Shown: positions 1 through 24,000 of the stretch, piece by piece
Numbering within the stretch: position 1 is the stretch's first letter
Layout: every line of letters begins with the position of its first letter
Assembly (NCBI GenBank): GCA_965233705.1
Contig: CBDDTF010000003.1
Span: 1,662,997-1,686,996 of the forward strand
Direction of reading: 5' to 3'
DNA: 24,000 nucleotides
DNA from: Algihabitans sp.
Lineage (GTDB): Bacteria; Pseudomonadota; Alphaproteobacteria; Kiloniellales; DSM-21159
Made by a program: the position numbers and the translations under genes
Notes under the pieces: model-generated
What the model saw: the letters and a program-made list of their open reading frames with translations, nothing else
Database searches by the model: none
Told to the model about the DNA's origin: nothing

Positions 1-1
1 C

Positions 2-1147
2 ACCATCGAGAAGCGCGAACGCAAGACCGGCACGGTCTATCTCGCGGACGTACGCATCCACGGCTTTCCCCGGCAGAAGAAGACGTTCAAGCGTCTGACC
101 GACGCGAAGCTCTGGGCGCAGCAAACCGAAGCGTCCATCCGCAAGGGCGAGTTCCAGAACGTGGTCTCGGCGGCGCGGAGCAAGACCCTGAAGGATGTCA
201 TCAAGCGCTACCGCGACGATGTGCTGCCGCACAAGGCGGCGACGACGCAGCGGGCGGAAGCGACCTACATTGCTTTCTGGGAACGCGAGCTGGGCGCCTA
301 CGCCCTCTCCTATATCGAGCCGGAGAAGATCAGCGAGAAGCTCCGGGAGCTAGGCGAAGCCGGCGACGGACGCCGCAAGGCGGACGAAGACGCGGCGGAG
401 AACGGGAGAAAGCCCCCGGCCCCCGCTCCGAAGCCGAAGAGCCGGAAGACGCTGAAGCACTACCGCGACACGCTGGCGCTGCTGCTCAAGCACGCCAAGC
501 AGTGGGGATGGACTGCGGCCAACCCCATCGACGGGGTGAACAAGATCACCAAGATCAGGAACGAACGGATACGGTTCCTGAGCGACGACGAACGCACGAA
601 GCTGCTGGCGGCCTGCAAGGCCAGCGAGAATGAACACCTGTATCCCGTCGTTCTCGTCGCCCTGTCCACAGGCGCGCGGAAGAACGAAGTGCTCTCCCTG
701 ACCTTCGCCGATCTCGACCTGACGCGCGGCATCGCCGTGTTGCGGAACACGAAGAACGGTGAAACCCGGACGGTGCCGGTGGTGAAGAGCCTGCAAGCGC
801 TGCTCAAGGCGCACATGGAGAAGGTCGAGGCGTTCTACGACAAGCTCGACTACACTCCACCGGCCCGCTGGCTGTTCCCGCGCCGCGATGGCATGGCGCC
901 GATCGACATCCGCACCGCCTGGGAGAACGCCCGCGACGCCGCCGGGTTGGTGGATTTCCGCTTCCATGACATCCGGCACTCGACGGCCAGCTATCTGGCC
1001 ATGAACGGCGCCAGCCTGGTCGAGATTGCGGAGGTGCTCGGTCACCGGACGCTTCAGATGGTCCGCCGCTACGCGCACCTCTCCGAAAGCCATGTCAAGG
1101 AGCTGGTCCAGTCCGTCAACGACAAGGTGCTGCCGGCCGAACTGTAG
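2..1147 (+). CDS. int: Tyrosine recombinase / phage-type integrase (5' end outside window)
   Basis: The frame is open from base 2 (TIEKRERKTGTVYLADVRIHGF...), so the GTG at 161 is not the true start. The C-terminus carries the tyrosine-recombinase signature: ARKNEVLSL (Arg box), HDIRHSTASYLAMNG...GHRTLQMVRRYAHL (H-x-x-R ... H ... Y). Confidence 0.92.
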   Translation, partial: TIEKRERKTGTVYLADVRIHGFPRQKKTFKRLTDAKLWAQQTEASIRKGEFQNVVSAARSKTLKDVIKRYRDDVLPHKAATTQRAEATYIAFWERELGAYALSYIEPEKISEKLRELGEAGDGRRKADEDAAENGRKPPAPAPKPKSRKTLKHYRDTLALLLKHAKQWGWTAANPIDGVNKITKIRNERIRFLSDDERTKLLAACKASENEHLYPVVLVALSTGARKNEVLSLTFADLDLTRGIAVLRNTKNGETRTVPVVKSLQALLKAHMEKVEAFYDKLDYTPPARWLFPRRDGMAPIDIRTAWENARDAAGLVDFRFHDIRHSTASYLAMNGASLVEIAEVLGHRTLQMVRRYAHLSESHVKELVQSVNDKVLPAEL

Positions 1148-1238
1148 GCCAGGGCGCGCCGGTTAATTGTCGGAAAACTCCGGTTCGGCTATAGATAAGG
1201 CTTCCTGCTGTTTATAGGCCCCGAACCATGAGGAAAAC

Positions 1239-1460
1239 ATGGTGGACTACAGGGACCTCGCTACCGTGAAGCAGGTTGCGGCGGATTCGCCGGTCATCAC
1301 GGAGCACACGTTGCGCTGGTGGATCTTCCATGCGGAGACGAATGGACTGAAGCCCGCGCTACTGAAGATCGGTGGCCGGGTCTATATCGACCGCGCCGAA
1401 TTCAACAAGTGGCTGGAGAGCCAGCGCATGGCTCCGAAGCCGTTGAAGCCCGCGGCCTGA
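1239..1460 (+). CDS. Small AlpA/excisionase-type (MerR-like) HTH DNA-binding protein, probable recombination directionality factor
   Basis: 73 aa, directly downstream of the integrase. The pattern TVKQVAA...ITEHTLRWWI...LKIGGRVYIDRAEFNKWL is typical of HTH_17/excisionase-family proteins. A strong terminator follows. Confidence 0.7.
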   Translation: MVDYRDLATVKQVAADSPVITEHTLRWWIFHAETNGLKPALLKIGGRVYIDRAEFNKWLESQRMAPKPLKPAA

Positions 1461-1479
1461 CCGGCCCCTATCTACGACT

Positions 1480-1510
1480 GAAGCCCCACCCTCGCGGTGG
1501 GGCTTCTTTT
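1480..1510 (+). terminator. Rho-independent terminator after the xis-like gene
   Basis: GAAGCCCCACC-ctcgc-GGTGGGGCTTC is a perfect 11-bp stem, followed by TTTT. Confidence 0.8.
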
Positions 1511-1559
1511 CGGTGGGTCAACTGCACTTAGACACTGTCGCGGTTATCAAGCGTTCTTT

Positions 1560-2285
1560 TCATTGGGCAAGCCATCTTCCATATGCCTGAATATCGATCA
1601 TGGGAACGGTCCCGCTGAATTGAAGCTGAGAAATCAGATTGAAAAGAAATGCCGTTGCAGGCTTGCCGCCATCCTCGAAGACGTAATCGTTGCTCTGCTC
1701 GTCAAACCGGAAAAGCCCATGAGCTGCCACACACCCCATGTTCAACTTGCCATCGCCTCCATCCGCAGCCAGCGCACTTCGCAGCGCCTCGCCTAAGGGC
1801 GGATTCCAATCACTCTCGAACGTGAGGATGCCGCCGAGGATCGGGATTAGGGGCTTTGGGTCGTAGACACCACCTGCATGGGGGATAGGAAGGCTGGTTC
1901 GATGCAGCCGTCGGACGCTTGCCGCCTTTTCCTGGGCGTATTTGACGTAGTCGCCGTTTATGGATTGTTTGGCCTCGAAGACCGCGTAGACGCTTTCCGC
2001 CGGTATCACCTTTTCACCTTCAAAATTGAATATGAAAGGCGAGTACTGACGGTCAAAAATCACAACATCTATCTGCTGACTGAAGGTGCCCTGACTGTCA
2101 ACGACGTGCGCCTTTTCAGCTTGGTAGCGGGCAGGTAGGTAGTCCTGAAAGAGCTTCAGCCAAATCTTCTCACTTGCATCCCCCTTCGTTCCGGGGTGGC
2201 CAAAGCTCTGCCGTGCCGTTTGCAGACGGCTTTGTATGTCCTGATGGAGGCTTTCCAGGACCTTGGCTAGCGACCATGTGGTCAC
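1560..2285 (-). CDS. nucC: NucC-like CBASS effector endonuclease (restriction-endonuclease fold)
   Basis: 241 aa with a PD-(D/E)xK-type signature I-D73-x30-E104-A-K106 (QQIDVVIFD...VYAVFEAKQ). It is the last gene of the CD-NTase/HORMA/TRIP13 operon. Its GTG start overlaps the upstream stop (GTGA). Confidence 0.8.
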   Translation of the reverse strand: MTTWSLAKVLESLHQDIQSRLQTARQSFGHPGTKGDASEKIWLKLFQDYLPARYQAEKAHVVDSQGTFSQQIDVVIFDRQYSPFIFNFEGEKVIPAESVYAVFEAKQSINGDYVKYAQEKAASVRRLHRTSLPIPHAGGVYDPKPLIPILGGILTFESDWNPPLGEALRSALAADGGDGKLNMGCVAAHGLFRFDEQSNDYVFEDGGKPATAFLFNLISQLQFSGTVPMIDIQAYGRWLAQ

Positions 2286-3223
2286 GACACGCCCTCCCGA
2301 AACGGCGGAGTCGGTTCCATCCCTCGGGCAATCTCGATTGCCCGCTTCGGATCGATCGGTTTGTTTGGATACGCATCCAGGACGAGCGTCGGCAGCAACC
2401 GTTGCGTAAGGTCGGAGAATGTAAAGCCGTATGCACGACCATTCATCTGGCCAGTGGCGGCAACCAGTTGATTCAGGTCTGGCTGCGAGAAGCCAAGCTC
2501 ACCCAGAGAGCGCTGAAGCACTGACAGGCGTTGCACTTCATTGGGGCGACTAAAGGCCATGATGTCGGCCGCGCGCCGCTTGACTGCGGGGTCCATTGCC
2601 CCGAGGCGGTTAGAGCACATGATGATGGCAGCAGGCACGCGTGCGTTGGCGATCGTGTCAATTCCGCGGATGAATGCGTTAACGCCCGCGCGATCTTCAT
2701 GGTGCATCTGCGCGGCCTCACGGGACTGAGCCAGCGCATCTGCTTCGTCCACCAAAAGAATTAGCCCGCCACGGGCCTTGCCCGTACTGCCTTTTAGCTT
2801 CATGGCCTGGGACAGCGTGTAATCGAAGGCGGCCGAGAGAAGTTGTGTCATTTCGCCAACACGACCCTGCCCTCTACTTGACAGGCTCAGCGGCAACAAG
2901 GTGATGTCAATGTCTTCTTGCCGTGCGACAGCATCACCGATCGTTTCAGCAAGTTCGGTTTTCCCCGACCCCACGTCGCCGGCGAGCACGACAAGAGGCG
3001 GGCGCCTCAGGACTGTATCCATAATGACAGTCCGTCCAGCGTGATGCTTCCGCGCCCATGCCTCCAATCCGGCGGGGTTTACGAGCAGCCCAAGGGCCTT
3101 CGTCAGGCGCGTTTTGTGATCGTCCAAGCCGACAAGCTGAGCCAGACGCTCCCGAGCGGAAACATCAGGATAGCTGATGCGCCGGTCGAACAACTCATCG
3201 ACGTTGACGGTACTGTTCATCAC
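2282..3223 (-). CDS. cap6: TRIP13/Pch2-like AAA+ ATPase (CBASS Cap6)
   Basis: Walker A LAGDVGSGKTE and Walker B LILLVDEADAL. About 313 aa, located between the HORMA-size gene and the nuclease. The start (GTG 3223 or ATG 3220) overlaps the upstream stop. Confidence 0.85.
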   Translation of the reverse strand: MMNSTVNVDELFDRRISYPDVSARERLAQLVGLDDHKTRLTKALGLLVNPAGLEAWARKHHAGRTVIMDTVLRRPPLVVLAGDVGSGKTELAETIGDAVARQEDIDITLLPLSLSSRGQGRVGEMTQLLSAAFDYTLSQAMKLKGSTGKARGGLILLVDEADALAQSREAAQMHHEDRAGVNAFIRGIDTIANARVPAAIIMCSNRLGAMDPAVKRRAADIMAFSRPNEVQRLSVLQRSLGELGFSQPDLNQLVAATGQMNGRAYGFTFSDLTQRLLPTLVLDAYPNKPIDPKRAIEIARGMEPTPPFREGVS

Positions 3224-3735
3224 CAGCTCCTCACGGTAGCCCGGTCGAGGGCTCTGCCGCCCGCCGAATAGGTCTTATCGGAAACCAGATATCCATTGAT
3301 GCCCGGTTCCGGTGCGCCGTTTCGTTGAAGAGGCAAGGTTCGTTTGAAGGCCTCCCGTTCGTCGGAAGTCAGCGCATCCCATGCGGCGCTATAGGTGAGA
3401 TAGCTGTAGAACGAGGCGCCGGAAGTATCGGCATTGGGGGAGACACGGCCGGGATCATCATCATTGGCCGCCATACCCGCCAAATCCTTCGCAGTGTACC
3501 GGACCGTGGGGGCAATCCAGTCGCCATTGCGGCGAAAGCCGTAAGTGACGGTTCCCAGATACCCTGCTTTCAACAGGTCTATGACCTCGGCTTCGTACTC
3601 GGCGATGTCGGCATCGCTCGGTGCGCCATAGAAGCGCTGCATCCGCTTCAGGTCGGCCGCCACCTTCGCCGCCATGTGTCTGGCGTGCGTAACGGTGAAG
3701 GTCGTGGTTTCGGAGATGGTGTAGCTATAGCTCAT
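3220..3735 (-). CDS. cap7: Bacterial HORMA-domain protein (CBASS Cap7), assigned by size and position
   Basis: 171 aa, sandwiched between the CD-NTase and the TRIP13-like ATPase exactly as in type III CBASS. I can read no catalytic motifs. The assignment is contextual, not from a recognised sequence signature. Confidence 0.65.
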   Translation of the reverse strand: MSYSYTISETTTFTVTHARHMAAKVAADLKRMQRFYGAPSDADIAEYEAEVIDLLKAGYLGTVTYGFRRNGDWIAPTVRYTAKDLAGMAANDDDPGRVSPNADTSGASFYSYLTYSAAWDALTSDEREAFKRTLPLQRNGAPEPGINGYLVSDKTYSAGGRALDRATVRSW

Positions 3736-3743
3736 GGCTGCTC

Positions 3744-4709
3744 TCAGACCTGAAAAGACGGACCGAACACTTTCTGCCAGTAGCGGACGGTCTCTTGTTT
3801 GGTGGGTGCCGCAAGCGCCGCATCGATCGCATCGCCGGCGTCCAGCGCCGCCTCAAAAATCGCTTCCGCTTGGGCTTGGGTGTAGAGCCGGCTGACGTTG
3901 TTGTCGGCGTTCACCGGATCGATGATCTGTACGGGCTCTGTGAAGGTTCCGACTGCTGACTGAGGATAATAGTCGTTGAAGATTATTCGCTCCCGCAGGC
4001 CGGTCTGGCCGAGGTAGGTGAAGAAGTGCTGCAACGCCTCCGGGTAATCGGAAAAATCCAACCCCTCGTCCGCCAGGTGGGACAGAATCATTTCGACCAT
4101 GAAGGATTTGAAGCGGAAGCCATCATTCTCACGCTTCATATTCCTCGCCCAGAACTTCACAAGACGGACAACTTGGGCGAAATGGGTTTCCTGTGCCTGC
4201 TTGCGCTTGCGGGTGAATTCGAGGTGCAGGGGGATGCTGGTCTTGAGAAACGATCCGTCGTCCTGACTGACCAGGTTCCCGAACCACTGTGGGTCGCCAT
4301 CGTAGAGGATGGGAACGACATCTACGTCCAGTCCCGAGCCGCGAAACGAGACGGTCACACTGTAGGTCTGCGGCTTCACCTGATCGGGGCTGAAGTTGGG
4401 AAACGCCTTGCGAAGCCGCTCCGCGAGGTACTCCAACAGCGCAGCGATATCGGCGGGCGCGTCGGCGCCGCTGATGTAGCAGCCCACATCGATGTCGTTG
4501 AGGGAACGCAGCGCAGTGCCCTTCGCCAAGCTGCCCGAGAGGAGCATCTTCTTGAGGGTGAAATCCGGATGCTCGCTCAGATAGCCTTCCAGGCGCTCGC
4601 GCAGACGGCGGGCCTGGGCACGGTACTCGTCGGCCTTGTCCTTGGGCAGATTCACCCGCTCCTGCGCAAAGCGAGCGATGTCACTATGGTCTACATGTTG
4701 CCGTCCCAC
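3744..4709 (-). CDS. cdnC: cGAS/DncV-like nucleotidyltransferase (CD-NTase), CdnC-like by operon type
   Basis: Pol-beta NTase signature G59-S60 (LLSGSLAKGT), D72-x-D74 (NDIDVG) and a third acidic cluster GLDVDVVP. The GTG start at 4709 is preceded by GGAGG 7 nt upstream. It is the first gene of the four-gene operon. Confidence 0.85.
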   Translation of the reverse strand: MGRQHVDHSDIARFAQERVNLPKDKADEYRAQARRLRERLEGYLSEHPDFTLKKMLLSGSLAKGTALRSLNDIDVGCYISGADAPADIAALLEYLAERLRKAFPNFSPDQVKPQTYSVTVSFRGSGLDVDVVPILYDGDPQWFGNLVSQDDGSFLKTSIPLHLEFTRKRKQAQETHFAQVVRLVKFWARNMKRENDGFRFKSFMVEMILSHLADEGLDFSDYPEALQHFFTYLGQTGLRERIIFNDYYPQSAVGTFTEPVQIIDPVNADNNVSRLYTQAQAEAIFEAALDAGDAIDAALAAPTKQETVRYWQKVFGPSFQV

Positions 4710-4739
4710 TGACCGGCCTCCGGCTGAATTTCTCTAGAT

Positions 4740-4755
4740 GTGGCCACTAGGCCAC
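4740..4755. promoter_or_regulatory. 16-bp palindrome GTGGCC-acta-GGCCAC in the CBASS 5' leader
   Basis: Perfect 6-bp arms with a 4-nt spacer, between the candidate CBASS promoter and the cdn start codon. Function unknown. Confidence 0.35.
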
Positions 4756-4775
4756 CTTGGCACGCAGCATGATGT

Positions 4776-4840
4776 ATGTTCGAATATCGGACTGTCAAGG
4801 GAAGAATTTGACATTCGATGTTCGATGCCCCATATTTATG
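4776..4840. promoter_or_regulatory. Back-to-back divergent sigma70-like promoters with shared ATGTTCGA operator-like motifs
   Basis: A TTGACA lies on the minus strand (4793-4798) and another on the plus strand (4808-4813), 9 bp apart. The plus promoter is TTGACA-N17-CATATT with a tandem TTCGATG-TTCGATG (4814-4827) in its spacer. The minus promoter spacer holds the near-palindrome ATGTTCGAATAT (4776-4787). The 8-mer ATGTTCGA occurs in both spacers (4776-4783, 4818-4825). Confidence 0.5.
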
Positions 4841-4889
4841 TGTAAGAGGAGAGAGATAGGCTCTCTCCCGCGAAGGAGGAGGCAGCACC

Positions 4890-6128
4890 ATGGACCCGGT
4901 TGAGCTTGGACGCCGCTTGCGCATTGCTCGTGAGGCACGGGGCCTGAGCCAGCAGGCCGCGGCGGACGCCATTGGCGTGCCCCGGACGGCGATTACCCAG
5001 ATGGAATCGGGGAATCGCGCTGTCTCGACTCTGGAGCTGACCAAGCTCGCAGAGCTTTACCGCCGCCCGGTGACCTATTTCTTTGAGGAAGCCGCTCCGG
5101 CGGAAGAAGAGGATGTGCTGGTCGCGCTACATCGCGTTGCCCCGGGTCTGGAGCAGGATTCGGCAGTCCGTGATCAGGTGGATCGTTGCCTGAGCCTATG
5201 CCGTGACGGTGTCGTCCTGGAAACCGTACTGGGGCTCGCACCCCGGTCCGGCCCTCCGGCGTACGAGCTGCGCGTTCCTCGTACCGTCGGCGAAGCTATC
5301 GTTCAAGGAGAGCAGGTGGCGCAGGAGGAAAGGCGCCGCCTCAGCATTGGCAATGCCCCGATCCCTGACGTATCGGAGCTGATTGGCGCGCAGGGTATTT
5401 GGGCATCCGGCCTTGCGCTCCCAAATCACATGTCCGGCCTTTTTATGCGCCACCCTTCGATTGGGTTGGCAATCATTGTAAACGCGTCCCACCCGCGTGG
5501 GCGAAAGAGGTTTTCATACGCTCATGAATATGCCCACTCTCTCATGGATCGTGACCACAATATAACGATTTCAAGTACCGATAATTCTGCGGAACTTGTG
5601 GAGAAGCGTGCGAATGCTTTTGCGGCATCTTTCCTCATGCCGAGAGACGGCGTGTATGAGGTTCTGAGAAGTCTCGACAAGGGGCTTCCAAGCCGTCAGG
5701 AGCAATCGATCTTTGATGCTGCCAGCGGTGGGCAAATTGAAGCTGAAGCTCGTTCGGCACCTCGCTCTCAGCGCATTACCTACAAAGATGTAGCGATCGT
5801 AGCGCATCATTTCGGTGTGAGCTATCAGGCCGCCCTCTACAGACTGAAAAGCCTCAAGCATGTTTCTCAGCCGGAATCCGTTGAGCTCCTGGAGCATGAG
5901 GATTTCGGCCGACAGTATCTCAATGCACTGAGCATGTTCGGTGATGTTGGAGAGCAAGAGCAGCGGCAATACTGGGATCGTGAGCTGCGCAGTGAAATTG
6001 CGCACCTTGCGATTGAAGCCTATCGGCGCGAGGAAATTTCCCGCGGGCGCCTACTGGAGCTTAGCAAGAGCCTCGACATTCCGGGAGAAACCCTCCTTGA
6101 ACTAGCCGAAGTGGCCCGCGGGGAGTGA
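4890..6128 (+). CDS. Fused XRE-family HTH + ImmA/IrrE (COG2856) zinc metallopeptidase
   Basis: The N-terminus LGRRLRIAREARGLSQQAAADAIGVPRTAITQMESGNRAVSTLELTKLAELY is a classic Cro/C1 HTH. HEYAH (aa 212-216, nt 5523-5537) in SYAHEYAHSLMD, followed by ANAFAASFLMP, is the ImmA/IrrE signature. Strong SD: AGGAGGAGG. Confidence 0.85.
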   Translation: MDPVELGRRLRIAREARGLSQQAAADAIGVPRTAITQMESGNRAVSTLELTKLAELYRRPVTYFFEEAAPAEEEDVLVALHRVAPGLEQDSAVRDQVDRCLSLCRDGVVLETVLGLAPRSGPPAYELRVPRTVGEAIVQGEQVAQEERRRLSIGNAPIPDVSELIGAQGIWASGLALPNHMSGLFMRHPSIGLAIIVNASHPRGRKRFSYAHEYAHSLMDRDHNITISSTDNSAELVEKRANAFAASFLMPRDGVYEVLRSLDKGLPSRQEQSIFDAASGGQIEAEARSAPRSQRITYKDVAIVAHHFGVSYQAALYRLKSLKHVSQPESVELLEHEDFGRQYLNALSMFGDVGEQEQRQYWDRELRSEIAHLAIEAYRREEISRGRLLELSKSLDIPGETLLELAEVARGE

Positions 6129-6137
6129 ACCAAAGGC

Positions 6138-6656
6138 ATGATCCGTGCGAGCCCGTCAATCATCGTTTCGGATACGTCCGTTCTTGTGAACTTTCTCCGA
6201 ATCAACCGCATGGACCTCATCGCTGGCTACTCTCATGACTTCATCGTTACGGATCACGTCGCCGCGGAAATCACCGACCATTACCCTGACCAACAAGCAC
6301 GCTTTGCCGCGGCCCAGGCAGCAGGAATGCTCCAACAGGTGAGTATCACAGATCCGGCGGAAGTCGCGTTGTTTGGAAGTCTCGCCGCTTCCGGTCGTCT
6401 GGGTGCGGGCGAATGTTCCGCGATTGCACTTGCCTCACACCAAGGGCACATCCTGGCGATCGATGACCGCCGCGCATCAAACCATGCGCGCCGTGTCAGC
6501 CGGCATCTCCAGATTCTGACAACCCAGGACCTGATGGTTTCTATGATCGGTGAAAACCTGTTGGACGTGCCGCAAGCTGATACCATCAAGGACGAATGGG
6601 CGAGCAATCATCGTTTCCGCCTTACAATTCAAAGCTTTGCGGACCTCGTCTCGTGA
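6138..6656 (+). CDS. PIN-domain (DUF3368-like) nuclease
   Basis: It has the N-terminal IIVSDTS acidic motif, then GAGECSAIALA and LAIDDRRA, the usual PIN acidic quartet arrangement. It starts 9 nt after the HTH-peptidase stop. Confidence 0.7.
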   Translation: MIRASPSIIVSDTSVLVNFLRINRMDLIAGYSHDFIVTDHVAAEITDHYPDQQARFAAAQAAGMLQQVSITDPAEVALFGSLAASGRLGAGECSAIALASHQGHILAIDDRRASNHARRVSRHLQILTTQDLMVSMIGENLLDVPQADTIKDEWASNHRFRLTIQSFADLVS

Positions 6657-6744
6657 AGGATGCTCAATATCTTCCCCGGGACAGTGTGCATGGAAAAATA
6701 GGGGCCGTCGAAACGACACAAGCACGGATGACGCCGAGGCAGGT

Positions 6745-9741
6745 TTAGGTTCCCGCTTCTTCCCGCACCTCCCGCAGCGCCCGATTGAAGAAGTGGCGGA
6801 TCGCTTGCTCGCGGGCTTGCGGATCGCTCAGCACGATGTTCTTCATCTCGTTGTCGCGCTGGAACATCTTGATGGCGCCCTTGAAGAACGCCTGACTGAA
6901 GGCGGAGAAGACCACGTCCGGCGGGTTGTTCCGCAGCATTTCTGTCAGGTCTTCGTCCATGATCTCGCGGTTGACCTGCTCGAAGCGGATAAAGTCCTCG
7001 CGCGAGAACTCCGTGCCGTGGCGGTCATTGAACGCCTTGATGATCTCGGAGAGCGAACGCTCTTCCTCTTCTGTGTAGGGCTTAGCGGCGAATTCGCTGA
7101 TGGGCTTGAGCTCTTCTGTGTCGCCGGCCGCAAGTGATGCTGACCCCTGCTCCTTCTGCTCGACACGAAACGCCTGAAGGCGGAGCATCTCCTCGGTAAT
7201 CTCGACATCGGGCGGTATTTCCCGGTTCGGCAGCAACCGCGACAGCCAGGCGGCGTAGGAATAGAGCTTTTCAAGCCCGGTATCGCCAAGCCGGATGACC
7301 TGCGCCACGAAACTGTAGAAGCGCATGTAGCTCTTCACCAGTTGGCGGAACTCTTCCTGCCGCCCCTCGTCATCCTCGGCCTCGAAACGGGCCACGGCCT
7401 GCCGTACCAGCCCTTCTAATCGGGCGCGGTCATGGGTGTCGAGCGCACCCTTGTAGAAGGTCTCGGCGAAGCGATCGATTTCGCCCTGGTCGAGGATGCC
7501 GAAGGTTTTGAGGCGTGCTTCCAACTCGTAAATCTGGTTGGGGTCGGAGTTTGCCTCCAGCCCTGTCACCTCAAAGAACGGCTTGAAGGCGTTCTGGATA
7601 TCCTCTGTGGTGTTCTGGAAGTCGAGGACGTAGGTGCGATCCTTGCCCGGATAGGTACGATTGAGGCGCGAGAGCGTCTGAACGGCCTGAAGGCCGGCGA
7701 GCTTCCGGTCCACATACATCGCGCACAGCTTCGGCTGGTCGAAGCCCGTCTGGTACTTCTCGGCGACAATCAGCACCTGATAGGCATCCGAATCGAAGCG
7801 GCGCGGAAGCTCGGTCTCGGCGAAGCCGTTCAGTTCGGCTTCAGTGTACGTTTGCCCGTCCACCTCCAGGTCGCCCGAAAACGCGACCAGCGGCTTCACA
7901 TCGGTGTAGCCATTGGCCTTGATGTAGTCGCGAACGCCAAAGTAGTAGCGAAGCGCATGCTCGCGGCTGCCTGTGACAATCATAGCCTTGGCGCGGCCGT
8001 CCAACTCGTCCATCACATGGCGGCGGAAGTGCTCGACGATCACTTCAACCTTCTGGCCGATGGCGGTCGGATGGAGGGAGGCGAAGCGTGCCACGCGACG
8101 CTGGGCGCGGCGGGTGTTCAGCTCGGGGTCGTCCTCGATGGCCTTTTCGAGCTGGTAGTAGGCTTTGTAGGTCATGTAATTCTGGAGCACGTCCAGAATG
8201 AAGCCTTCCTCGATGGCCTGGCGCATCGAGTAGAGGTGGAAAGGCTGCGGCAGCCCGTCCGCCCCCTTCGTCCCGAACCGCTCCAGCGTCACGTTGCGAG
8301 GCGTTGCGGTGAAGGCGAAATAGCTGATGTTCGGCTGCGGCCCGCGGGCTTTCTGATAGTCGGCAATCAGATCCTCGATATCGCGGCCGTCCTCGGTCTC
8401 GTCGCGCGTCAGCGCATCGCTCATGGCCTGCGCGCTCTTGCCGGACTGACTGCCATGGGCCTCGTCGATGATGACGGCAAAGGTGCGGGTCCCCTGGCCG
8501 GACAACTCCTTCAGGTGGTCGGTCGAGAACTTCTGGATGGTGGTGATGACGATGCGTGCACCGGCCTCCAGAGCCGCCTTCAACTGGCGCGAGGTGCCGT
8601 CGATTTTCTTCACCACGCCCTTGGTCTGCTCGAACTGCGCCACCGTGTTCTGGAGCTGGCGGTCGAGCACAACGCGGTCGGTAACGATGACGGCCGAATC
8701 GAAGATCGGCCTGTCGGCATCGTCATGCAGATTGGTGATCTGATGCGCCGTCCAGCCAATGGTATTGGACTTGCCGGAGCCAGCCGAGTGCTGGATCAGG
8801 TAGTTATGGCCTGGGCCGAAGCCGCGGGCGTGCATCATCAGCTTGCGCACCGCGTCGAGCTGTTGGAAGCGCGGGAAGATCAAGGTCTCCCGAACTTCGG
8901 TCGAACCGCTTGCCGTCGGCGTCTCCTGCCGCTCCAGATGGAGGAAGCGTCCGATGACGTCGAGCAACACGTCCCGCGACAACACTGCCTTGCCTTCGGG
9001 CTGGTCGGCATAGAGGTAGGCCACACGGAAGTCGCCGGCGACGTCGGGATTTCCGGCGCCGCCGTCCCGCCCGCGATTGAACGGCAGAAACCGTGTCTTG
9101 CCGTTCTGGAGGCGCGTCGTCATCGAGATATTGTCCTCGTCCATCGCGAAATGGACGAGCGCCCCGCGCTTGAAGGTCAGGAGAGGCTCACCGGCCGGAG
9201 AACGGTCGTAACGGTACTGCTTCTCGGCGTGCCGGAAGGTAGAGCCGGTCAGGAGGTTCTTCAGCTCCGCCGTTGCCACCGGCAGGCCGTTGACAAACAA
9301 CGCCACGTCAATGGCGTTCTCCGAGCGCTGACTGTAGCGGAGCTGACGGATGATTGAGAGGATGTTGGCCTCATAGAGCCGAACCAACTCGGCGTTCAAC
9401 CCGGACGCGGGCTTGAAGAAGCAAAGCGTCAGCTTGATGTTGGGGATGAGCTTCAGCCCCTGCCGCAGTACGTCGAGCGTGCCGCGCGTCTTCAGCGCCT
9501 TCTCAAGCTGCTTGAAAAATTCGGCTTCGGCGGCGGTGGTGTACTGCGCCTCCAGCTTCCGCCACTCGTCAGGTTGCGTCTCCTTGACGAAGCGAAGGAC
9601 AAGCCCGCGGTCCATGGCAAGGGCGCGGTCATACTCGTCCGGCTGTCGGGCGACATAGCCCTGTGAGGCCATCAGATGGTCCACCATGTGCTGTTCAAGC
9701 ACGATCTCTTGGTGCGCGTTCTGGGCGGCGTGCTTTGTCAT
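6745..9741 (-). CDS. hsdR: Type I restriction enzyme R subunit (helicase-nuclease)
   Basis: 998 aa with Walker A HSAGSGKSNT and a DEAH box (IIDEAHGSQSG). It is the last gene of the hsdM-hsdS operon, with an ATGA overlap with the upstream gene. Confidence 0.93.
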   Translation of the reverse strand: MTKHAAQNAHQEIVLEQHMVDHLMASQGYVARQPDEYDRALAMDRGLVLRFVKETQPDEWRKLEAQYTTAAEAEFFKQLEKALKTRGTLDVLRQGLKLIPNIKLTLCFFKPASGLNAELVRLYEANILSIIRQLRYSQRSENAIDVALFVNGLPVATAELKNLLTGSTFRHAEKQYRYDRSPAGEPLLTFKRGALVHFAMDEDNISMTTRLQNGKTRFLPFNRGRDGGAGNPDVAGDFRVAYLYADQPEGKAVLSRDVLLDVIGRFLHLERQETPTASGSTEVRETLIFPRFQQLDAVRKLMMHARGFGPGHNYLIQHSAGSGKSNTIGWTAHQITNLHDDADRPIFDSAVIVTDRVVLDRQLQNTVAQFEQTKGVVKKIDGTSRQLKAALEAGARIVITTIQKFSTDHLKELSGQGTRTFAVIIDEAHGSQSGKSAQAMSDALTRDETEDGRDIEDLIADYQKARGPQPNISYFAFTATPRNVTLERFGTKGADGLPQPFHLYSMRQAIEEGFILDVLQNYMTYKAYYQLEKAIEDDPELNTRRAQRRVARFASLHPTAIGQKVEVIVEHFRRHVMDELDGRAKAMIVTGSREHALRYYFGVRDYIKANGYTDVKPLVAFSGDLEVDGQTYTEAELNGFAETELPRRFDSDAYQVLIVAEKYQTGFDQPKLCAMYVDRKLAGLQAVQTLSRLNRTYPGKDRTYVLDFQNTTEDIQNAFKPFFEVTGLEANSDPNQIYELEARLKTFGILDQGEIDRFAETFYKGALDTHDRARLEGLVRQAVARFEAEDDEGRQEEFRQLVKSYMRFYSFVAQVIRLGDTGLEKLYSYAAWLSRLLPNREIPPDVEITEEMLRLQAFRVEQKEQGSASLAAGDTEELKPISEFAAKPYTEEEERSLSEIIKAFNDRHGTEFSREDFIRFEQVNREIMDEDLTEMLRNNPPDVVFSAFSQAFFKGAIKMFQRDNEMKNIVLSDPQAREQAIRHFFNRALREVREEAGT

Positions 9742-10322
9742 CTGGCGGATTTCCCTTCTCCGCAGGCGACAGCGGCGATTACGCCGACCAGTGCCGTCAC
9801 GAGAGCCGACATAGCCGATTGAAGGTGGTGCAGATTGACGTGATACTCGCCGTCAATCGGCCGATCGGTTTTGGCGCCACGATCATAAGTCAGGTTGTAG
9901 CGAAAGGCCGTGGAGTTGGGGTCGATGGCGCCCAGCTCCCTCATTCTGTCGATGATCCAGTCAGGCACGTCTGCGTCGAATTCTGACCTTATGAAGGTTT
10001 GATACTCTTGCGACAAAGCATCGAGATTATGCGTCTTTGCGGCGTCCCGCATAATCGCCTTCAGAAATAACTCGATAGAATGTCGATAGAGATAGAGCAC
10101 AGGGTTTGCGACTTCATAATCCGCCACCTGTTGATGCTTTATGGCCTCGACAAGCGCGCTAGCTGCATTGAAGTATTGTTGGCCAAGGCGCTGAAAGCGC
10201 TGGTTCGCTCCACCACCTACAAGGAAGCCTAATGGCTCGGACCATTCGTCGGGCCGCTCGATTGCTGCCGTTGGGTCCTCAAACAAGGGCCGATGCATCT
10301 GCTCTGCGGTGAAAACACTCAT
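9738..10322 (-). CDS. Hypothetical 194-aa protein with a hydrophobic C-terminal tail, embedded in the type I R-M operon
   Basis: The start is set at ATG 10322 (MSVFTAEQ...), which overlaps the Mrr-like stop (ATGA); its own stop overlaps the hsdR start (ATGA). It has no recognisable catalytic motif. The C-terminus AMSALVTALVGVIAAVACG is a roughly 19-residue hydrophobic stretch. Confidence 0.6.
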   Translation of the reverse strand: MSVFTAEQMHRPLFEDPTAAIERPDEWSEPLGFLVGGGANQRFQRLGQQYFNAASALVEAIKHQQVADYEVANPVLYLYRHSIELFLKAIMRDAAKTHNLDALSQEYQTFIRSEFDADVPDWIIDRMRELGAIDPNSTAFRYNLTYDRGAKTDRPIDGEYHVNLHHLQSAMSALVTALVGVIAAVACGEGKSAR

Positions 10323-11362
10323 GCGTCGCCCCCCGATATCGGCGCCCAAATCTGTTTGAGGGGCAGCTTGGCGCGGGTCTCGTCGGACAGTTCGCCATAG
10401 GCGCGGAACAACGCCTTCAACAGGTCCGGCATCTGCCAGAGGCGCAACTTGAAGAAGTTGTTGTCCAGTTCCTTCTGCGCTGCCGCGTTCACACCGCCGA
10501 TGCTGACCAGAAGACCGGTTCGCGCTTGTGTGTTCGACACCGAACCGATCAGCCGCAGCACAACGTCATGATTGGCCGCCCCATCGCCGGACTTCACCTG
10601 CACGCAGATGCGATCCTCGCCAAGGCCGAGTGTGCCGCCGGCCGCGAGGATGTCCACGCCACCGTCGGCGCCAGGCGGCGATACCTTGGTTGTGTAACCC
10701 TCCACGCGCAGAATTTCGGCCACTAGGTCGGCCAGGGCATGACCGGCGAACTCGGACTTGATCAGCGAAATGATCTGCTGGTTGGCGATATCCTCGATAT
10801 CGGTGGCGTAGTCCTCCGCCTCCACGTCCTCGTCGGGAGCTGGTGCCGATGCCTTGCCCTGCTTGCCGAGAAGGGAGCCGGGGTCACTGCCAGTCTTCAG
10901 GACAGCGCGGACCCGCTCCAGCGCCGAATTGCGCTTGATCTCGCAGATGGTCATGAACGCGCCGAAGGAATGCCGTAGGTCCTGCTTGAAGGCGTCGCGC
11001 GCAACGGACTCTTCCAGCCACTTCACCGCGCGGGAATGGCGATAAGGGTCGTTGGGATCGAAAGCGTATTCCCCCGTTACCTCGCCGATGGCGACGCCGT
11101 TCGTCACCTTCCGCGGCATAACCACAAGGTCGCCGACCTGGATGGTATGGGCAAACTGGTTTAGCTGGGCGGCAAAATTCTTCAGCCGGTTCTGTCCCGC
11201 GTCGGGCATTACCTGTTCAAGATGGACGAGAATGGCGTCTCGGCCCTTGAGCGCGCCCAAGTCGCCAACTTCGAGGAAGCCGGGCAGAAGCCTACCCTGC
11301 TCGATGGCAGCCAGCTCGCGCTCGCCCTGCTTGCCAGCCCGAACAATCCATAAGCGGCTCAT
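10319..11362 (-). CDS. Mrr-family (type IV-like) restriction endonuclease with an uncharacterised N-terminal domain
   Basis: The C-terminal half PPGADGGVDILAAGGTLGLGEDRICVQVKSG matches the Mrr catalytic core (GDGGIDG...VQAKR in E. coli Mrr). The N-terminal ~160 aa (MSRLWIVRAGKQGE...) is not the winged-helix Mrr_N. ATGA overlaps at both ends. Confidence 0.8.
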   Translation of the reverse strand: MSRLWIVRAGKQGERELAAIEQGRLLPGFLEVGDLGALKGRDAILVHLEQVMPDAGQNRLKNFAAQLNQFAHTIQVGDLVVMPRKVTNGVAIGEVTGEYAFDPNDPYRHSRAVKWLEESVARDAFKQDLRHSFGAFMTICEIKRNSALERVRAVLKTGSDPGSLLGKQGKASAPAPDEDVEAEDYATDIEDIANQQIISLIKSEFAGHALADLVAEILRVEGYTTKVSPPGADGGVDILAAGGTLGLGEDRICVQVKSGDGAANHDVVLRLIGSVSNTQARTGLLVSIGGVNAAAQKELDNNFFKLRLWQMPDLLKALFRAYGELSDETRAKLPLKQIWAPISGGDA

Positions 11363-12603
11363 GACGCCATCTCCCGCTGGATGGCGTCCAGTCGCCTGTC
11401 AGGCTCACCCCGCTTGCCCCAGGTAGCGACGTCGATCTGGCCAGTGACGGCAGCGGTGATCAGGGCGGCGCGGAACTCCTGGAGGCGCTCAATTGAGGCG
11501 GCAACCTTGTCGAATACGGGTTCTCTCGCAGCTTGTGCGGCTTGAAATCGCGTTAAAAGATCGAACTGAACCTGCCTATCAGGAACCCAAAGCCGGTAGT
11601 TTCCGAGAGTTTCGCGATTGATCTTGGGCATCGCGACACGCATGGACTCAAGCGTCGCCCAATCGGTGAACTTCCGCGAAAGCAATTGCACTAGCAGGAA
11701 CTCTGGCAAAAGGCGCTTGTCCGGCAGGATGGGGTACATGTCGGCGCTGCACATGCCGGATTGTGGTGCTATGCATGCCTTTGCCAGCGCAGGACGAATC
11801 TTGCTGTAGAGGACCGTGCCGGCGGGGTAGGCGTACTTGCCGCTGATCGCTCCCTGTTCTTCGGCGGTCTCGACCTGCAATAGGCGTCCCGTAGCAGATT
11901 GAATGTGGTTGGGTGCAATCAATGGCTGATTGGTCCAGCGTGGATCGGTGGGATCAACCTGACCCTCCGCGATGCGGCAGACCCACCGGAAGGGGATCAT
12001 CTCCTCGAAGATCATTTCGGCCGGAGTGGTCGCCTCTTCGCGCAGGGCCGCAAGCCCCTCCGCCAGAACCTCCAGCAAACGTTGCTTTTTCTCGATCAGC
12101 CGATCGATGCGGGCGGTCTCGCGGTCGAGGAAATCCGCGATGGCTTTTTGGGTGGGAAGGTCCGGAAGCGGAATTCGCTCTGCGCGTAACCTGTCACGCG
12201 AAAGCTCTATGAAGGTCGTACCTTGGCCGGCAGCCTCTAGCTTTGGCTTAATGGCAGACAAAGCCCAATATGCAAAATCAGAGCGAGCCATTGGCCGAGG
12301 CACCAAACCACGACACCCTTGGTTGAAGCACATGGGCCGTGAAGCAACGGCGATATGACCAATCGGAGCACGGATCGAAAGAATGATGGACCCGGCTGGC
12401 ACCATCTGAGTGCCACAGCTCGAATATCCCTCACGCGTTATACTGCGTTCGCCACAATCTATAGAGCGCGTCTTCAGTTTGCCCAGATCAGCAGGGCCGA
12501 CCCATGGTATGTCTCCGTCCCAGTAGGCCGGTTCGGCGGAAGCAGGGGTTGCCCCGTTCCGAACATCGAAAGCTGCACCGATAGGGACTCCTTGAAAGGT
12601 CAC
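11359..12603 (-). CDS. hsdS: Type I R-M specificity subunit
   Basis: 414 aa with two TRD-like halves separated by the conserved coiled spacer (...QKAIADFLDRETARIDRLIEKKQRLLEVL...). The C-terminal helix is RLQEFRAALITAAVTGQIDV. GTGA overlap with hsdM. Confidence 0.88.
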   Translation of the reverse strand: MTFQGVPIGAAFDVRNGATPASAEPAYWDGDIPWVGPADLGKLKTRSIDCGERSITREGYSSCGTQMVPAGSIILSIRAPIGHIAVASRPMCFNQGCRGLVPRPMARSDFAYWALSAIKPKLEAAGQGTTFIELSRDRLRAERIPLPDLPTQKAIADFLDRETARIDRLIEKKQRLLEVLAEGLAALREEATTPAEMIFEEMIPFRWVCRIAEGQVDPTDPRWTNQPLIAPNHIQSATGRLLQVETAEEQGAISGKYAYPAGTVLYSKIRPALAKACIAPQSGMCSADMYPILPDKRLLPEFLLVQLLSRKFTDWATLESMRVAMPKINRETLGNYRLWVPDRQVQFDLLTRFQAAQAAREPVFDKVAASIERLQEFRAALITAAVTGQIDVATWGKRGEPDRRLDAIQREMAS

Positions 12604-14627
12604 GCCGTCACCTCCTTCAGAAGCCCTGCAATCTCGGCCTCCAGAGCCTTCAGCTCGGCGTCTATCTGCTCCAGCGGGCGCGGCGGGACATAGCGGTAGA
12701 AGTAGCGGTTGAAGTTGATCTCGTAACCGACGCGTCCCACCTCGCCGTCGCGGGCATCGCGGTAGCTCTCGTCCACCCAGGCATCGGGTACGAAGGGTTT
12801 GACCTCGCGCGCAACGTAGTCCCGCCAGTCCTCCTTGAGCGGCACCAGCTCGTGGTCGCGCAGGTCGGTGTCCGGCTCGGGGTTTCCATCCTTGTCGGTG
12901 CAGATGTCGGCCTCTTCGTCTCGCTCCGACAAGGCAGAAAGAATAGCTTTGCGGACAGGCGCCGCAATCTTGAGCCCAGCGCTCTTCAGCGCCTTGGTCA
13001 ACGCCTTGTCGAAGGCGTCACGATTGGTGAACAGCGTGCTCGGCAAGCGAGAGAACAGCCCGTCAAGGATGTCGGCCTGCTCACCGGCGTCGAGCTTGCC
13101 GAACGCCTTCTCCGCCTTCAGGCGCTCGATGCGCTCCGCCGTGGCCTGGAAGTTCAGCCGCAAGGGCCGTTCGACGCGGATTTCCCGATAGCCGAAGTCA
13201 GTGGTGTCGAAGATCTTGGAGAACTCGCCGTACTCACCGTTACCGTTCAACATTTCGGCATAGATGCGGACGATTTCCTTGCGCGCTCCCTCGGGGATTT
13301 CCCGGCGCTTGGAGCCGAGCGACTTGCGCATGGATTTCCAGAACCGCTCGCCGCTGGCGTCAATGAGCTGCACCTTGCCGCGTCGCGCCTTCGGCTTGCG
13401 ATTGGTCAGTAGCCATACATAGGTCTGAATGCCGGTGTTGTAGAACAGGTCGGTGGGCAGGGCGACGATGGCCTCGACGAGGTCCTTCTCCAGCATCCAG
13501 CGGCGAATTTCGCTTTCGCCCGAGCTCGCGCCGCCGGTGAACAGCGGCGAGCCGTTCATGACGATGCCGATGCGCGAACCGGTTTCGTCGTCGCGCATCT
13601 TGGCGATCATATGCTGGAGGAACAGCAACTGCCCGTCGGAAATCCGCGGCAAGCCGGCGCCGAAGCGACCGTCGAAGCCCAGCGTCTCGGCCTCTTCCTT
13701 GATCGGGTCCTGGTACTTCTTCCAATCAACGCCATAGGGCGGATTGGAGAGCATGTAGTGGAAGGATTTGCCCTTGTGGGCGTCGTTCGTCAGCGTGTTG
13801 CCGAAGGCGATTTGCTCGGGGTCGTGGCCGGTGACGAGCATGTCGGATTTGCAGATGCCGAAGGACTCCCCGTTCAGCTCCTGCCCGAACAGCTCGACGC
13901 GGATGGAGGGGTTGAAGTCCTTCAGCGCTTCCTCGGTCAGCGCCAGCATGCCGCCGGTGCCGCAGGCCGGGTCATACACCTGGCGGATGATACCCTTGCC
14001 GGTCAGCTTGGTGTCGTCGTTGGCGATCAGCAGTTCGACGATGAGGCGGATGACCTCGCGCGGGGTGAAATGCTCACCGGCCGTCTCGTTGGAGATTTCC
14101 GAGAACCGGCGGATCAGGTCCTCGAACAGATAGCCCATCTCGATGTTGCTCACCCGGTCAGGGTGCAGGTCGATCTGGGTGAAGCGGTCGAACACCTGCC
14201 AGAGGATGCCGCCTTCGTTCAGGCGCTTGAGCTGGTCGGTGAACAGGAATTTGTCGAGAAAGATATCGCGGACGTTGCCGGAAAACTTGGTGATGTAGTC
14301 GATCAGGTTGGCATGGAGCTGGCCGGGGTCCTGCGCCTTCAGGCTTTTGAAGGTGAAGGCGCTGAGGTTGTAGACCTTGATGTTGCTGCCGGCCGCGCCG
14401 AACAGAATCATGTCGCGGGTTTCGTCGTCAACGCCGTCCGGCAGGCCCTTGGCGGCGTCGAGCACGTCCGCCTTCGATGCCTCAAGGATGCAATCGAGGC
14501 GTCGGAGCACGATGAAGGGAAGGATGACCTTGCCATATTCGGATTGCTTGAAGTCGCCGCGCAGGATTTCCGCGATCGACCAGACGAAGCCTCCGAGGCT
14601 TTGAACCTTGGCGTTTGCCCCTGACAC
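12600..14627 (-). CDS. hsdM: Type I R-M N6-adenine DNA methyltransferase subunit
   Basis: NPPYG motif IV (MLSNPPYGVDW), SAM motif I (VYDPACGTGGML) and an HsdM_N-like LRGDFKQSEYGKVILPFIVLRRLD. The start is set at GTG 14627 (SD GGAGGGG upstream), not at the 777-aa ORF start, which would run through the upstream HTH gene. Confidence 0.9.
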   Translation of the reverse strand: MSGANAKVQSLGGFVWSIAEILRGDFKQSEYGKVILPFIVLRRLDCILEASKADVLDAAKGLPDGVDDETRDMILFGAAGSNIKVYNLSAFTFKSLKAQDPGQLHANLIDYITKFSGNVRDIFLDKFLFTDQLKRLNEGGILWQVFDRFTQIDLHPDRVSNIEMGYLFEDLIRRFSEISNETAGEHFTPREVIRLIVELLIANDDTKLTGKGIIRQVYDPACGTGGMLALTEEALKDFNPSIRVELFGQELNGESFGICKSDMLVTGHDPEQIAFGNTLTNDAHKGKSFHYMLSNPPYGVDWKKYQDPIKEEAETLGFDGRFGAGLPRISDGQLLFLQHMIAKMRDDETGSRIGIVMNGSPLFTGGASSGESEIRRWMLEKDLVEAIVALPTDLFYNTGIQTYVWLLTNRKPKARRGKVQLIDASGERFWKSMRKSLGSKRREIPEGARKEIVRIYAEMLNGNGEYGEFSKIFDTTDFGYREIRVERPLRLNFQATAERIERLKAEKAFGKLDAGEQADILDGLFSRLPSTLFTNRDAFDKALTKALKSAGLKIAAPVRKAILSALSERDEEADICTDKDGNPEPDTDLRDHELVPLKEDWRDYVAREVKPFVPDAWVDESYRDARDGEVGRVGYEINFNRYFYRYVPPRPLEQIDAELKALEAEIAGLLKEVTA

Positions 14628-14821
14628 TATTCCCCTCCCCGTTTCTTCGCTTCCGCCGACTGCTGCTCGATCCACTTGTCGATCTCGCCGCGCCGGAACC
14701 GCCAGGCCCCGCCGACCTTGAAGCCGGGAATCTTTCGCTCGGCCGCGAGGCGATAAGCCGTCTTCTCGGTGAGCTTGAGATATCCAGCCACCTCCCGGAT
14801 CGTCATGATGTCGGTGTCCAT
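14627..14821 (-). CDS. Small excisionase-family HTH protein translationally coupled to hsdM
   Basis: MDTDIMTIREVAGYLKLTEKTAYRLAAERKIPGFKVGGAWRFRRGEIDKWI is the HTH_17 pattern. Its TAG stop shares one nucleotide with the hsdM GTG start (TAGTG). Confidence 0.7.
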   Translation of the reverse strand: MDTDIMTIREVAGYLKLTEKTAYRLAAERKIPGFKVGGAWRFRRGEIDKWIEQQSAEAKKRGGE

Positions 14822-14904
14822 ACGGCTCCCCGCCGGAACATCCAGCCCGTATTGAGAAAATACGGGAAGAAATGGGAAATGCCAAGCGGAAGACCGCCAT
14901 GGTC

Positions 14905-15477
14905 CTATTCCGCTTGCCCGCCCCGTCGTGCACACGGAAGGTGGCGGTACAGCGTTGAAACCGACACGCCTACGCGCTGAGCAACCTCAGCGACAGTGAT
15001 CTCTGGATTGCGGAGAAGCTGTCGAGCGTCGCGAATACCCTCCTTCGACAATCCAGGCGGCCGGCCGCCCTTGCGGCCTCGGGCGCGAGCGGCTTCAAGC
15101 CCGGCCGTTGTCCTTTCGCGGATCATGGCGCGCTCGAACTCCGCCAGGGCGCTGAAAACATGGAACACGAGCATGCCGCCGGCGGTCTTCGTGTCGATCA
15201 TCTCGGTCAGAGAGCGGAAGCCCATGCCCTTCGACTGGAGAAGCTGCACCGTGTCGATGAGCTGGCGCATCGACCGGGCCAGGCGGTCGAGTTTCCAGAC
15301 GACAAGCGCGTCGCCAGGTCGCATGTAGTCCAGCGCCTTGAGAAGCTCAGGCCGGTCACGCTGCGCACCGGAAGCAGTCTCGGTGAAGATGCGTTCACAT
15401 CCGGCCGCCTCAAGGGCGTCGGTTTGAAGCGTCAGATTTTGTTCGGCTGTCGAAACTCGGGCGTAACCAATATTCAC
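14905..15477 (-). CDS. Serine recombinase (resolvase/invertase family)
   Basis: (V)NIGYARVSTAEQNLTLQTDAL carries the catalytic Ser motif, followed by VVWKLDRLARS and a C-terminal HTH (ITVAEVAQRVGVSVSTLYRHL). The start is set at GTG 15477. The longer 218-aa ORF would read through the luxI-operon terminator hairpin. Confidence 0.88.
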   Translation of the reverse strand: MNIGYARVSTAEQNLTLQTDALEAAGCERIFTETASGAQRDRPELLKALDYMRPGDALVVWKLDRLARSMRQLIDTVQLLQSKGMGFRSLTEMIDTKTAGGMLVFHVFSALAEFERAMIRERTTAGLEAARARGRKGGRPPGLSKEGIRDARQLLRNPEITVAEVAQRVGVSVSTLYRHLPCARRGGQAE

Positions 15478-15545
15478 TCTCTCGAAAATCCATAAATTTA
15501 ACACGGACAGTGTATCAGATTTCGACGCACAGTTTTGAGAAATAC

Positions 15546-15574
15546 AGAAGGGCGGAAACACGTTCCGCCCTTCT
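15546..15574 (-). terminator. Rho-independent terminator of the luxI-orf61 transcript
   Basis: AGAAGGGCGGAA-cgtgt-TTCCGCCCTTCT is a perfect 12-bp stem, followed on the minus strand by GTATTTCT. It lies 16 nt after the orf61 stop. Confidence 0.8.
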
Positions 15575-15590
15575 CAGAACAGCCGCCCTG

Positions 15591-15776
15591 TCAGTATCGG
15601 TCGTTTTTGCGAGGTGGTTTCACCGCATCCAATGCCGCCGCCGTCTCATCAAAACCGGCACGCCGTGCTTCATCCGCGAGATAGCGGATGCACCACGCAA
15701 GCCTGTCGGCTTCGGTGCGGGAAGGTTGCTCGCTGCCATACGGCGCAGACGCGGGCCATTCGGTATCGTGCATCAT
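15591..15776 (-). CDS. Hypothetical 61-aa protein translationally coupled to the AHL synthase
   Basis: ATGA overlap with the luxI-family stop, GC-rich third codon positions, and a terminator directly downstream. No recognisable domain. Confidence 0.5.
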   Translation of the reverse strand: MMHDTEWPASAPYGSEQPSRTEADRLAWCIRYLADEARRAGFDETAAALDAVKPPRKNDRY

Positions 15777-16450
15777 GCCGCAACCCTTTCCGTGCGAAGC
15801 TCATCAAGGTTGGCGATGACGGAACCCGTTGCGCCGGCGCGAGCGCGGACACGCGCGAGGTAGGCAGGCGATACCTCCAGCCACTCGGCCGCCGCCGTGT
15901 CGGTGCCGGTCTCCATCGTTCCGCCCAAGCGGACGGGGTTCCATCCGGCTCGGCGCATGATCGGCTCCATGCGGATGTCCGACACGGACACATAGGCACG
16001 CAAGCCAGCGTACTGGCCGAACTCCAACATGCCGGCCATGAGGATGGCCGCGATGTTGCCCGGAGCCGTGGTTTGGTCGGCACAGAAGCGGGTGCTCTCC
16101 CAGATGTCATGCGTGCGCGGCATGTCGGCGTCTACCAGCTCGGGGAATACGTCGGCCAGGAGATACGGGCCTGTCGTCGGCAAGAGCCGGGTGCAGGCGT
16201 TCACGCGGCCGTCCGGCGCGTAGTGAACCAGATAGTGCGCCTCGGGCAGGTCGAACTGGTCGAGCTCCAGCCCGTTGACGACGGTGACATCCCAGCCAAG
16301 CCGCTCCCTGAAGACACTCCGGCGGAGCTGGTGCATGGACGCGAGCGCATCCCAATGCAGGTGCGCGTTCTCTTTCGATATGATGTGAAGCAATGGCTTC
16401 CCTCCCAATTTGTTTGGGAGCATTGAGCCAGAGAACGAAGCGCCTGCCAT
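15773..16450 (-). CDS. LuxI-family acyl-homoserine-lactone synthase
   Basis: MHQLRRSVFRERLGWDV...ELDQFD...RLLPTTGPYLLADVFPEL...IWESTRFC is the canonical autoinducer-synthase block. The start is uncertain: ATG 16450 has GGAGG 8 nt upstream, ATG 16423 fits family length better, and the ORF track starts at GTG 16465. Confidence 0.9.
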   Translation of the reverse strand: MAGASFSGSMLPNKLGGKPLLHIISKENAHLHWDALASMHQLRRSVFRERLGWDVTVVNGLELDQFDLPEAHYLVHYAPDGRVNACTRLLPTTGPYLLADVFPELVDADMPRTHDIWESTRFCADQTTAPGNIAAILMAGMLEFGQYAGLRAYVSVSDIRMEPIMRRAGWNPVRLGGTMETGTDTAAAEWLEVSPAYLARVRARAGATGSVIANLDELRTERVAA

Positions 16451-16467
16451 CCTGTCAACCTCCACAG
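16451..16467 (-). promoter_or_regulatory. lux-box-like palindrome CTGTGGAGGTTGACAGG (copy 1)
   Basis: CTG-N10-CAG architecture, with an exact 17-mer copy at 18288-18304. It lies immediately upstream of, and overlaps the SD of, the luxI-family gene. Confidence 0.45.
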
Positions 16468-16489
16468 GTTACTGGCAAGTAAAGCGCAT

Positions 16490-17248
16490 TCAGGGCGCGA
16501 TGATGCCTTCCATGATCGCCTTCATCACGGCGTGATAGACGTTCGCCACGCCCATCTTGGAGCGGACGTTCGCCAAGTGAAAATAGACCGTGCGCTCGGA
16601 TATCCCGAGTATCTGAGCGGTCTGCCAGGCCGATTTCCCGGCGGCGGTCCAGAGCAGGCACTCGCGCTCGCGCGGCGTCAGGCTGACGGTGGTGCGCCCC
16701 ATGCGGCCAAGCGCGAGCAACTCGCGAGCGTGATTGTGGAAGGCGAGCGACAACAGGTGCACGTCCTGCCCCACCGTGGACATGAGCCGGTCGAGCCCCT
16801 CGGCGCCATGATCGGAAACCATGGACGCCATCGCGAGCGCGCCGCGCGCGCCGTGGATCGGGATACCGACGCCCTCACCAACTCCGAACTCGGCCGCCTC
16901 CGCGAAAAGGCGTCGTTGTTCCGGTGAGGGATCGATGCCGAAGGACATCTCGCTCCATGTGAAAGGGGCCACCTGGCTCGGTCCTTTCAGGATGACCGGA
17001 TCGACGCGATGATAGTCGTTGTCGATGTAGTGGTTGTACCAGGCATCGGAGAAAGTGGTGAGGATGAGCGGCTTCTCGTCCGGCAGCGCATCGGCGTGGA
17101 TGACCTGATAGGCCCACTCTCGAAAGCCGAGATCCCAGAGCGCTTTCGAGAACGCAGCTTCGAGCGACGCCACGTCTTCAACGTGGCGTATCTGGTCAAG
17201 GAAAGCGATGACAGTCGGCCGGATGCGTGACCCCTCCTCGCATGGCAT
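16490..17248 (-). CDS. LuxR-family AHL-responsive transcriptional regulator
   Basis: It has an N-terminal autoinducer-binding-like domain (WAYQVIH...DPV...W...) and a C-terminal LuxR HTH: LTPRERECLLWTAAGKSAWQTAQILGISERTVYFHLANVRSKMGV. Confidence 0.88.
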   Translation of the reverse strand: MPCEEGSRIRPTVIAFLDQIRHVEDVASLEAAFSKALWDLGFREWAYQVIHADALPDEKPLILTTFSDAWYNHYIDNDYHRVDPVILKGPSQVAPFTWSEMSFGIDPSPEQRRLFAEAAEFGVGEGVGIPIHGARGALAMASMVSDHGAEGLDRLMSTVGQDVHLLSLAFHNHARELLALGRMGRTTVSLTPRERECLLWTAAGKSAWQTAQILGISERTVYFHLANVRSKMGVANVYHAVMKAIMEGIIAP

Positions 17249-17276
17249 TTGCAGAATACTTATGGGTAGCGCCGAA

Positions 17277-17296
17277 AATTCGTGAAATGACGAATT
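17277..17296. promoter_or_regulatory. Inverted repeat AATTCGT-gaaatg-ACGAATT in the luxR/parA divergent region
   Basis: Perfect 7-bp arms with a 6-nt spacer. Confidence 0.4.
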
Positions 17297-17309
17297 GTGT
17301 ATGTCATCA

Positions 17310-17335
17310 TTTATCGAAATCGTCCTTTCGATAAA
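17310..17335. promoter_or_regulatory. Inverted repeat TTTATCGAAA-tcgtcc-TTTCGATAAA just upstream of parA
   Basis: Perfect 10-bp arms with a 6-nt spacer, 23 nt upstream of the parA ATG. Candidate partition-operon operator or centromere-like site. Confidence 0.45.
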
Positions 17336-17358
17336 AACAACAACAAGAAAGATCGGAC

Positions 17359-18012
17359 ATGACTCTTTTCATTGGAACCATTTCTCAGAAAGGTGGCGTC
17401 GGCAAAAGCACGCTGGCCCGCCTCATCGCGCGTGAATATGCGCTTGCCGGCTGGAACGTGAAGATCGCGGACCTCGATATCCAGCAGGGCACCAGCTTCA
17501 ATTGGCAGGCGCGTCGTCTTCAGCGCAGCGTCGAGCCGGTGGTCGCGGTCGAACGCTTCGGCACGGTCGGCCAGGCCGTGAAGGCGGCGGCCGGCTACGA
17601 TCTTATGATCCTCGATGGCCCACCGCACGCGACGATGGGCACGCTCCAGATTGCCGAAGCCAGCACGCTTGTCGTGCTGCCGAGCGGTCTCGCGCTCGAT
17701 GACCTGGAGCCGACCGTCCTGCTCGCGCATGAACTGATCAGAAAGGGCGTCCCCGCCGACAGGATCGCCATCGCCTTCTGCCGCGTCGGCGATAGCGAGG
17801 GCGAGCTTGCCGAGGCCAGCGCCTATGTGCACCAGGCTGGATACCGGCACCTGACAAATGTGCTGCCGGAGAAAACGGCCTTCCGCCGCGCCAGCGACGA
17901 CGGCCGCGCGCCGACCGAAACGCGCTTCCCATCTCTGAACGAACGGGCGGAAGCCATAGCGCAAGAGATTGCCGATCTGGTTCAGGACCGCAGTAACAAG
18001 GAGGCCGCATAA
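17359..18012 (+). CDS. parA: ParA-family partition ATPase (small, type Ib-like)
   Basis: Deviant Walker A ISQKGGVGKSTLA and Walker A' MILDGPP. 217 aa. Confidence 0.88.
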   Translation: MTLFIGTISQKGGVGKSTLARLIAREYALAGWNVKIADLDIQQGTSFNWQARRLQRSVEPVVAVERFGTVGQAVKAAAGYDLMILDGPPHATMGTLQIAEASTLVVLPSGLALDDLEPTVLLAHELIRKGVPADRIAIAFCRVGDSEGELAEASAYVHQAGYRHLTNVLPEKTAFRRASDDGRAPTETRFPSLNERAEAIAQEIADLVQDRSNKEAA

Positions 18013-18013
18013 G

Positions 18014-18241
18014 ATGACTAAGATCATGCCTCCCCACCGAACCGGCAAAGGGCTTCCGCCCGCACCGGCACAGGTCGTCCATAACCTCGACCGCGCCGAG
18101 GCCGGCACATTGAAGCCGCTCAATTTCAAGGTCAGCCCCGAGTTTCACCGCGAGTTCAAAGCCTACGCGGCCGTTCACGGCGTCTCGATGCTGGACATAT
18201 TGAAAGAGGGGTTCGCGCTCGTGAAACAGCGGCGCGGATAA
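18014..18241 (+). CDS. Small ribbon-helix-helix ParG-like partner of ParA
   Basis: The start is set at ATG 18014, 1 nt after the parA stop. The C-terminal LNFKVSPEFHREFKAYAAVHGVSMLDILKEGF is a typical RHH (beta strand plus two helices) with a disordered basic N-terminal tail. Confidence 0.65.
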   Translation: MTKIMPPHRTGKGLPPAPAQVVHNLDRAEAGTLKPLNFKVSPEFHREFKAYAAVHGVSMLDILKEGFALVKQRRG

Positions 18242-18287
18242 AGAAATAACGAAATCGCTATATAGGTATTTATTTCACAAAAACAAG

Positions 18288-18304
18288 CTGTGGAGGTTGA
18301 CAGG
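18288..18304 (+). promoter_or_regulatory. lux-box-like palindrome CTGTGGAGGTTGACAGG (copy 2)
   Basis: Exact 17-mer copy of 16451-16467, in the AT-rich intergenic region about 210 nt upstream of traG. Confidence 0.45.
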
Positions 18305-18363
18305 TTACGCTGTGAATACTCCATACCAATAACATTATCAGGAAGGCGTTGCCGACCCCTCAT

Positions 18364-18389
18364 TTGGCAAAGTCGTCAATAGGGAATGC
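18364..18389 (+). repeat. Direct repeat unit 1: TTGGCAAAGT-N7-AGGGAATGC
   Basis: It shares both 10-mer and 9-mer blocks with 18483-18510. Confidence 0.5.
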
Positions 18390-18482
18390 GACGAACGGGA
18401 TCGGCAACACTTCCATTATTGTCTCATTCGAAACGAATTACCACACGTCAGCCAATGTAATTTTCCGCCGCCCCATAAACCC

Positions 18483-18510
18483 TTGGCAAAGTTAACTACC
18501 AAGGGAATGC
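18483..18510 (+). repeat. Direct repeat unit 2: TTGGCAAAGT-N9-AGGGAATGC, abutting the traG start
   Basis: The same two blocks as 18364-18389. The second block supplies the traG SD region. Confidence 0.5.
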
Positions 18511-18513
18511 ACC

Positions 18514-20109
18514 ATGGGGCATCTACGTCTTCTGTGGCGCCTCGTCAGGCTTGTCCTCGTCGAGCTGCCTATCTGCCTGCTTATCGCAGCGCTCATCTGG
18601 TCCATCATCGACAATCTCACTTATGGCACTGATCGGCTGCTCGTCCTCGGCACGGCCGGGGTGGTGGCCTTCGCGGCGATCCTCTTCTTCGCCAGCCGCC
18701 TCTTCCGCCGACCGAGCGATGCGCACGGCACGGCCGCCTTTGCGACGCCGGCCGACATCGGCCGCGCTGGCCTGCGGTCACGCGGCGTCATCCTCGGCAA
18801 GAAGGGCGGACGTTTCGTCCGCTTCGACCGGCCGGGCCACCTGCTCACCTTCGCGCCAACCCGCTCGGGCAAAGGCGTCGGTGTCGTCATCCCCAACCTG
18901 CTCGACCATCCGGGCTCGGTGGTGGTGACGGACATCAAGGGCGAGAACTACCGCATCACAGCGCGGCACCGCGGCACGCTTGGGCCGGTGCATGCGTTCG
19001 CGCCTTTCGATCCGGACATCGAAAGCGCCTGCTACAACCCGGTCGAGTTCATCCGTACTGGCACCGTCAACGATGTGGACGATGCGCGGCTGATTGCAGA
19101 AATGATCGTGGCTCCCGATGGTCACGAGCCGAACCACTGGGAGCGCGAGGCACGGGTGCTTGTCACCGGGCTGCTGCTCCATATCGCCCATGACCTGCCG
19201 CCCGGCCGCCGGAACCTGCGCGAGCTTCGAGTTCTGCTGATGCGCTCGCGCGAAGGCTTCGACGGCGTGCTCGCCGGCATGGCCGATGCCAAACACCCCA
19301 TCGTGCAGCGTATCGCACAAGGGTTCTCGCAGAAGGAGGACAAGGAGCGCTCGGCCGTCATATCGACGGCGCAGACGCGGACGGAGGTGTTCGACAGCCC
19401 GCAGCTCGGGGCGATCACCAGCCGCTCCACCTTCCGGCTGGAAGACCTGAAGAACGGCGTCATGTCGGTCTTCCTGATCATCCCGCCCGAGTACGTCTCC
19501 GTCTACCAGCCCTTCCTGCGTCTGATGGTCGGTCTCACCACGGCCGCGATGACGCGGAACAAGCGGATACCCCGGCATCCGGTGCTGTTCCTGCTCGATG
19601 AGCTGCCCGCCCTCGGGCCGATGCGGCCGATCGAGGACGGCATCGGCTACCTGGCCGGATACGGAGCGCACCTGTGGCTGTTCGTCCAAGACCTCGACCA
19701 GCTCCAGAAGACCTATCGGAAGTGGCGCTCGATGATCGCCAACTGCGCGGTGCGGCAAGCCTTCAACGTCCAGGACGATGAGACGGCGCTGTTGCTCTCG
19801 CTGATGCTCGGCCAACGCACCGTGAAGGTCTCCAGCGGCGGCAAGAGCGGGCGTTTCCCGTTCCTGGGGTTGGCGTCCAACTACAGCGAGCACCACAGCG
19901 AGATTGGACGGCCACTGCTGGCGCCGTCCGAAATCATGCTGCTGCCGGAGAGCTGCCAGCTCCTGTTCGTGCAGGGCTGCCGCCCGATCCTGGCGCAGAA
20001 GCTCCGCTACTTCGAGGAGCGGGCATTCAAGGGGCGCTGGACGCCCTGGCGGATGGAAGCGGCGGAGGACGACCCCGGTGCGCTCATATCCGCCGACATG
20101 ATGAAATAA
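18514..20109 (+). CDS. traG: Type IV secretion coupling protein (TraG/VirD4 family)
   Basis: Two N-terminal TM helices, Walker A APTRSGKGVGVVIPN and Walker B VLFLLDELPALG, plus the typical GAHLWLFVQDLDQL block. Confidence 0.9.
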   Translation: MGHLRLLWRLVRLVLVELPICLLIAALIWSIIDNLTYGTDRLLVLGTAGVVAFAAILFFASRLFRRPSDAHGTAAFATPADIGRAGLRSRGVILGKKGGRFVRFDRPGHLLTFAPTRSGKGVGVVIPNLLDHPGSVVVTDIKGENYRITARHRGTLGPVHAFAPFDPDIESACYNPVEFIRTGTVNDVDDARLIAEMIVAPDGHEPNHWEREARVLVTGLLLHIAHDLPPGRRNLRELRVLLMRSREGFDGVLAGMADAKHPIVQRIAQGFSQKEDKERSAVISTAQTRTEVFDSPQLGAITSRSTFRLEDLKNGVMSVFLIIPPEYVSVYQPFLRLMVGLTTAAMTRNKRIPRHPVLFLLDELPALGPMRPIEDGIGYLAGYGAHLWLFVQDLDQLQKTYRKWRSMIANCAVRQAFNVQDDETALLLSLMLGQRTVKVSSGGKSGRFPFLGLASNYSEHHSEIGRPLLAPSEIMLLPESCQLLFVQGCRPILAQKLRYFEERAFKGRWTPWRMEAAEDDPGALISADMMK

Positions 20110-20124
20110 CGAAAGGATGAAAGG

Positions 20125-20484
20125 ATGAAATCGTTTAATCACGATATCGGCGCGACTGCCTTCTTCGGACTGCTCGTTGCCACGGTCTTGGCCGTCCCGC
20201 TCGCTGCGTTCCTGCATCGCGACGCGCACGGGAGCCCGATGGAGCTGCCCCGCTGCGACGAAGCGCGCTCTTTGGATCAGGTTCGCGCCGCTCTCGAAGG
20301 GCAAAACGGCAGCGTCGTTCTCGGCCTCTACAACGCCATCGAACACAGCGACGGCAGAAACACCGACATCAGGCGCTGTACCGCGATAGCGGTCACGGCC
20401 GAACGCGAGACCGTCATCGGGTTTTCAGTCGGCTGGGACGACCGTCGGAACGGCCTGCCGTTCTGGACGGGGGACGGACTGTGA
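20125..20484 (+). CDS. Hypothetical small membrane-anchored or secreted protein
   Basis: 119 aa with an N-terminal hydrophobic segment ATAFFGLLVATVLAVPLAAFL and two Cys residues. It starts 16 nt after traG. No recognisable domain. Confidence 0.45.
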   Translation: MKSFNHDIGATAFFGLLVATVLAVPLAAFLHRDAHGSPMELPRCDEARSLDQVRAALEGQNGSVVLGLYNAIEHSDGRNTDIRRCTAIAVTAERETVIGFSVGWDDRRNGLPFWTGDGL

Positions 20485-20530
20485 ATCTCAATAGGAGCCT
20501 GCTTCGTAGACAGGCTCAGCAGACCGCCAT

Positions 20531-21766
20531 TTATATGAGGTGCGCAAGGATGTTTTGTGGGTTCCGGCAGGCAGCTAGTAAACCATTATACCAGACTGCC
20601 AGTGGATACTGCGGATCATTCGATACCTCCAGCTCATTGGCCGCCTTCAGATCGCTGACAAGAGCCGGAGCGACATGACCCTTCCCGCTCATGCGACTCG
20701 CATCCCCAGGCAGAGTCTTGAACAGTTGGTATGTCCAGTTGTCACTTCTGAAGGGTAACGGGTCTTGATCATCATTCGCCCAATCGATCACGACAGTCGG
20801 ACGGTGTCTGTTTCGGATTTCGGAGAACAGGGCATTAAGGTGCAAGTCGCCGAAGCCATAGCCCAGGAACAATAAACAATCGGCTTCATGCACAAGACGG
20901 TTGACCTGGGCAAAGTAGGTTCGGAATGGCTGCCTCAGAATTTGCTGTGTCTTGCCGTAGCCCGCGACGAAGGGTGACATCGAGTAGGTCGTCCCCTCCA
21001 CCGAGTCTTGGCTGTTTCGACCGGAGGCATGCACTTCATGTCCCTTAGAAGGAGTGACAGCCCATTTGATGCCGTGCATATCGTGGGCAACGCCTGTCAT
21101 AGCAAAATGGACAGAGCCGTGCAGATGATAGATGAAACCCCAGTTCCTACGATCAAGAACTGACAACGGGTCGAACTCTCCCGTAGCGGCATCAAAGCCG
21201 GTATGTAGTCCCGGACATGCCTGCGTGAACACGTTGTCGTAGTTCAGTGTAATAATACCAATATCGAACCGCTCTTTCAGGGCATCCAGAAATGCCTTCA
21301 ACTCCGCAATCTCATTTTGCTTCGTTCTGCTGACTTGTTCGCAGGCATCGATAAAGTGATCGACCAAGGCGTCCATTAAGCTGGCCGTCAAGGTTCGGAG
21401 CACACCGCCGTCTACGGGCTTTTGCGTTCGGCCAAACTCCAAAACATCGGGAAGGACGTTGGGCGCCAGAAGTGCGTTGGAGCCATGGAGCGAATAGGGA
21501 TCGGACAGATAGGGGACTAGGAGATTGAGCTGATACAGCACCTCTTCAAAGTTCACCCACGCACGCAGAGCCGGCTTGGGTGCCTTGGCATAATAGCCTT
21601 GGATCGCATCTCGACAGTATCGGTATAGATTGGTCGTCGGGTCGGAAGCTAGCGGGTGTAGTCGGCCTGCGCACTGATCAAGAAGCGCATCAACACCGGA
21701 AACCGATGGCAGGTCAAAGTCGATGGACGCGCCAGCCCCAACGGTGATCAAAAGCTTCTTTCTCAT
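20531..21766 (-). CDS. Standalone SIR2-family (SIR2_2-like) protein, predicted NAD+-consuming defence effector
   Basis: LLITVGAGASIDFDLPS (GAGxS NAD-binding loop), IITLNYDNVF (catalytic Asn block), IYHLHGSV (catalytic His block) and LLFLGYGFGDLHL (end of SIR2_2 fold). Strong SD GGGGGGAGATAAT-ATG. GC is visibly lower than in flanking genes. Confidence 0.8.
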   Translation of the reverse strand: MRKKLLITVGAGASIDFDLPSVSGVDALLDQCAGRLHPLASDPTTNLYRYCRDAIQGYYAKAPKPALRAWVNFEEVLYQLNLLVPYLSDPYSLHGSNALLAPNVLPDVLEFGRTQKPVDGGVLRTLTASLMDALVDHFIDACEQVSRTKQNEIAELKAFLDALKERFDIGIITLNYDNVFTQACPGLHTGFDAATGEFDPLSVLDRRNWGFIYHLHGSVHFAMTGVAHDMHGIKWAVTPSKGHEVHASGRNSQDSVEGTTYSMSPFVAGYGKTQQILRQPFRTYFAQVNRLVHEADCLLFLGYGFGDLHLNALFSEIRNRHRPTVVIDWANDDQDPLPFRSDNWTYQLFKTLPGDASRMSGKGHVAPALVSDLKAANELEVSNDPQYPLAVWYNGLLAACRNPQNILAHLI

Positions 21767-21847
21767 ATTATCTCCCCCCAGCGCACAAGCCCAATCCGAG
21801 ATGCGACGATGAGCTTGTTAGATTTACATCGTTCAAGGTAGCAACCA

Positions 21848-23545
21848 TCACTTATCGAACAAACTCAGGTCGAGCCCAAACGCCCGGCCCCGTTCGCGTT
21901 TGCGCTCCCGCTCAAGGCGCCGCTCCTTGGCCAGACGCCACGCGCGATGGAGCTGCTCGCGCCGCTCGTCCGACAGTCGGCTGCGCTCGATGGCCTTCTC
22001 GGTCACACGGGACAGTGCCCGCGCTCGCGCCTTGATCTTCTCCAGCATGGTCTCGCGGAGAGCCTGCGGGCTGCCTGCGATCTGCTGTAACATCTCGAAG
22101 TCGCGGATGGCCTGCTTCACCCGCCGCCGCGCCTGCTCGATTTCCGAACGAGTATGCTCCAGCCGGTTCCTGGCGTCCCGCCACCGGCGGCGGCGCTCGA
22201 TGATGTAGCGATAGTAGCGCCTGGCCTCCTTCCGGTCGGCCGTCCGCGTGTCGCCCAGCCGCATGCCGCGCACCGCCCCCAGGATGAAGGGGTCCTTTTC
22301 GATCATGCGTTCGGCGTCGCGGATGCCGAACTTCTCCTCCAGGTCATCCCAGACCGCGCGGGCCTTGACGGCGTCCCGGTAGACCTTGCCCAGAATGTCG
22401 TCGAGGCTGCGGTCACGCTTCTGAAGCCATGCCTCGTCTCGGGGCACCTGCTTCTCGGCGAAGGATTGCTGACGCTCGGCGTAACGCACCTTGCCGGCGG
22501 CCGACCGGTAGGACGCCTCGATCTGGCTCCAGTAGCGGAAGTCCATGTCGGCCGCATCGAACCGCTGCACGGCCACCTCGGCCGGGTCGCGGTCGGGCTC
22601 CTCGGCGAACATACCCTCGACGGTGCGCCGCTCGGGCGGGGCCATGTCCGACGTGTCGGGGGTCGGCTCCTCCTTGCCCTGCTCCCGCTGCGCCACGCGC
22701 GCGGCCTGCCGCGTCATGTGGTCGTCAAAGCTCTGCGCGAAGCGTTCCTCCAGGGCATGGAAGCGCACACCCTTGCCCATATCGGAGAGCTTGGCGAAGC
22801 GCTCCCCGTCGGTGAGGATCAGACCCTGCCCCTTGCGTTCCAGGGTGACGCCCTTTTCGGCAAGCCGCTGGGCCAGGTCATCCCAATCTCGGGCGCGGAT
22901 GAAGTCGTCCTTCAGGCGGCGGCGCAGGTCGGCAACATCGTCCTTGGCGAAGGGGATCTGGGCCTCGCGTTGCTCCCGCCGCGCCTGCCAGTATTCGGCG
23001 TCGGAGACGGTGGGGCCGAAGTCCTCCACCACGTCCCGGCCGAGCTGGCGCTCGTACTCGCGGTTGCGCAGGATGTTGAGGCCGTGCTCCTGCGCCAGTT
23101 CCTGCACGATGCCGGTCAGCCGCCGCCCGTCCTGATGCCGGTCATAGGCAACGTGCTTCTCGGGATGCACCCGGTTCACCAGAAAATGCAGGTGGGGGTG
23201 GTCGGTGTCGCGGTGGCTGTAGACCAGGAGCTGATGCTCCGTCAGGCCCATCCGCTCGATGACCTGTTGCGCGACCTTCCTCTTCACCTCCGGCGTCACC
23301 TTCCCCGCCGCCGCGTCCTTCGGGTCGAAGGTGATCATGAAGTGATAGGCCGGCTGCTTGCAGCGCACCGACTTGGCGGCCGTCGCGTCCATGACGGCCG
23401 CCGCCGCACGCGGGTCGTCGGTCAAAAGATTGCGGGTTTCGACGAACTCCACCCGGTCAGGGGAGAGCCCCTTGATCTGGCCGGCGAGATAGAGTGCCGA
23501 GCCCCGGAAGCTCTCCGGCTGACGGGCGGGCACCTTAAAGCGCAT
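21848..23545 (-). CDS. Relaxase / mobilization nuclease (MobA/VirD2-type, Pfam Relaxase-like)
   Basis: It has an N-terminal relaxase core with the histidine triad HRDTDHPHLHFLVNRV. Candidate catalytic Tyr residues lie in the N-terminal region (ALYLAGQ and PAYHFMITF); I cannot assign which. The C-terminal half is long, charged and coiled. An 11-nt overlap with mobC has GGAGGGGAG as SD. Confidence 0.88.
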   Translation of the reverse strand: MRFKVPARQPESFRGSALYLAGQIKGLSPDRVEFVETRNLLTDDPRAAAAVMDATAAKSVRCKQPAYHFMITFDPKDAAAGKVTPEVKRKVAQQVIERMGLTEHQLLVYSHRDTDHPHLHFLVNRVHPEKHVAYDRHQDGRRLTGIVQELAQEHGLNILRNREYERQLGRDVVEDFGPTVSDAEYWQARREQREAQIPFAKDDVADLRRRLKDDFIRARDWDDLAQRLAEKGVTLERKGQGLILTDGERFAKLSDMGKGVRFHALEERFAQSFDDHMTRQAARVAQREQGKEEPTPDTSDMAPPERRTVEGMFAEEPDRDPAEVAVQRFDAADMDFRYWSQIEASYRSAAGKVRYAERQQSFAEKQVPRDEAWLQKRDRSLDDILGKVYRDAVKARAVWDDLEEKFGIRDAERMIEKDPFILGAVRGMRLGDTRTADRKEARRYYRYIIERRRRWRDARNRLEHTRSEIEQARRRVKQAIRDFEMLQQIAGSPQALRETMLEKIKARARALSRVTEKAIERSRLSDERREQLHRAWRLAKERRLERERKRERGRAFGLDLSLFDK

Positions 23546-24000
23546 CGCTCCCCTCCGGGCCGTCGGGCTCCCGTCTCTTCGGTCCCTTGGCGACCGCCTT
23601 GTGGATCGGGGCCAGCACGTCCTTCAGGATCGTGAGCGCCTCGTCGCGCTCCGCGTCGTCGATGTCCTTCCCGGAGTTGGCGCGGCGGGCGAGGCTGTTG
23701 ATCAGGTGGCCAATGCCGTTGACGGCCTCGACGTGGTGCATGAGGACGGGCGCCAGGTCGGCGCGGTCGGTCAGGCGCTCGATCATCTCTTTGCCAACAT
23801 AGAGCACCCACGGGCGGTAGGTCTCATCCCCGGTGGCGGCTTCGAGCTGGGCCAAGTTGTTGGCGATCCGCCCCAGCTCATAGAACACGTCCTCGATGGC
23901 CTTCGCCTTCGCCGGCTTGGCTCTGGGCTTCCGGCCCATCGCTGTCTCGCGGACATAGTCGGCGAAGGTGACGCCGGCCTCGACGGCACGCTGCTGGATG
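23535..24000 (-). CDS. mobC: MobC-family relaxosome accessory protein (5' end outside window)
   Basis: The frame stays open to the window edge (...IQQRAVEAGVTFADYVRETAMGRKP...), so Met 23939 is internal. LGRIANNLAQL and GIGHLINSLARRAN resemble the MobC (G)xNLNQxAR repeats. Confidence 0.75.
   Translation of the reverse strand, partial: IQQRAVEAGVTFADYVRETAMGRKPRAKPAKAKAIEDVFYELGRIANNLAQLEAATGDETYRPWVLYVGKEMIERLTDRADLAPVLMHHVEAVNGIGHLINSLARRANSGKDIDDAERDEALTILKDVLAPIHKAVAKGPKRREPDGPEGSDAL

Follow-up and report, generated by a model that had tools for sequence, protein, structure and literature searches.

The window, that is the whole stretch of 24,000 nucleotides that was analysed, contains a type III CBASS operon on the reverse strand and, transcribed away from it, a gene pair formed by a fused HTH-peptidase gene and a VapC-like PIN-domain gene. 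The gap between CdnC and the fused gene (4710-4889) measures 180 bp and holds two predicted sigma70-like promoters placed back to back, the promoter scan of this interval having returned 2 sites versus 0.1 expected in shuffles. The features of the locus are the following:

1560-4709, reverse strand: type III CBASS cargo operon (CdnC, HORMA, TRIP13, NucC)
4709-3744, reverse strand: CdnC (PADLOC cyclase, 3e-148; NCBIfam CBASS_cyclase_a, 4.9e-128)
3735-3220, reverse strand: HORMA (bacHORMA_1, 3.8e-64)
3223-2282, reverse strand: TRIP13 (3.9e-132)
2285-1560, reverse strand: NucC (1.6e-111)
4769-4798, reverse strand: predicted outward CBASS promoter, -35 TTGACA (4798-4793), 18-nt spacer, -10 CATCAT (4774-4769), 10/12 match
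4776-4794, no strand assigned: operator candidate O_L, ATGTTCGAATATCGGACTG, which fills the spacer of the outward CBASS promoter
4808-4836, forward strand: predicted promoter of the fused gene, -35 TTGACA (4808-4813), 17-nt spacer, -10 CATATT (4831-4836)
4812-4827, no strand assigned: operator candidate O_R, CATTCGATGTTCGATG, inside the spacer of the fused gene's own promoter
4890-6128, forward strand: fused gene for a putative regulator/antitoxin of 412 aa, with XRE HTH, M78/IrrE zinc peptidase and helical C-terminal domain
6138-6656, forward strand: VapC-like PIN-domain gene, probable toxin, 172 aa, of the COG2405/DUF3368 type

The ORF at 4890-6128 opens with an ATG and has a GAAGGAGGAGG ribosome-binding site just before it. 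The sequence-only reading of this DNA had described a fused HTH-peptidase of 412 aa, with HEYAH at aa 212-216, lying divergent from a CdnC-HORMA-TRIP13-NucC operon; the ORF and the Pfam matches given below bear out the first point, and the gap together with the PADLOC and NCBIfam matches the second. Between 1562 and 6646, the window is 92.6% identical to a related locus (L001), the CBASS operon and the module being co-inherited as one block. The surroundings of the fused gene are made up of defence genes and mobile DNA, not of metabolic genes. An Rfam scan of the whole window gave no matches, and RNAalifold returned no consensus structure for the 5'-UTR hairpin of the regulator gene, for which the alignment was poor.

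Domains of the fused protein and of its PIN partner

Within the fused gene, the following parts were delimited:

4917-5081, forward strand: XRE-type HTH DNA-binding domain (aa 10-64), from Pfam, family alignments and Foldseek
5127-5135, forward strand: candidate self-cleavage site L80-H81-R82 in the HTH-peptidase linker, proposed from alignment
5337-5864, forward strand: M78/IrrE peptidase fold with HEYAH, the third zinc ligand candidate E238, the RANAFAA motif and an internal HTH-like motif (aa 296-325)
5865-6125, forward strand: all-helical C-terminal domain (aa 326-412) in the AF2 model, probable toxin-neutralising domain with sub-threshold UPF0175 similarity

Pfam assigns HTH_3 to aa 10-64 (E 2.7e-13) and Peptidase_M78 to aa 191-259 (E 1.2e-16). 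In PADLOC the protein matches RmrA (5e-26), capP (3.2e-17) and capH (7e-7); as many as 15 RmrA models are matched, the best of them over aa 7-257, and the capP match covers only positions 16-123 of a model of 242. Homologues are numerous (2838 at E<=1e-10), the best 120 of them being mostly 410-412 aa long. In two alignments of the family the recognition-helix residues R32, T33, A34, T36, E39 and R43 are invariant, and the Foldseek matches of this domain are C.BclI, C.AhdI, DdrO and the N-terminal domain of CapH (7t5u). In the peptidase part, H212, E213 and H216 of the HEYAH motif (nt 5523-5537), E238 (nt 5601-5603), R240, A241 and N242 are all invariant in the family alignments, and the domain could be aligned to IrrE (3dte), with an IrrE profile match of 9e-5. 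No cysteine is found between H216 and E238, the sole cysteines of the protein being C100 and C104 in the linker, and the fused protein therefore has no cysteine-switch loop of the CapP/VapB52 type.

The C-terminal part had been taken as one domain of about 190 aa. This does not hold, since the IrrE-type fold runs to about residue 325 and includes a FGVSYQAALYRL helix-turn-helix-like motif corresponding to residues 279-308 of the PDB chain 9vzy_A; only aa ~326-412 form a separate domain. The AF2 model shows helices only from 298 to 410, those of the C-terminal domain itself lying at 327-410. Its overall confidence is mediocre (pLDDT 73.6), with a peptidase core of moderate confidence. A GAF domain is absent, as there is no Pfam match and no beta sheet among the C-terminal helices of the model, and no Pfam match to a ScfR-type C-terminal domain was obtained either. 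The NCBIfam match to RamB is weak and confined to the HTH. Foldseek of the full-length model against the PDB (fold library to 2026-04-08) matched the HTH domain alone, and is uninformative on the peptidase and C-terminal parts because of the mediocre model and the end date of the library.

UPF0175 (PF03683, COG2886) was the best Pfam match for 7 of 8 C-terminal domains and the sole match for 5 of them (E 0.0095-0.11). It was met again in 9 of 20 further relatives (best E 0.0011), where it was the sole recurrent family. In both sets every match lies below the Pfam cut-off, with bit scores of 12-17 for a cut-off of 27.9. A search with the C-terminal domain among 1.8 billion representatives gave 147 matches, mostly full-length proteins of ~400-420 aa and apparent fragments of the same family, and no clear stand-alone antitoxins. 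By analogy with VapB52 described below, aa 326-412 are probably a toxin-neutralising domain.

The best PDB sequence match of the whole protein is 9vzy_A (393 aa), at E 2.4e-12 when the single sequence is used and at 1e-14 with the profile. The alignment spans the HTH, the linker, the peptidase and the internal HTH motif, being restricted to aa 9-257 and 296-325. We take this chain to be M. tuberculosis VapB52 because its length, the three chains per entry and an FRR motif fit the VapB52-delta23 construct (PMC13273310). VapB52 (Rv2515c) is described as a fused HTH-M78 antitoxin in which single-stranded DNA binding leads to self-cleavage and to the release of the PIN toxin (Singh et al., NAR 2026, PMC13273310). 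According to the same work, the cut made in the linker between N-terminal domain and peptidase has been demonstrated biochemically (2026), and the C-terminal domain blocks the active site of VapC52 (PMC13273310). It was reported earlier that Rv2514c is toxic and is rescued by Rv2515c (TASmania 2019, PMC6504116). The two proteins have in common a length of ~412-415 aa, an N-terminal XRE HTH followed by a linker and an M78/IrrE peptidase with HExxH near residue 212-216, the internal HTH motif, a small helical C-terminal domain and a PIN gene that follows directly on the same strand. They differ in that C229, the cysteine switch of VapB52, has no equivalent in the 4890-6128 protein. The FR motif at the junction of N-terminal domain and peptidase in VapB52 is replaced by L80-H81-R82, of which L80 and R82 are invariant in the family alignments and which aligns with 'FRR' of 9vzy_A/VapB52 (F75-R76 motif). 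CapH is cleaved between F82 and R83. The alignment thus points to L80-H81-R82 as the candidate self-cleavage site.

The PIN gene begins 9 nt past the stop codon of the fused gene. Its product has a weak Pfam PIN match (E 0.0029), the sole family in the direct scan, and a PADLOC match to PDC-S70 (3.5e-14), PDC-S70 models being the only ones matched and RmrT not being among them. PF11848/DUF3368 is precomputed on its homologues and on the downstream genes of related loci (L014, L016-21). The AF2 model is of high confidence (pLDDT 91), all best Foldseek matches are VapC toxins, and D12, E44, D109, D110 and D148 are invariant among the homologues. Sequence and profile searches of the PDB with this protein gave no chain at E<=1, VapC52 included; the two PIN proteins show no detectable sequence similarity and the fold match is to VapC toxins generally, in a library (to 2026-04-08) which may be without 9vzy. 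The PIN gene had been passed over as incidental, a view that is contradicted by the census: 77 of the 81 related loci have a PIN homologue beside the fused gene, and the gene pairs, with a 4-nt overlap or a 9-nt gap, are spaced like toxin-antitoxin (TA) operons. The 6138-6656 product is a probable toxin.

Position, cargo and promoter region across related loci

The contig scan with the single protein returned six true relatives only, and the census was supplied by an alignment-based metagenome scan. Of 50 dereplicated loci, 37 (74%) have their closest upstream ORF (100 aa or longer) in divergent orientation, versus a background of 37% for gene pairs in the same loci. About a quarter of the loci have no divergent neighbour, and the HTH-M78/PIN module can consequently exist alone. 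The divergent CBASS cargo beside homologues shows at least four layouts, including type III (two layouts) and other SMODS/patatin/Cap2 operons; the remaining divergent cargo comprises 6a E2-E1-JAB, 6e multiubiquitin with E1, BilC/BilD, DrmA/DrmB (DISARM), QatA, DUF2188 and AbiEi. The homologues therefore adjoin several unrelated CBASS types, and the possibility raised by the sequence-only reading, that they might be found with the PIN gene only and never next to CBASS, does not correspond to what the loci contain. These cargo classes largely match those reported for CapH/CapP (preprint 10.1101/2022.04.27.489752).

Six close relatives of CdnC (82-88% identity), five of them with the same four-gene operon, were compared. 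Their divergent slot is occupied by CapH and CapP in three cases and by a CapW/BrxR-type WYL regulator in one. Compared with CapH and CapP of neighbouring CBASS operons, the 4890-6128 protein is 35% identical in the HTH and 37% identical over 82 aa around HExxH. We reject a recent fusion of a local CapH with a local CapP, because the identities to CapH/CapP of neighbouring lineages reach only 35-37%, over short stretches.

The octamer ATGTTCGA is found twice only in the 24-kb window, once in each promoter spacer, the second copy being at 4818-4825. The two operator candidates were found through repeats (D2, I1 and I2 for O_L; D2 for O_R). The family consensus of O_L is the palindrome ATGTTCGA-N3/4-TCGAACAT, which recurs across loci and is near-perfect in two of them (L100 and L098). 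GTTCGA/TCGAAC occurs 0.94 times per upstream window versus 0.12 in random windows, and 'TTGACA-N3-6-ATGTTCGA(T)', mismatches allowed, is present in 43 of the 72 upstream regions left after dereplication; in these 43 anchored regions TTGACA is the best-conserved element. A TGTCAA/xGTCAA element is seen again upstream of homologues whose divergent cargo is unrelated. In one locus with 6a cargo (L014), the DNA shared with the window begins at 4772, at the outward -10. The TGTCAA element may belong to an operator instead of a promoter. An intact outward -35 (GTCAA) shows no significant association with the presence of a divergent gene (Fisher p = 0.27, crude gene calls), a test that is weak either way since the GC-frame caller errs on small ORFs and on MAG genes with frameshifts (for instance in L001, L014 and L052).

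Proposed mechanism and competing readings

Taken together, these data lead us to propose that the fused gene, the PIN gene and the promoter/operator cassette at 4769-4836 constitute a portable HTH-M78/PIN module which, in this locus, also sits where a type III CBASS operon would have its regulator, a reading that we regard as rather probable. The most likely function of the 4890-6128 protein is that of a dual-purpose DNA-damage-sensing repressor and antitoxin. Regulation of the divergent CBASS operon, already put forward from the sequence, is likely on comparative grounds: the slot is equivalent to that of CapH+CapP or CapW, the cargo is variable and of the same defence classes, and the promoter/operator cassette travels with the module. 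The case for a toxin-antitoxin role is no weaker than that for regulation, because the PIN protein is the constant partner (77/81) and the fused protein is closest to the antitoxin type of VapB52.

In unstressed cells, the XRE HTH would bind ATGTTCGA-containing sites in both promoter spacers and so repress the module's own operon as well as the divergent CdnC-HORMA-TRIP13-NucC operon. The helical C-terminal domain, possibly with the N-terminal domain, would keep the VapC-like PIN protein inactive. The peptidase would then act on the linker that joins it to the HTH, within one molecule or from one copy to another, and probably cut at the invariant L80-H81-R82. This cleavage would part the HTH from the rest, and could raise CBASS transcription, free the PIN RNase, or both. 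The sequence supports the domain composition, a catalytic motif without defects, the conserved pairing of the two genes, motifs that resemble promoters and operators, and the comparative context; for the 4890-6128 protein and its close family we infer DNA binding, cleavage, toxicity and regulation alike. Self-cleavage triggered by single-stranded DNA and toxin neutralisation are carried over from VapB52/VapC52, and CBASS repression with derepression on DNA damage from CapH/CapP, the relatives in which these activities have been shown. CBASS derepression and RNase release may not both operate, because the release of an RNase while CBASS transcripts are being induced looks counter-productive.

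A wider version of the same proposal is that the HTH-M78/PIN pair, with a bidirectional promoter-operator of ~65 bp, is a plug-in controller for almost any defence operon, one autoproteolysis triggered by single-stranded DNA giving both cargo derepression and the release of a VapC-like RNase. The released RNase would then be a fast back-up arm for abortive infection or an addiction device stabilising the defence island. We put this forward tentatively, with somewhat more doubt than confidence.

The locus could instead carry a pure TA or abortive-infection module of the VapBC52 type, which regulates itself and neutralises its PIN toxin, the CBASS adjacency being due to defence-island clustering and co-transfer. 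The constancy of the PIN gene (77/81 loci) beside a neighbour that varies, the nature of the closest characterised relative, which is an antitoxin, and the RmrA antitoxins as best PADLOC models are in agreement with this view, as are the quarter or so of loci that, like M. tuberculosis, have no divergent neighbour, the non-significant association between outward -35 and cargo, and the classification of HTH-DUF955 with PIN as TA (Matelska 2017, PMC5499597; Makarova 2009, PMC2701414). It accounts poorly, however, for a divergent orientation twice as frequent as the background (74% vs 37%), for a cargo set that is largely that of bona fide CapH/CapP regulators, for the presence of CapH+CapP or CapW in the same slot of the closest CBASS relatives, and for an outward sigma70-like promoter that carries the same operator-like octamer inside the DNA travelling with the module. 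We therefore consider a pure TA module unlikely, although a serious competitor.

The opposite reading, in which the fused protein, a CapH/CapP in one chain, controls transcription and nothing else, and the PIN protein is a co-regulated accessory nuclease or co-repressor, draws on the same slot and cargo evidence and on the weak Pfam PIN match (E 0.0029). In canonical VapBC systems the toxin serves as co-repressor, which would fit such a role. This reading is nevertheless quite improbable in view of the invariant acidic residues of the PIN protein (D12, E44, D109/D110, D148) in a VapC-like fold modelled at pLDDT 91, the TA-like gene spacing (4-nt overlap or 9 nt apart), the toxicity of the related Rv2514c and its rescue by Rv2515c, and a C-terminal domain resembling UPF0175 antitoxins below the Pfam cut-off.

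Finally, an M78 domain acting as a ligand-sensing scaffold of the PrpR/RamB type, with derepression but no cleavage, would be in line with the existence of non-proteolytic HTH-DUF955 regulators (PrpR, RamB), the weak HTH-only RamB match and the moderate confidence of the modelled peptidase core, but is scarcely credible given that HExxH, the Glu that follows it and the RANAFAA motif do not vary within the family, that no ScfR-type C-terminal domain is matched and that the context is one of defence and mobile DNA, not metabolism. We reject a PrpR/RamB-type metabolic regulator on these last two grounds.

If the dual role that we favour is true, VapBC52-like modules, now studied as mycobacterial TA systems, would also be widespread controllers that sense DNA damage on behalf of immune operons and are functionally equivalent to CapH+CapP and CapW, with which they could be exchanged in one and the same genomic slot. 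This would give a handle on the question, raised by the authors of the CapP work, of why transcriptional gating is limited to some CBASS operons, and would provide a compact one-protein switch responsive to single-stranded DNA, with a defined operator. The plug-in version, if true, would merge the literatures on the VapBC52 TA system and on the CapH/CapP regulators into one system.

Comparison with known systems

CapH and CapP are a pair of proteins that together regulate CBASS and further immune operons in response to DNA damage (Lau et al. 2022, 10.1101/2022.04.27.489752; Calloji et al. 2026, 10.64898/2026.05.16.725639). The locus shares with them the upstream and divergent position, the common promoter region, the XRE HTH, the M78 peptidase with HExxH and downstream Glu, and a largely equal cargo spectrum, in addition to CapH+CapP holding the same slot in the closest CBASS relatives. 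The idea of a single-chain CapH/CapP is thus retained for the position and the domains; it fails on the identities of 35-37% over short stretches and on several structural points. The fused protein, unlike CapP, has no C-terminal GAF domain, which in CapP and IrrE forms half of the groove for single-stranded DNA, and no cysteine-switch loop, a loop present after HExxH in 33% of CapP proteins. Unlike CapH, it has no C-terminal oligomerisation domain carrying the F/R site, but L80-x-R82 in the linker instead, and it differs from both in being one polypeptide with an obligate PIN partner.

Fusion of the two activities in one chain, its occurrence beside CBASS and DISARM, and the self-cleavage chemistry have all been published already. 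Lau et al. 2022 count 15 CBASS systems in which CapH and CapP are apparently fused, at least four of them (Table S1) being Type II short CBASS of actinobacteria; a DISARM locus with a vapC-like gene and a fusion-like protein is also reported there (10.1101/2022.04.27.489752). Self-cleavage of a fused chain had been presented as mechanistically new, whereas a protease that degrades the Xre domain encoded in its own gene was proposed in 2009 (PMC2701414) and 2017 (PMC5499597), and self-cleavage was shown in 2026 (PMC13273310). These two earlier studies predicted a 'three-component' TA system made of an HTH-DUF955 (COG2856) fusion and a COG2405/DUF3368 or DUF4411 PIN protein (Makarova et al. 2009, PMC2701414; Matelska et al. 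2017, PMC5499597), that is exactly the same gene pair and domain composition as at 4890-6128 and 6138-6656. They are purely computational and, in the portions of the two papers that we could consult, connect the pair neither with a divergent defence operon nor with a shared promoter. Likewise, in the accessible text of PMC13273310, VapBC52 is handled as a TA system and not as a controller of a divergent immune operon. What is added here is the comparative synthesis of a constant PIN partner, a swappable cargo and a travelling promoter/operator.

The logic proposed for the locus is also that of the ImmR/ImmA pair of ICEBs1 and the DdrO/IrrE pair of Deinococcus, in which DNA damage leads an M78 protease to inactivate an XRE repressor; these pairs differ in being two-protein systems without toxin partner, which control element excision or a repair regulon. 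In RosmerTA (RmrT/RmrA), a defence TA system reportedly described by Millman et al. in 2022, the antitoxin RmrA combines an HTH with a zinc peptidase. In PADLOC the 4890-6128 protein matches RmrA models best, and its partner is, unlike in RosmerTA, a PIN protein (PDC-S70) and not RmrT. A last parallel is given by CapK/CapS and VapKSC, where a controller of immune operons that senses single-stranded DNA also serves as sensor for a VapC toxin (EMBO J 2026, PMC13373217). These proteins are unrelated (GHKL kinase and STAS) but share the evolutionary theme, with the difference that the regulator and TA versions lie at separate loci, whereas here both features are brought together in one.

The fused gene, the CBASS operon and their mobile setting

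The fused HTH/M78 gene faces away from a complete type III CBASS operon on the minus strand, which starts 180 bp from it, and its stop codon is separated from the PIN ORF by 9 nt. The sequence-only reading had described this divergent arrangement, and ORF, Pfam, PADLOC and NCBIfam comparisons bore it out in all its sequence details. Taken as a whole, the window is a mobile defence island, which also holds a type I R-M operon with an Mrr-like gene, together with the other genes listed below.

Genes and domains of the window
161-1147: tyrosine integrase
2285-1560, -: NucC (PADLOC NucC-type effector, 1.6e-111)
3223-2282, -: TRIP13 (PADLOC, 3.9e-132)
3735-3220, -: HORMA (PADLOC, 9.9e-89)
4709-3744, -: CdnC (PADLOC cyclase, 3e-148; NCBIfam CBASS_cyclase_a, 4.9e-128)
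4890-6128, +: fused gene, ATG start, GAAGGAGGAGG ribosome-binding site upstream, 412 aa
aa 10-64 of the fused protein: XRE-type HTH (Pfam HTH_3, 2.7e-13)
aa 191-259 of the fused protein: Peptidase_M78 (Pfam, 1.2e-16)
aa 212-216 of the fused protein: HEYAH motif
6138-6656, +: PIN gene, 172 aa (weak Pfam PIN match, 0.0029; PADLOC PDC-S70, 3.5e-14)
14905-15561: resolvase
15773-16465: LuxI-type autoinducer synthase
16490-17248: LuxR-type regulator
18514-20109: T4 coupling protein
20531-21766: SIR2_2-domain protein, 411 aa, between coupling protein and relaxase
21848-23545: MobA/VirD2-type relaxase

Two genes break up the R-M operon (6745-14933, -; HsdR 6745-9741, HsdS 11359-12603, HsdM 12600-14933), a 203-aa ORF (9738-10349) without a match in Pfam, PADLOC or NCBIfam and an Mrr_cat gene (10319-11362) whose product matches the PADLOC candidate PDC-S02 (6.4e-132). 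A conjugative-element backbone occupies 14905-23939, and the SIR2_2-domain protein within it is possibly another defence gene. Next to the CBASS operon, on its NucC side, lie the integrase and a small 73-aa ORF (1239-1460), both conserved in identical layout in the homologous loci L002/L025. Integrases lie beyond the divergent operon, here called cargo, in 11 loci in total, which suggests that cargo and module (fused gene, PIN gene and the promoter/operator cassette 4769-4836) sit on small integrative islands.

A constant PIN partner and a variable divergent cargo

The loci gathered for comparison (80 metagenomic at 50-95% protein identity, 6 genomic, 3 plasmid and 8 from exact-protein look-ups) carry a PIN homologue directly downstream of the fused-gene homologue in 77 of the 81 with enough sequence, often at a spacing of 9 nt or with a 4-nt overlap; fused gene and PIN gene therefore form a two-gene operon. 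A search of PDB sequences detected no similarity of the PIN protein to any PDB chain, and the best structural matches of its confident model (pLDDT 91) are all VapC toxins, P. horikoshii VapC4, M. tuberculosis VapC11 and Shigella VapC among them, with target-normalised TM-scores of 0.6-0.7. Residues D12, E44, D109, D110 and D148 are invariant in the family, whose members carry PF11848/DUF3368 (COG2405 PIN cluster). A toxin-antitoxin function was predicted for this gene pair by Makarova et al. 2009 (PMC2701414) and Matelska et al. 2017 (PMC5499597), the latter proposing that the Xre domain is broken down by the protease with which it shares a gene. These predictions are in agreement with the main rival to a regulatory role, namely that the module is a toxin-antitoxin or abortive-infection unit only, parked beside CBASS, which we consider less likely. 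Near two family members, a 222-aa M78 protein with a DUF4411 PIN-like protein after it (L015:13085-14333) and a second HTH-M78 gene (L017:16202-17239) were found, and such islands seem to collect HTH/M78-type modules.

For 50 loci left after dereplication, each with 1.5 kb or more of upstream sequence, the nearest upstream ORF of at least 100 aa, as delimited by a crude gene caller, is divergent in 37 (74%), against 37% for gene pairs in the same loci; about one quarter of the loci have no divergent neighbour. The module stays constant while the divergent operon varies between loci.

Divergent cargo of the fused-gene family
CdnC-HORMA-TRIP13-NucC: window, L001-L003, L025
Second type III layout, TRIP13 first: L004 (1.6e-142)
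SMODS/DncV-like cyclases: L026/27, L069, L104
Patatin + Cap2-like E2-E1: L029/30
6a-type E2-E1-JAB giants: L014, L034, L043, L052, L100 (patatin in 3/5)
Multiubiquitin + ThiF: L023
BilC/BilD: L024, L075
DrmA/DrmB of DISARM: L061, L064, L065
QatA: L080; apparent homologue in L050
DUF2188: seven loci
Further: AbiEi, Mrr-like nuclease, operons without identified function

Of these cargo classes, CBASS, DISARM, 6a, 6e, DUF2188 and Bil are among those that Lau et al. 2022 (10.1101/2022.04.27.489752) and Chambers et al. 2023 include for the two-protein CapH/CapP regulators. In L001, a 96%-identical relative from a long-read Binatia MAG, each CBASS gene is split in the alignment into two parts that differ in frame (L001:4675-7823) and the outward -35 is CTATTAAG in place of CTGTCAAG; this reflects either assembly errors or a cargo decaying with its module intact.

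Predicted promoter cassette and regulator slot

Two back-to-back sigma70-like promoters are predicted in the gap (2 sites found against 0.1 expected).

4798-4793 (TTGACA) and 4774-4769 (CATCAT), -: predicted CBASS-side promoter
4808-4813 (TTGACA) and 4831-4836 (CATATT), +: predicted fused-gene promoter

The octamer ATGTTCGA occurs just twice in the 24-kb window (4776-4783 and 4818-4825), once in each promoter spacer. The left copy forms one arm of an imperfect palindrome, which comes close to ATGTTCGA-N3/4-TCGAACAT in relatives, L100 having ATGTTCGAAGTTCGAACAT. The string 'ATGTTCGA..TCGAAC.GTCAAG..TTGACA....ATGTTCGAT' is found again upstream of homologues whose cargo is unrelated, and GTTCGA/TCGAAC is found 0.94 times per 150-nt upstream window, against 0.12 times in windows drawn at random from these loci. 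The window and L014, a locus with 6a cargo, are similar in DNA sequence from 4772 (at the outward -10) up to where the PIN gene ends, and the block common to the window and L001 is 1562-6646, from the NucC stop to the PIN stop. Given this recurrence and these limits, the module brings along a predicted outward-facing promoter that has an operator-like site of its own, and the junction with the cargo lies immediately past this promoter. An intact outward -35 only where cargo exists was not a significant association (p = 0.27); on visual inspection it is missing from the most clear-cut same-strand cases (L071, L085, L079, L086, L015). The TGTCAA element could be an operator, not a promoter.

Further repeats were observed on both sides. 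In the predicted CBASS 5'-UTR, after the outward -10 and before CdnC begins, the perfect palindrome GTGGCC-ACTA-GGCCAC (4740-4755) is kept in close relatives with both arms changed (L001 TGGCC-GGTA-GGCCA, L025 TGGGCC-ATCA-GGCCCA) and could form a hairpin in the RNA or serve as a second site for protein binding, particular to this CBASS cargo. Just 5' of the fused-gene ribosome-binding site, the inverted repeat GGAGAGAG-N5-CTCTCTCC (4848-4868) is compensated in L025 (GGAGAGGG...CCCTCTCC), and more distant homologues (e.g., L004, L016, L029) have different short GC-rich hairpins there; RNAalifold gave no consensus for this hairpin, the alignment being poor.

The slot upstream of the CBASS operon was compared in six close relatives of the window CdnC (82-88% identity), five with the same four-gene operon. 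It is occupied divergently by canonical CapH (120-123 aa) and CapP (295 aa) in three, by a CapW/BrxR-type WYL regulator in one and by something else in two. As the fused protein has 35% identity to these CapH over the HTH and 37% to these CapP over 82 aa around HExxH, it represents a replacement by a different lineage. A local fusion of CapH and CapP was rejected on the same low identities. A close operon relative with a SAVED effector in place of NucC (L106/L107:2079-4361) has four divergent genes in this slot, encoding 74 aa, 206 aa, 166 aa (HTH_19) and 312 aa; annotation identifies neither CapH/CapP nor CapW among them, and the set may be another regulator type.

Taken together, four independent comparative lines (orientation, cargo, slot equivalence and promoter cassette) indicate that the fused protein probably also regulates the CBASS operon, as the sequence-only reading had suggested.

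The fused protein compared with VapB52 and CapH/CapP

In the AlphaFold2 model (pLDDT 73.6, pTM 0.65), the fused protein comprises an HTH bundle (aa 3-56), a long linker helix (aa 91-113), an alpha/beta peptidase core (aa 161-261), two helices carrying the IrrE-family FGVSYQAALYRL motif (aa 298-321) and an all-helical C-terminal domain (aa 327-410). It contains no beta-rich GAF domain, the domain that forms half of the ssDNA groove in CapP and IrrE. Among 25 homologues (67-91% identity), the invariant residues include R32, T33, A34, T36, E39 and R43 of the recognition helix, L80 and R82 of the linker, and H212, E213, H216, E238, R240, A241 and N242 of the peptidase. Since no Cys lies between H216 and E238, the third zinc-ligand candidate, the protein is without the cysteine-switch loop, in contrast to CapP and VapB52. 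The linker helix carries a CxxxC pair, C100 and C104 (window 5187-5201), one helical turn apart, invariant at 67% identity or above and kept down to ~56%, lost in a 49% homologue and absent from VapB52; the pair might extend to the zinc site and so stand in for the missing switch. UPF0175 (PF03683) is the top Pfam match of the C-terminal domain in 7/8 representatives (the sole match in 5), and when 20 more relatives were compared no other family recurred (UPF0175 in 9/20), with E-values of 0.001-0.11, all below the Pfam cut-off. UPF0175/COG2886 is listed among antitoxin families associated with PIN toxins (PMC2701414), and this likeness is a lead, not a finding.

The best PDB sequence match is 9vzy_A (E 2.4e-12 with the single sequence, 1e-14 with the family profile), a 393-aa 'HTH cro/C1-type domain-containing protein' in a three-chain entry, aligned to aa 9-257 and 296-325. 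We infer that this closest characterised relative is M. tuberculosis VapB52-delta23, since length, chain count and the sequence 'DFRRLDG' fit Singh et al., NAR 2026 (PMC13273310), in the text of which the PDB code does not turn up. As described there, VapB52 (Rv2515c, 415 aa) has an N-terminal HTH, a peptidase with H216/H220/E245, an internal HTH motif and a four-helix C-terminal domain, binds as one copy per VapC52 dimer, and undergoes peptidase-dependent, ssDNA-triggered self-cleavage of its N-terminal domain near the conserved F75-R76; toxic Rv2514c is rescued by Rv2515c (PMC6504116). Because VapB52 'FRR' aligns with L80-H81-R82 and CapH is cut at F82|R83, L80|H81 is a reasonable candidate self-cleavage site.

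The best-supported reading, which we hold to be fairly probable on these comparisons, is a VapBC52-like module of ssDNA-sensing HTH-M78 antitoxin and PIN toxin that would also control the divergent CBASS operon through the shared bidirectional promoter-operator. Against this dual role, freeing an RNase just when CBASS transcription is switched on makes no obvious sense; co-repression or addiction might instead be the main role of the PIN protein.

Much of this is already known. Lau et al. 2022 (10.1101/2022.04.27.489752) mention apparent CapH-CapP fusions in 15 CBASS-adjacent systems, and also one beside DISARM together with a vapC-like gene. Predictions of the gene pair date from 2009 and 2017, and the self-cleavage that the sequence-only reading put forward as mechanistically different has been demonstrated for this protein type with VapB52 (2026). 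The added value is the comparative synthesis, with a PIN gene as constant partner, an exchangeable cargo and a promoter/operator that moves together with the module; it joins the literature on VapBC52 to that on CapH/CapP and can be tested directly.

Follow-up and report, generated by a model that had tools for sequence, protein, structure and literature searches.

What is the role of a PIN-type gene that directly follows a fused HTH-peptidase gene and lies next to a CBASS operon? The question is raised by a 172-residue open reading frame in the window, that is, the whole stretch of 24,000 nucleotides analysed here (Table 1). An earlier note on this DNA had placed a DUF3368-like PIN nuclease 9 nt downstream of a fused Xre-HTH and COG2856 peptidase, in an operon resembling those of toxin-antitoxin (TA) systems, and had named D12, the Glu of a GE motif and the Asp of an IDD motif as its acidic residues. 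It had compared the pair to RosmerTA and offered two options: an independent TA-type module, or one switch with the PIN nuclease and CBASS as its outputs. Our analysis suggests, at a probability of roughly 0.6, that the PIN gene encodes the toxin of a type II toxin-antitoxin cassette, VapBC52-like (Rosmer-like) in kind, in which the upstream gene would encode a repressor-antitoxin and a divergent cargo operon may be co-regulated. That the PIN protein and its 412-residue neighbor form a toxin-antitoxin pair of the VapBC52-like kind we consider likely; that the 412-residue protein also controls the CBASS promoter is, in our judgement, evenly poised.

The upstream open reading frame ends in a TGA at 6126-6128 and the ATG of the PIN gene is at 6138, so that the gap of 9 nt is exact. 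The PIN gene is predicted to be co-transcribed with the 412-residue gene, and it is probably coupled to it in translation. The CD-NTase gene and the HTH-peptidase gene are divergent and separated by 180 bp, and the CBASS operon is treated here as context and as a possible co-regulated cargo of the pair. To the right of the pair are a type I restriction-modification operon, in convergent orientation, and conjugation genes; an integrase lies to the left of the block, which is therefore part of a defence island in an integrative or conjugative element.

Table 1. Features of the locus, with positions in the window
Feature	Position	Strand	Basis or remark
PIN-fold putative RNase toxin, 172 aa, COG2405/DUF3368-type, VapC-like	6138..6656	+	ORF, AlphaFold2, Foldseek, PADLOC, conserved acidic residues
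Spacer of 9 nt, stop codon of putative antitoxin to start codon of PIN gene	6129..6137	+	Sequence; without predicted promoter
Fused Xre-HTH and M78/IrrE-type Zn-peptidase, putative repressor-antitoxin, 412 aa	4890..6128	+	Pfam, PADLOC, PDB, AlphaFold2
8-bp inverted repeat (GGAGAGAG/CTCTCTCC) of the 5' leader, directly ahead of the HTH-peptidase ribosome-binding site	4848..4868	+	Sequence
Promoter-like site of the HTH-peptidase/PIN operon, TTGACA-17-CATATT	4808..4836	+	ATGTTCGA at 4818-4825 in the spacer
Promoter-like site toward CBASS, TTGACA-18-CATCAT	4769..4798	-	Near-palindrome ATGTTCGAATAT (4776-4787) in the spacer
Type III CBASS operon, divergent	1560..4709	-	Pfam and PADLOC matches
CD-NTase	3744-4709	-	Pfam and PADLOC
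HORMA	3220-3735	-	Pfam and PADLOC
TRIP13	2282-3223	-	Pfam and PADLOC
NucC	1560-2285	-	Pfam and PADLOC

The identity of the PIN protein is carried by its predicted fold. The match to PF01850 (E=0.0029, 18.7 bits) covers profile positions 1-118 of 120 and lies under the Pfam gathering cut-off of 23.6 bits; taken by itself it is weak and not convincing. The AlphaFold2 model, built on 28 homologues, has a mean pLDDT of 93.6 and a pTM of 0.88, and a Foldseek search of the PDB returned 25 matches with E<=0.001, nearly all of them VapC/PIN proteins at a probability of 1.00, including VapC4 (5h4g), a Shigella VapC (3tnd) and VapCs of Mycobacterium tuberculosis. Also matched is 2mdt (SSO1118; TMt 0.72), the structure by which COG2405/DUF3368 is represented in Matelska et al. 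(2017, PMC5499597). The predicted parallel beta-sheet flanked by helices is the PIN fold and places the protein in the VapC-like nuclease superfamily; the model consists of this bare fold and short C-terminal helices. Since the fold evidence outweighs the Pfam score, we regard the assignment as firm despite the sub-threshold match to PF01850. In addition, six PDC-S70 (PIN) models of PADLOC match the protein, the best at 3.5e-14. The DUF3368 family (PF11848.14) is the precomputed label on 120 of 120 PIN homologues among the matches listed, and our own hmmscan at E<=10 gave no PF11848 match. An identity as DUF4411 was dropped, the Pfam hmmscan giving no match to that family at E<=10. The NCBIfam scan yielded no family for the protein, and no PDB chain matches it at E<=10, either with the single sequence or with the 28-sequence profile.

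The acidic residues expected of a nuclease are largely in place. The 28 aligned homologues (61-87% identity) show no variation at E44, at E92 of the GE motif, or at D109 and D110 of the IDD motif, and the conservation of D12 is at least 90%; D131, the fourth canonical PIN position, varies. D12 follows strand 1 of the model, E44 lies in the helix after strand 2, and D109 and D110 follow the strand at 105-107, which locates the acidic residues at the PIN catalytic positions. Because these residues are both conserved and so placed, the protein looks catalytically competent. Among COG2405 PIN proteins as a whole the completeness of the active site is variable, 2mdt itself being entered as +/- (Matelska et al. 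2017, PMC5499597).

The 412-residue protein encoded upstream contains an Xre-type HTH at about residues 1-65 (Pfam 10-64; HTH_3, 2.7e-13), a linker carrying L80-H81-R82, a Zn-peptidase (Peptidase_M78, 1.2e-16) and a helical C-terminal domain at about 364-410. The residues H212-E213-x-x-H216 and E238 are invariant in the homologue alignment, and the C-terminal 50 residues, helical in the model and well conserved in the alignment, are as expected for a toxin-binding domain. The protein matches 15 RmrA models in PADLOC (best 5e-26, residues 7-260 only), as well as capP (3e-17) and capH (7e-7), and in NCBIfam only the 'spr1629 family repressor/antitoxin', below threshold. Its AlphaFold2 model (pLDDT 87.8) finds Thauera CapP (7t5t) as the top Foldseek match, followed by IrrE/PprI, and the N-terminal domain of the model matches controller proteins and the N-terminal domain of CapH. 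The best solved sequence relative is PDB 9vzy_A (E=2.4e-12, residues 10-255), which we read as M. tuberculosis VapB52. The linker residues L80-H81-R82 align with F-R-R of this chain and are not F-R; R82 is invariant in the 70 sequences compared, L80 is found in 67 and H81 in 57 of them. No cysteine is present in the protein between the HExxH motif (H216) and E238, so that the published 'cysteine switch' cannot operate here as described; according to Lau et al. (2022, 10.1101/2022.04.27.489752), the cysteine-switch loop is present in only 33% of CapP proteins. The comparison with RosmerTA made in the earlier note thus stands for this protein, with its RmrA matches, but not for the toxin: no RmrT model of PADLOC matches the PIN protein at E<=0.01, PDC-S70 being its only match there, and membership of the PIN toxin in RosmerTA was rejected on that result.

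Relatives of the PIN gene were collected by pattern scanning, with each prokaryote species represented by one genome; of the 181 relatives obtained, the 80 loci kept (48-89% identity) are the best-scoring and not a random sample. Being related, the loci do not count as independent observations. Gene calls in them are crude (longest-ORF rule), and counts of neighbor orientation outside the CBASS set are unreliable and are not used. Several loci come from long-read metagenome assemblies, in which frameshifts may be errors; those in L002 (CBASS), L013 and L079 (antitoxin) and L074 (PIN) are possible errors of this kind and are not counted as evidence.

A full-length homologue of the 412-residue protein is encoded directly upstream of the PIN gene, on the same strand, in all of these 80 best-scoring loci of 181, and an HTH-peptidase homologue, likewise full-length, is directly upstream in 17 of the 17 IMG/VR viral contigs that contain a PIN relative; no PIN gene without an HTH-peptidase was found among these 80 genome loci and 17 viral contigs. 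The cassette occurs across many phyla, in prophages and on conjugative plasmids, and the INPHARED phage genomes gave no match to it. Both plasmids that were inspected carry the pair, annotated in RefSeq as 'XRE family transcriptional regulator' and, for the PIN homologues, 'hypothetical protein'. The inferred spacing of the two genes is -4 nt, a 4-nt overlap, in 27 of 69 related loci; in most of the others it is 5-21 nt. Pairwise identities of the PIN proteins correlate with those of their partners (Pearson r=0.85, 70 loci), at mean values of 52% and 58%, respectively. These comparisons indicate that the PIN and HTH-peptidase genes are inherited as a unit.

The reverse search, from antitoxin to PIN, rests on small numbers. 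Among viral sequences, a PIN gene lies downstream in 19 of the 19 HTH-peptidase loci with enough downstream DNA, and a sample of 400 genomes from the same class gave 10 HTH-peptidase matches, 8 of them followed by a PIN relative; partners in these eight pairs are as low as 27-31% identical, and both genes are truncated in one of them (L110). At one locus (L109) an antitoxin homologue of 63% identity occurs without a PIN gene; its downstream neighbors are a small convergent ORF and a hydrophobic one. An orphan antitoxin is tolerable and an orphan toxin is not, so that the observed asymmetry is the one that a toxin-antitoxin relationship predicts. As judged from the loci compared, the PIN gene is one half of an obligate two-gene cassette. 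The earlier note is borne out on the exact position of the gene, its PIN identity, the conservation of the acidic residues it named, and the class of the two proteins and of their operon.

The region upstream of the pair suggests how the cassette and its divergent neighbor might be controlled together. A scan of 4600-6900 with a sigma-70-like consensus found exactly two sites, back to back and each agreeing at 10 of 12 positions, and predicted no promoter between the HTH-peptidase and PIN genes. The 8-mer ATGTTCGA is common to the spacers of both sites, and a TGTCAA-N9-TTGACA core, flanked by GTTCGA-type repeats, is seen again in about 25 related loci, whether or not they have CBASS. Hairpin-like repeats, different in sequence, occupy the same place in the leader of related loci, as read by eye. 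A single repressor bound at the shared sites could shut both predicted promoters. The back-to-back layout is also found where the divergent neighbor is unidentified or metabolic-looking (TauD, GDSL lipase).

CBASS neighbors were found with profiles made from the CBASS proteins of the window and from clustered neighbors. CBASS genes adjoin the pair in 18 of the 80 loci (the best-scoring 80 of 181) and are missing from the other 62; co-regulation of CBASS is therefore at best optional, and the idea of the PIN gene as a CBASS-dedicated accessory gene was rejected. Where the two do occur together the arrangement is regular: in 17 of these 18 loci CBASS lies on the upstream side of the pair, divergent where whole genes remain, with gaps of about 150-180 bp where measured. 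At least three CBASS architectures are represented: CD-NTase/HORMA/TRIP13/NucC (L001, L002, L012); an AAA+ gene with a distant CD-NTase (L010, L017); and a CapV patatin with a DncV-like cyclase (L018, L019, L022, L029, L036). A more distant patatin/cyclase pair is found in L026 and L037, and three loci have Cap15 downstream. Beside an intact pair, CBASS is reduced to fragments in L009, L025, L027, L028 and L033.

In a maximum-likelihood tree of the concatenated pair, all CBASS-linked rows belong to one 34-row clade (support 100/99), which has 16 CBASS-linked rows of 34, against 0 of 36 outside it. At L003, sister to the window's group, the CBASS slot is taken by a Prok-E2/ThiF/JAB protein of 766 aa, belonging to an E1/E2/JAB operon; ubiquitin-like operons of the E1/E2/JAB kind are associated with CapH+CapP in 31% of cases (Chambers et al.). 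Other divergent neighbors include AbiEi, a TIR-domain giant, PDC-M36A, a QueC-like gene, DUF2188 with Abi, a gene of unknown family and, occasionally, metabolic-looking genes. In this tree the CBASS linkage is restricted to one clade of the cassette, within which the cargo appears to be swapped. Two closest homologues of the window's CBASS were found in 400 sampled genomes; one of the two (CD-NTase 77% identical) carries, in the same divergent slot, a CapW-like gene with a WYL domain, and the other no recognised regulator. The 412-residue gene thus occupies a slot that is filled elsewhere in this CBASS lineage by a known damage-responsive repressor. By such arrangements the cassettes of this one clade resemble regulator modules of the CapH/CapP type, each with its own putative toxin.

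A mechanism for the cassette may be drawn from the published work on VapBC52 and CapH/CapP. As described in the report on VapBC52 of M. tuberculosis (PMC13273310, Nucleic Acids Res 2026), the antitoxin of about 415 aa consists of an N-terminal domain, a middle domain with peptidase and HTH, and a C-terminal domain of four helices; a single antitoxin binds a dimer of VapC52, using its N-terminal as well as its C-terminal domain. [quoted passage not shown] By analogy we infer that, in resting cells, the 412-residue protein would bind and block a PIN dimer, and its HTH would repress the back-to-back promoters at the ATGTTCGA sites. Single-stranded DNA arising from DNA damage or phage replication would activate the peptidase, which may then cut its own linker near L80-H81-R82. 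Cleavage would have two effects: release of active PIN, leading to cleavage of RNA or tRNA and to growth arrest; and derepression of the cassette's own operon and of the divergent cargo operon, here the type III CBASS. The VapBC52 mechanism with this second consequence, a derepressed divergent operon, would be the most economical account of the locus.

The main competitor to this reading is a stand-alone toxin-antitoxin or addiction cassette of defence islands, which would stabilise a mobile element or mediate abortive infection of its own and would have no part in regulating CBASS. The 62 of 80 loci without CBASS, the spread over many phyla, prophages and conjugative plasmids, the metabolic genes among some neighbors, and the intact pairs that persist beside CBASS fragments or beside the frameshifted CBASS of L002 (a possible assembly error) are all compatible with it. 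It does not explain why CBASS, in varied architectures, should be upstream in 17 of 18 linked loci and divergent at similar gaps, why the linkage should be confined to a single well-supported clade, or why a CapW-like regulator should fill the same slot in a homologous CBASS; and it fits poorly with a second predicted promoter that faces the cargo and has the same ATGTTCGA motif as that of the cassette, and with a 412-residue fold closest to CapP. On balance we consider it unlikely that the cassette has nothing to do with its neighbor. The two options of the earlier note need not exclude one another, and each has gained support: the independent module from the constant partner and the many loci without CBASS, and the shared switch from the upstream position of CBASS, its single clade and the motif in both promoter spacers.

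Two further accounts concern the PIN protein itself. It may be harmless to the cell and act together with the regulator, for instance as a nucleic-acid-binding or RNA-processing component that takes part in sensing the signal or trims the operon transcript; it would then cause no growth arrest. Such a role would suit a protein that is less conserved than its partner and belongs to a family with variable active sites (2mdt, +/-; PMC5499597), and the hairpin of the 5' leader could be a processing site. It is made improbable by the invariance of E44, E92, D109 and D110 with D12 at least 90% conserved, by the fact that the PIN gene never occurs without the large protein while the reverse is seen, an asymmetry expected of a toxin, and by the characterised analogue VapC52, described in PMC13273310 as toxic and tRNA-cleaving. 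The PIN protein could also be imagined as a second effector specific to CBASS and activated by the cyclic oligonucleotide of the CD-NTase, as its gene neighbors CBASS both in the window and in 18 of the 80 loci. To this account we give almost no credence, since the protein is a bare PIN fold with no cyclic-nucleotide receptor domain, such as SAVED, in the family scans, is encoded on the strand opposite to the CBASS operon, is present in 62 loci without CBASS, and has as its invariable partner the HTH-peptidase and not any CBASS gene.

We therefore retain the toxin half of a VapBC52-like cassette as the preferred reading of the PIN gene. A more ambitious version of it is that one VapBC52-like clade has been recruited as a portable transcriptional switch of defence operons, a single ssDNA-activated, self-cleaving protein having two outputs, the release of PIN and the derepression of CBASS at back-to-back promoters shared with the cassette. 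We put this version forward tentatively, with the odds somewhat against it. It would take in three or more CBASS architectures as well as an E1/E2/JAB operon. If true, it would join toxin-antitoxin biology and the transcriptional control of abortive-infection immunity, which are usually kept apart, and would account for the nuclease partner of fused CapH-CapP regulators.

The pairing of the two genes was already predicted from genome context in 2017 (PMC5499597) and again by NetFlax (PMC10440598), and the mechanism of the self-cleaving antitoxin was already shown in 2026 for VapBC52 (PMC13273310). New here are the evidence from the side of the toxin (its fold, its active site and the fact that the PIN gene is never found alone), the clade-restricted link to CBASS with swapping of cargo, the persistence of the pair beside decayed CBASS, and the positional equivalence with a CapW-like regulator. 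Homologues annotated as 'hypothetical protein' can now be seen as part of a widespread, phylum-crossing cassette with a plausible and recently published mechanism. The practical return, a modest one, is a rule by which pairs of this type can be annotated where they adjoin defence operons.

Several known systems resemble the locus in part. PDC-S70 is also a PIN nuclease, and its models are the ones that match the window's protein; it is a single-gene PIN defence candidate of PADLOC, proposed by guilt-by-embedding with no validation. It is mostly archaeal and consists of a single gene, whereas the window's PIN type is never alone in the loci examined. RosmerTA shares with the locus an antitoxin composed of an HTH and a Zn-peptidase, to which the RmrA matches of the 412-residue protein correspond. 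The function of the RosmerTA toxin is given as unknown (Millman et al. 2022), and the one studied with NetFlax depolarises membranes (PMC10440598).

Closer in gene content are the predictions made from genome context, which describe exactly this pairing, an HTH-DUF955 fusion upstream of a COG2405 PIN gene. Matelska et al. (2017, PMC5499597) predicted COG2405/DUF3368 PIN genes to be co-transcribed with HTH and DUF955 in 'three-component' systems, and NetFlax linked the ImmA/Rosmer antitoxin to PIN-like toxins in 2023 (PMC10440598). These were predictions only, and unlike the present analysis they covered neither promoters nor clade structure and drew no link to CBASS.

CapH+CapP resembles the locus in setting: an HTH repressor and an M78 peptidase are encoded upstream of CBASS and other defence operons, in divergent orientation. 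The likeness extends to the protein, for which CapP (7t5t) is the best Foldseek match and capP and capH are matched in PADLOC. The window's regulator is one polypeptide, unlike CapH+CapP, and it has a short helical C-terminal domain where Thauera CapP has a GAF domain. Fusions are known as well: Lau et al. (2022, 10.1101/2022.04.27.489752) record 15 CapH-CapP fusions next to CBASS and, next to DISARM, a vapC-like gene together with a CapH-CapP fusion. The pair in the window differs from the CBASS-linked fusions in its obligate PIN partner, none being mentioned for them in the searched passages of that paper's text and Table S1.

The closest characterised system is VapBC52, on the strength of the match between the putative antitoxin and 9vzy_A. 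Both combine a PIN gene with an antitoxin of about 415 aa that has an N-terminal HTH, an IrrE-type HExxH peptidase and a helical C-terminal domain. The toxins share only the fold class: the window's PIN protein is of the COG2405/DUF3368 type and has no detectable sequence similarity to any PDB chain, and it therefore belongs to a PIN subfamily other than that of VapC52. The antitoxins differ in that the window's protein lacks a cysteine-switch residue and has L-H-R in the linker where VapBC52 has F-R. And whereas VapBC52 is described, in the available part of its report, without a neighboring defence operon, the cassette in the window stands back to back with CBASS.

The divergent slot, whose genes stand back-to-back with the cassette (the HTH-peptidase putative repressor-antitoxin and the PIN putative toxin) and which holds the type III CBASS operon in the window, is occupied by other genes in some related loci (see table). 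In L003, a sister locus whose antitoxin is 84% identical to that of the window, CBASS is replaced by a Prok-E2_A/ThiF/JAB fusion and a smaller protein. At this locus the cargo of the same switch seems to be an operon for ubiquitin-like conjugation. CBASS itself can also adjoin a different regulator: in genome G320 (L085), where the CD-NTase is 77% identical to that of the window, the regulator slot holds a WYL-domain (CapW-like) gene, which forms a further 'regulator plus small partner' pair beside CBASS with the small gene after it.

Cassette and neighbours differ in integrity at L002, where each of the four CBASS genes is broken into two or three open frames, next to a cassette whose two genes are both whole, at 96% and 89% identity; the splitting is either real decay or the product of long-read assembly errors. 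The antitoxin stands without its partner in genome G688 (L109): the homologue there, 63% identical, is intact, but the place of the PIN gene is taken by a small convergent ORF of 126 aa. This is the sole orphan of either kind, antitoxin or PIN, among the loci examined. On a viral contig (L133), a PIN relative was scored on the strand opposite the antitoxin gene (E=1.4e-55).

Directly ahead of the antitoxin gene's ribosome-binding site, the 5' leader in the window contains a perfect 8-bp inverted repeat, GGAGAGAG/CTCTCTCC. At the matching position L001 has GGAGAGGG/CCCTCTCC, with both arms changed relative to the window repeat, and the GC-rich hairpins found at this position in other loci are unrelated to it.

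Location and features of the compared loci
Locus	Coordinates	Strand	Feature
Window	4848-4868		leader inverted repeat
L002	2428-5596		CBASS genes split into several open frames
L003	2109-5581	minus	Prok-E2_A/ThiF/JAB fusion, 766 aa; protein of unknown kind, 187 aa
L085	2803-4431	minus	WYL-domain (CapW-like) gene, 310 aa; then DUF6933 / PDC-S63 gene, 170 aa
L087 (Sphingopyxis plasmid pSFD01)	3004-3593		divergent neighbours of cassette: DUF2188 protein, 'Abi family protein'
L109	1468-3144		antitoxin homologue
L133	4291-4848		PIN relative

A more distant clade of cassettes (~55% identity) comprises L040, L044, L045, L057, L058, L072 and the IMG/VR loci L089-L105, from Paracoccaceae, Stappiaceae and other alphaproteobacterial families. 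The surroundings of these cassettes are phage-derived, one example being a tape-measure protein encoded some 2 kb downstream, and the cassette here behaves like a prophage moron. As for the plasmid-borne cassette, DUF2188 is among the cargo types tied to CapH/CapP-like genes by Lau et al. (bioRxiv 10.1101/2022.04.27.489752).

Follow-up and report, generated by a model that had tools for sequence, protein, structure and literature searches.

A type I restriction-modification operon with two putative defence genes in a probable cargo slot between hsdS and hsdR

The type I restriction-modification (R-M) operon described here, from Algihabitans sp., probably uses the interval between hsdS and hsdR as a cargo slot, holding at this locus two unrelated and self-contained defence cassettes, an Mrr-like gene and ORF194; we assign this reading a probability of about 0.7. 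The operon would be part of a conjugative or mobilisable element, and its surroundings in the window (the whole stretch analysed, 24,000 nucleotides) are those of a defence-rich mobile element, with CBASS, SIR2, relaxase and T4CP. Most likely, the PDC-S02-family enzyme encoded by the Mrr-like gene would be a modification-dependent nuclease of type IV, directed at phage DNA whose modification lets it escape classical restriction, and ORF194 would most likely add a further defence layer as an RNA-targeting or nucleotide-binding effector, or as a sensor, a role modelled on the proposal for R-M-linked HEPN genes. We infer these biochemical activities, as we would any cross-talk with HsdMSR. Because the two add-ons are separate and interchangeable, not a fixed pair, the locus is best regarded as an ordinary layered defence island. 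There are earlier accounts both of genes lodged in type I R-M operons (PrrC, guilt-by-embedding) and of R-M-linked HEPN genes, and the sole fresh lead is the uncharacterised ORF194 family, which is still unnamed.

Six genes in the order HTH-hsdM-hsdS-Mrr-like-ORF194-hsdR run along the minus strand from 14821 to 6745. The initial annotation had claimed a start/stop overlap at each of the five joins, and direct reading of the minus strand confirmed them all. The HTH gene and hsdM have one base in common (TAGTG; TAG stop at 14629-14627, GTG at 14627-14625), hsdM and hsdS overlap by GTGA (12603-12600), and ATGA joins hsdS to the Mrr-like gene (11362-11359), the Mrr-like gene to ORF194 (10322-10319) and ORF194 to hsdR (9741-9738). 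A Shine-Dalgarno-like purine-rich run is found 7-14 nt 5' of every start codon, within the preceding gene, and the six genes are probably translationally coupled via these NTGA/TAGTG overlaps. The presumed GTG starts of hsdM and hsdS are the most upstream candidates and agree with the family profiles, which align from residue 5-6 onward; later hsdS starts were picked by automatic gene callers on near-identical contigs. All six genes are presumably co-transcribed from a single promoter 5' of the HTH gene, where the sole sigma-70-like site within 6400-15700 is located (14885-14857, minus strand; TTGGCA, 17-nt spacer, TATTTT). A terminator-like hairpin, by consensus match only, lies 28 nt past the hsdR stop (6704-6717, minus strand). 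Since the counts of promoter-like and terminator-like sites were not above those of shuffled sequence for either class, the sigma-70-like site is taken as a candidate only.

Gene identities were assigned by profile searches against Pfam, PADLOC and NCBIfam, in which HsdM, HsdS and HsdR all showed the domains of their type I counterparts, such that HsdMSR is, by domain content, a type I R-M system. The m6A DNA methyltransferase subunit gene hsdM (12600-14627, minus strand; 675 aa) encodes HsdM_N and N6_Mtase domains and matches PADLOC MTase_I PDLC03029 across its full length (E 5.8e-274). The specificity subunit HsdS (11359-12603, minus strand; 414 aa) has two target-recognition domains, seen as two stretches of Methylase_S, and matches PADLOC Specificity_I (E 6e-58), and the restriction/translocase subunit HsdR (6745-9741, minus strand; 998 aa) contains HSDR_N, SWI2_SNF2, ResIII and T1R_D3-like domains and matches PADLOC REase_I. 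The first gene of the run (14627-14821, minus strand) encodes a 64-aa protein of the HTH_17/excisionase family (Pfam HTH_17, E 6e-17; NCBIfam TIGR01764 excise), a probable regulator of the operon, which also scored 81.3 bits with the NCBIfam model antiphage_MADS1 (MAD1-like), whose cut-off is 80. A methylation-associated defence system (MADS) was rejected, HsdM and HsdS having a much closer fit to type I models than to mad2 or mad5; no other genes of the mad set (mad2-mad8) were found in PADLOC and NCBIfam. The EPEC island RptR-hsdM-hsdS-DarTG2-hsdR (PMC12255303) is similarly arranged, with a small DNA-binding protein first and a defence cassette between hsdS and hsdR, but its regulator belongs to a different family from the HTH_17/MAD1-like protein and its cargo is different too.

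Close relatives with the same HsdM/HsdR backbone vary in what stands in the slot, with the arrangements hsdS-ORF194-hsdR, hsdS-Mrr-hsdR, hsdS-TIR-ORF194-hsdR and hsdS-TIR-Mrr-ORF194-hsdR. The PDC-S35 TIR protein is another occupant, and the Salipiger plasmid pPABY8 has a canonical RNAVAH HEPN protein in the slot and AbiJ after hsdR. A role as a hotspot of recombination has been put forward for the hsdS-hsdR site (PMC12255303). Defence functions are enriched among genes nested within type I R-M, BREX and DISARM systems, the PDC families being defined by such embedding (10.1101/2024.01.29.577857). The tight overlaps had been taken to mean that the two genes were not a later loose insertion. This does not follow, since the content of the slot varies among close relatives and, of 96 junctions in related operons, 73 have the 4-nt NTGA form whatever genes adjoin, so that an overlap is no argument against insertion. 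Junctions of this style are the norm of the operon family and are re-formed each time the cargo changes by gain, loss or exchange.

The Mrr-like gene and ORF194 are not a conserved pair; each is distributed independently, and each singly is strongly linked to hsd genes, such that only the linkage with hsd stood up in the survey of co-occurrence. Among about 20 hsd-operon loci with ORF194 from GTDB species genomes, with gene calls made by a simple ORF heuristic, the Mrr-like gene was present at four only (L003, L006, L010 and L016); others had hsdS-ORF194-hsdR (L004, L005, L011, L013, L017, L019, L022, L025, L032 and L034-L036) or hsdS-TIR-ORF194-hsdR (L021 and L023). ORF194 was found at none of 80 metagenome loci of Mrr-like relatives (88-40% identity), and at L065 and L078, relatives at 88% and 92% identity, hsdR comes directly after mrr without ORF194. 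In the metagenome loci the Mrr-like gene occupied the S/R interval, the M/S interval, or a position after R or before M, and hsd genes were present at 28 of 55 informative Mrr-like loci.

The initial annotation had assumed that the two genes work together, and one could imagine a single two-gene system in which ORF194 restrains, or is triggered by, the Mrr-like nuclease. The genes indeed lie side by side, overlapping by ATGA, in the window, in Dongia (L001/L003), in L006/L010 and in near-identical metagenome contigs, and distant ORF194 relatives are often preceded by a gene of nuclease type (Shedu or PIN_12, for example). However, the distribution already contradicts such a system, the Mrr-like gene being absent from most hsd-embedded ORF194 loci and ORF194 from all 80 Mrr-like loci; moreover, a third gene intervenes between the two on pPABY8, and in L016 they are 54 nt apart and ORF194 is a different allele. 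In this last locus, HsdM and HsdR are 80-84% identical to those of the window but ORF194 only 46%, the allele being 73-76% identical to that of another lineage, a case of allele exchange. We therefore give a two-gene system hardly any credence and retain the reading of two independent cargo genes.

The Mrr-like gene (10319-11362, minus strand) encodes 347 aa composed of a DUF8426 N-domain, a linker and an Mrr_cat domain, and has more than 1,277 homologues. The locus had been presented as a possible new module, a suggestion not borne out, as this gene is already catalogued: the protein is a full-length match to PADLOC PDC-S02 (PDLC04815, E 6.4e-132, residues 2-340 of 347), a family described through guilt-by-embedding (Payne et al. 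2024). It shares with the founding members of PDC-S02 the setting within a type I R-M operon, and there is no structural difference. The candidate status of PDC-S02 comes from its embedding in R-M, BREX or DISARM systems (10.1101/2024.01.29.577857). Assignment of the 347-aa protein to the Mrr-family endonucleases was borne out by the Pfam Mrr_cat match at residues 204-317 (10412-10753, minus strand; E 1.5e-19), a PD-(D/E)xK nuclease core with an intact D237...Q255-V-K257. Residues E216, E221, D233, D237, Q255 and K257 are unchanged across 30 homologues; the AF2 model is poor over this part of the protein.

The N-terminal 160 residues had been suspected to differ from Mrr_N, and rightly so, as the winged-helix domain of the EcoKMrr type was absent in the Pfam search and this alpha/beta domain (10883-11362, minus strand) corresponds to DUF8426 (PF28530, precomputed for homologues). 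It is modelled by AF2 with a pLDDT of 80-96, and the family keeps R8, G13, Q66, D78, P83, Y99, H109, W115, R122, T138, C140 and A147 invariant. The best Foldseek matches were the YTH domain of YTHDF1 (prob 0.99, E 0.027), MspJI (E 0.038) and YTHDC1 (prob 0.91); the YTH/PUA-like likeness comes from such weak matches alone (E 0.027-0.08), and sequence-profile searches, including profile A4, gave no link to any Pfam or PDB family. The domain is possibly a PUA/YTH-like reader of modified bases. The protein would then resemble, in its N-terminal reader-type domain, modification-dependent nucleases built of two domains: MspJI (SRA plus an Mrr-like domain), EcoKMrr (winged helix plus Mrr_cat) and the PUA/EVE-HNH enzymes; it also has their C-terminal Mrr_cat with a D...QxK site, whereas DUF8426 is by sequence unlike Mrr_N, SRA or EVE. 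[quoted passage not shown] That an Mrr-type enzyme next to an m6A methyltransferase should be a puzzle is a weak argument, as EcoKMrr responds to 6mA and 5mC in particular contexts only (PMC12707154).

We also considered that one or both cargo genes might be inactive passengers, decaying or non-functional, carried by the operon. The Mrr-like protein also gives a match to the 'inactive REase' family NA-iREase1, ORF194 is without the catalytic motif of canonical HEPN proteins, and in the only published test of PDC-S02 one representative was negative in plaque assays, with no protection against T4, T5 or T7 (PMC12881386). Against this, the match to Mrr_cat is far above that to NA-iREase1 (70.7 versus 28.3 bits), the reading frames and overlaps are intact, and both families are full-length and widely conserved, with invariant polar residues, which are D237/Q255/K257 for the Mrr-like protein and R80/E84/K88/H98/D134/R141 for ORF194. 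Given their numbers of homologues, both ORFs are real genes. A passenger status seems very improbable.

ORF194 (9738-10322, minus strand) encodes 194 aa and is predicted to be a stand-alone, divergent HEPN-like helical protein. Profile searches in Pfam, PADLOC, NCBIfam and PHROGs gave no match. By sequence, ORF194 is a member of a large unannotated family of proteins of about 190 aa, of which the 90% database has 142 homologues and the library at 50% identity 2,797 clusters. For its AF2 model (pLDDT 93.3), Foldseek ranked 2hsb, a HEPN protein, first (prob 0.95, TMt 0.60, E 0.27) and the HEPN toxins 7bxo and 7ae6 next. Pfam HEPN PF05168 gave matches to 18 of the 67 members of the family (best E 7.4e-5), most of them under the cut-off of 22 bits; this is consistent but weak evidence for a divergent place in the HEPN superfamily. 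At least 16 HEPN clades are tied to R-M systems (PMC3710099). With R-M-linked HEPN families and classical PF05168, ORF194 has in common a predicted four-helix HEPN-like bundle, the R-M neighbourhood, an ExxxK helix and the 'THxL' and 'FRY' signatures, but its profile matches do not exceed the Pfam threshold, an MNT partner is absent and the catalytic His is not conserved. A conserved Rx4-6H was not found in the family: R141 is invariant without a conserved His at +5 to +7, and the R92-x5-H98 of the window's ORF194 is not shared by the family, in which R92 varies. This makes RNase activity doubtful.

PrrC, some 400 aa long, combines an N-terminal NTPase domain of the ABC type with a C-terminal HEPN domain whose Rx4-6H is catalytic. 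In the prr locus (EcoprrI) its anticodon nuclease gene lies between hsdS and hsdR, as do the extra genes of the window, and the precedent drawn from it is fair as a positional analogy. The nuclease domain of PrrC and, on weak evidence, ORF194 both belong to the HEPN superfamily, whereas ORF194 is a single domain with no NTPase match in Pfam, PADLOC or NCBIfam and is not known to be activated by anti-restriction. An identity as a PrrC/RloC anticodon nuclease was rejected, the position being the same but the NTPase domain absent.

ORF194 could still be a dedicated type I accessory or regulator, controlling HsdR assembly or activity, or a PrrC-like guard kept latent by HsdMSR and firing upon inhibition by phage anti-restriction. 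In the HsdR tree, the clade sharing 68% identity or more with the HsdR of the window has ORF194 nearly fixed directly 5' of hsdR with the ATGA overlap, and the Mrr-like gene patchy. This near-fixation in one clade could point to a dedicated role with HsdR and away from independent cargo. A HEPN-R-M guard model has been proposed (PMC3710099; PMC12707154), and the position is that of PrrC. Pairwise identities of ORF194 and HsdR correlate with r = 0.87, below the 0.99 of HsdM and HsdR, and linkage alone predicts such a correlation. On the other hand, ORF194 is missing from the close HsdR relatives L065, L072 and L078, the L016 allele does not follow HsdR, it has neither the NTPase domain nor the Rx4-6H of PrrC, and an EcoEI-type R-M-S operon has a family member after hsdS, far from hsdR. 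Outside type I operons, the family stands alone beside DISARM/Dpd-like genes, Shedu, PIN_12, a SIR2 gene and in Tn7 cargo. A dedicated accessory role thus appears unlikely, and we favour ORF194 as self-contained cargo.

A bolder proposal, which we hold to be quite unlikely, is that ORF194 founds an unrecognised minimal class of defence HEPN-like proteins (~190 aa, no NTPase, no Rx4-6H, ~2,800 clusters) acting as guards or second-line effectors with restriction-type systems, here type I and DISARM/Dpd-like. If true, the class would follow a PrrC-like logic in a much simpler protein with different chemistry, firing when the DNA-targeting layer is blocked.

The six genes of the restriction-modification operon lie head to tail on the minus strand, and reading the junctions directly confirmed every start/stop overlap listed in the initial annotation. 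The HTH gene (14821..14627; HTH_17 in the domain search) is joined through TAGTG (14629-14625) to hsdM (14627..12600; HsdM_N and N6_Mtase), and hsdM through GTGA (12603-12600) to hsdS (12603..11359; two Methylase_S stretches). Three ATGA overlaps (11362-11359, 10322-10319, and 9741-9738) then connect hsdS with the Mrr-like gene (11362..10319; 347 aa, Mrr_cat at residues 204-317), this gene with ORF194 (10322..9738; 194 aa, no domain match), and ORF194 with hsdR (9741..6745; HSDR_N, SWI2_SNF2/ResIII, and T1R_D3). Ahead of every start, within the upstream gene, lies a purine-rich Shine-Dalgarno-like run. Simple scans placed one sigma-70-like site 5' of the HTH gene and a terminator-like hairpin immediately past hsdR, although such sites are no commoner here than in shuffled sequence.

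As read from the sequence, the overlaps support a probable co-translation of the operon genes. They had also been taken as a sign that the two inner genes are not a later loose insertion, and this they fail to support: at the related loci, 4-nt NTGA overlaps were present at 73 of 96 same-strand junctions, counted with a start-picking rule biased toward overlap wherever one was possible and against a chance expectation estimated at ~15-20%. The overlapping pairs include hsdS>ORF194, hsdS>Mrr, Mrr>ORF194, Mrr>hsdR, hsdM>Mrr, and Mrr>hsdS; overlap is thus the usual way in which the genes of this operon family are joined, and it does not conflict with cargo being often gained, lost, or swapped.

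We then asked whether the Mrr-like gene and ORF194 form a unit, as proposed in the initial annotation, in which it was suggested that both could belong to one composite module guarded by the R-M complex. A survey of GTDB species genomes yielded 62 ORF194 loci, about 20 of them inside type I operons of the same family as that in the window. Within these ~20, the Mrr-like gene accompanies ORF194 at four loci only (L003, from Dongia, L006, L010, and L016), the direct order hsdS-ORF194-hsdR occurs at 12 loci, and a TIR gene lies between hsdS and ORF194 at L021 and L023 (hsdS-TIR-ORF194-hsdR) and 5' of the Mrr-like gene at L016 (hsdS-TIR-Mrr-ORF194-hsdR). This TIR protein is of the CAP12/Pycsar type (PADLOC PDC-S35, E 5e-100; L016 5187-5972, L021 9252-9989, and L023). 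In the opposite direction, no ORF194 homologue was detected by phmmer or the family HMM at any of 80 metagenome-contig loci carrying Mrr-like relatives of 88-40% identity. There, the Mrr-like gene is found between hsdS and hsdR (e.g., L065 and L072), between hsdM and hsdS (e.g., L092, L095, and L097), after hsdR, before hsdM, or apart from any hsd gene; hsd genes are present at 28 of the 55 informative loci and are immediate neighbours in 19. The proteins occupying the ORF194 position at L071 and L076, and the product of the small gene between hsdM and hsdS at L093, were tested as divergent ORF194 relatives and proved unrelated. On the Salipiger abyssi plasmid pPABY8 (L145, 2036-8065), the interval between hsdS and hsdR holds an Mrr-like gene, a 174-aa HEPN protein with a canonical RNAVAH motif, and an ORF194 homologue, with an AbiJ-like gene 3' of hsdR and a HigA-like gene 5' of hsdM.

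In the HsdR tree, almost all members of the clade sharing at least 68% identity with the HsdR of the window have ORF194, and the Mrr-like gene is scattered. Moreover, HsdM and HsdR of L016 are 80-84% identical to those of the window, whereas its ORF194 is just 46% identical and belongs to another lineage at 73-76%, which indicates that the variable interval is exchanged or recombined independently of the hsd backbone. From the two-way survey, the tree, and the exchange at L016, we conclude that the Mrr-like gene and ORF194 are independent modules stacked by chance in the window, and the proposed pair is left unsupported.

The near-fixation beside hsdR in one HsdR clade would also be expected if ORF194 were a dedicated accessory or subunit of HsdR; however, its relatives occur in contexts other than type I operons, and also far from hsdR within one, such that we consider this improbable. 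At six loci (L014, L015, L020, L024, L026, and L153) a separately oriented relative lies between an integrase and a convergent block encoding an HNH protein, a DUF2326/LmuB-like ATPase, a 1,600-aa DrmMI/Eco57I-type methylase, and a DrmD/DpdE-type SNF2 helicase; this block is a recurrent DISARM- or Dpd-like island. Other relatives are placed 3' of a Shedu nuclease, a PIN_12 protein, or a DUF2235 protein, or near Pycsar, SIR2, or Tn7 TnsD genes. At L154 and L155 (6001-8923), the operon has the EcoEI-type order Fic-hsdR-hsdM-hsdS, with ORF194 after hsdS and far from hsdR, followed by two genes for unannotated proteins (447 and 323 aa) with 4-nt overlaps. These varied contexts argue for ORF194 being an autonomous defence-island gene that prefers restriction-type neighbours.

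ORF194 had no match in the copies of Pfam, PADLOC, NCBIfam, and PHROGs that we searched. It nevertheless belongs to a real and large family: the 90% database contains 142 homologues, and at 50% identity the family comprises 2,797 clusters (E <= 1e-3), nearly all of the best 150 being stand-alone proteins of ~160-210 aa. The AlphaFold model is confident (pLDDT 93.3) and mainly helical with a small hairpin; among PDB structures, Foldseek ranks the HEPN-domain protein AF_0298 first (2hsb; prob 0.95, TMt 0.60, E 0.27) and the HEPN toxins 7bxo, 7ae6, and 7ae8 next. The Pfam HEPN profile PF05168 matches 7 of 46 close and 18 of 67 diverse family members (best E 7.4e-5). The family-wide invariants R80, E84, K88, H98, D134, and R141 fit the classical HEPN signatures of that profile, namely the ExxLK helix, 'THxL', and 'FRY'. 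In the family alignment there is no conserved His 5-7 residues past R141, and the Rx4-6H motif that can be read at R92-x5-H98 of the window protein was discarded because R92 is not conserved. On these grounds, we regard ORF194 as a divergent HEPN-like protein (probability about 0.7), and an RNase activity as doubtful. When the PDB was queried by sequence with ORF194 profiles A1 and A3, only antibody/haemagglutinin noise came back. A phage relative was found neither by the BFVD viral fold search nor in PHROGs, leaving an anti-restriction or phage-derived origin unsupported.

The Mrr-like protein is a full-length match to PADLOC PDC-S02 (E 6.4e-132), and its homologues carry the precomputed Pfam assignments PF28530 (DUF8426) and PF04471 (Mrr_cat). 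In 30 homologues, D237...Q255-x-K257 and nearby acidic residues are invariant. In the AlphaFold model, the N-domain is confident (pLDDT 80-96) and the nuclease domain poor; Foldseek placed two YTH domains, from YTHDF1 (prob 0.99, E 0.027) and from YTHDC1 (prob 0.91), at the top of its matches together with MspJI (E 0.038). These fold matches are suggestive of a PUA-like modified-base reader. A Pfam scan of 43 diverse N-domains gave no match to EVE, YTH, ASCH, or PUA. Sequence searches of the PDB with the protein and with its N-domain profile A4 again gave antibody/haemagglutinin noise only. In E. coli K-12, mrr adjoins hsdRMS. EcoKMrr reacts to 6mA and 5mC in particular contexts only (PMC12707154), and therefore the presence of an Mrr-type enzyme beside an m6A methyltransferase of type I, formerly presented as a puzzle, involves no paradox. 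A modified-base reader combined with a nuclease, as suggested by these fold matches, is known from the two-domain modification-dependent nucleases (PMC6765204; PMC12707154).

The position of the cargo is shared with PrrC, the classical extra gene between hsdS and hsdR (PMC12707154). R-M-linked HEPN genes and a PrrC-like guard model were published in 2013 (PMC3710099). In 2025, a type I operon led by a regulator gene and holding an embedded DarTG2 was described, and the hsdS-hsdR site was put forward as a recombination hotspot (PMC12255303). Extra genes in this interval are now systematically catalogued (Payne et al.). The PDC families were set up by the same authors from genes embedded in BREX, DISARM, and type I R-M systems; the Mrr-like gene, once suggested to be part of a new module, is an already catalogued candidate. 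The locus does not overturn current understanding, but it is a clear and well-sampled example of the hsdS-hsdR interval as a plug-in slot, in which the PDC-S02 nuclease, the PDC-S35 TIR, HEPN proteins, and ORF194 are swapped with start/stop overlaps preserved; such an example serves both the search for defence genes and the study of how junctions within operons are rebuilt. The ORF194 family, large, conserved, and associated with defence islands, is a reasonable candidate for defence catalogues and the sole item meriting follow-up.

The HTH gene product narrowly exceeds the cut-off of the NCBIfam MADS MAD1 equivalog (81.3 vs 80 bits). MADS was rejected as the class of this system, since none of the other mad genes is present and the match to the type I models is far better; the occurrence at a plain type I locus suggests that MAD1-like HTH proteins are front-end regulators shared among methyltransferase-based systems.

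The window, which encodes a tyrosine integrase (161-1147), a serine resolvase immediately 5' of the R-M operon (14905-15561), a type IV coupling protein (18514-20109), and a MobA/VirD2 relaxase (21848-23545), belongs to a conjugative or mobilisable element. The locus is a layered defence operon carried by this mobile element, of which near-identical copies occur in other metagenomes. A four-gene CBASS-like operon on the minus strand (1560-4709) encodes a SMODS cyclase (3744-4709), a bacterial HORMA protein (3220-3735), an AAA ATPase, possibly Trip13-like (2282-3223), and a DUF6602 protein as candidate effector (1560-2285), and looks like type III CBASS. Between it and the R-M operon, the plus strand (4890-6656) carries genes for a 412-aa HTH_3 and Peptidase_M78 fusion and, after it, a 172-aa PIN/DUF3368 protein. 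The two may form a regulator pair of the CapH/CapP kind or a toxin-antitoxin module, and a near-identical JGI contig (L150) shows this arrangement too. A LuxI-type autoinducer synthase and a LuxR-type regulator adjoin the resolvase (15773-17248, minus strand), such that a quorum-sensing pair rides the same element as the defence genes. Finally, a SIR2_2-domain protein of 411 aa, encoded between the coupling protein and the relaxase (20531-21766, minus strand), may be another defence gene.

Follow-up and report, generated by a model that had tools for sequence, protein, structure and literature searches.

To our knowledge, every characterised bacterial SIR2 NADase is controlled either by a partner (HerA, the signals made by ThsB, or pAgo) or by a large fused sensor, as in DSR and Avs5. 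In Thoeris, the NADase activity of ThsA is controlled by ligand binding and oligomerisation. The gene described here lies in a window of 24,000 nucleotides from Algihabitans sp. (the whole stretch of DNA that was analysed) and encodes a 411-amino acid protein of the SIR2_2 ('sirim') family, a predicted NAD+-consuming enzyme, in which no recognisable sensor domain was found by Pfam or Foldseek. We contend, with a probability of roughly 0.55, that it is an autonomous defence gene belonging to the immune branch of SIR2 proteins (SIR2_2/sirim) and carried as the single-gene cargo of a conjugative element.

The ORF of the gene occupies positions 20531 to 21766 on the reverse strand. SIR2_2 (PF13289) is the sole Pfam match in the protein (E=6e-13; 49.5 bits against a cut-off of 24.5). 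The three SIR2 blocks that the original prediction described as intact are all found in the translation and are invariant across 22 family members at 44-82% identity. These are the glycine-rich NAD-binding loop GAGAS (residues 10-14; 21725-21739, reverse strand); the LNYDN block (residues 174-178; 21233-21247, reverse strand), where T173-D177 are invariant and N175 and D177 are predicted to form the catalytic pair; and the HLHGS block (residues 214-218; 21113-21127, reverse strand), where H214, H216, G217 and S218 are invariant and H216 is the predicted catalytic histidine. A further motif at residue 325, VVIDW, is the last Rossmann strand. The gene also possesses its own Shine-Dalgarno sequence, as had been supposed: GGGGGGAGA (21771-21779, reverse strand, read directly from the DNA) ends 5 nt before the ATG. 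Models of known SIR2 defence proteins capture the protein poorly, since the generic SIR2 model of PADLOC gives a weak match (53 bits) and the NCBIfam model SIR2_antiphage (NF042942) reaches 14.5 bits where the cut-off is 500.

Among described systems, the SIR2 subunit of SIR2-HerA (Nezha or Gao_Her_SIR; PDB 8uae, 8sub, 8wld and the PsSIR2 structure 8w9l) is the closest match, both by profile (8w9l, E=4e-10) and by fold. The likeness extends to size (about 380-415 aa), to the lack of a Zn module in either protein and to the alignment of the N/D and H catalytic motifs (LNYDN with the TNYD and HLHGS with the LHGS of 8w9l), together with a later GYxxxD-type block; however, identity is only about 15%, TM scores reach only 0.5-0.6, and there is no adjacent HerA ATPase in the window or at homologous loci. 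With the sirim (Pfam SIR2_2) class in general the protein shares a domain match above the cut-off, the missing Zn module and neighbourhoods rich in defence genes and mobile elements, although the present clade belongs to no named system and has no fused or neighbouring sensor. Thoeris ThsA is likewise a protein of about 400-480 aa with a SIR2_2 catalytic domain, but neither Pfam nor Foldseek finds a SLOG or Macro domain in the 411-aa protein, the island consists of one gene with no ThsB TIR, and TIR is absent among the 25 families listed in our census of neighbouring proteins; ThsA chains were not matched in a PDB profile search at E<=1. The single-gene logic of DSR1 and DSR2, in which sensor and SIR2 NADase effector share one polypeptide, would apply to the present protein too, yet DSR proteins are of about 1,000 aa or more and carry large C-terminal sensors, whereas the family described here comprises proteins of ~410 aa with an appendage of ~85 aa. 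No DSR chain was recovered either by the PDB profile search, which gave eight matches at E<=1, or within the 50 best hits of Foldseek.

Short pAgo systems with SIR2-APAZ (SPARSA) differ from the present locus, which has neither an APAZ domain nor an adjacent short pAgo; the Aga_SIR2 models of PADLOC match the SIR2 core only (E about 1e-10). KomC of Kongming is a SIR2 protein of about 264 aa, but KomA and KomB are absent near our gene and the PDB profile match to KomC (E=0.025) covers only 28 residues. Vertebrate FAM118A and FAM118B are compact, essentially one-domain SIR2_2 proteins without a Zn module; they form filaments, their activity depends on self-assembly and their NAD turnover is modest (PMC12700824). 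They are eukaryotic, belong to another clade and are not among the top structural matches, but by analogy their self-assembly sets an example of regulation in which no extra sensor domain is involved.

The AF2 model of the protein (pLDDT 89.9, pTM 0.90) consists of a Rossmann fold and a helical subdomain and has no Zn-binding module of the kind seen in canonical sirtuins; its best Foldseek matches, at E about 1e-10 to 1e-7, are SIR2 subunits from SIR2-HerA. A helical insertion at about residues 77-166 (21269-21538, reverse strand; DSSP helices 73-87, 120-148 and 150-164) separates the two Rossmann halves. This insert (76-166 by variability) and a loop at residues 353-378 are the most variable segments of the family, with column entropy highest in the insert (1.74-1.85), and the insert may be a surface for recognition or gating. 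At the other end, residues 329-411 (20534-20782, reverse strand) form a family-specific α/β subdomain with invariant R340, D342, W344, E380, W392, Y393 and G395. The 93-residue segment that includes it (319-411) is predicted to fold alone (pLDDT 94). It had been suggested that this C-terminal extension acts as the sensor, which our results do not support: its ~85 residues make a compact α/β unit conserved to about the same degree as the catalytic core, and Foldseek returned nothing significant for it in the PDB (best E=0.53), which led us to reject a known sensor fold.

The neighbours of the gene are as originally described, namely a type IV coupling protein, a 119-aa ORF and a relaxase. The coupling protein (TraG/VirD4 family; Pfam T4SS-DNA_transf, E=2e-85) lies at 18514-20109 on the forward strand, followed at 20125-20484 by the 119-aa ORF (orf119), which ends the coupling protein operon and converges on the SIR2 gene. 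On the reverse strand, upstream of the SIR2 gene and co-directional with it, is a MobA/VirD2-type relaxase (21848-23545; Pfam Relaxase, E=4e-31) that is 95% identical in the closest related element, L071. All three flanking genes belong to the backbone. When the window is compared with L071 by blastn, positions 16643-20481 and 21848-24000 align and nothing aligns between them, so that DNA homology breaks off precisely at the stop codons of the relaxase and orf119. The variable segment thus defined (20482-21847, 1,366 bp) contains the SIR2 gene with 81 nt upstream and 49 nt downstream. In three relatives (L073, L074 and L079) the site is empty and the relaxase and orf119, which converge there, have their stop codons separated by just 2 nt, while in others the junction is occupied by different cargo: MazEF with PRiA4_ORF3, HipAB, or a large SMC/AAA_21 ATPase. 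The SIR2 gene is thus the sole gene carried at a cargo hotspot that separates the relaxase operon of a conjugative element from its coupling protein operon, which bears out the suggestion of a recently acquired, single-gene island. Orf119, which has neither a plasmid match nor a Pfam match, was considered as a partner for the SIR2 protein and rejected, because it follows the coupling protein in L071, L073, L074 and L079 regardless of cargo.

Base composition agrees with this, if less dramatically than first proposed. The lowest-GC 1.2-kb stretch of the window coincides with the SIR2 gene, which has 53.5% GC (GC3 59.7%) compared with 67.6% (GC3 87.8%) in the relaxase and 65.5% (GC3 85.3%) in the coupling protein gene. 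The dip is real, but its size had been overstated, at 42-50% against about 73%; lines of 60 nt range from 43 to 63% GC inside the SIR2 gene and from 60 to 78% inside the relaxase.

Homologues place the gene in a family of ~410 aa comprising 228 clusters at 50% identity (E<=1e-30). Among the best 150 of these 228 clusters, all representatives are of 478 aa or fewer, the full-length ones fit the profile end to end and there are no fusions. The family is associated with mobile elements and with defence islands. Its neighbours include Hachiman; GajA (Gabija), Cas1/2 and AriA; Pycsar with ZorA (Zorya); a retron-Ec48-like gene with NERD; an MmeI-type restriction-modification system inside an ICE; type I restriction-modification operons; and SLATT. 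CBASS and a type I restriction-modification system are also present in our own window. A 12-fold enrichment of antiphage systems has been reported for the neighbourhoods of the sirim clade as a whole (Bonhomme et al., bioRxiv 10.1101/2024.09.18.613514). In the literature we came across no bacterial SIR2 gene of ~410 aa described as a defence gene that stands alone; the 'SirAAB' classes of acetic acid bacteria are different proteins of about 351 and 1,179 aa. The literature on integron defence that we covered contained no mention of a SIR2 cassette. Of the proposal that this is a minimal, self-contained SIR2 defence gene, the self-contained part is well borne out, while for the defence part it is the association with neighbouring systems that speaks; the copies found among ordinary genes, the weak matches to curated defence models and the lack of a recognisable sensor domain speak against it.

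The alternative that survives best, although we think it unlikely, is that the gene benefits its mobile element in another way: through competition between or exclusion of plasmids and ICEs, by stabilising the element, or by using up NAD+ or immune signals made from NAD and so acting against host defence. It might be expressed with the relaxase operon during transfer. The SIR2 gene is co-directional with nikA and the relaxase, and with the latter only 81 nt upstream, read-through transcription is possible; as no match to a σ70-like promoter was found between the two, SIR2 expression may be tied to the transfer operon. A consensus scan of the intergenic parts around the gene gave neither terminator nor promoter, the hairpin GAGCCTG-N9-CAGGCTC between the convergent genes was rejected as a terminator since it is not stabler than shuffled sequence (z=-1.6), and an Rfam search of 20000-22200 returned nothing. 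Upstream of nikA (in L054, outside the window), only unremarkable inverted repeats were seen where an oriT was sought. Such a role would also suit four close homologues located in the accessory regions of ICEs, where DUF932 and RadC flank them, and one among F-type tra genes, as well as the addiction modules MazEF and HipAB that occupy the same hotspot in relatives. However, a single gene without an antitoxin is not a classical addiction module, and the family occurs away from conjugative elements, as an integron cassette in Vibrio and in the chromosomes of Pectobacterium, Ectothiorhodospira and Methylobacterium. In RP4 and R64, whatever lies downstream of the relaxase gene is the last to reach the recipient; if our element behaves in the same way, late entry would be a misfit with an anti-defence role of the kind encoded in leading regions. 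Nor are there homologues in the phage collection, and BFVD yielded generic sirtuins only. No close DNA relatives were found in plasmids, where tblastn recovered only SIR2-like genes of 26% identity in other operons and a C-terminal pseudogene fragment in Cupriavidus.

We regard it as less probable still that the protein is a regulatory or metabolic enzyme, that is, a protein deacylase, an ADP-ribosyltransferase or a modest NAD processor like vertebrate FAM118A/B. The catalytic N/D/H set is common to all chemistries of the SIR2 superfamily, and several copies of the family sit among ordinary genes, some of them housekeeping genes; SirTM sirtuins ADP-ribosylate proteins, and NAD processing by FAM118B is only modest (PMC12700824). 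Against this, canonical deacylases require a Zn-binding module (PMC12700824) that our protein lacks, its six cysteines being scattered without CxxC pairs or a Zn-ribbon Cys4. Together with the absence of any match to Pfam SIR2 (PF02146), this keeps it from grouping with housekeeping sirtuins, an outcome that would have counted against the original prediction, and canonical sirtuin deacylases (CobB/SIRT) resemble the model with a TM score of 0.3-0.5 only. The patchy distribution of the family, driven by horizontal transfer, with cargo positions in mobile elements and a GC content well below that of the flanks in many hosts, also speaks against this reading.

We think it very improbable that the gene once worked with a partner, in SIR2-HerA or another two-gene system, and survives here without it as a non-functional or decaying remnant. 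It is true that the SIR2 subunits nearest to it among solved structures depend on HerA, and that rhizobial plasmids carry remoter SIR2-like genes, comparable in size and 26% identical, within multi-gene operons. Identity to the HerA-type SIR2 is only 15%, however, and across about 70 homologous loci there is no shared partner gene, whether HerA or any other family. All-versus-all blastp of the flanks of 54 loci, and then of 25 loci at E<=1e-3, gave no conserved partner; in a PADLOC and Pfam census of 142 neighbouring proteins from 15 loci no family occurred in more than three proteins; and phmmer searches with the immediate neighbours at 21 loci showed only ICE backbone genes in common. In distant members, where HerA or another partner was also considered, the co-directional neighbours are a DEAD helicase, DUF4396, RhuM-Fic, HsdR or unassigned, and none is shared. 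The original prediction recognised that a partner carried consistently by homologues but missing here would indicate a remnant; they do not consistently carry one. Full length is maintained across the 228 clusters, the invariant residues include catalytic as well as C-terminal ones, and both the segment inserted in our element and the Vibrio cassette fit one gene only. The latter, in Vibrio parahaemolyticus, is a single-gene integron cassette between attC-like repeats, and the homologue in Methylobacterium adhaesivum, low in GC, stands alone where it has been inserted among housekeeping genes. That the ORF is spurious or inactive has practically nothing but atypical composition to recommend it and can be dismissed, given a confident fold, invariant active-site motifs, a strong Shine-Dalgarno sequence and 312 homologues (best E=1e-228), which make it far more than a chance ORF.

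Since its family has no conserved partner and always travels alone, the gene most probably provides anti-phage defence by itself and in compact form, and for this reading we propose the following mechanism. In the uninfected cell the SIR2 protein would be held inactive. Phage infection, or the entry of another invading element, would trigger a conformational or oligomeric change, after which the active site formed by N175, D177 and H216 would hydrolyse NAD+; the resulting depletion would halt the infected cell, amounting to abortive infection. Sensing would necessarily reside in the same 411-aa chain, and the candidates are the variable helical insert (77-166), the loop at 353-378 and the family-specific C-terminal α/β unit. 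Extending this to the family, we suggest rather more tentatively that these ~410-aa proteins are the smallest self-sufficient SIR2 immune module, combining sensor, switch and NADase in one partner-free chain, with a new C-terminal α/β unit and a variable helical insert serving in trigger recognition or self-assembly, and moving as a one-gene cassette via integrons, ICE hotspots and lone insertions. The Vibrio cassette, and the window copy as one of several alternative cargoes, resemble in this respect the defence cassettes of integrons and mobile element hotspots.

Depletion of NAD+ by SIR2 proteins is already well known, which would make this an incremental advance and not a conceptual one. 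If our interpretation is correct, a widespread, partner-free protein of ~410 aa would nonetheless reveal the minimum required to link the sensing of infection with the loss of NAD+, and it would lend itself readily to structural work and to the discovery of triggers. It would equally be an example of conjugative elements and integrons trading one-gene defences at fixed hotspots, for which the empty sites, filled sites and alternative cargoes would provide a ready natural experiment.

The SIR2 gene of the Algihabitans element is acquired cargo. It starts with an ATG, encodes 411 aa (20531-21766, minus strand), exactly as the original prediction had placed it, and is flanked by the predicted neighbours, a TraG/VirD4-type coupling protein (T4CP; 18514-20109, +) and a MobA/VirD2 relaxase (21848-23545, -), beyond which lies a NikA/MobC-like gene (23535-23939, -). 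A metagenome scan with the relaxase as query yielded 11 related loci, and the closest of these, L071, has a relaxase 95% and a T4CP 97% identical to those of the window. Its DNA aligns with the window over 16643-20481 and 21848-24000 but not between them, and this break defines a variable segment of 1,366 bp (20482-21847) containing the SIR2 gene, 81 nt upstream, 49 nt downstream and nothing more. At the same relaxase/T4CP junction L071 has a MazEF pair together with a PRiA4_ORF3 gene (L071 7699-9105), a second relative HipA, an HTH gene and an integrase fragment (L075 7654-11200), and a third a 1,010-aa SMC/AAA_21 ATPase (L077 860-3913). Three further relatives with relaxases 68% identical (L073, L074, L079) have an empty site, with 2 nt from the relaxase stop to the stop of an orf119 homologue. 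This range of filled, alternative and empty sites bears out the suspicion of an acquired island; it also identifies orf119 (20125-20484, +), an unassigned ORF of 119 aa, as backbone, the tail of the T4CP operon and not tied to the SIR2 gene, and the junction as a site where accessory modules of toxin or defence type insert repeatedly. The compositional contrast first noticed is real, the SIR2 gene being the 1.2-kb stretch of lowest GC in the window (GC 53.5%, GC3 59.7%), but it is smaller against the relaxase (67.6%, GC3 87.8%) than spot counts had implied; the T4CP gene has 65.5% GC and 85.3% GC3.

The three SIR2 blocks are indeed intact (GAGAS at residues 10-14, LNYDN at 174-178, HLHGS at 214-218), and VVIDW stands at residue 325. 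In Pfam, SIR2_2 (PF13289) covers residues 171-323 (E=6e-13, 49.5 bits, cut-off 24.5) and the canonical sirtuin family gives no match; the generic SIR2 models of PADLOC match weakly (best 53 bits) and the NCBIfam anti-phage SIR2 equivalog reaches 14.5 of the 500 bits that its cut-off requires. A large protein database holds 312 homologues with 44-82% identity over the full length, nearly all of 406-446 aa, from hosts that include Burkholderia, Rhodoferax, Chromobacterium, Vreelandella, Ectothiorhodospira and Dyella; Methylobacterium, Pseudomonas, Janthinobacterium, Vibrio parahaemolyticus and Pectobacterium also carry the family. When 1.84 billion cluster representatives were searched exhaustively with a profile, 228 clusters reached E<=1e-30 and 884 reached E<=1e-10. 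None of the best 150 exceeds 478 aa and the full-length ones among them align to the profile end to end, so the architecture, judged from these sequences, is fixed and never fused to another domain. There is no homologue in 50,697 phage records, and a viral structure library produced generic sirtuins only. An unannotated fragment on the Cupriavidus basilensis plasmid pRK1-2 (L082 6001-6381) matches residues 272-410 alone, at 50% identity, and probably represents a family member in decay.

An AlphaFold2 model built on the family alignment (pLDDT 89.9, pTM 0.90) has a Rossmann core with a helical insertion at about residues 73-166. Its best solved matches are the SIR2 subunits of SIR2-HerA (8uae, 8sub, 8wld, 8w9l; E about 1e-10 to 1e-7, TM 0.5-0.6, 15% identity), with canonical sirtuins behind them (TM 0.3-0.5). 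A profile search of PDB sequences likewise matched 8w9l (E=4e-10), in an alignment that pairs the NYD and HGS blocks, and marginally KomC and an E. coli SIR2; ThsA and DSR2 were absent at E<=1. The C-terminal extension had been put forward as a sensor; it may be one, but we find no support for this. In the model, VVIDW (325-329) is the last Rossmann strand, with the roughly 85 residues after it forming a small α/β unit; the 93-residue segment (319-411) modelled alone has the same secondary structure (pLDDT 94), has no significant PDB match (best E=0.53) and is conserved to a degree similar to the core. Across a 22-sequence alignment the invariant columns include the three SIR2 blocks, AGYGK (268-272), GYGFxD (302-307) and, in the C-terminal part, R340, D342, W344, E380, W392, Y393 and G395. 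Variation within the family is greatest in the helical insertion and the loop 353-378. The helical insertion is at least as good a sensor candidate. The protein contains no Zn-ribbon.

The proposal of a self-contained, single-gene island came with a call to examine the neighbourhoods of homologues, which we did for 53 genomic loci and a further 17 found by exact-protein look-ups; no conserved partner emerged. All-against-all blastp of flanking ORFs gave no neighbour cluster except in four near-identical Methylobacterium loci, and under laxer settings only DUF932 and RadC recurred, in four loci (L001, L002, L003, L056) where they are the backbone of one ICE lineage. In a census with PADLOC and Pfam, which took in 142 neighbour proteins of 15 close loci, no family turned up in more than three proteins, and phmmer (E<=1) on the immediate neighbours in 21 loci added no further common family. 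Co-directional neighbours of more distant members are a DEAD helicase, DUF4396, RhuM-Fic or HsdR, with no HerA among them. In V. parahaemolyticus two attC-like repeats, 1,420 bp apart, enclose this gene and no other, within an array of small cassettes that all face one direction. The Methylobacterium adhaesivum copy (L086 8001-9236) is a lone insertion of 47% GC beside housekeeping genes of 69% GC (an ABC transporter, YajC, SecDF), and no gene of a mobile element lies within 8 kb. The integron cassette, this lone insertion and the window segment, which leaves space for no second gene, are direct arguments that it works alone.

Expression signals vary within the family. The window copy has the Shine-Dalgarno sequence claimed for it, GGGGGGAGA, a strong one that ends 5 nt ahead of the ATG, and lacks a leader of about 45 nt that precedes four homologues (L001 7955-8003, L003 1134-1182, L056 7955-8003 and, in a different genomic context, L059 7994-8042). 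In the first three of these an 11-codon upstream ORF (MKACLVPTRFP-like) ends in an ATGA overlap with the SIR2 start and no Shine-Dalgarno sequence precedes the SIR2 ATG, a pattern suggestive of translational coupling or of weak expression. L059 has a shorter upstream ORF (MKVYLVPV), which terminates ahead of the SIR2 start. Remote SIR2-like genes of about 398 aa (26% identity) lie in multi-gene operons on rhizobial and Afipia conjugative plasmids (L083 3080-8709, L084 2553-7188), one ordered nucleotidyltransferase, hypothetical, HNH, SIR2, ComF-like and the other ATP-binding protein, S8 peptidase, SIR2-like. Such operons could represent further SIR2 systems, as yet uncharacterised, that do have partners.

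Family members are found in the company of defence genes. Hachiman is the neighbour in two ICE-like loci; the Chromobacterium copy adjoins a retron-Ec48-like gene, NERD and an ORC/CDC6-like gene, and a Burkholderia ICE has one in its tra region next to an MmeI-type RM system. A Janthinobacterium island combines one with Pycsar, UDG and ZorA. HsdR-YgjP precedes one copy, another precedes RhuM-Fic and HsdR of a type I RM locus, and the closest homologue (82% identity) follows SLATT and GTP-cyclohydrolase-like genes; GajA, Cas1/Cas2, AriA and an ABC-3C domain complete the census. The window itself holds a type III CBASS-like operon (1560-4709, -), consisting of a SMODS cyclase (3744-4709, -), bacHORMA_1 (3220-3735, -), a Trip13-like AAA protein (2282-3223, -) and a DUF6602 protein as probable effector (1560-2285, -). 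Divergent to it is a 412-aa HTH_3 and Peptidase_M78 protein (4890-6128) that resembles a regulator of CapH/CapP type in fused form. A type I RM locus follows (6745-14933, -), with HsdR (6745-9741, -), HsdS (11359-12603, -) and HsdM (12600-14933, -); between HsdR and HsdS are embedded an unassigned 203-aa ORF (9738-10349) and an Mrr-like Mrr_cat/NA-iREase1 protein (10319-11362).

Next to ParA (17359-18012) and the T4CP operon are a LuxR regulator (16490-17248, -) and an autoinducer synthase of LuxI type (about 15773-16465, -), which suggests that transfer is regulated by quorum sensing, as it is in Ti and rhizobial plasmids. Near its start (161-1147) the window has a tyrosine integrase, and beside the RM locus a serine resolvase (14905-15561), but no tRNA gene; given that it sits on a 1.2-Mb contig, the element may be either an ICE or a segment of a megaplasmid. 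Past the window end on the same contig (L054 1-7700), upstream of nikA, are establishment genes of the sort typical in conjugative elements, for a pentapeptide-repeat protein, DUF736 and a 613-aa ParB_N protein. A lower-GC stretch with inverted repeats (L054 about 7290-7460) may contain oriT.

The SIR2_2, or sirim, branch lacks the Zn module and consists mainly of NADases (bioRxiv 10.1101/2024.09.18.613514; PMC12700824), and antiphage systems are enriched 12-fold in its neighbourhoods (bioRxiv 10.1101/2024.09.18.613514). The best-supported mechanism is that infection would trigger NAD+ hydrolysis by this predicted NADase and so lead to abortive infection. Control would probably be exerted through self-assembly or conformational gating, for which ThsA, DSR2, Avs5, SIR2-HerA and FAM118B are precedents. 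We consider it unlikely that the gene instead serves the element, whether in competition or exclusion, as an anti-defence factor or through joint expression with the relaxase operon: the relaxase lies only 81 nt upstream with no match to a σ70-like promoter, and several family copies occupy ICE accessory regions, yet many family contexts are outside conjugative elements. A non-immune enzymatic role is less plausible again, since the distribution is patchy and driven by transfer and the Zn module is absent. That the gene is a remnant of SIR2-HerA is very improbable, as the family loci examined share no partner and full-length conservation is strong.

Our literature search, with one relevant V. 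parahaemolyticus integron study outside its coverage, turned up no description of a bacterial SIR2 defence gene of this size that stands alone. NAD+ depletion by SIR2 proteins is an established theme and the defence function of this gene is predicted, so the significance of the finding is moderate. The cargo finding itself is real and well delimited, and on the evidence of its relatives the gene represents an uncharacterised, partner-free clade within the immune branch of the SIR2 superfamily.
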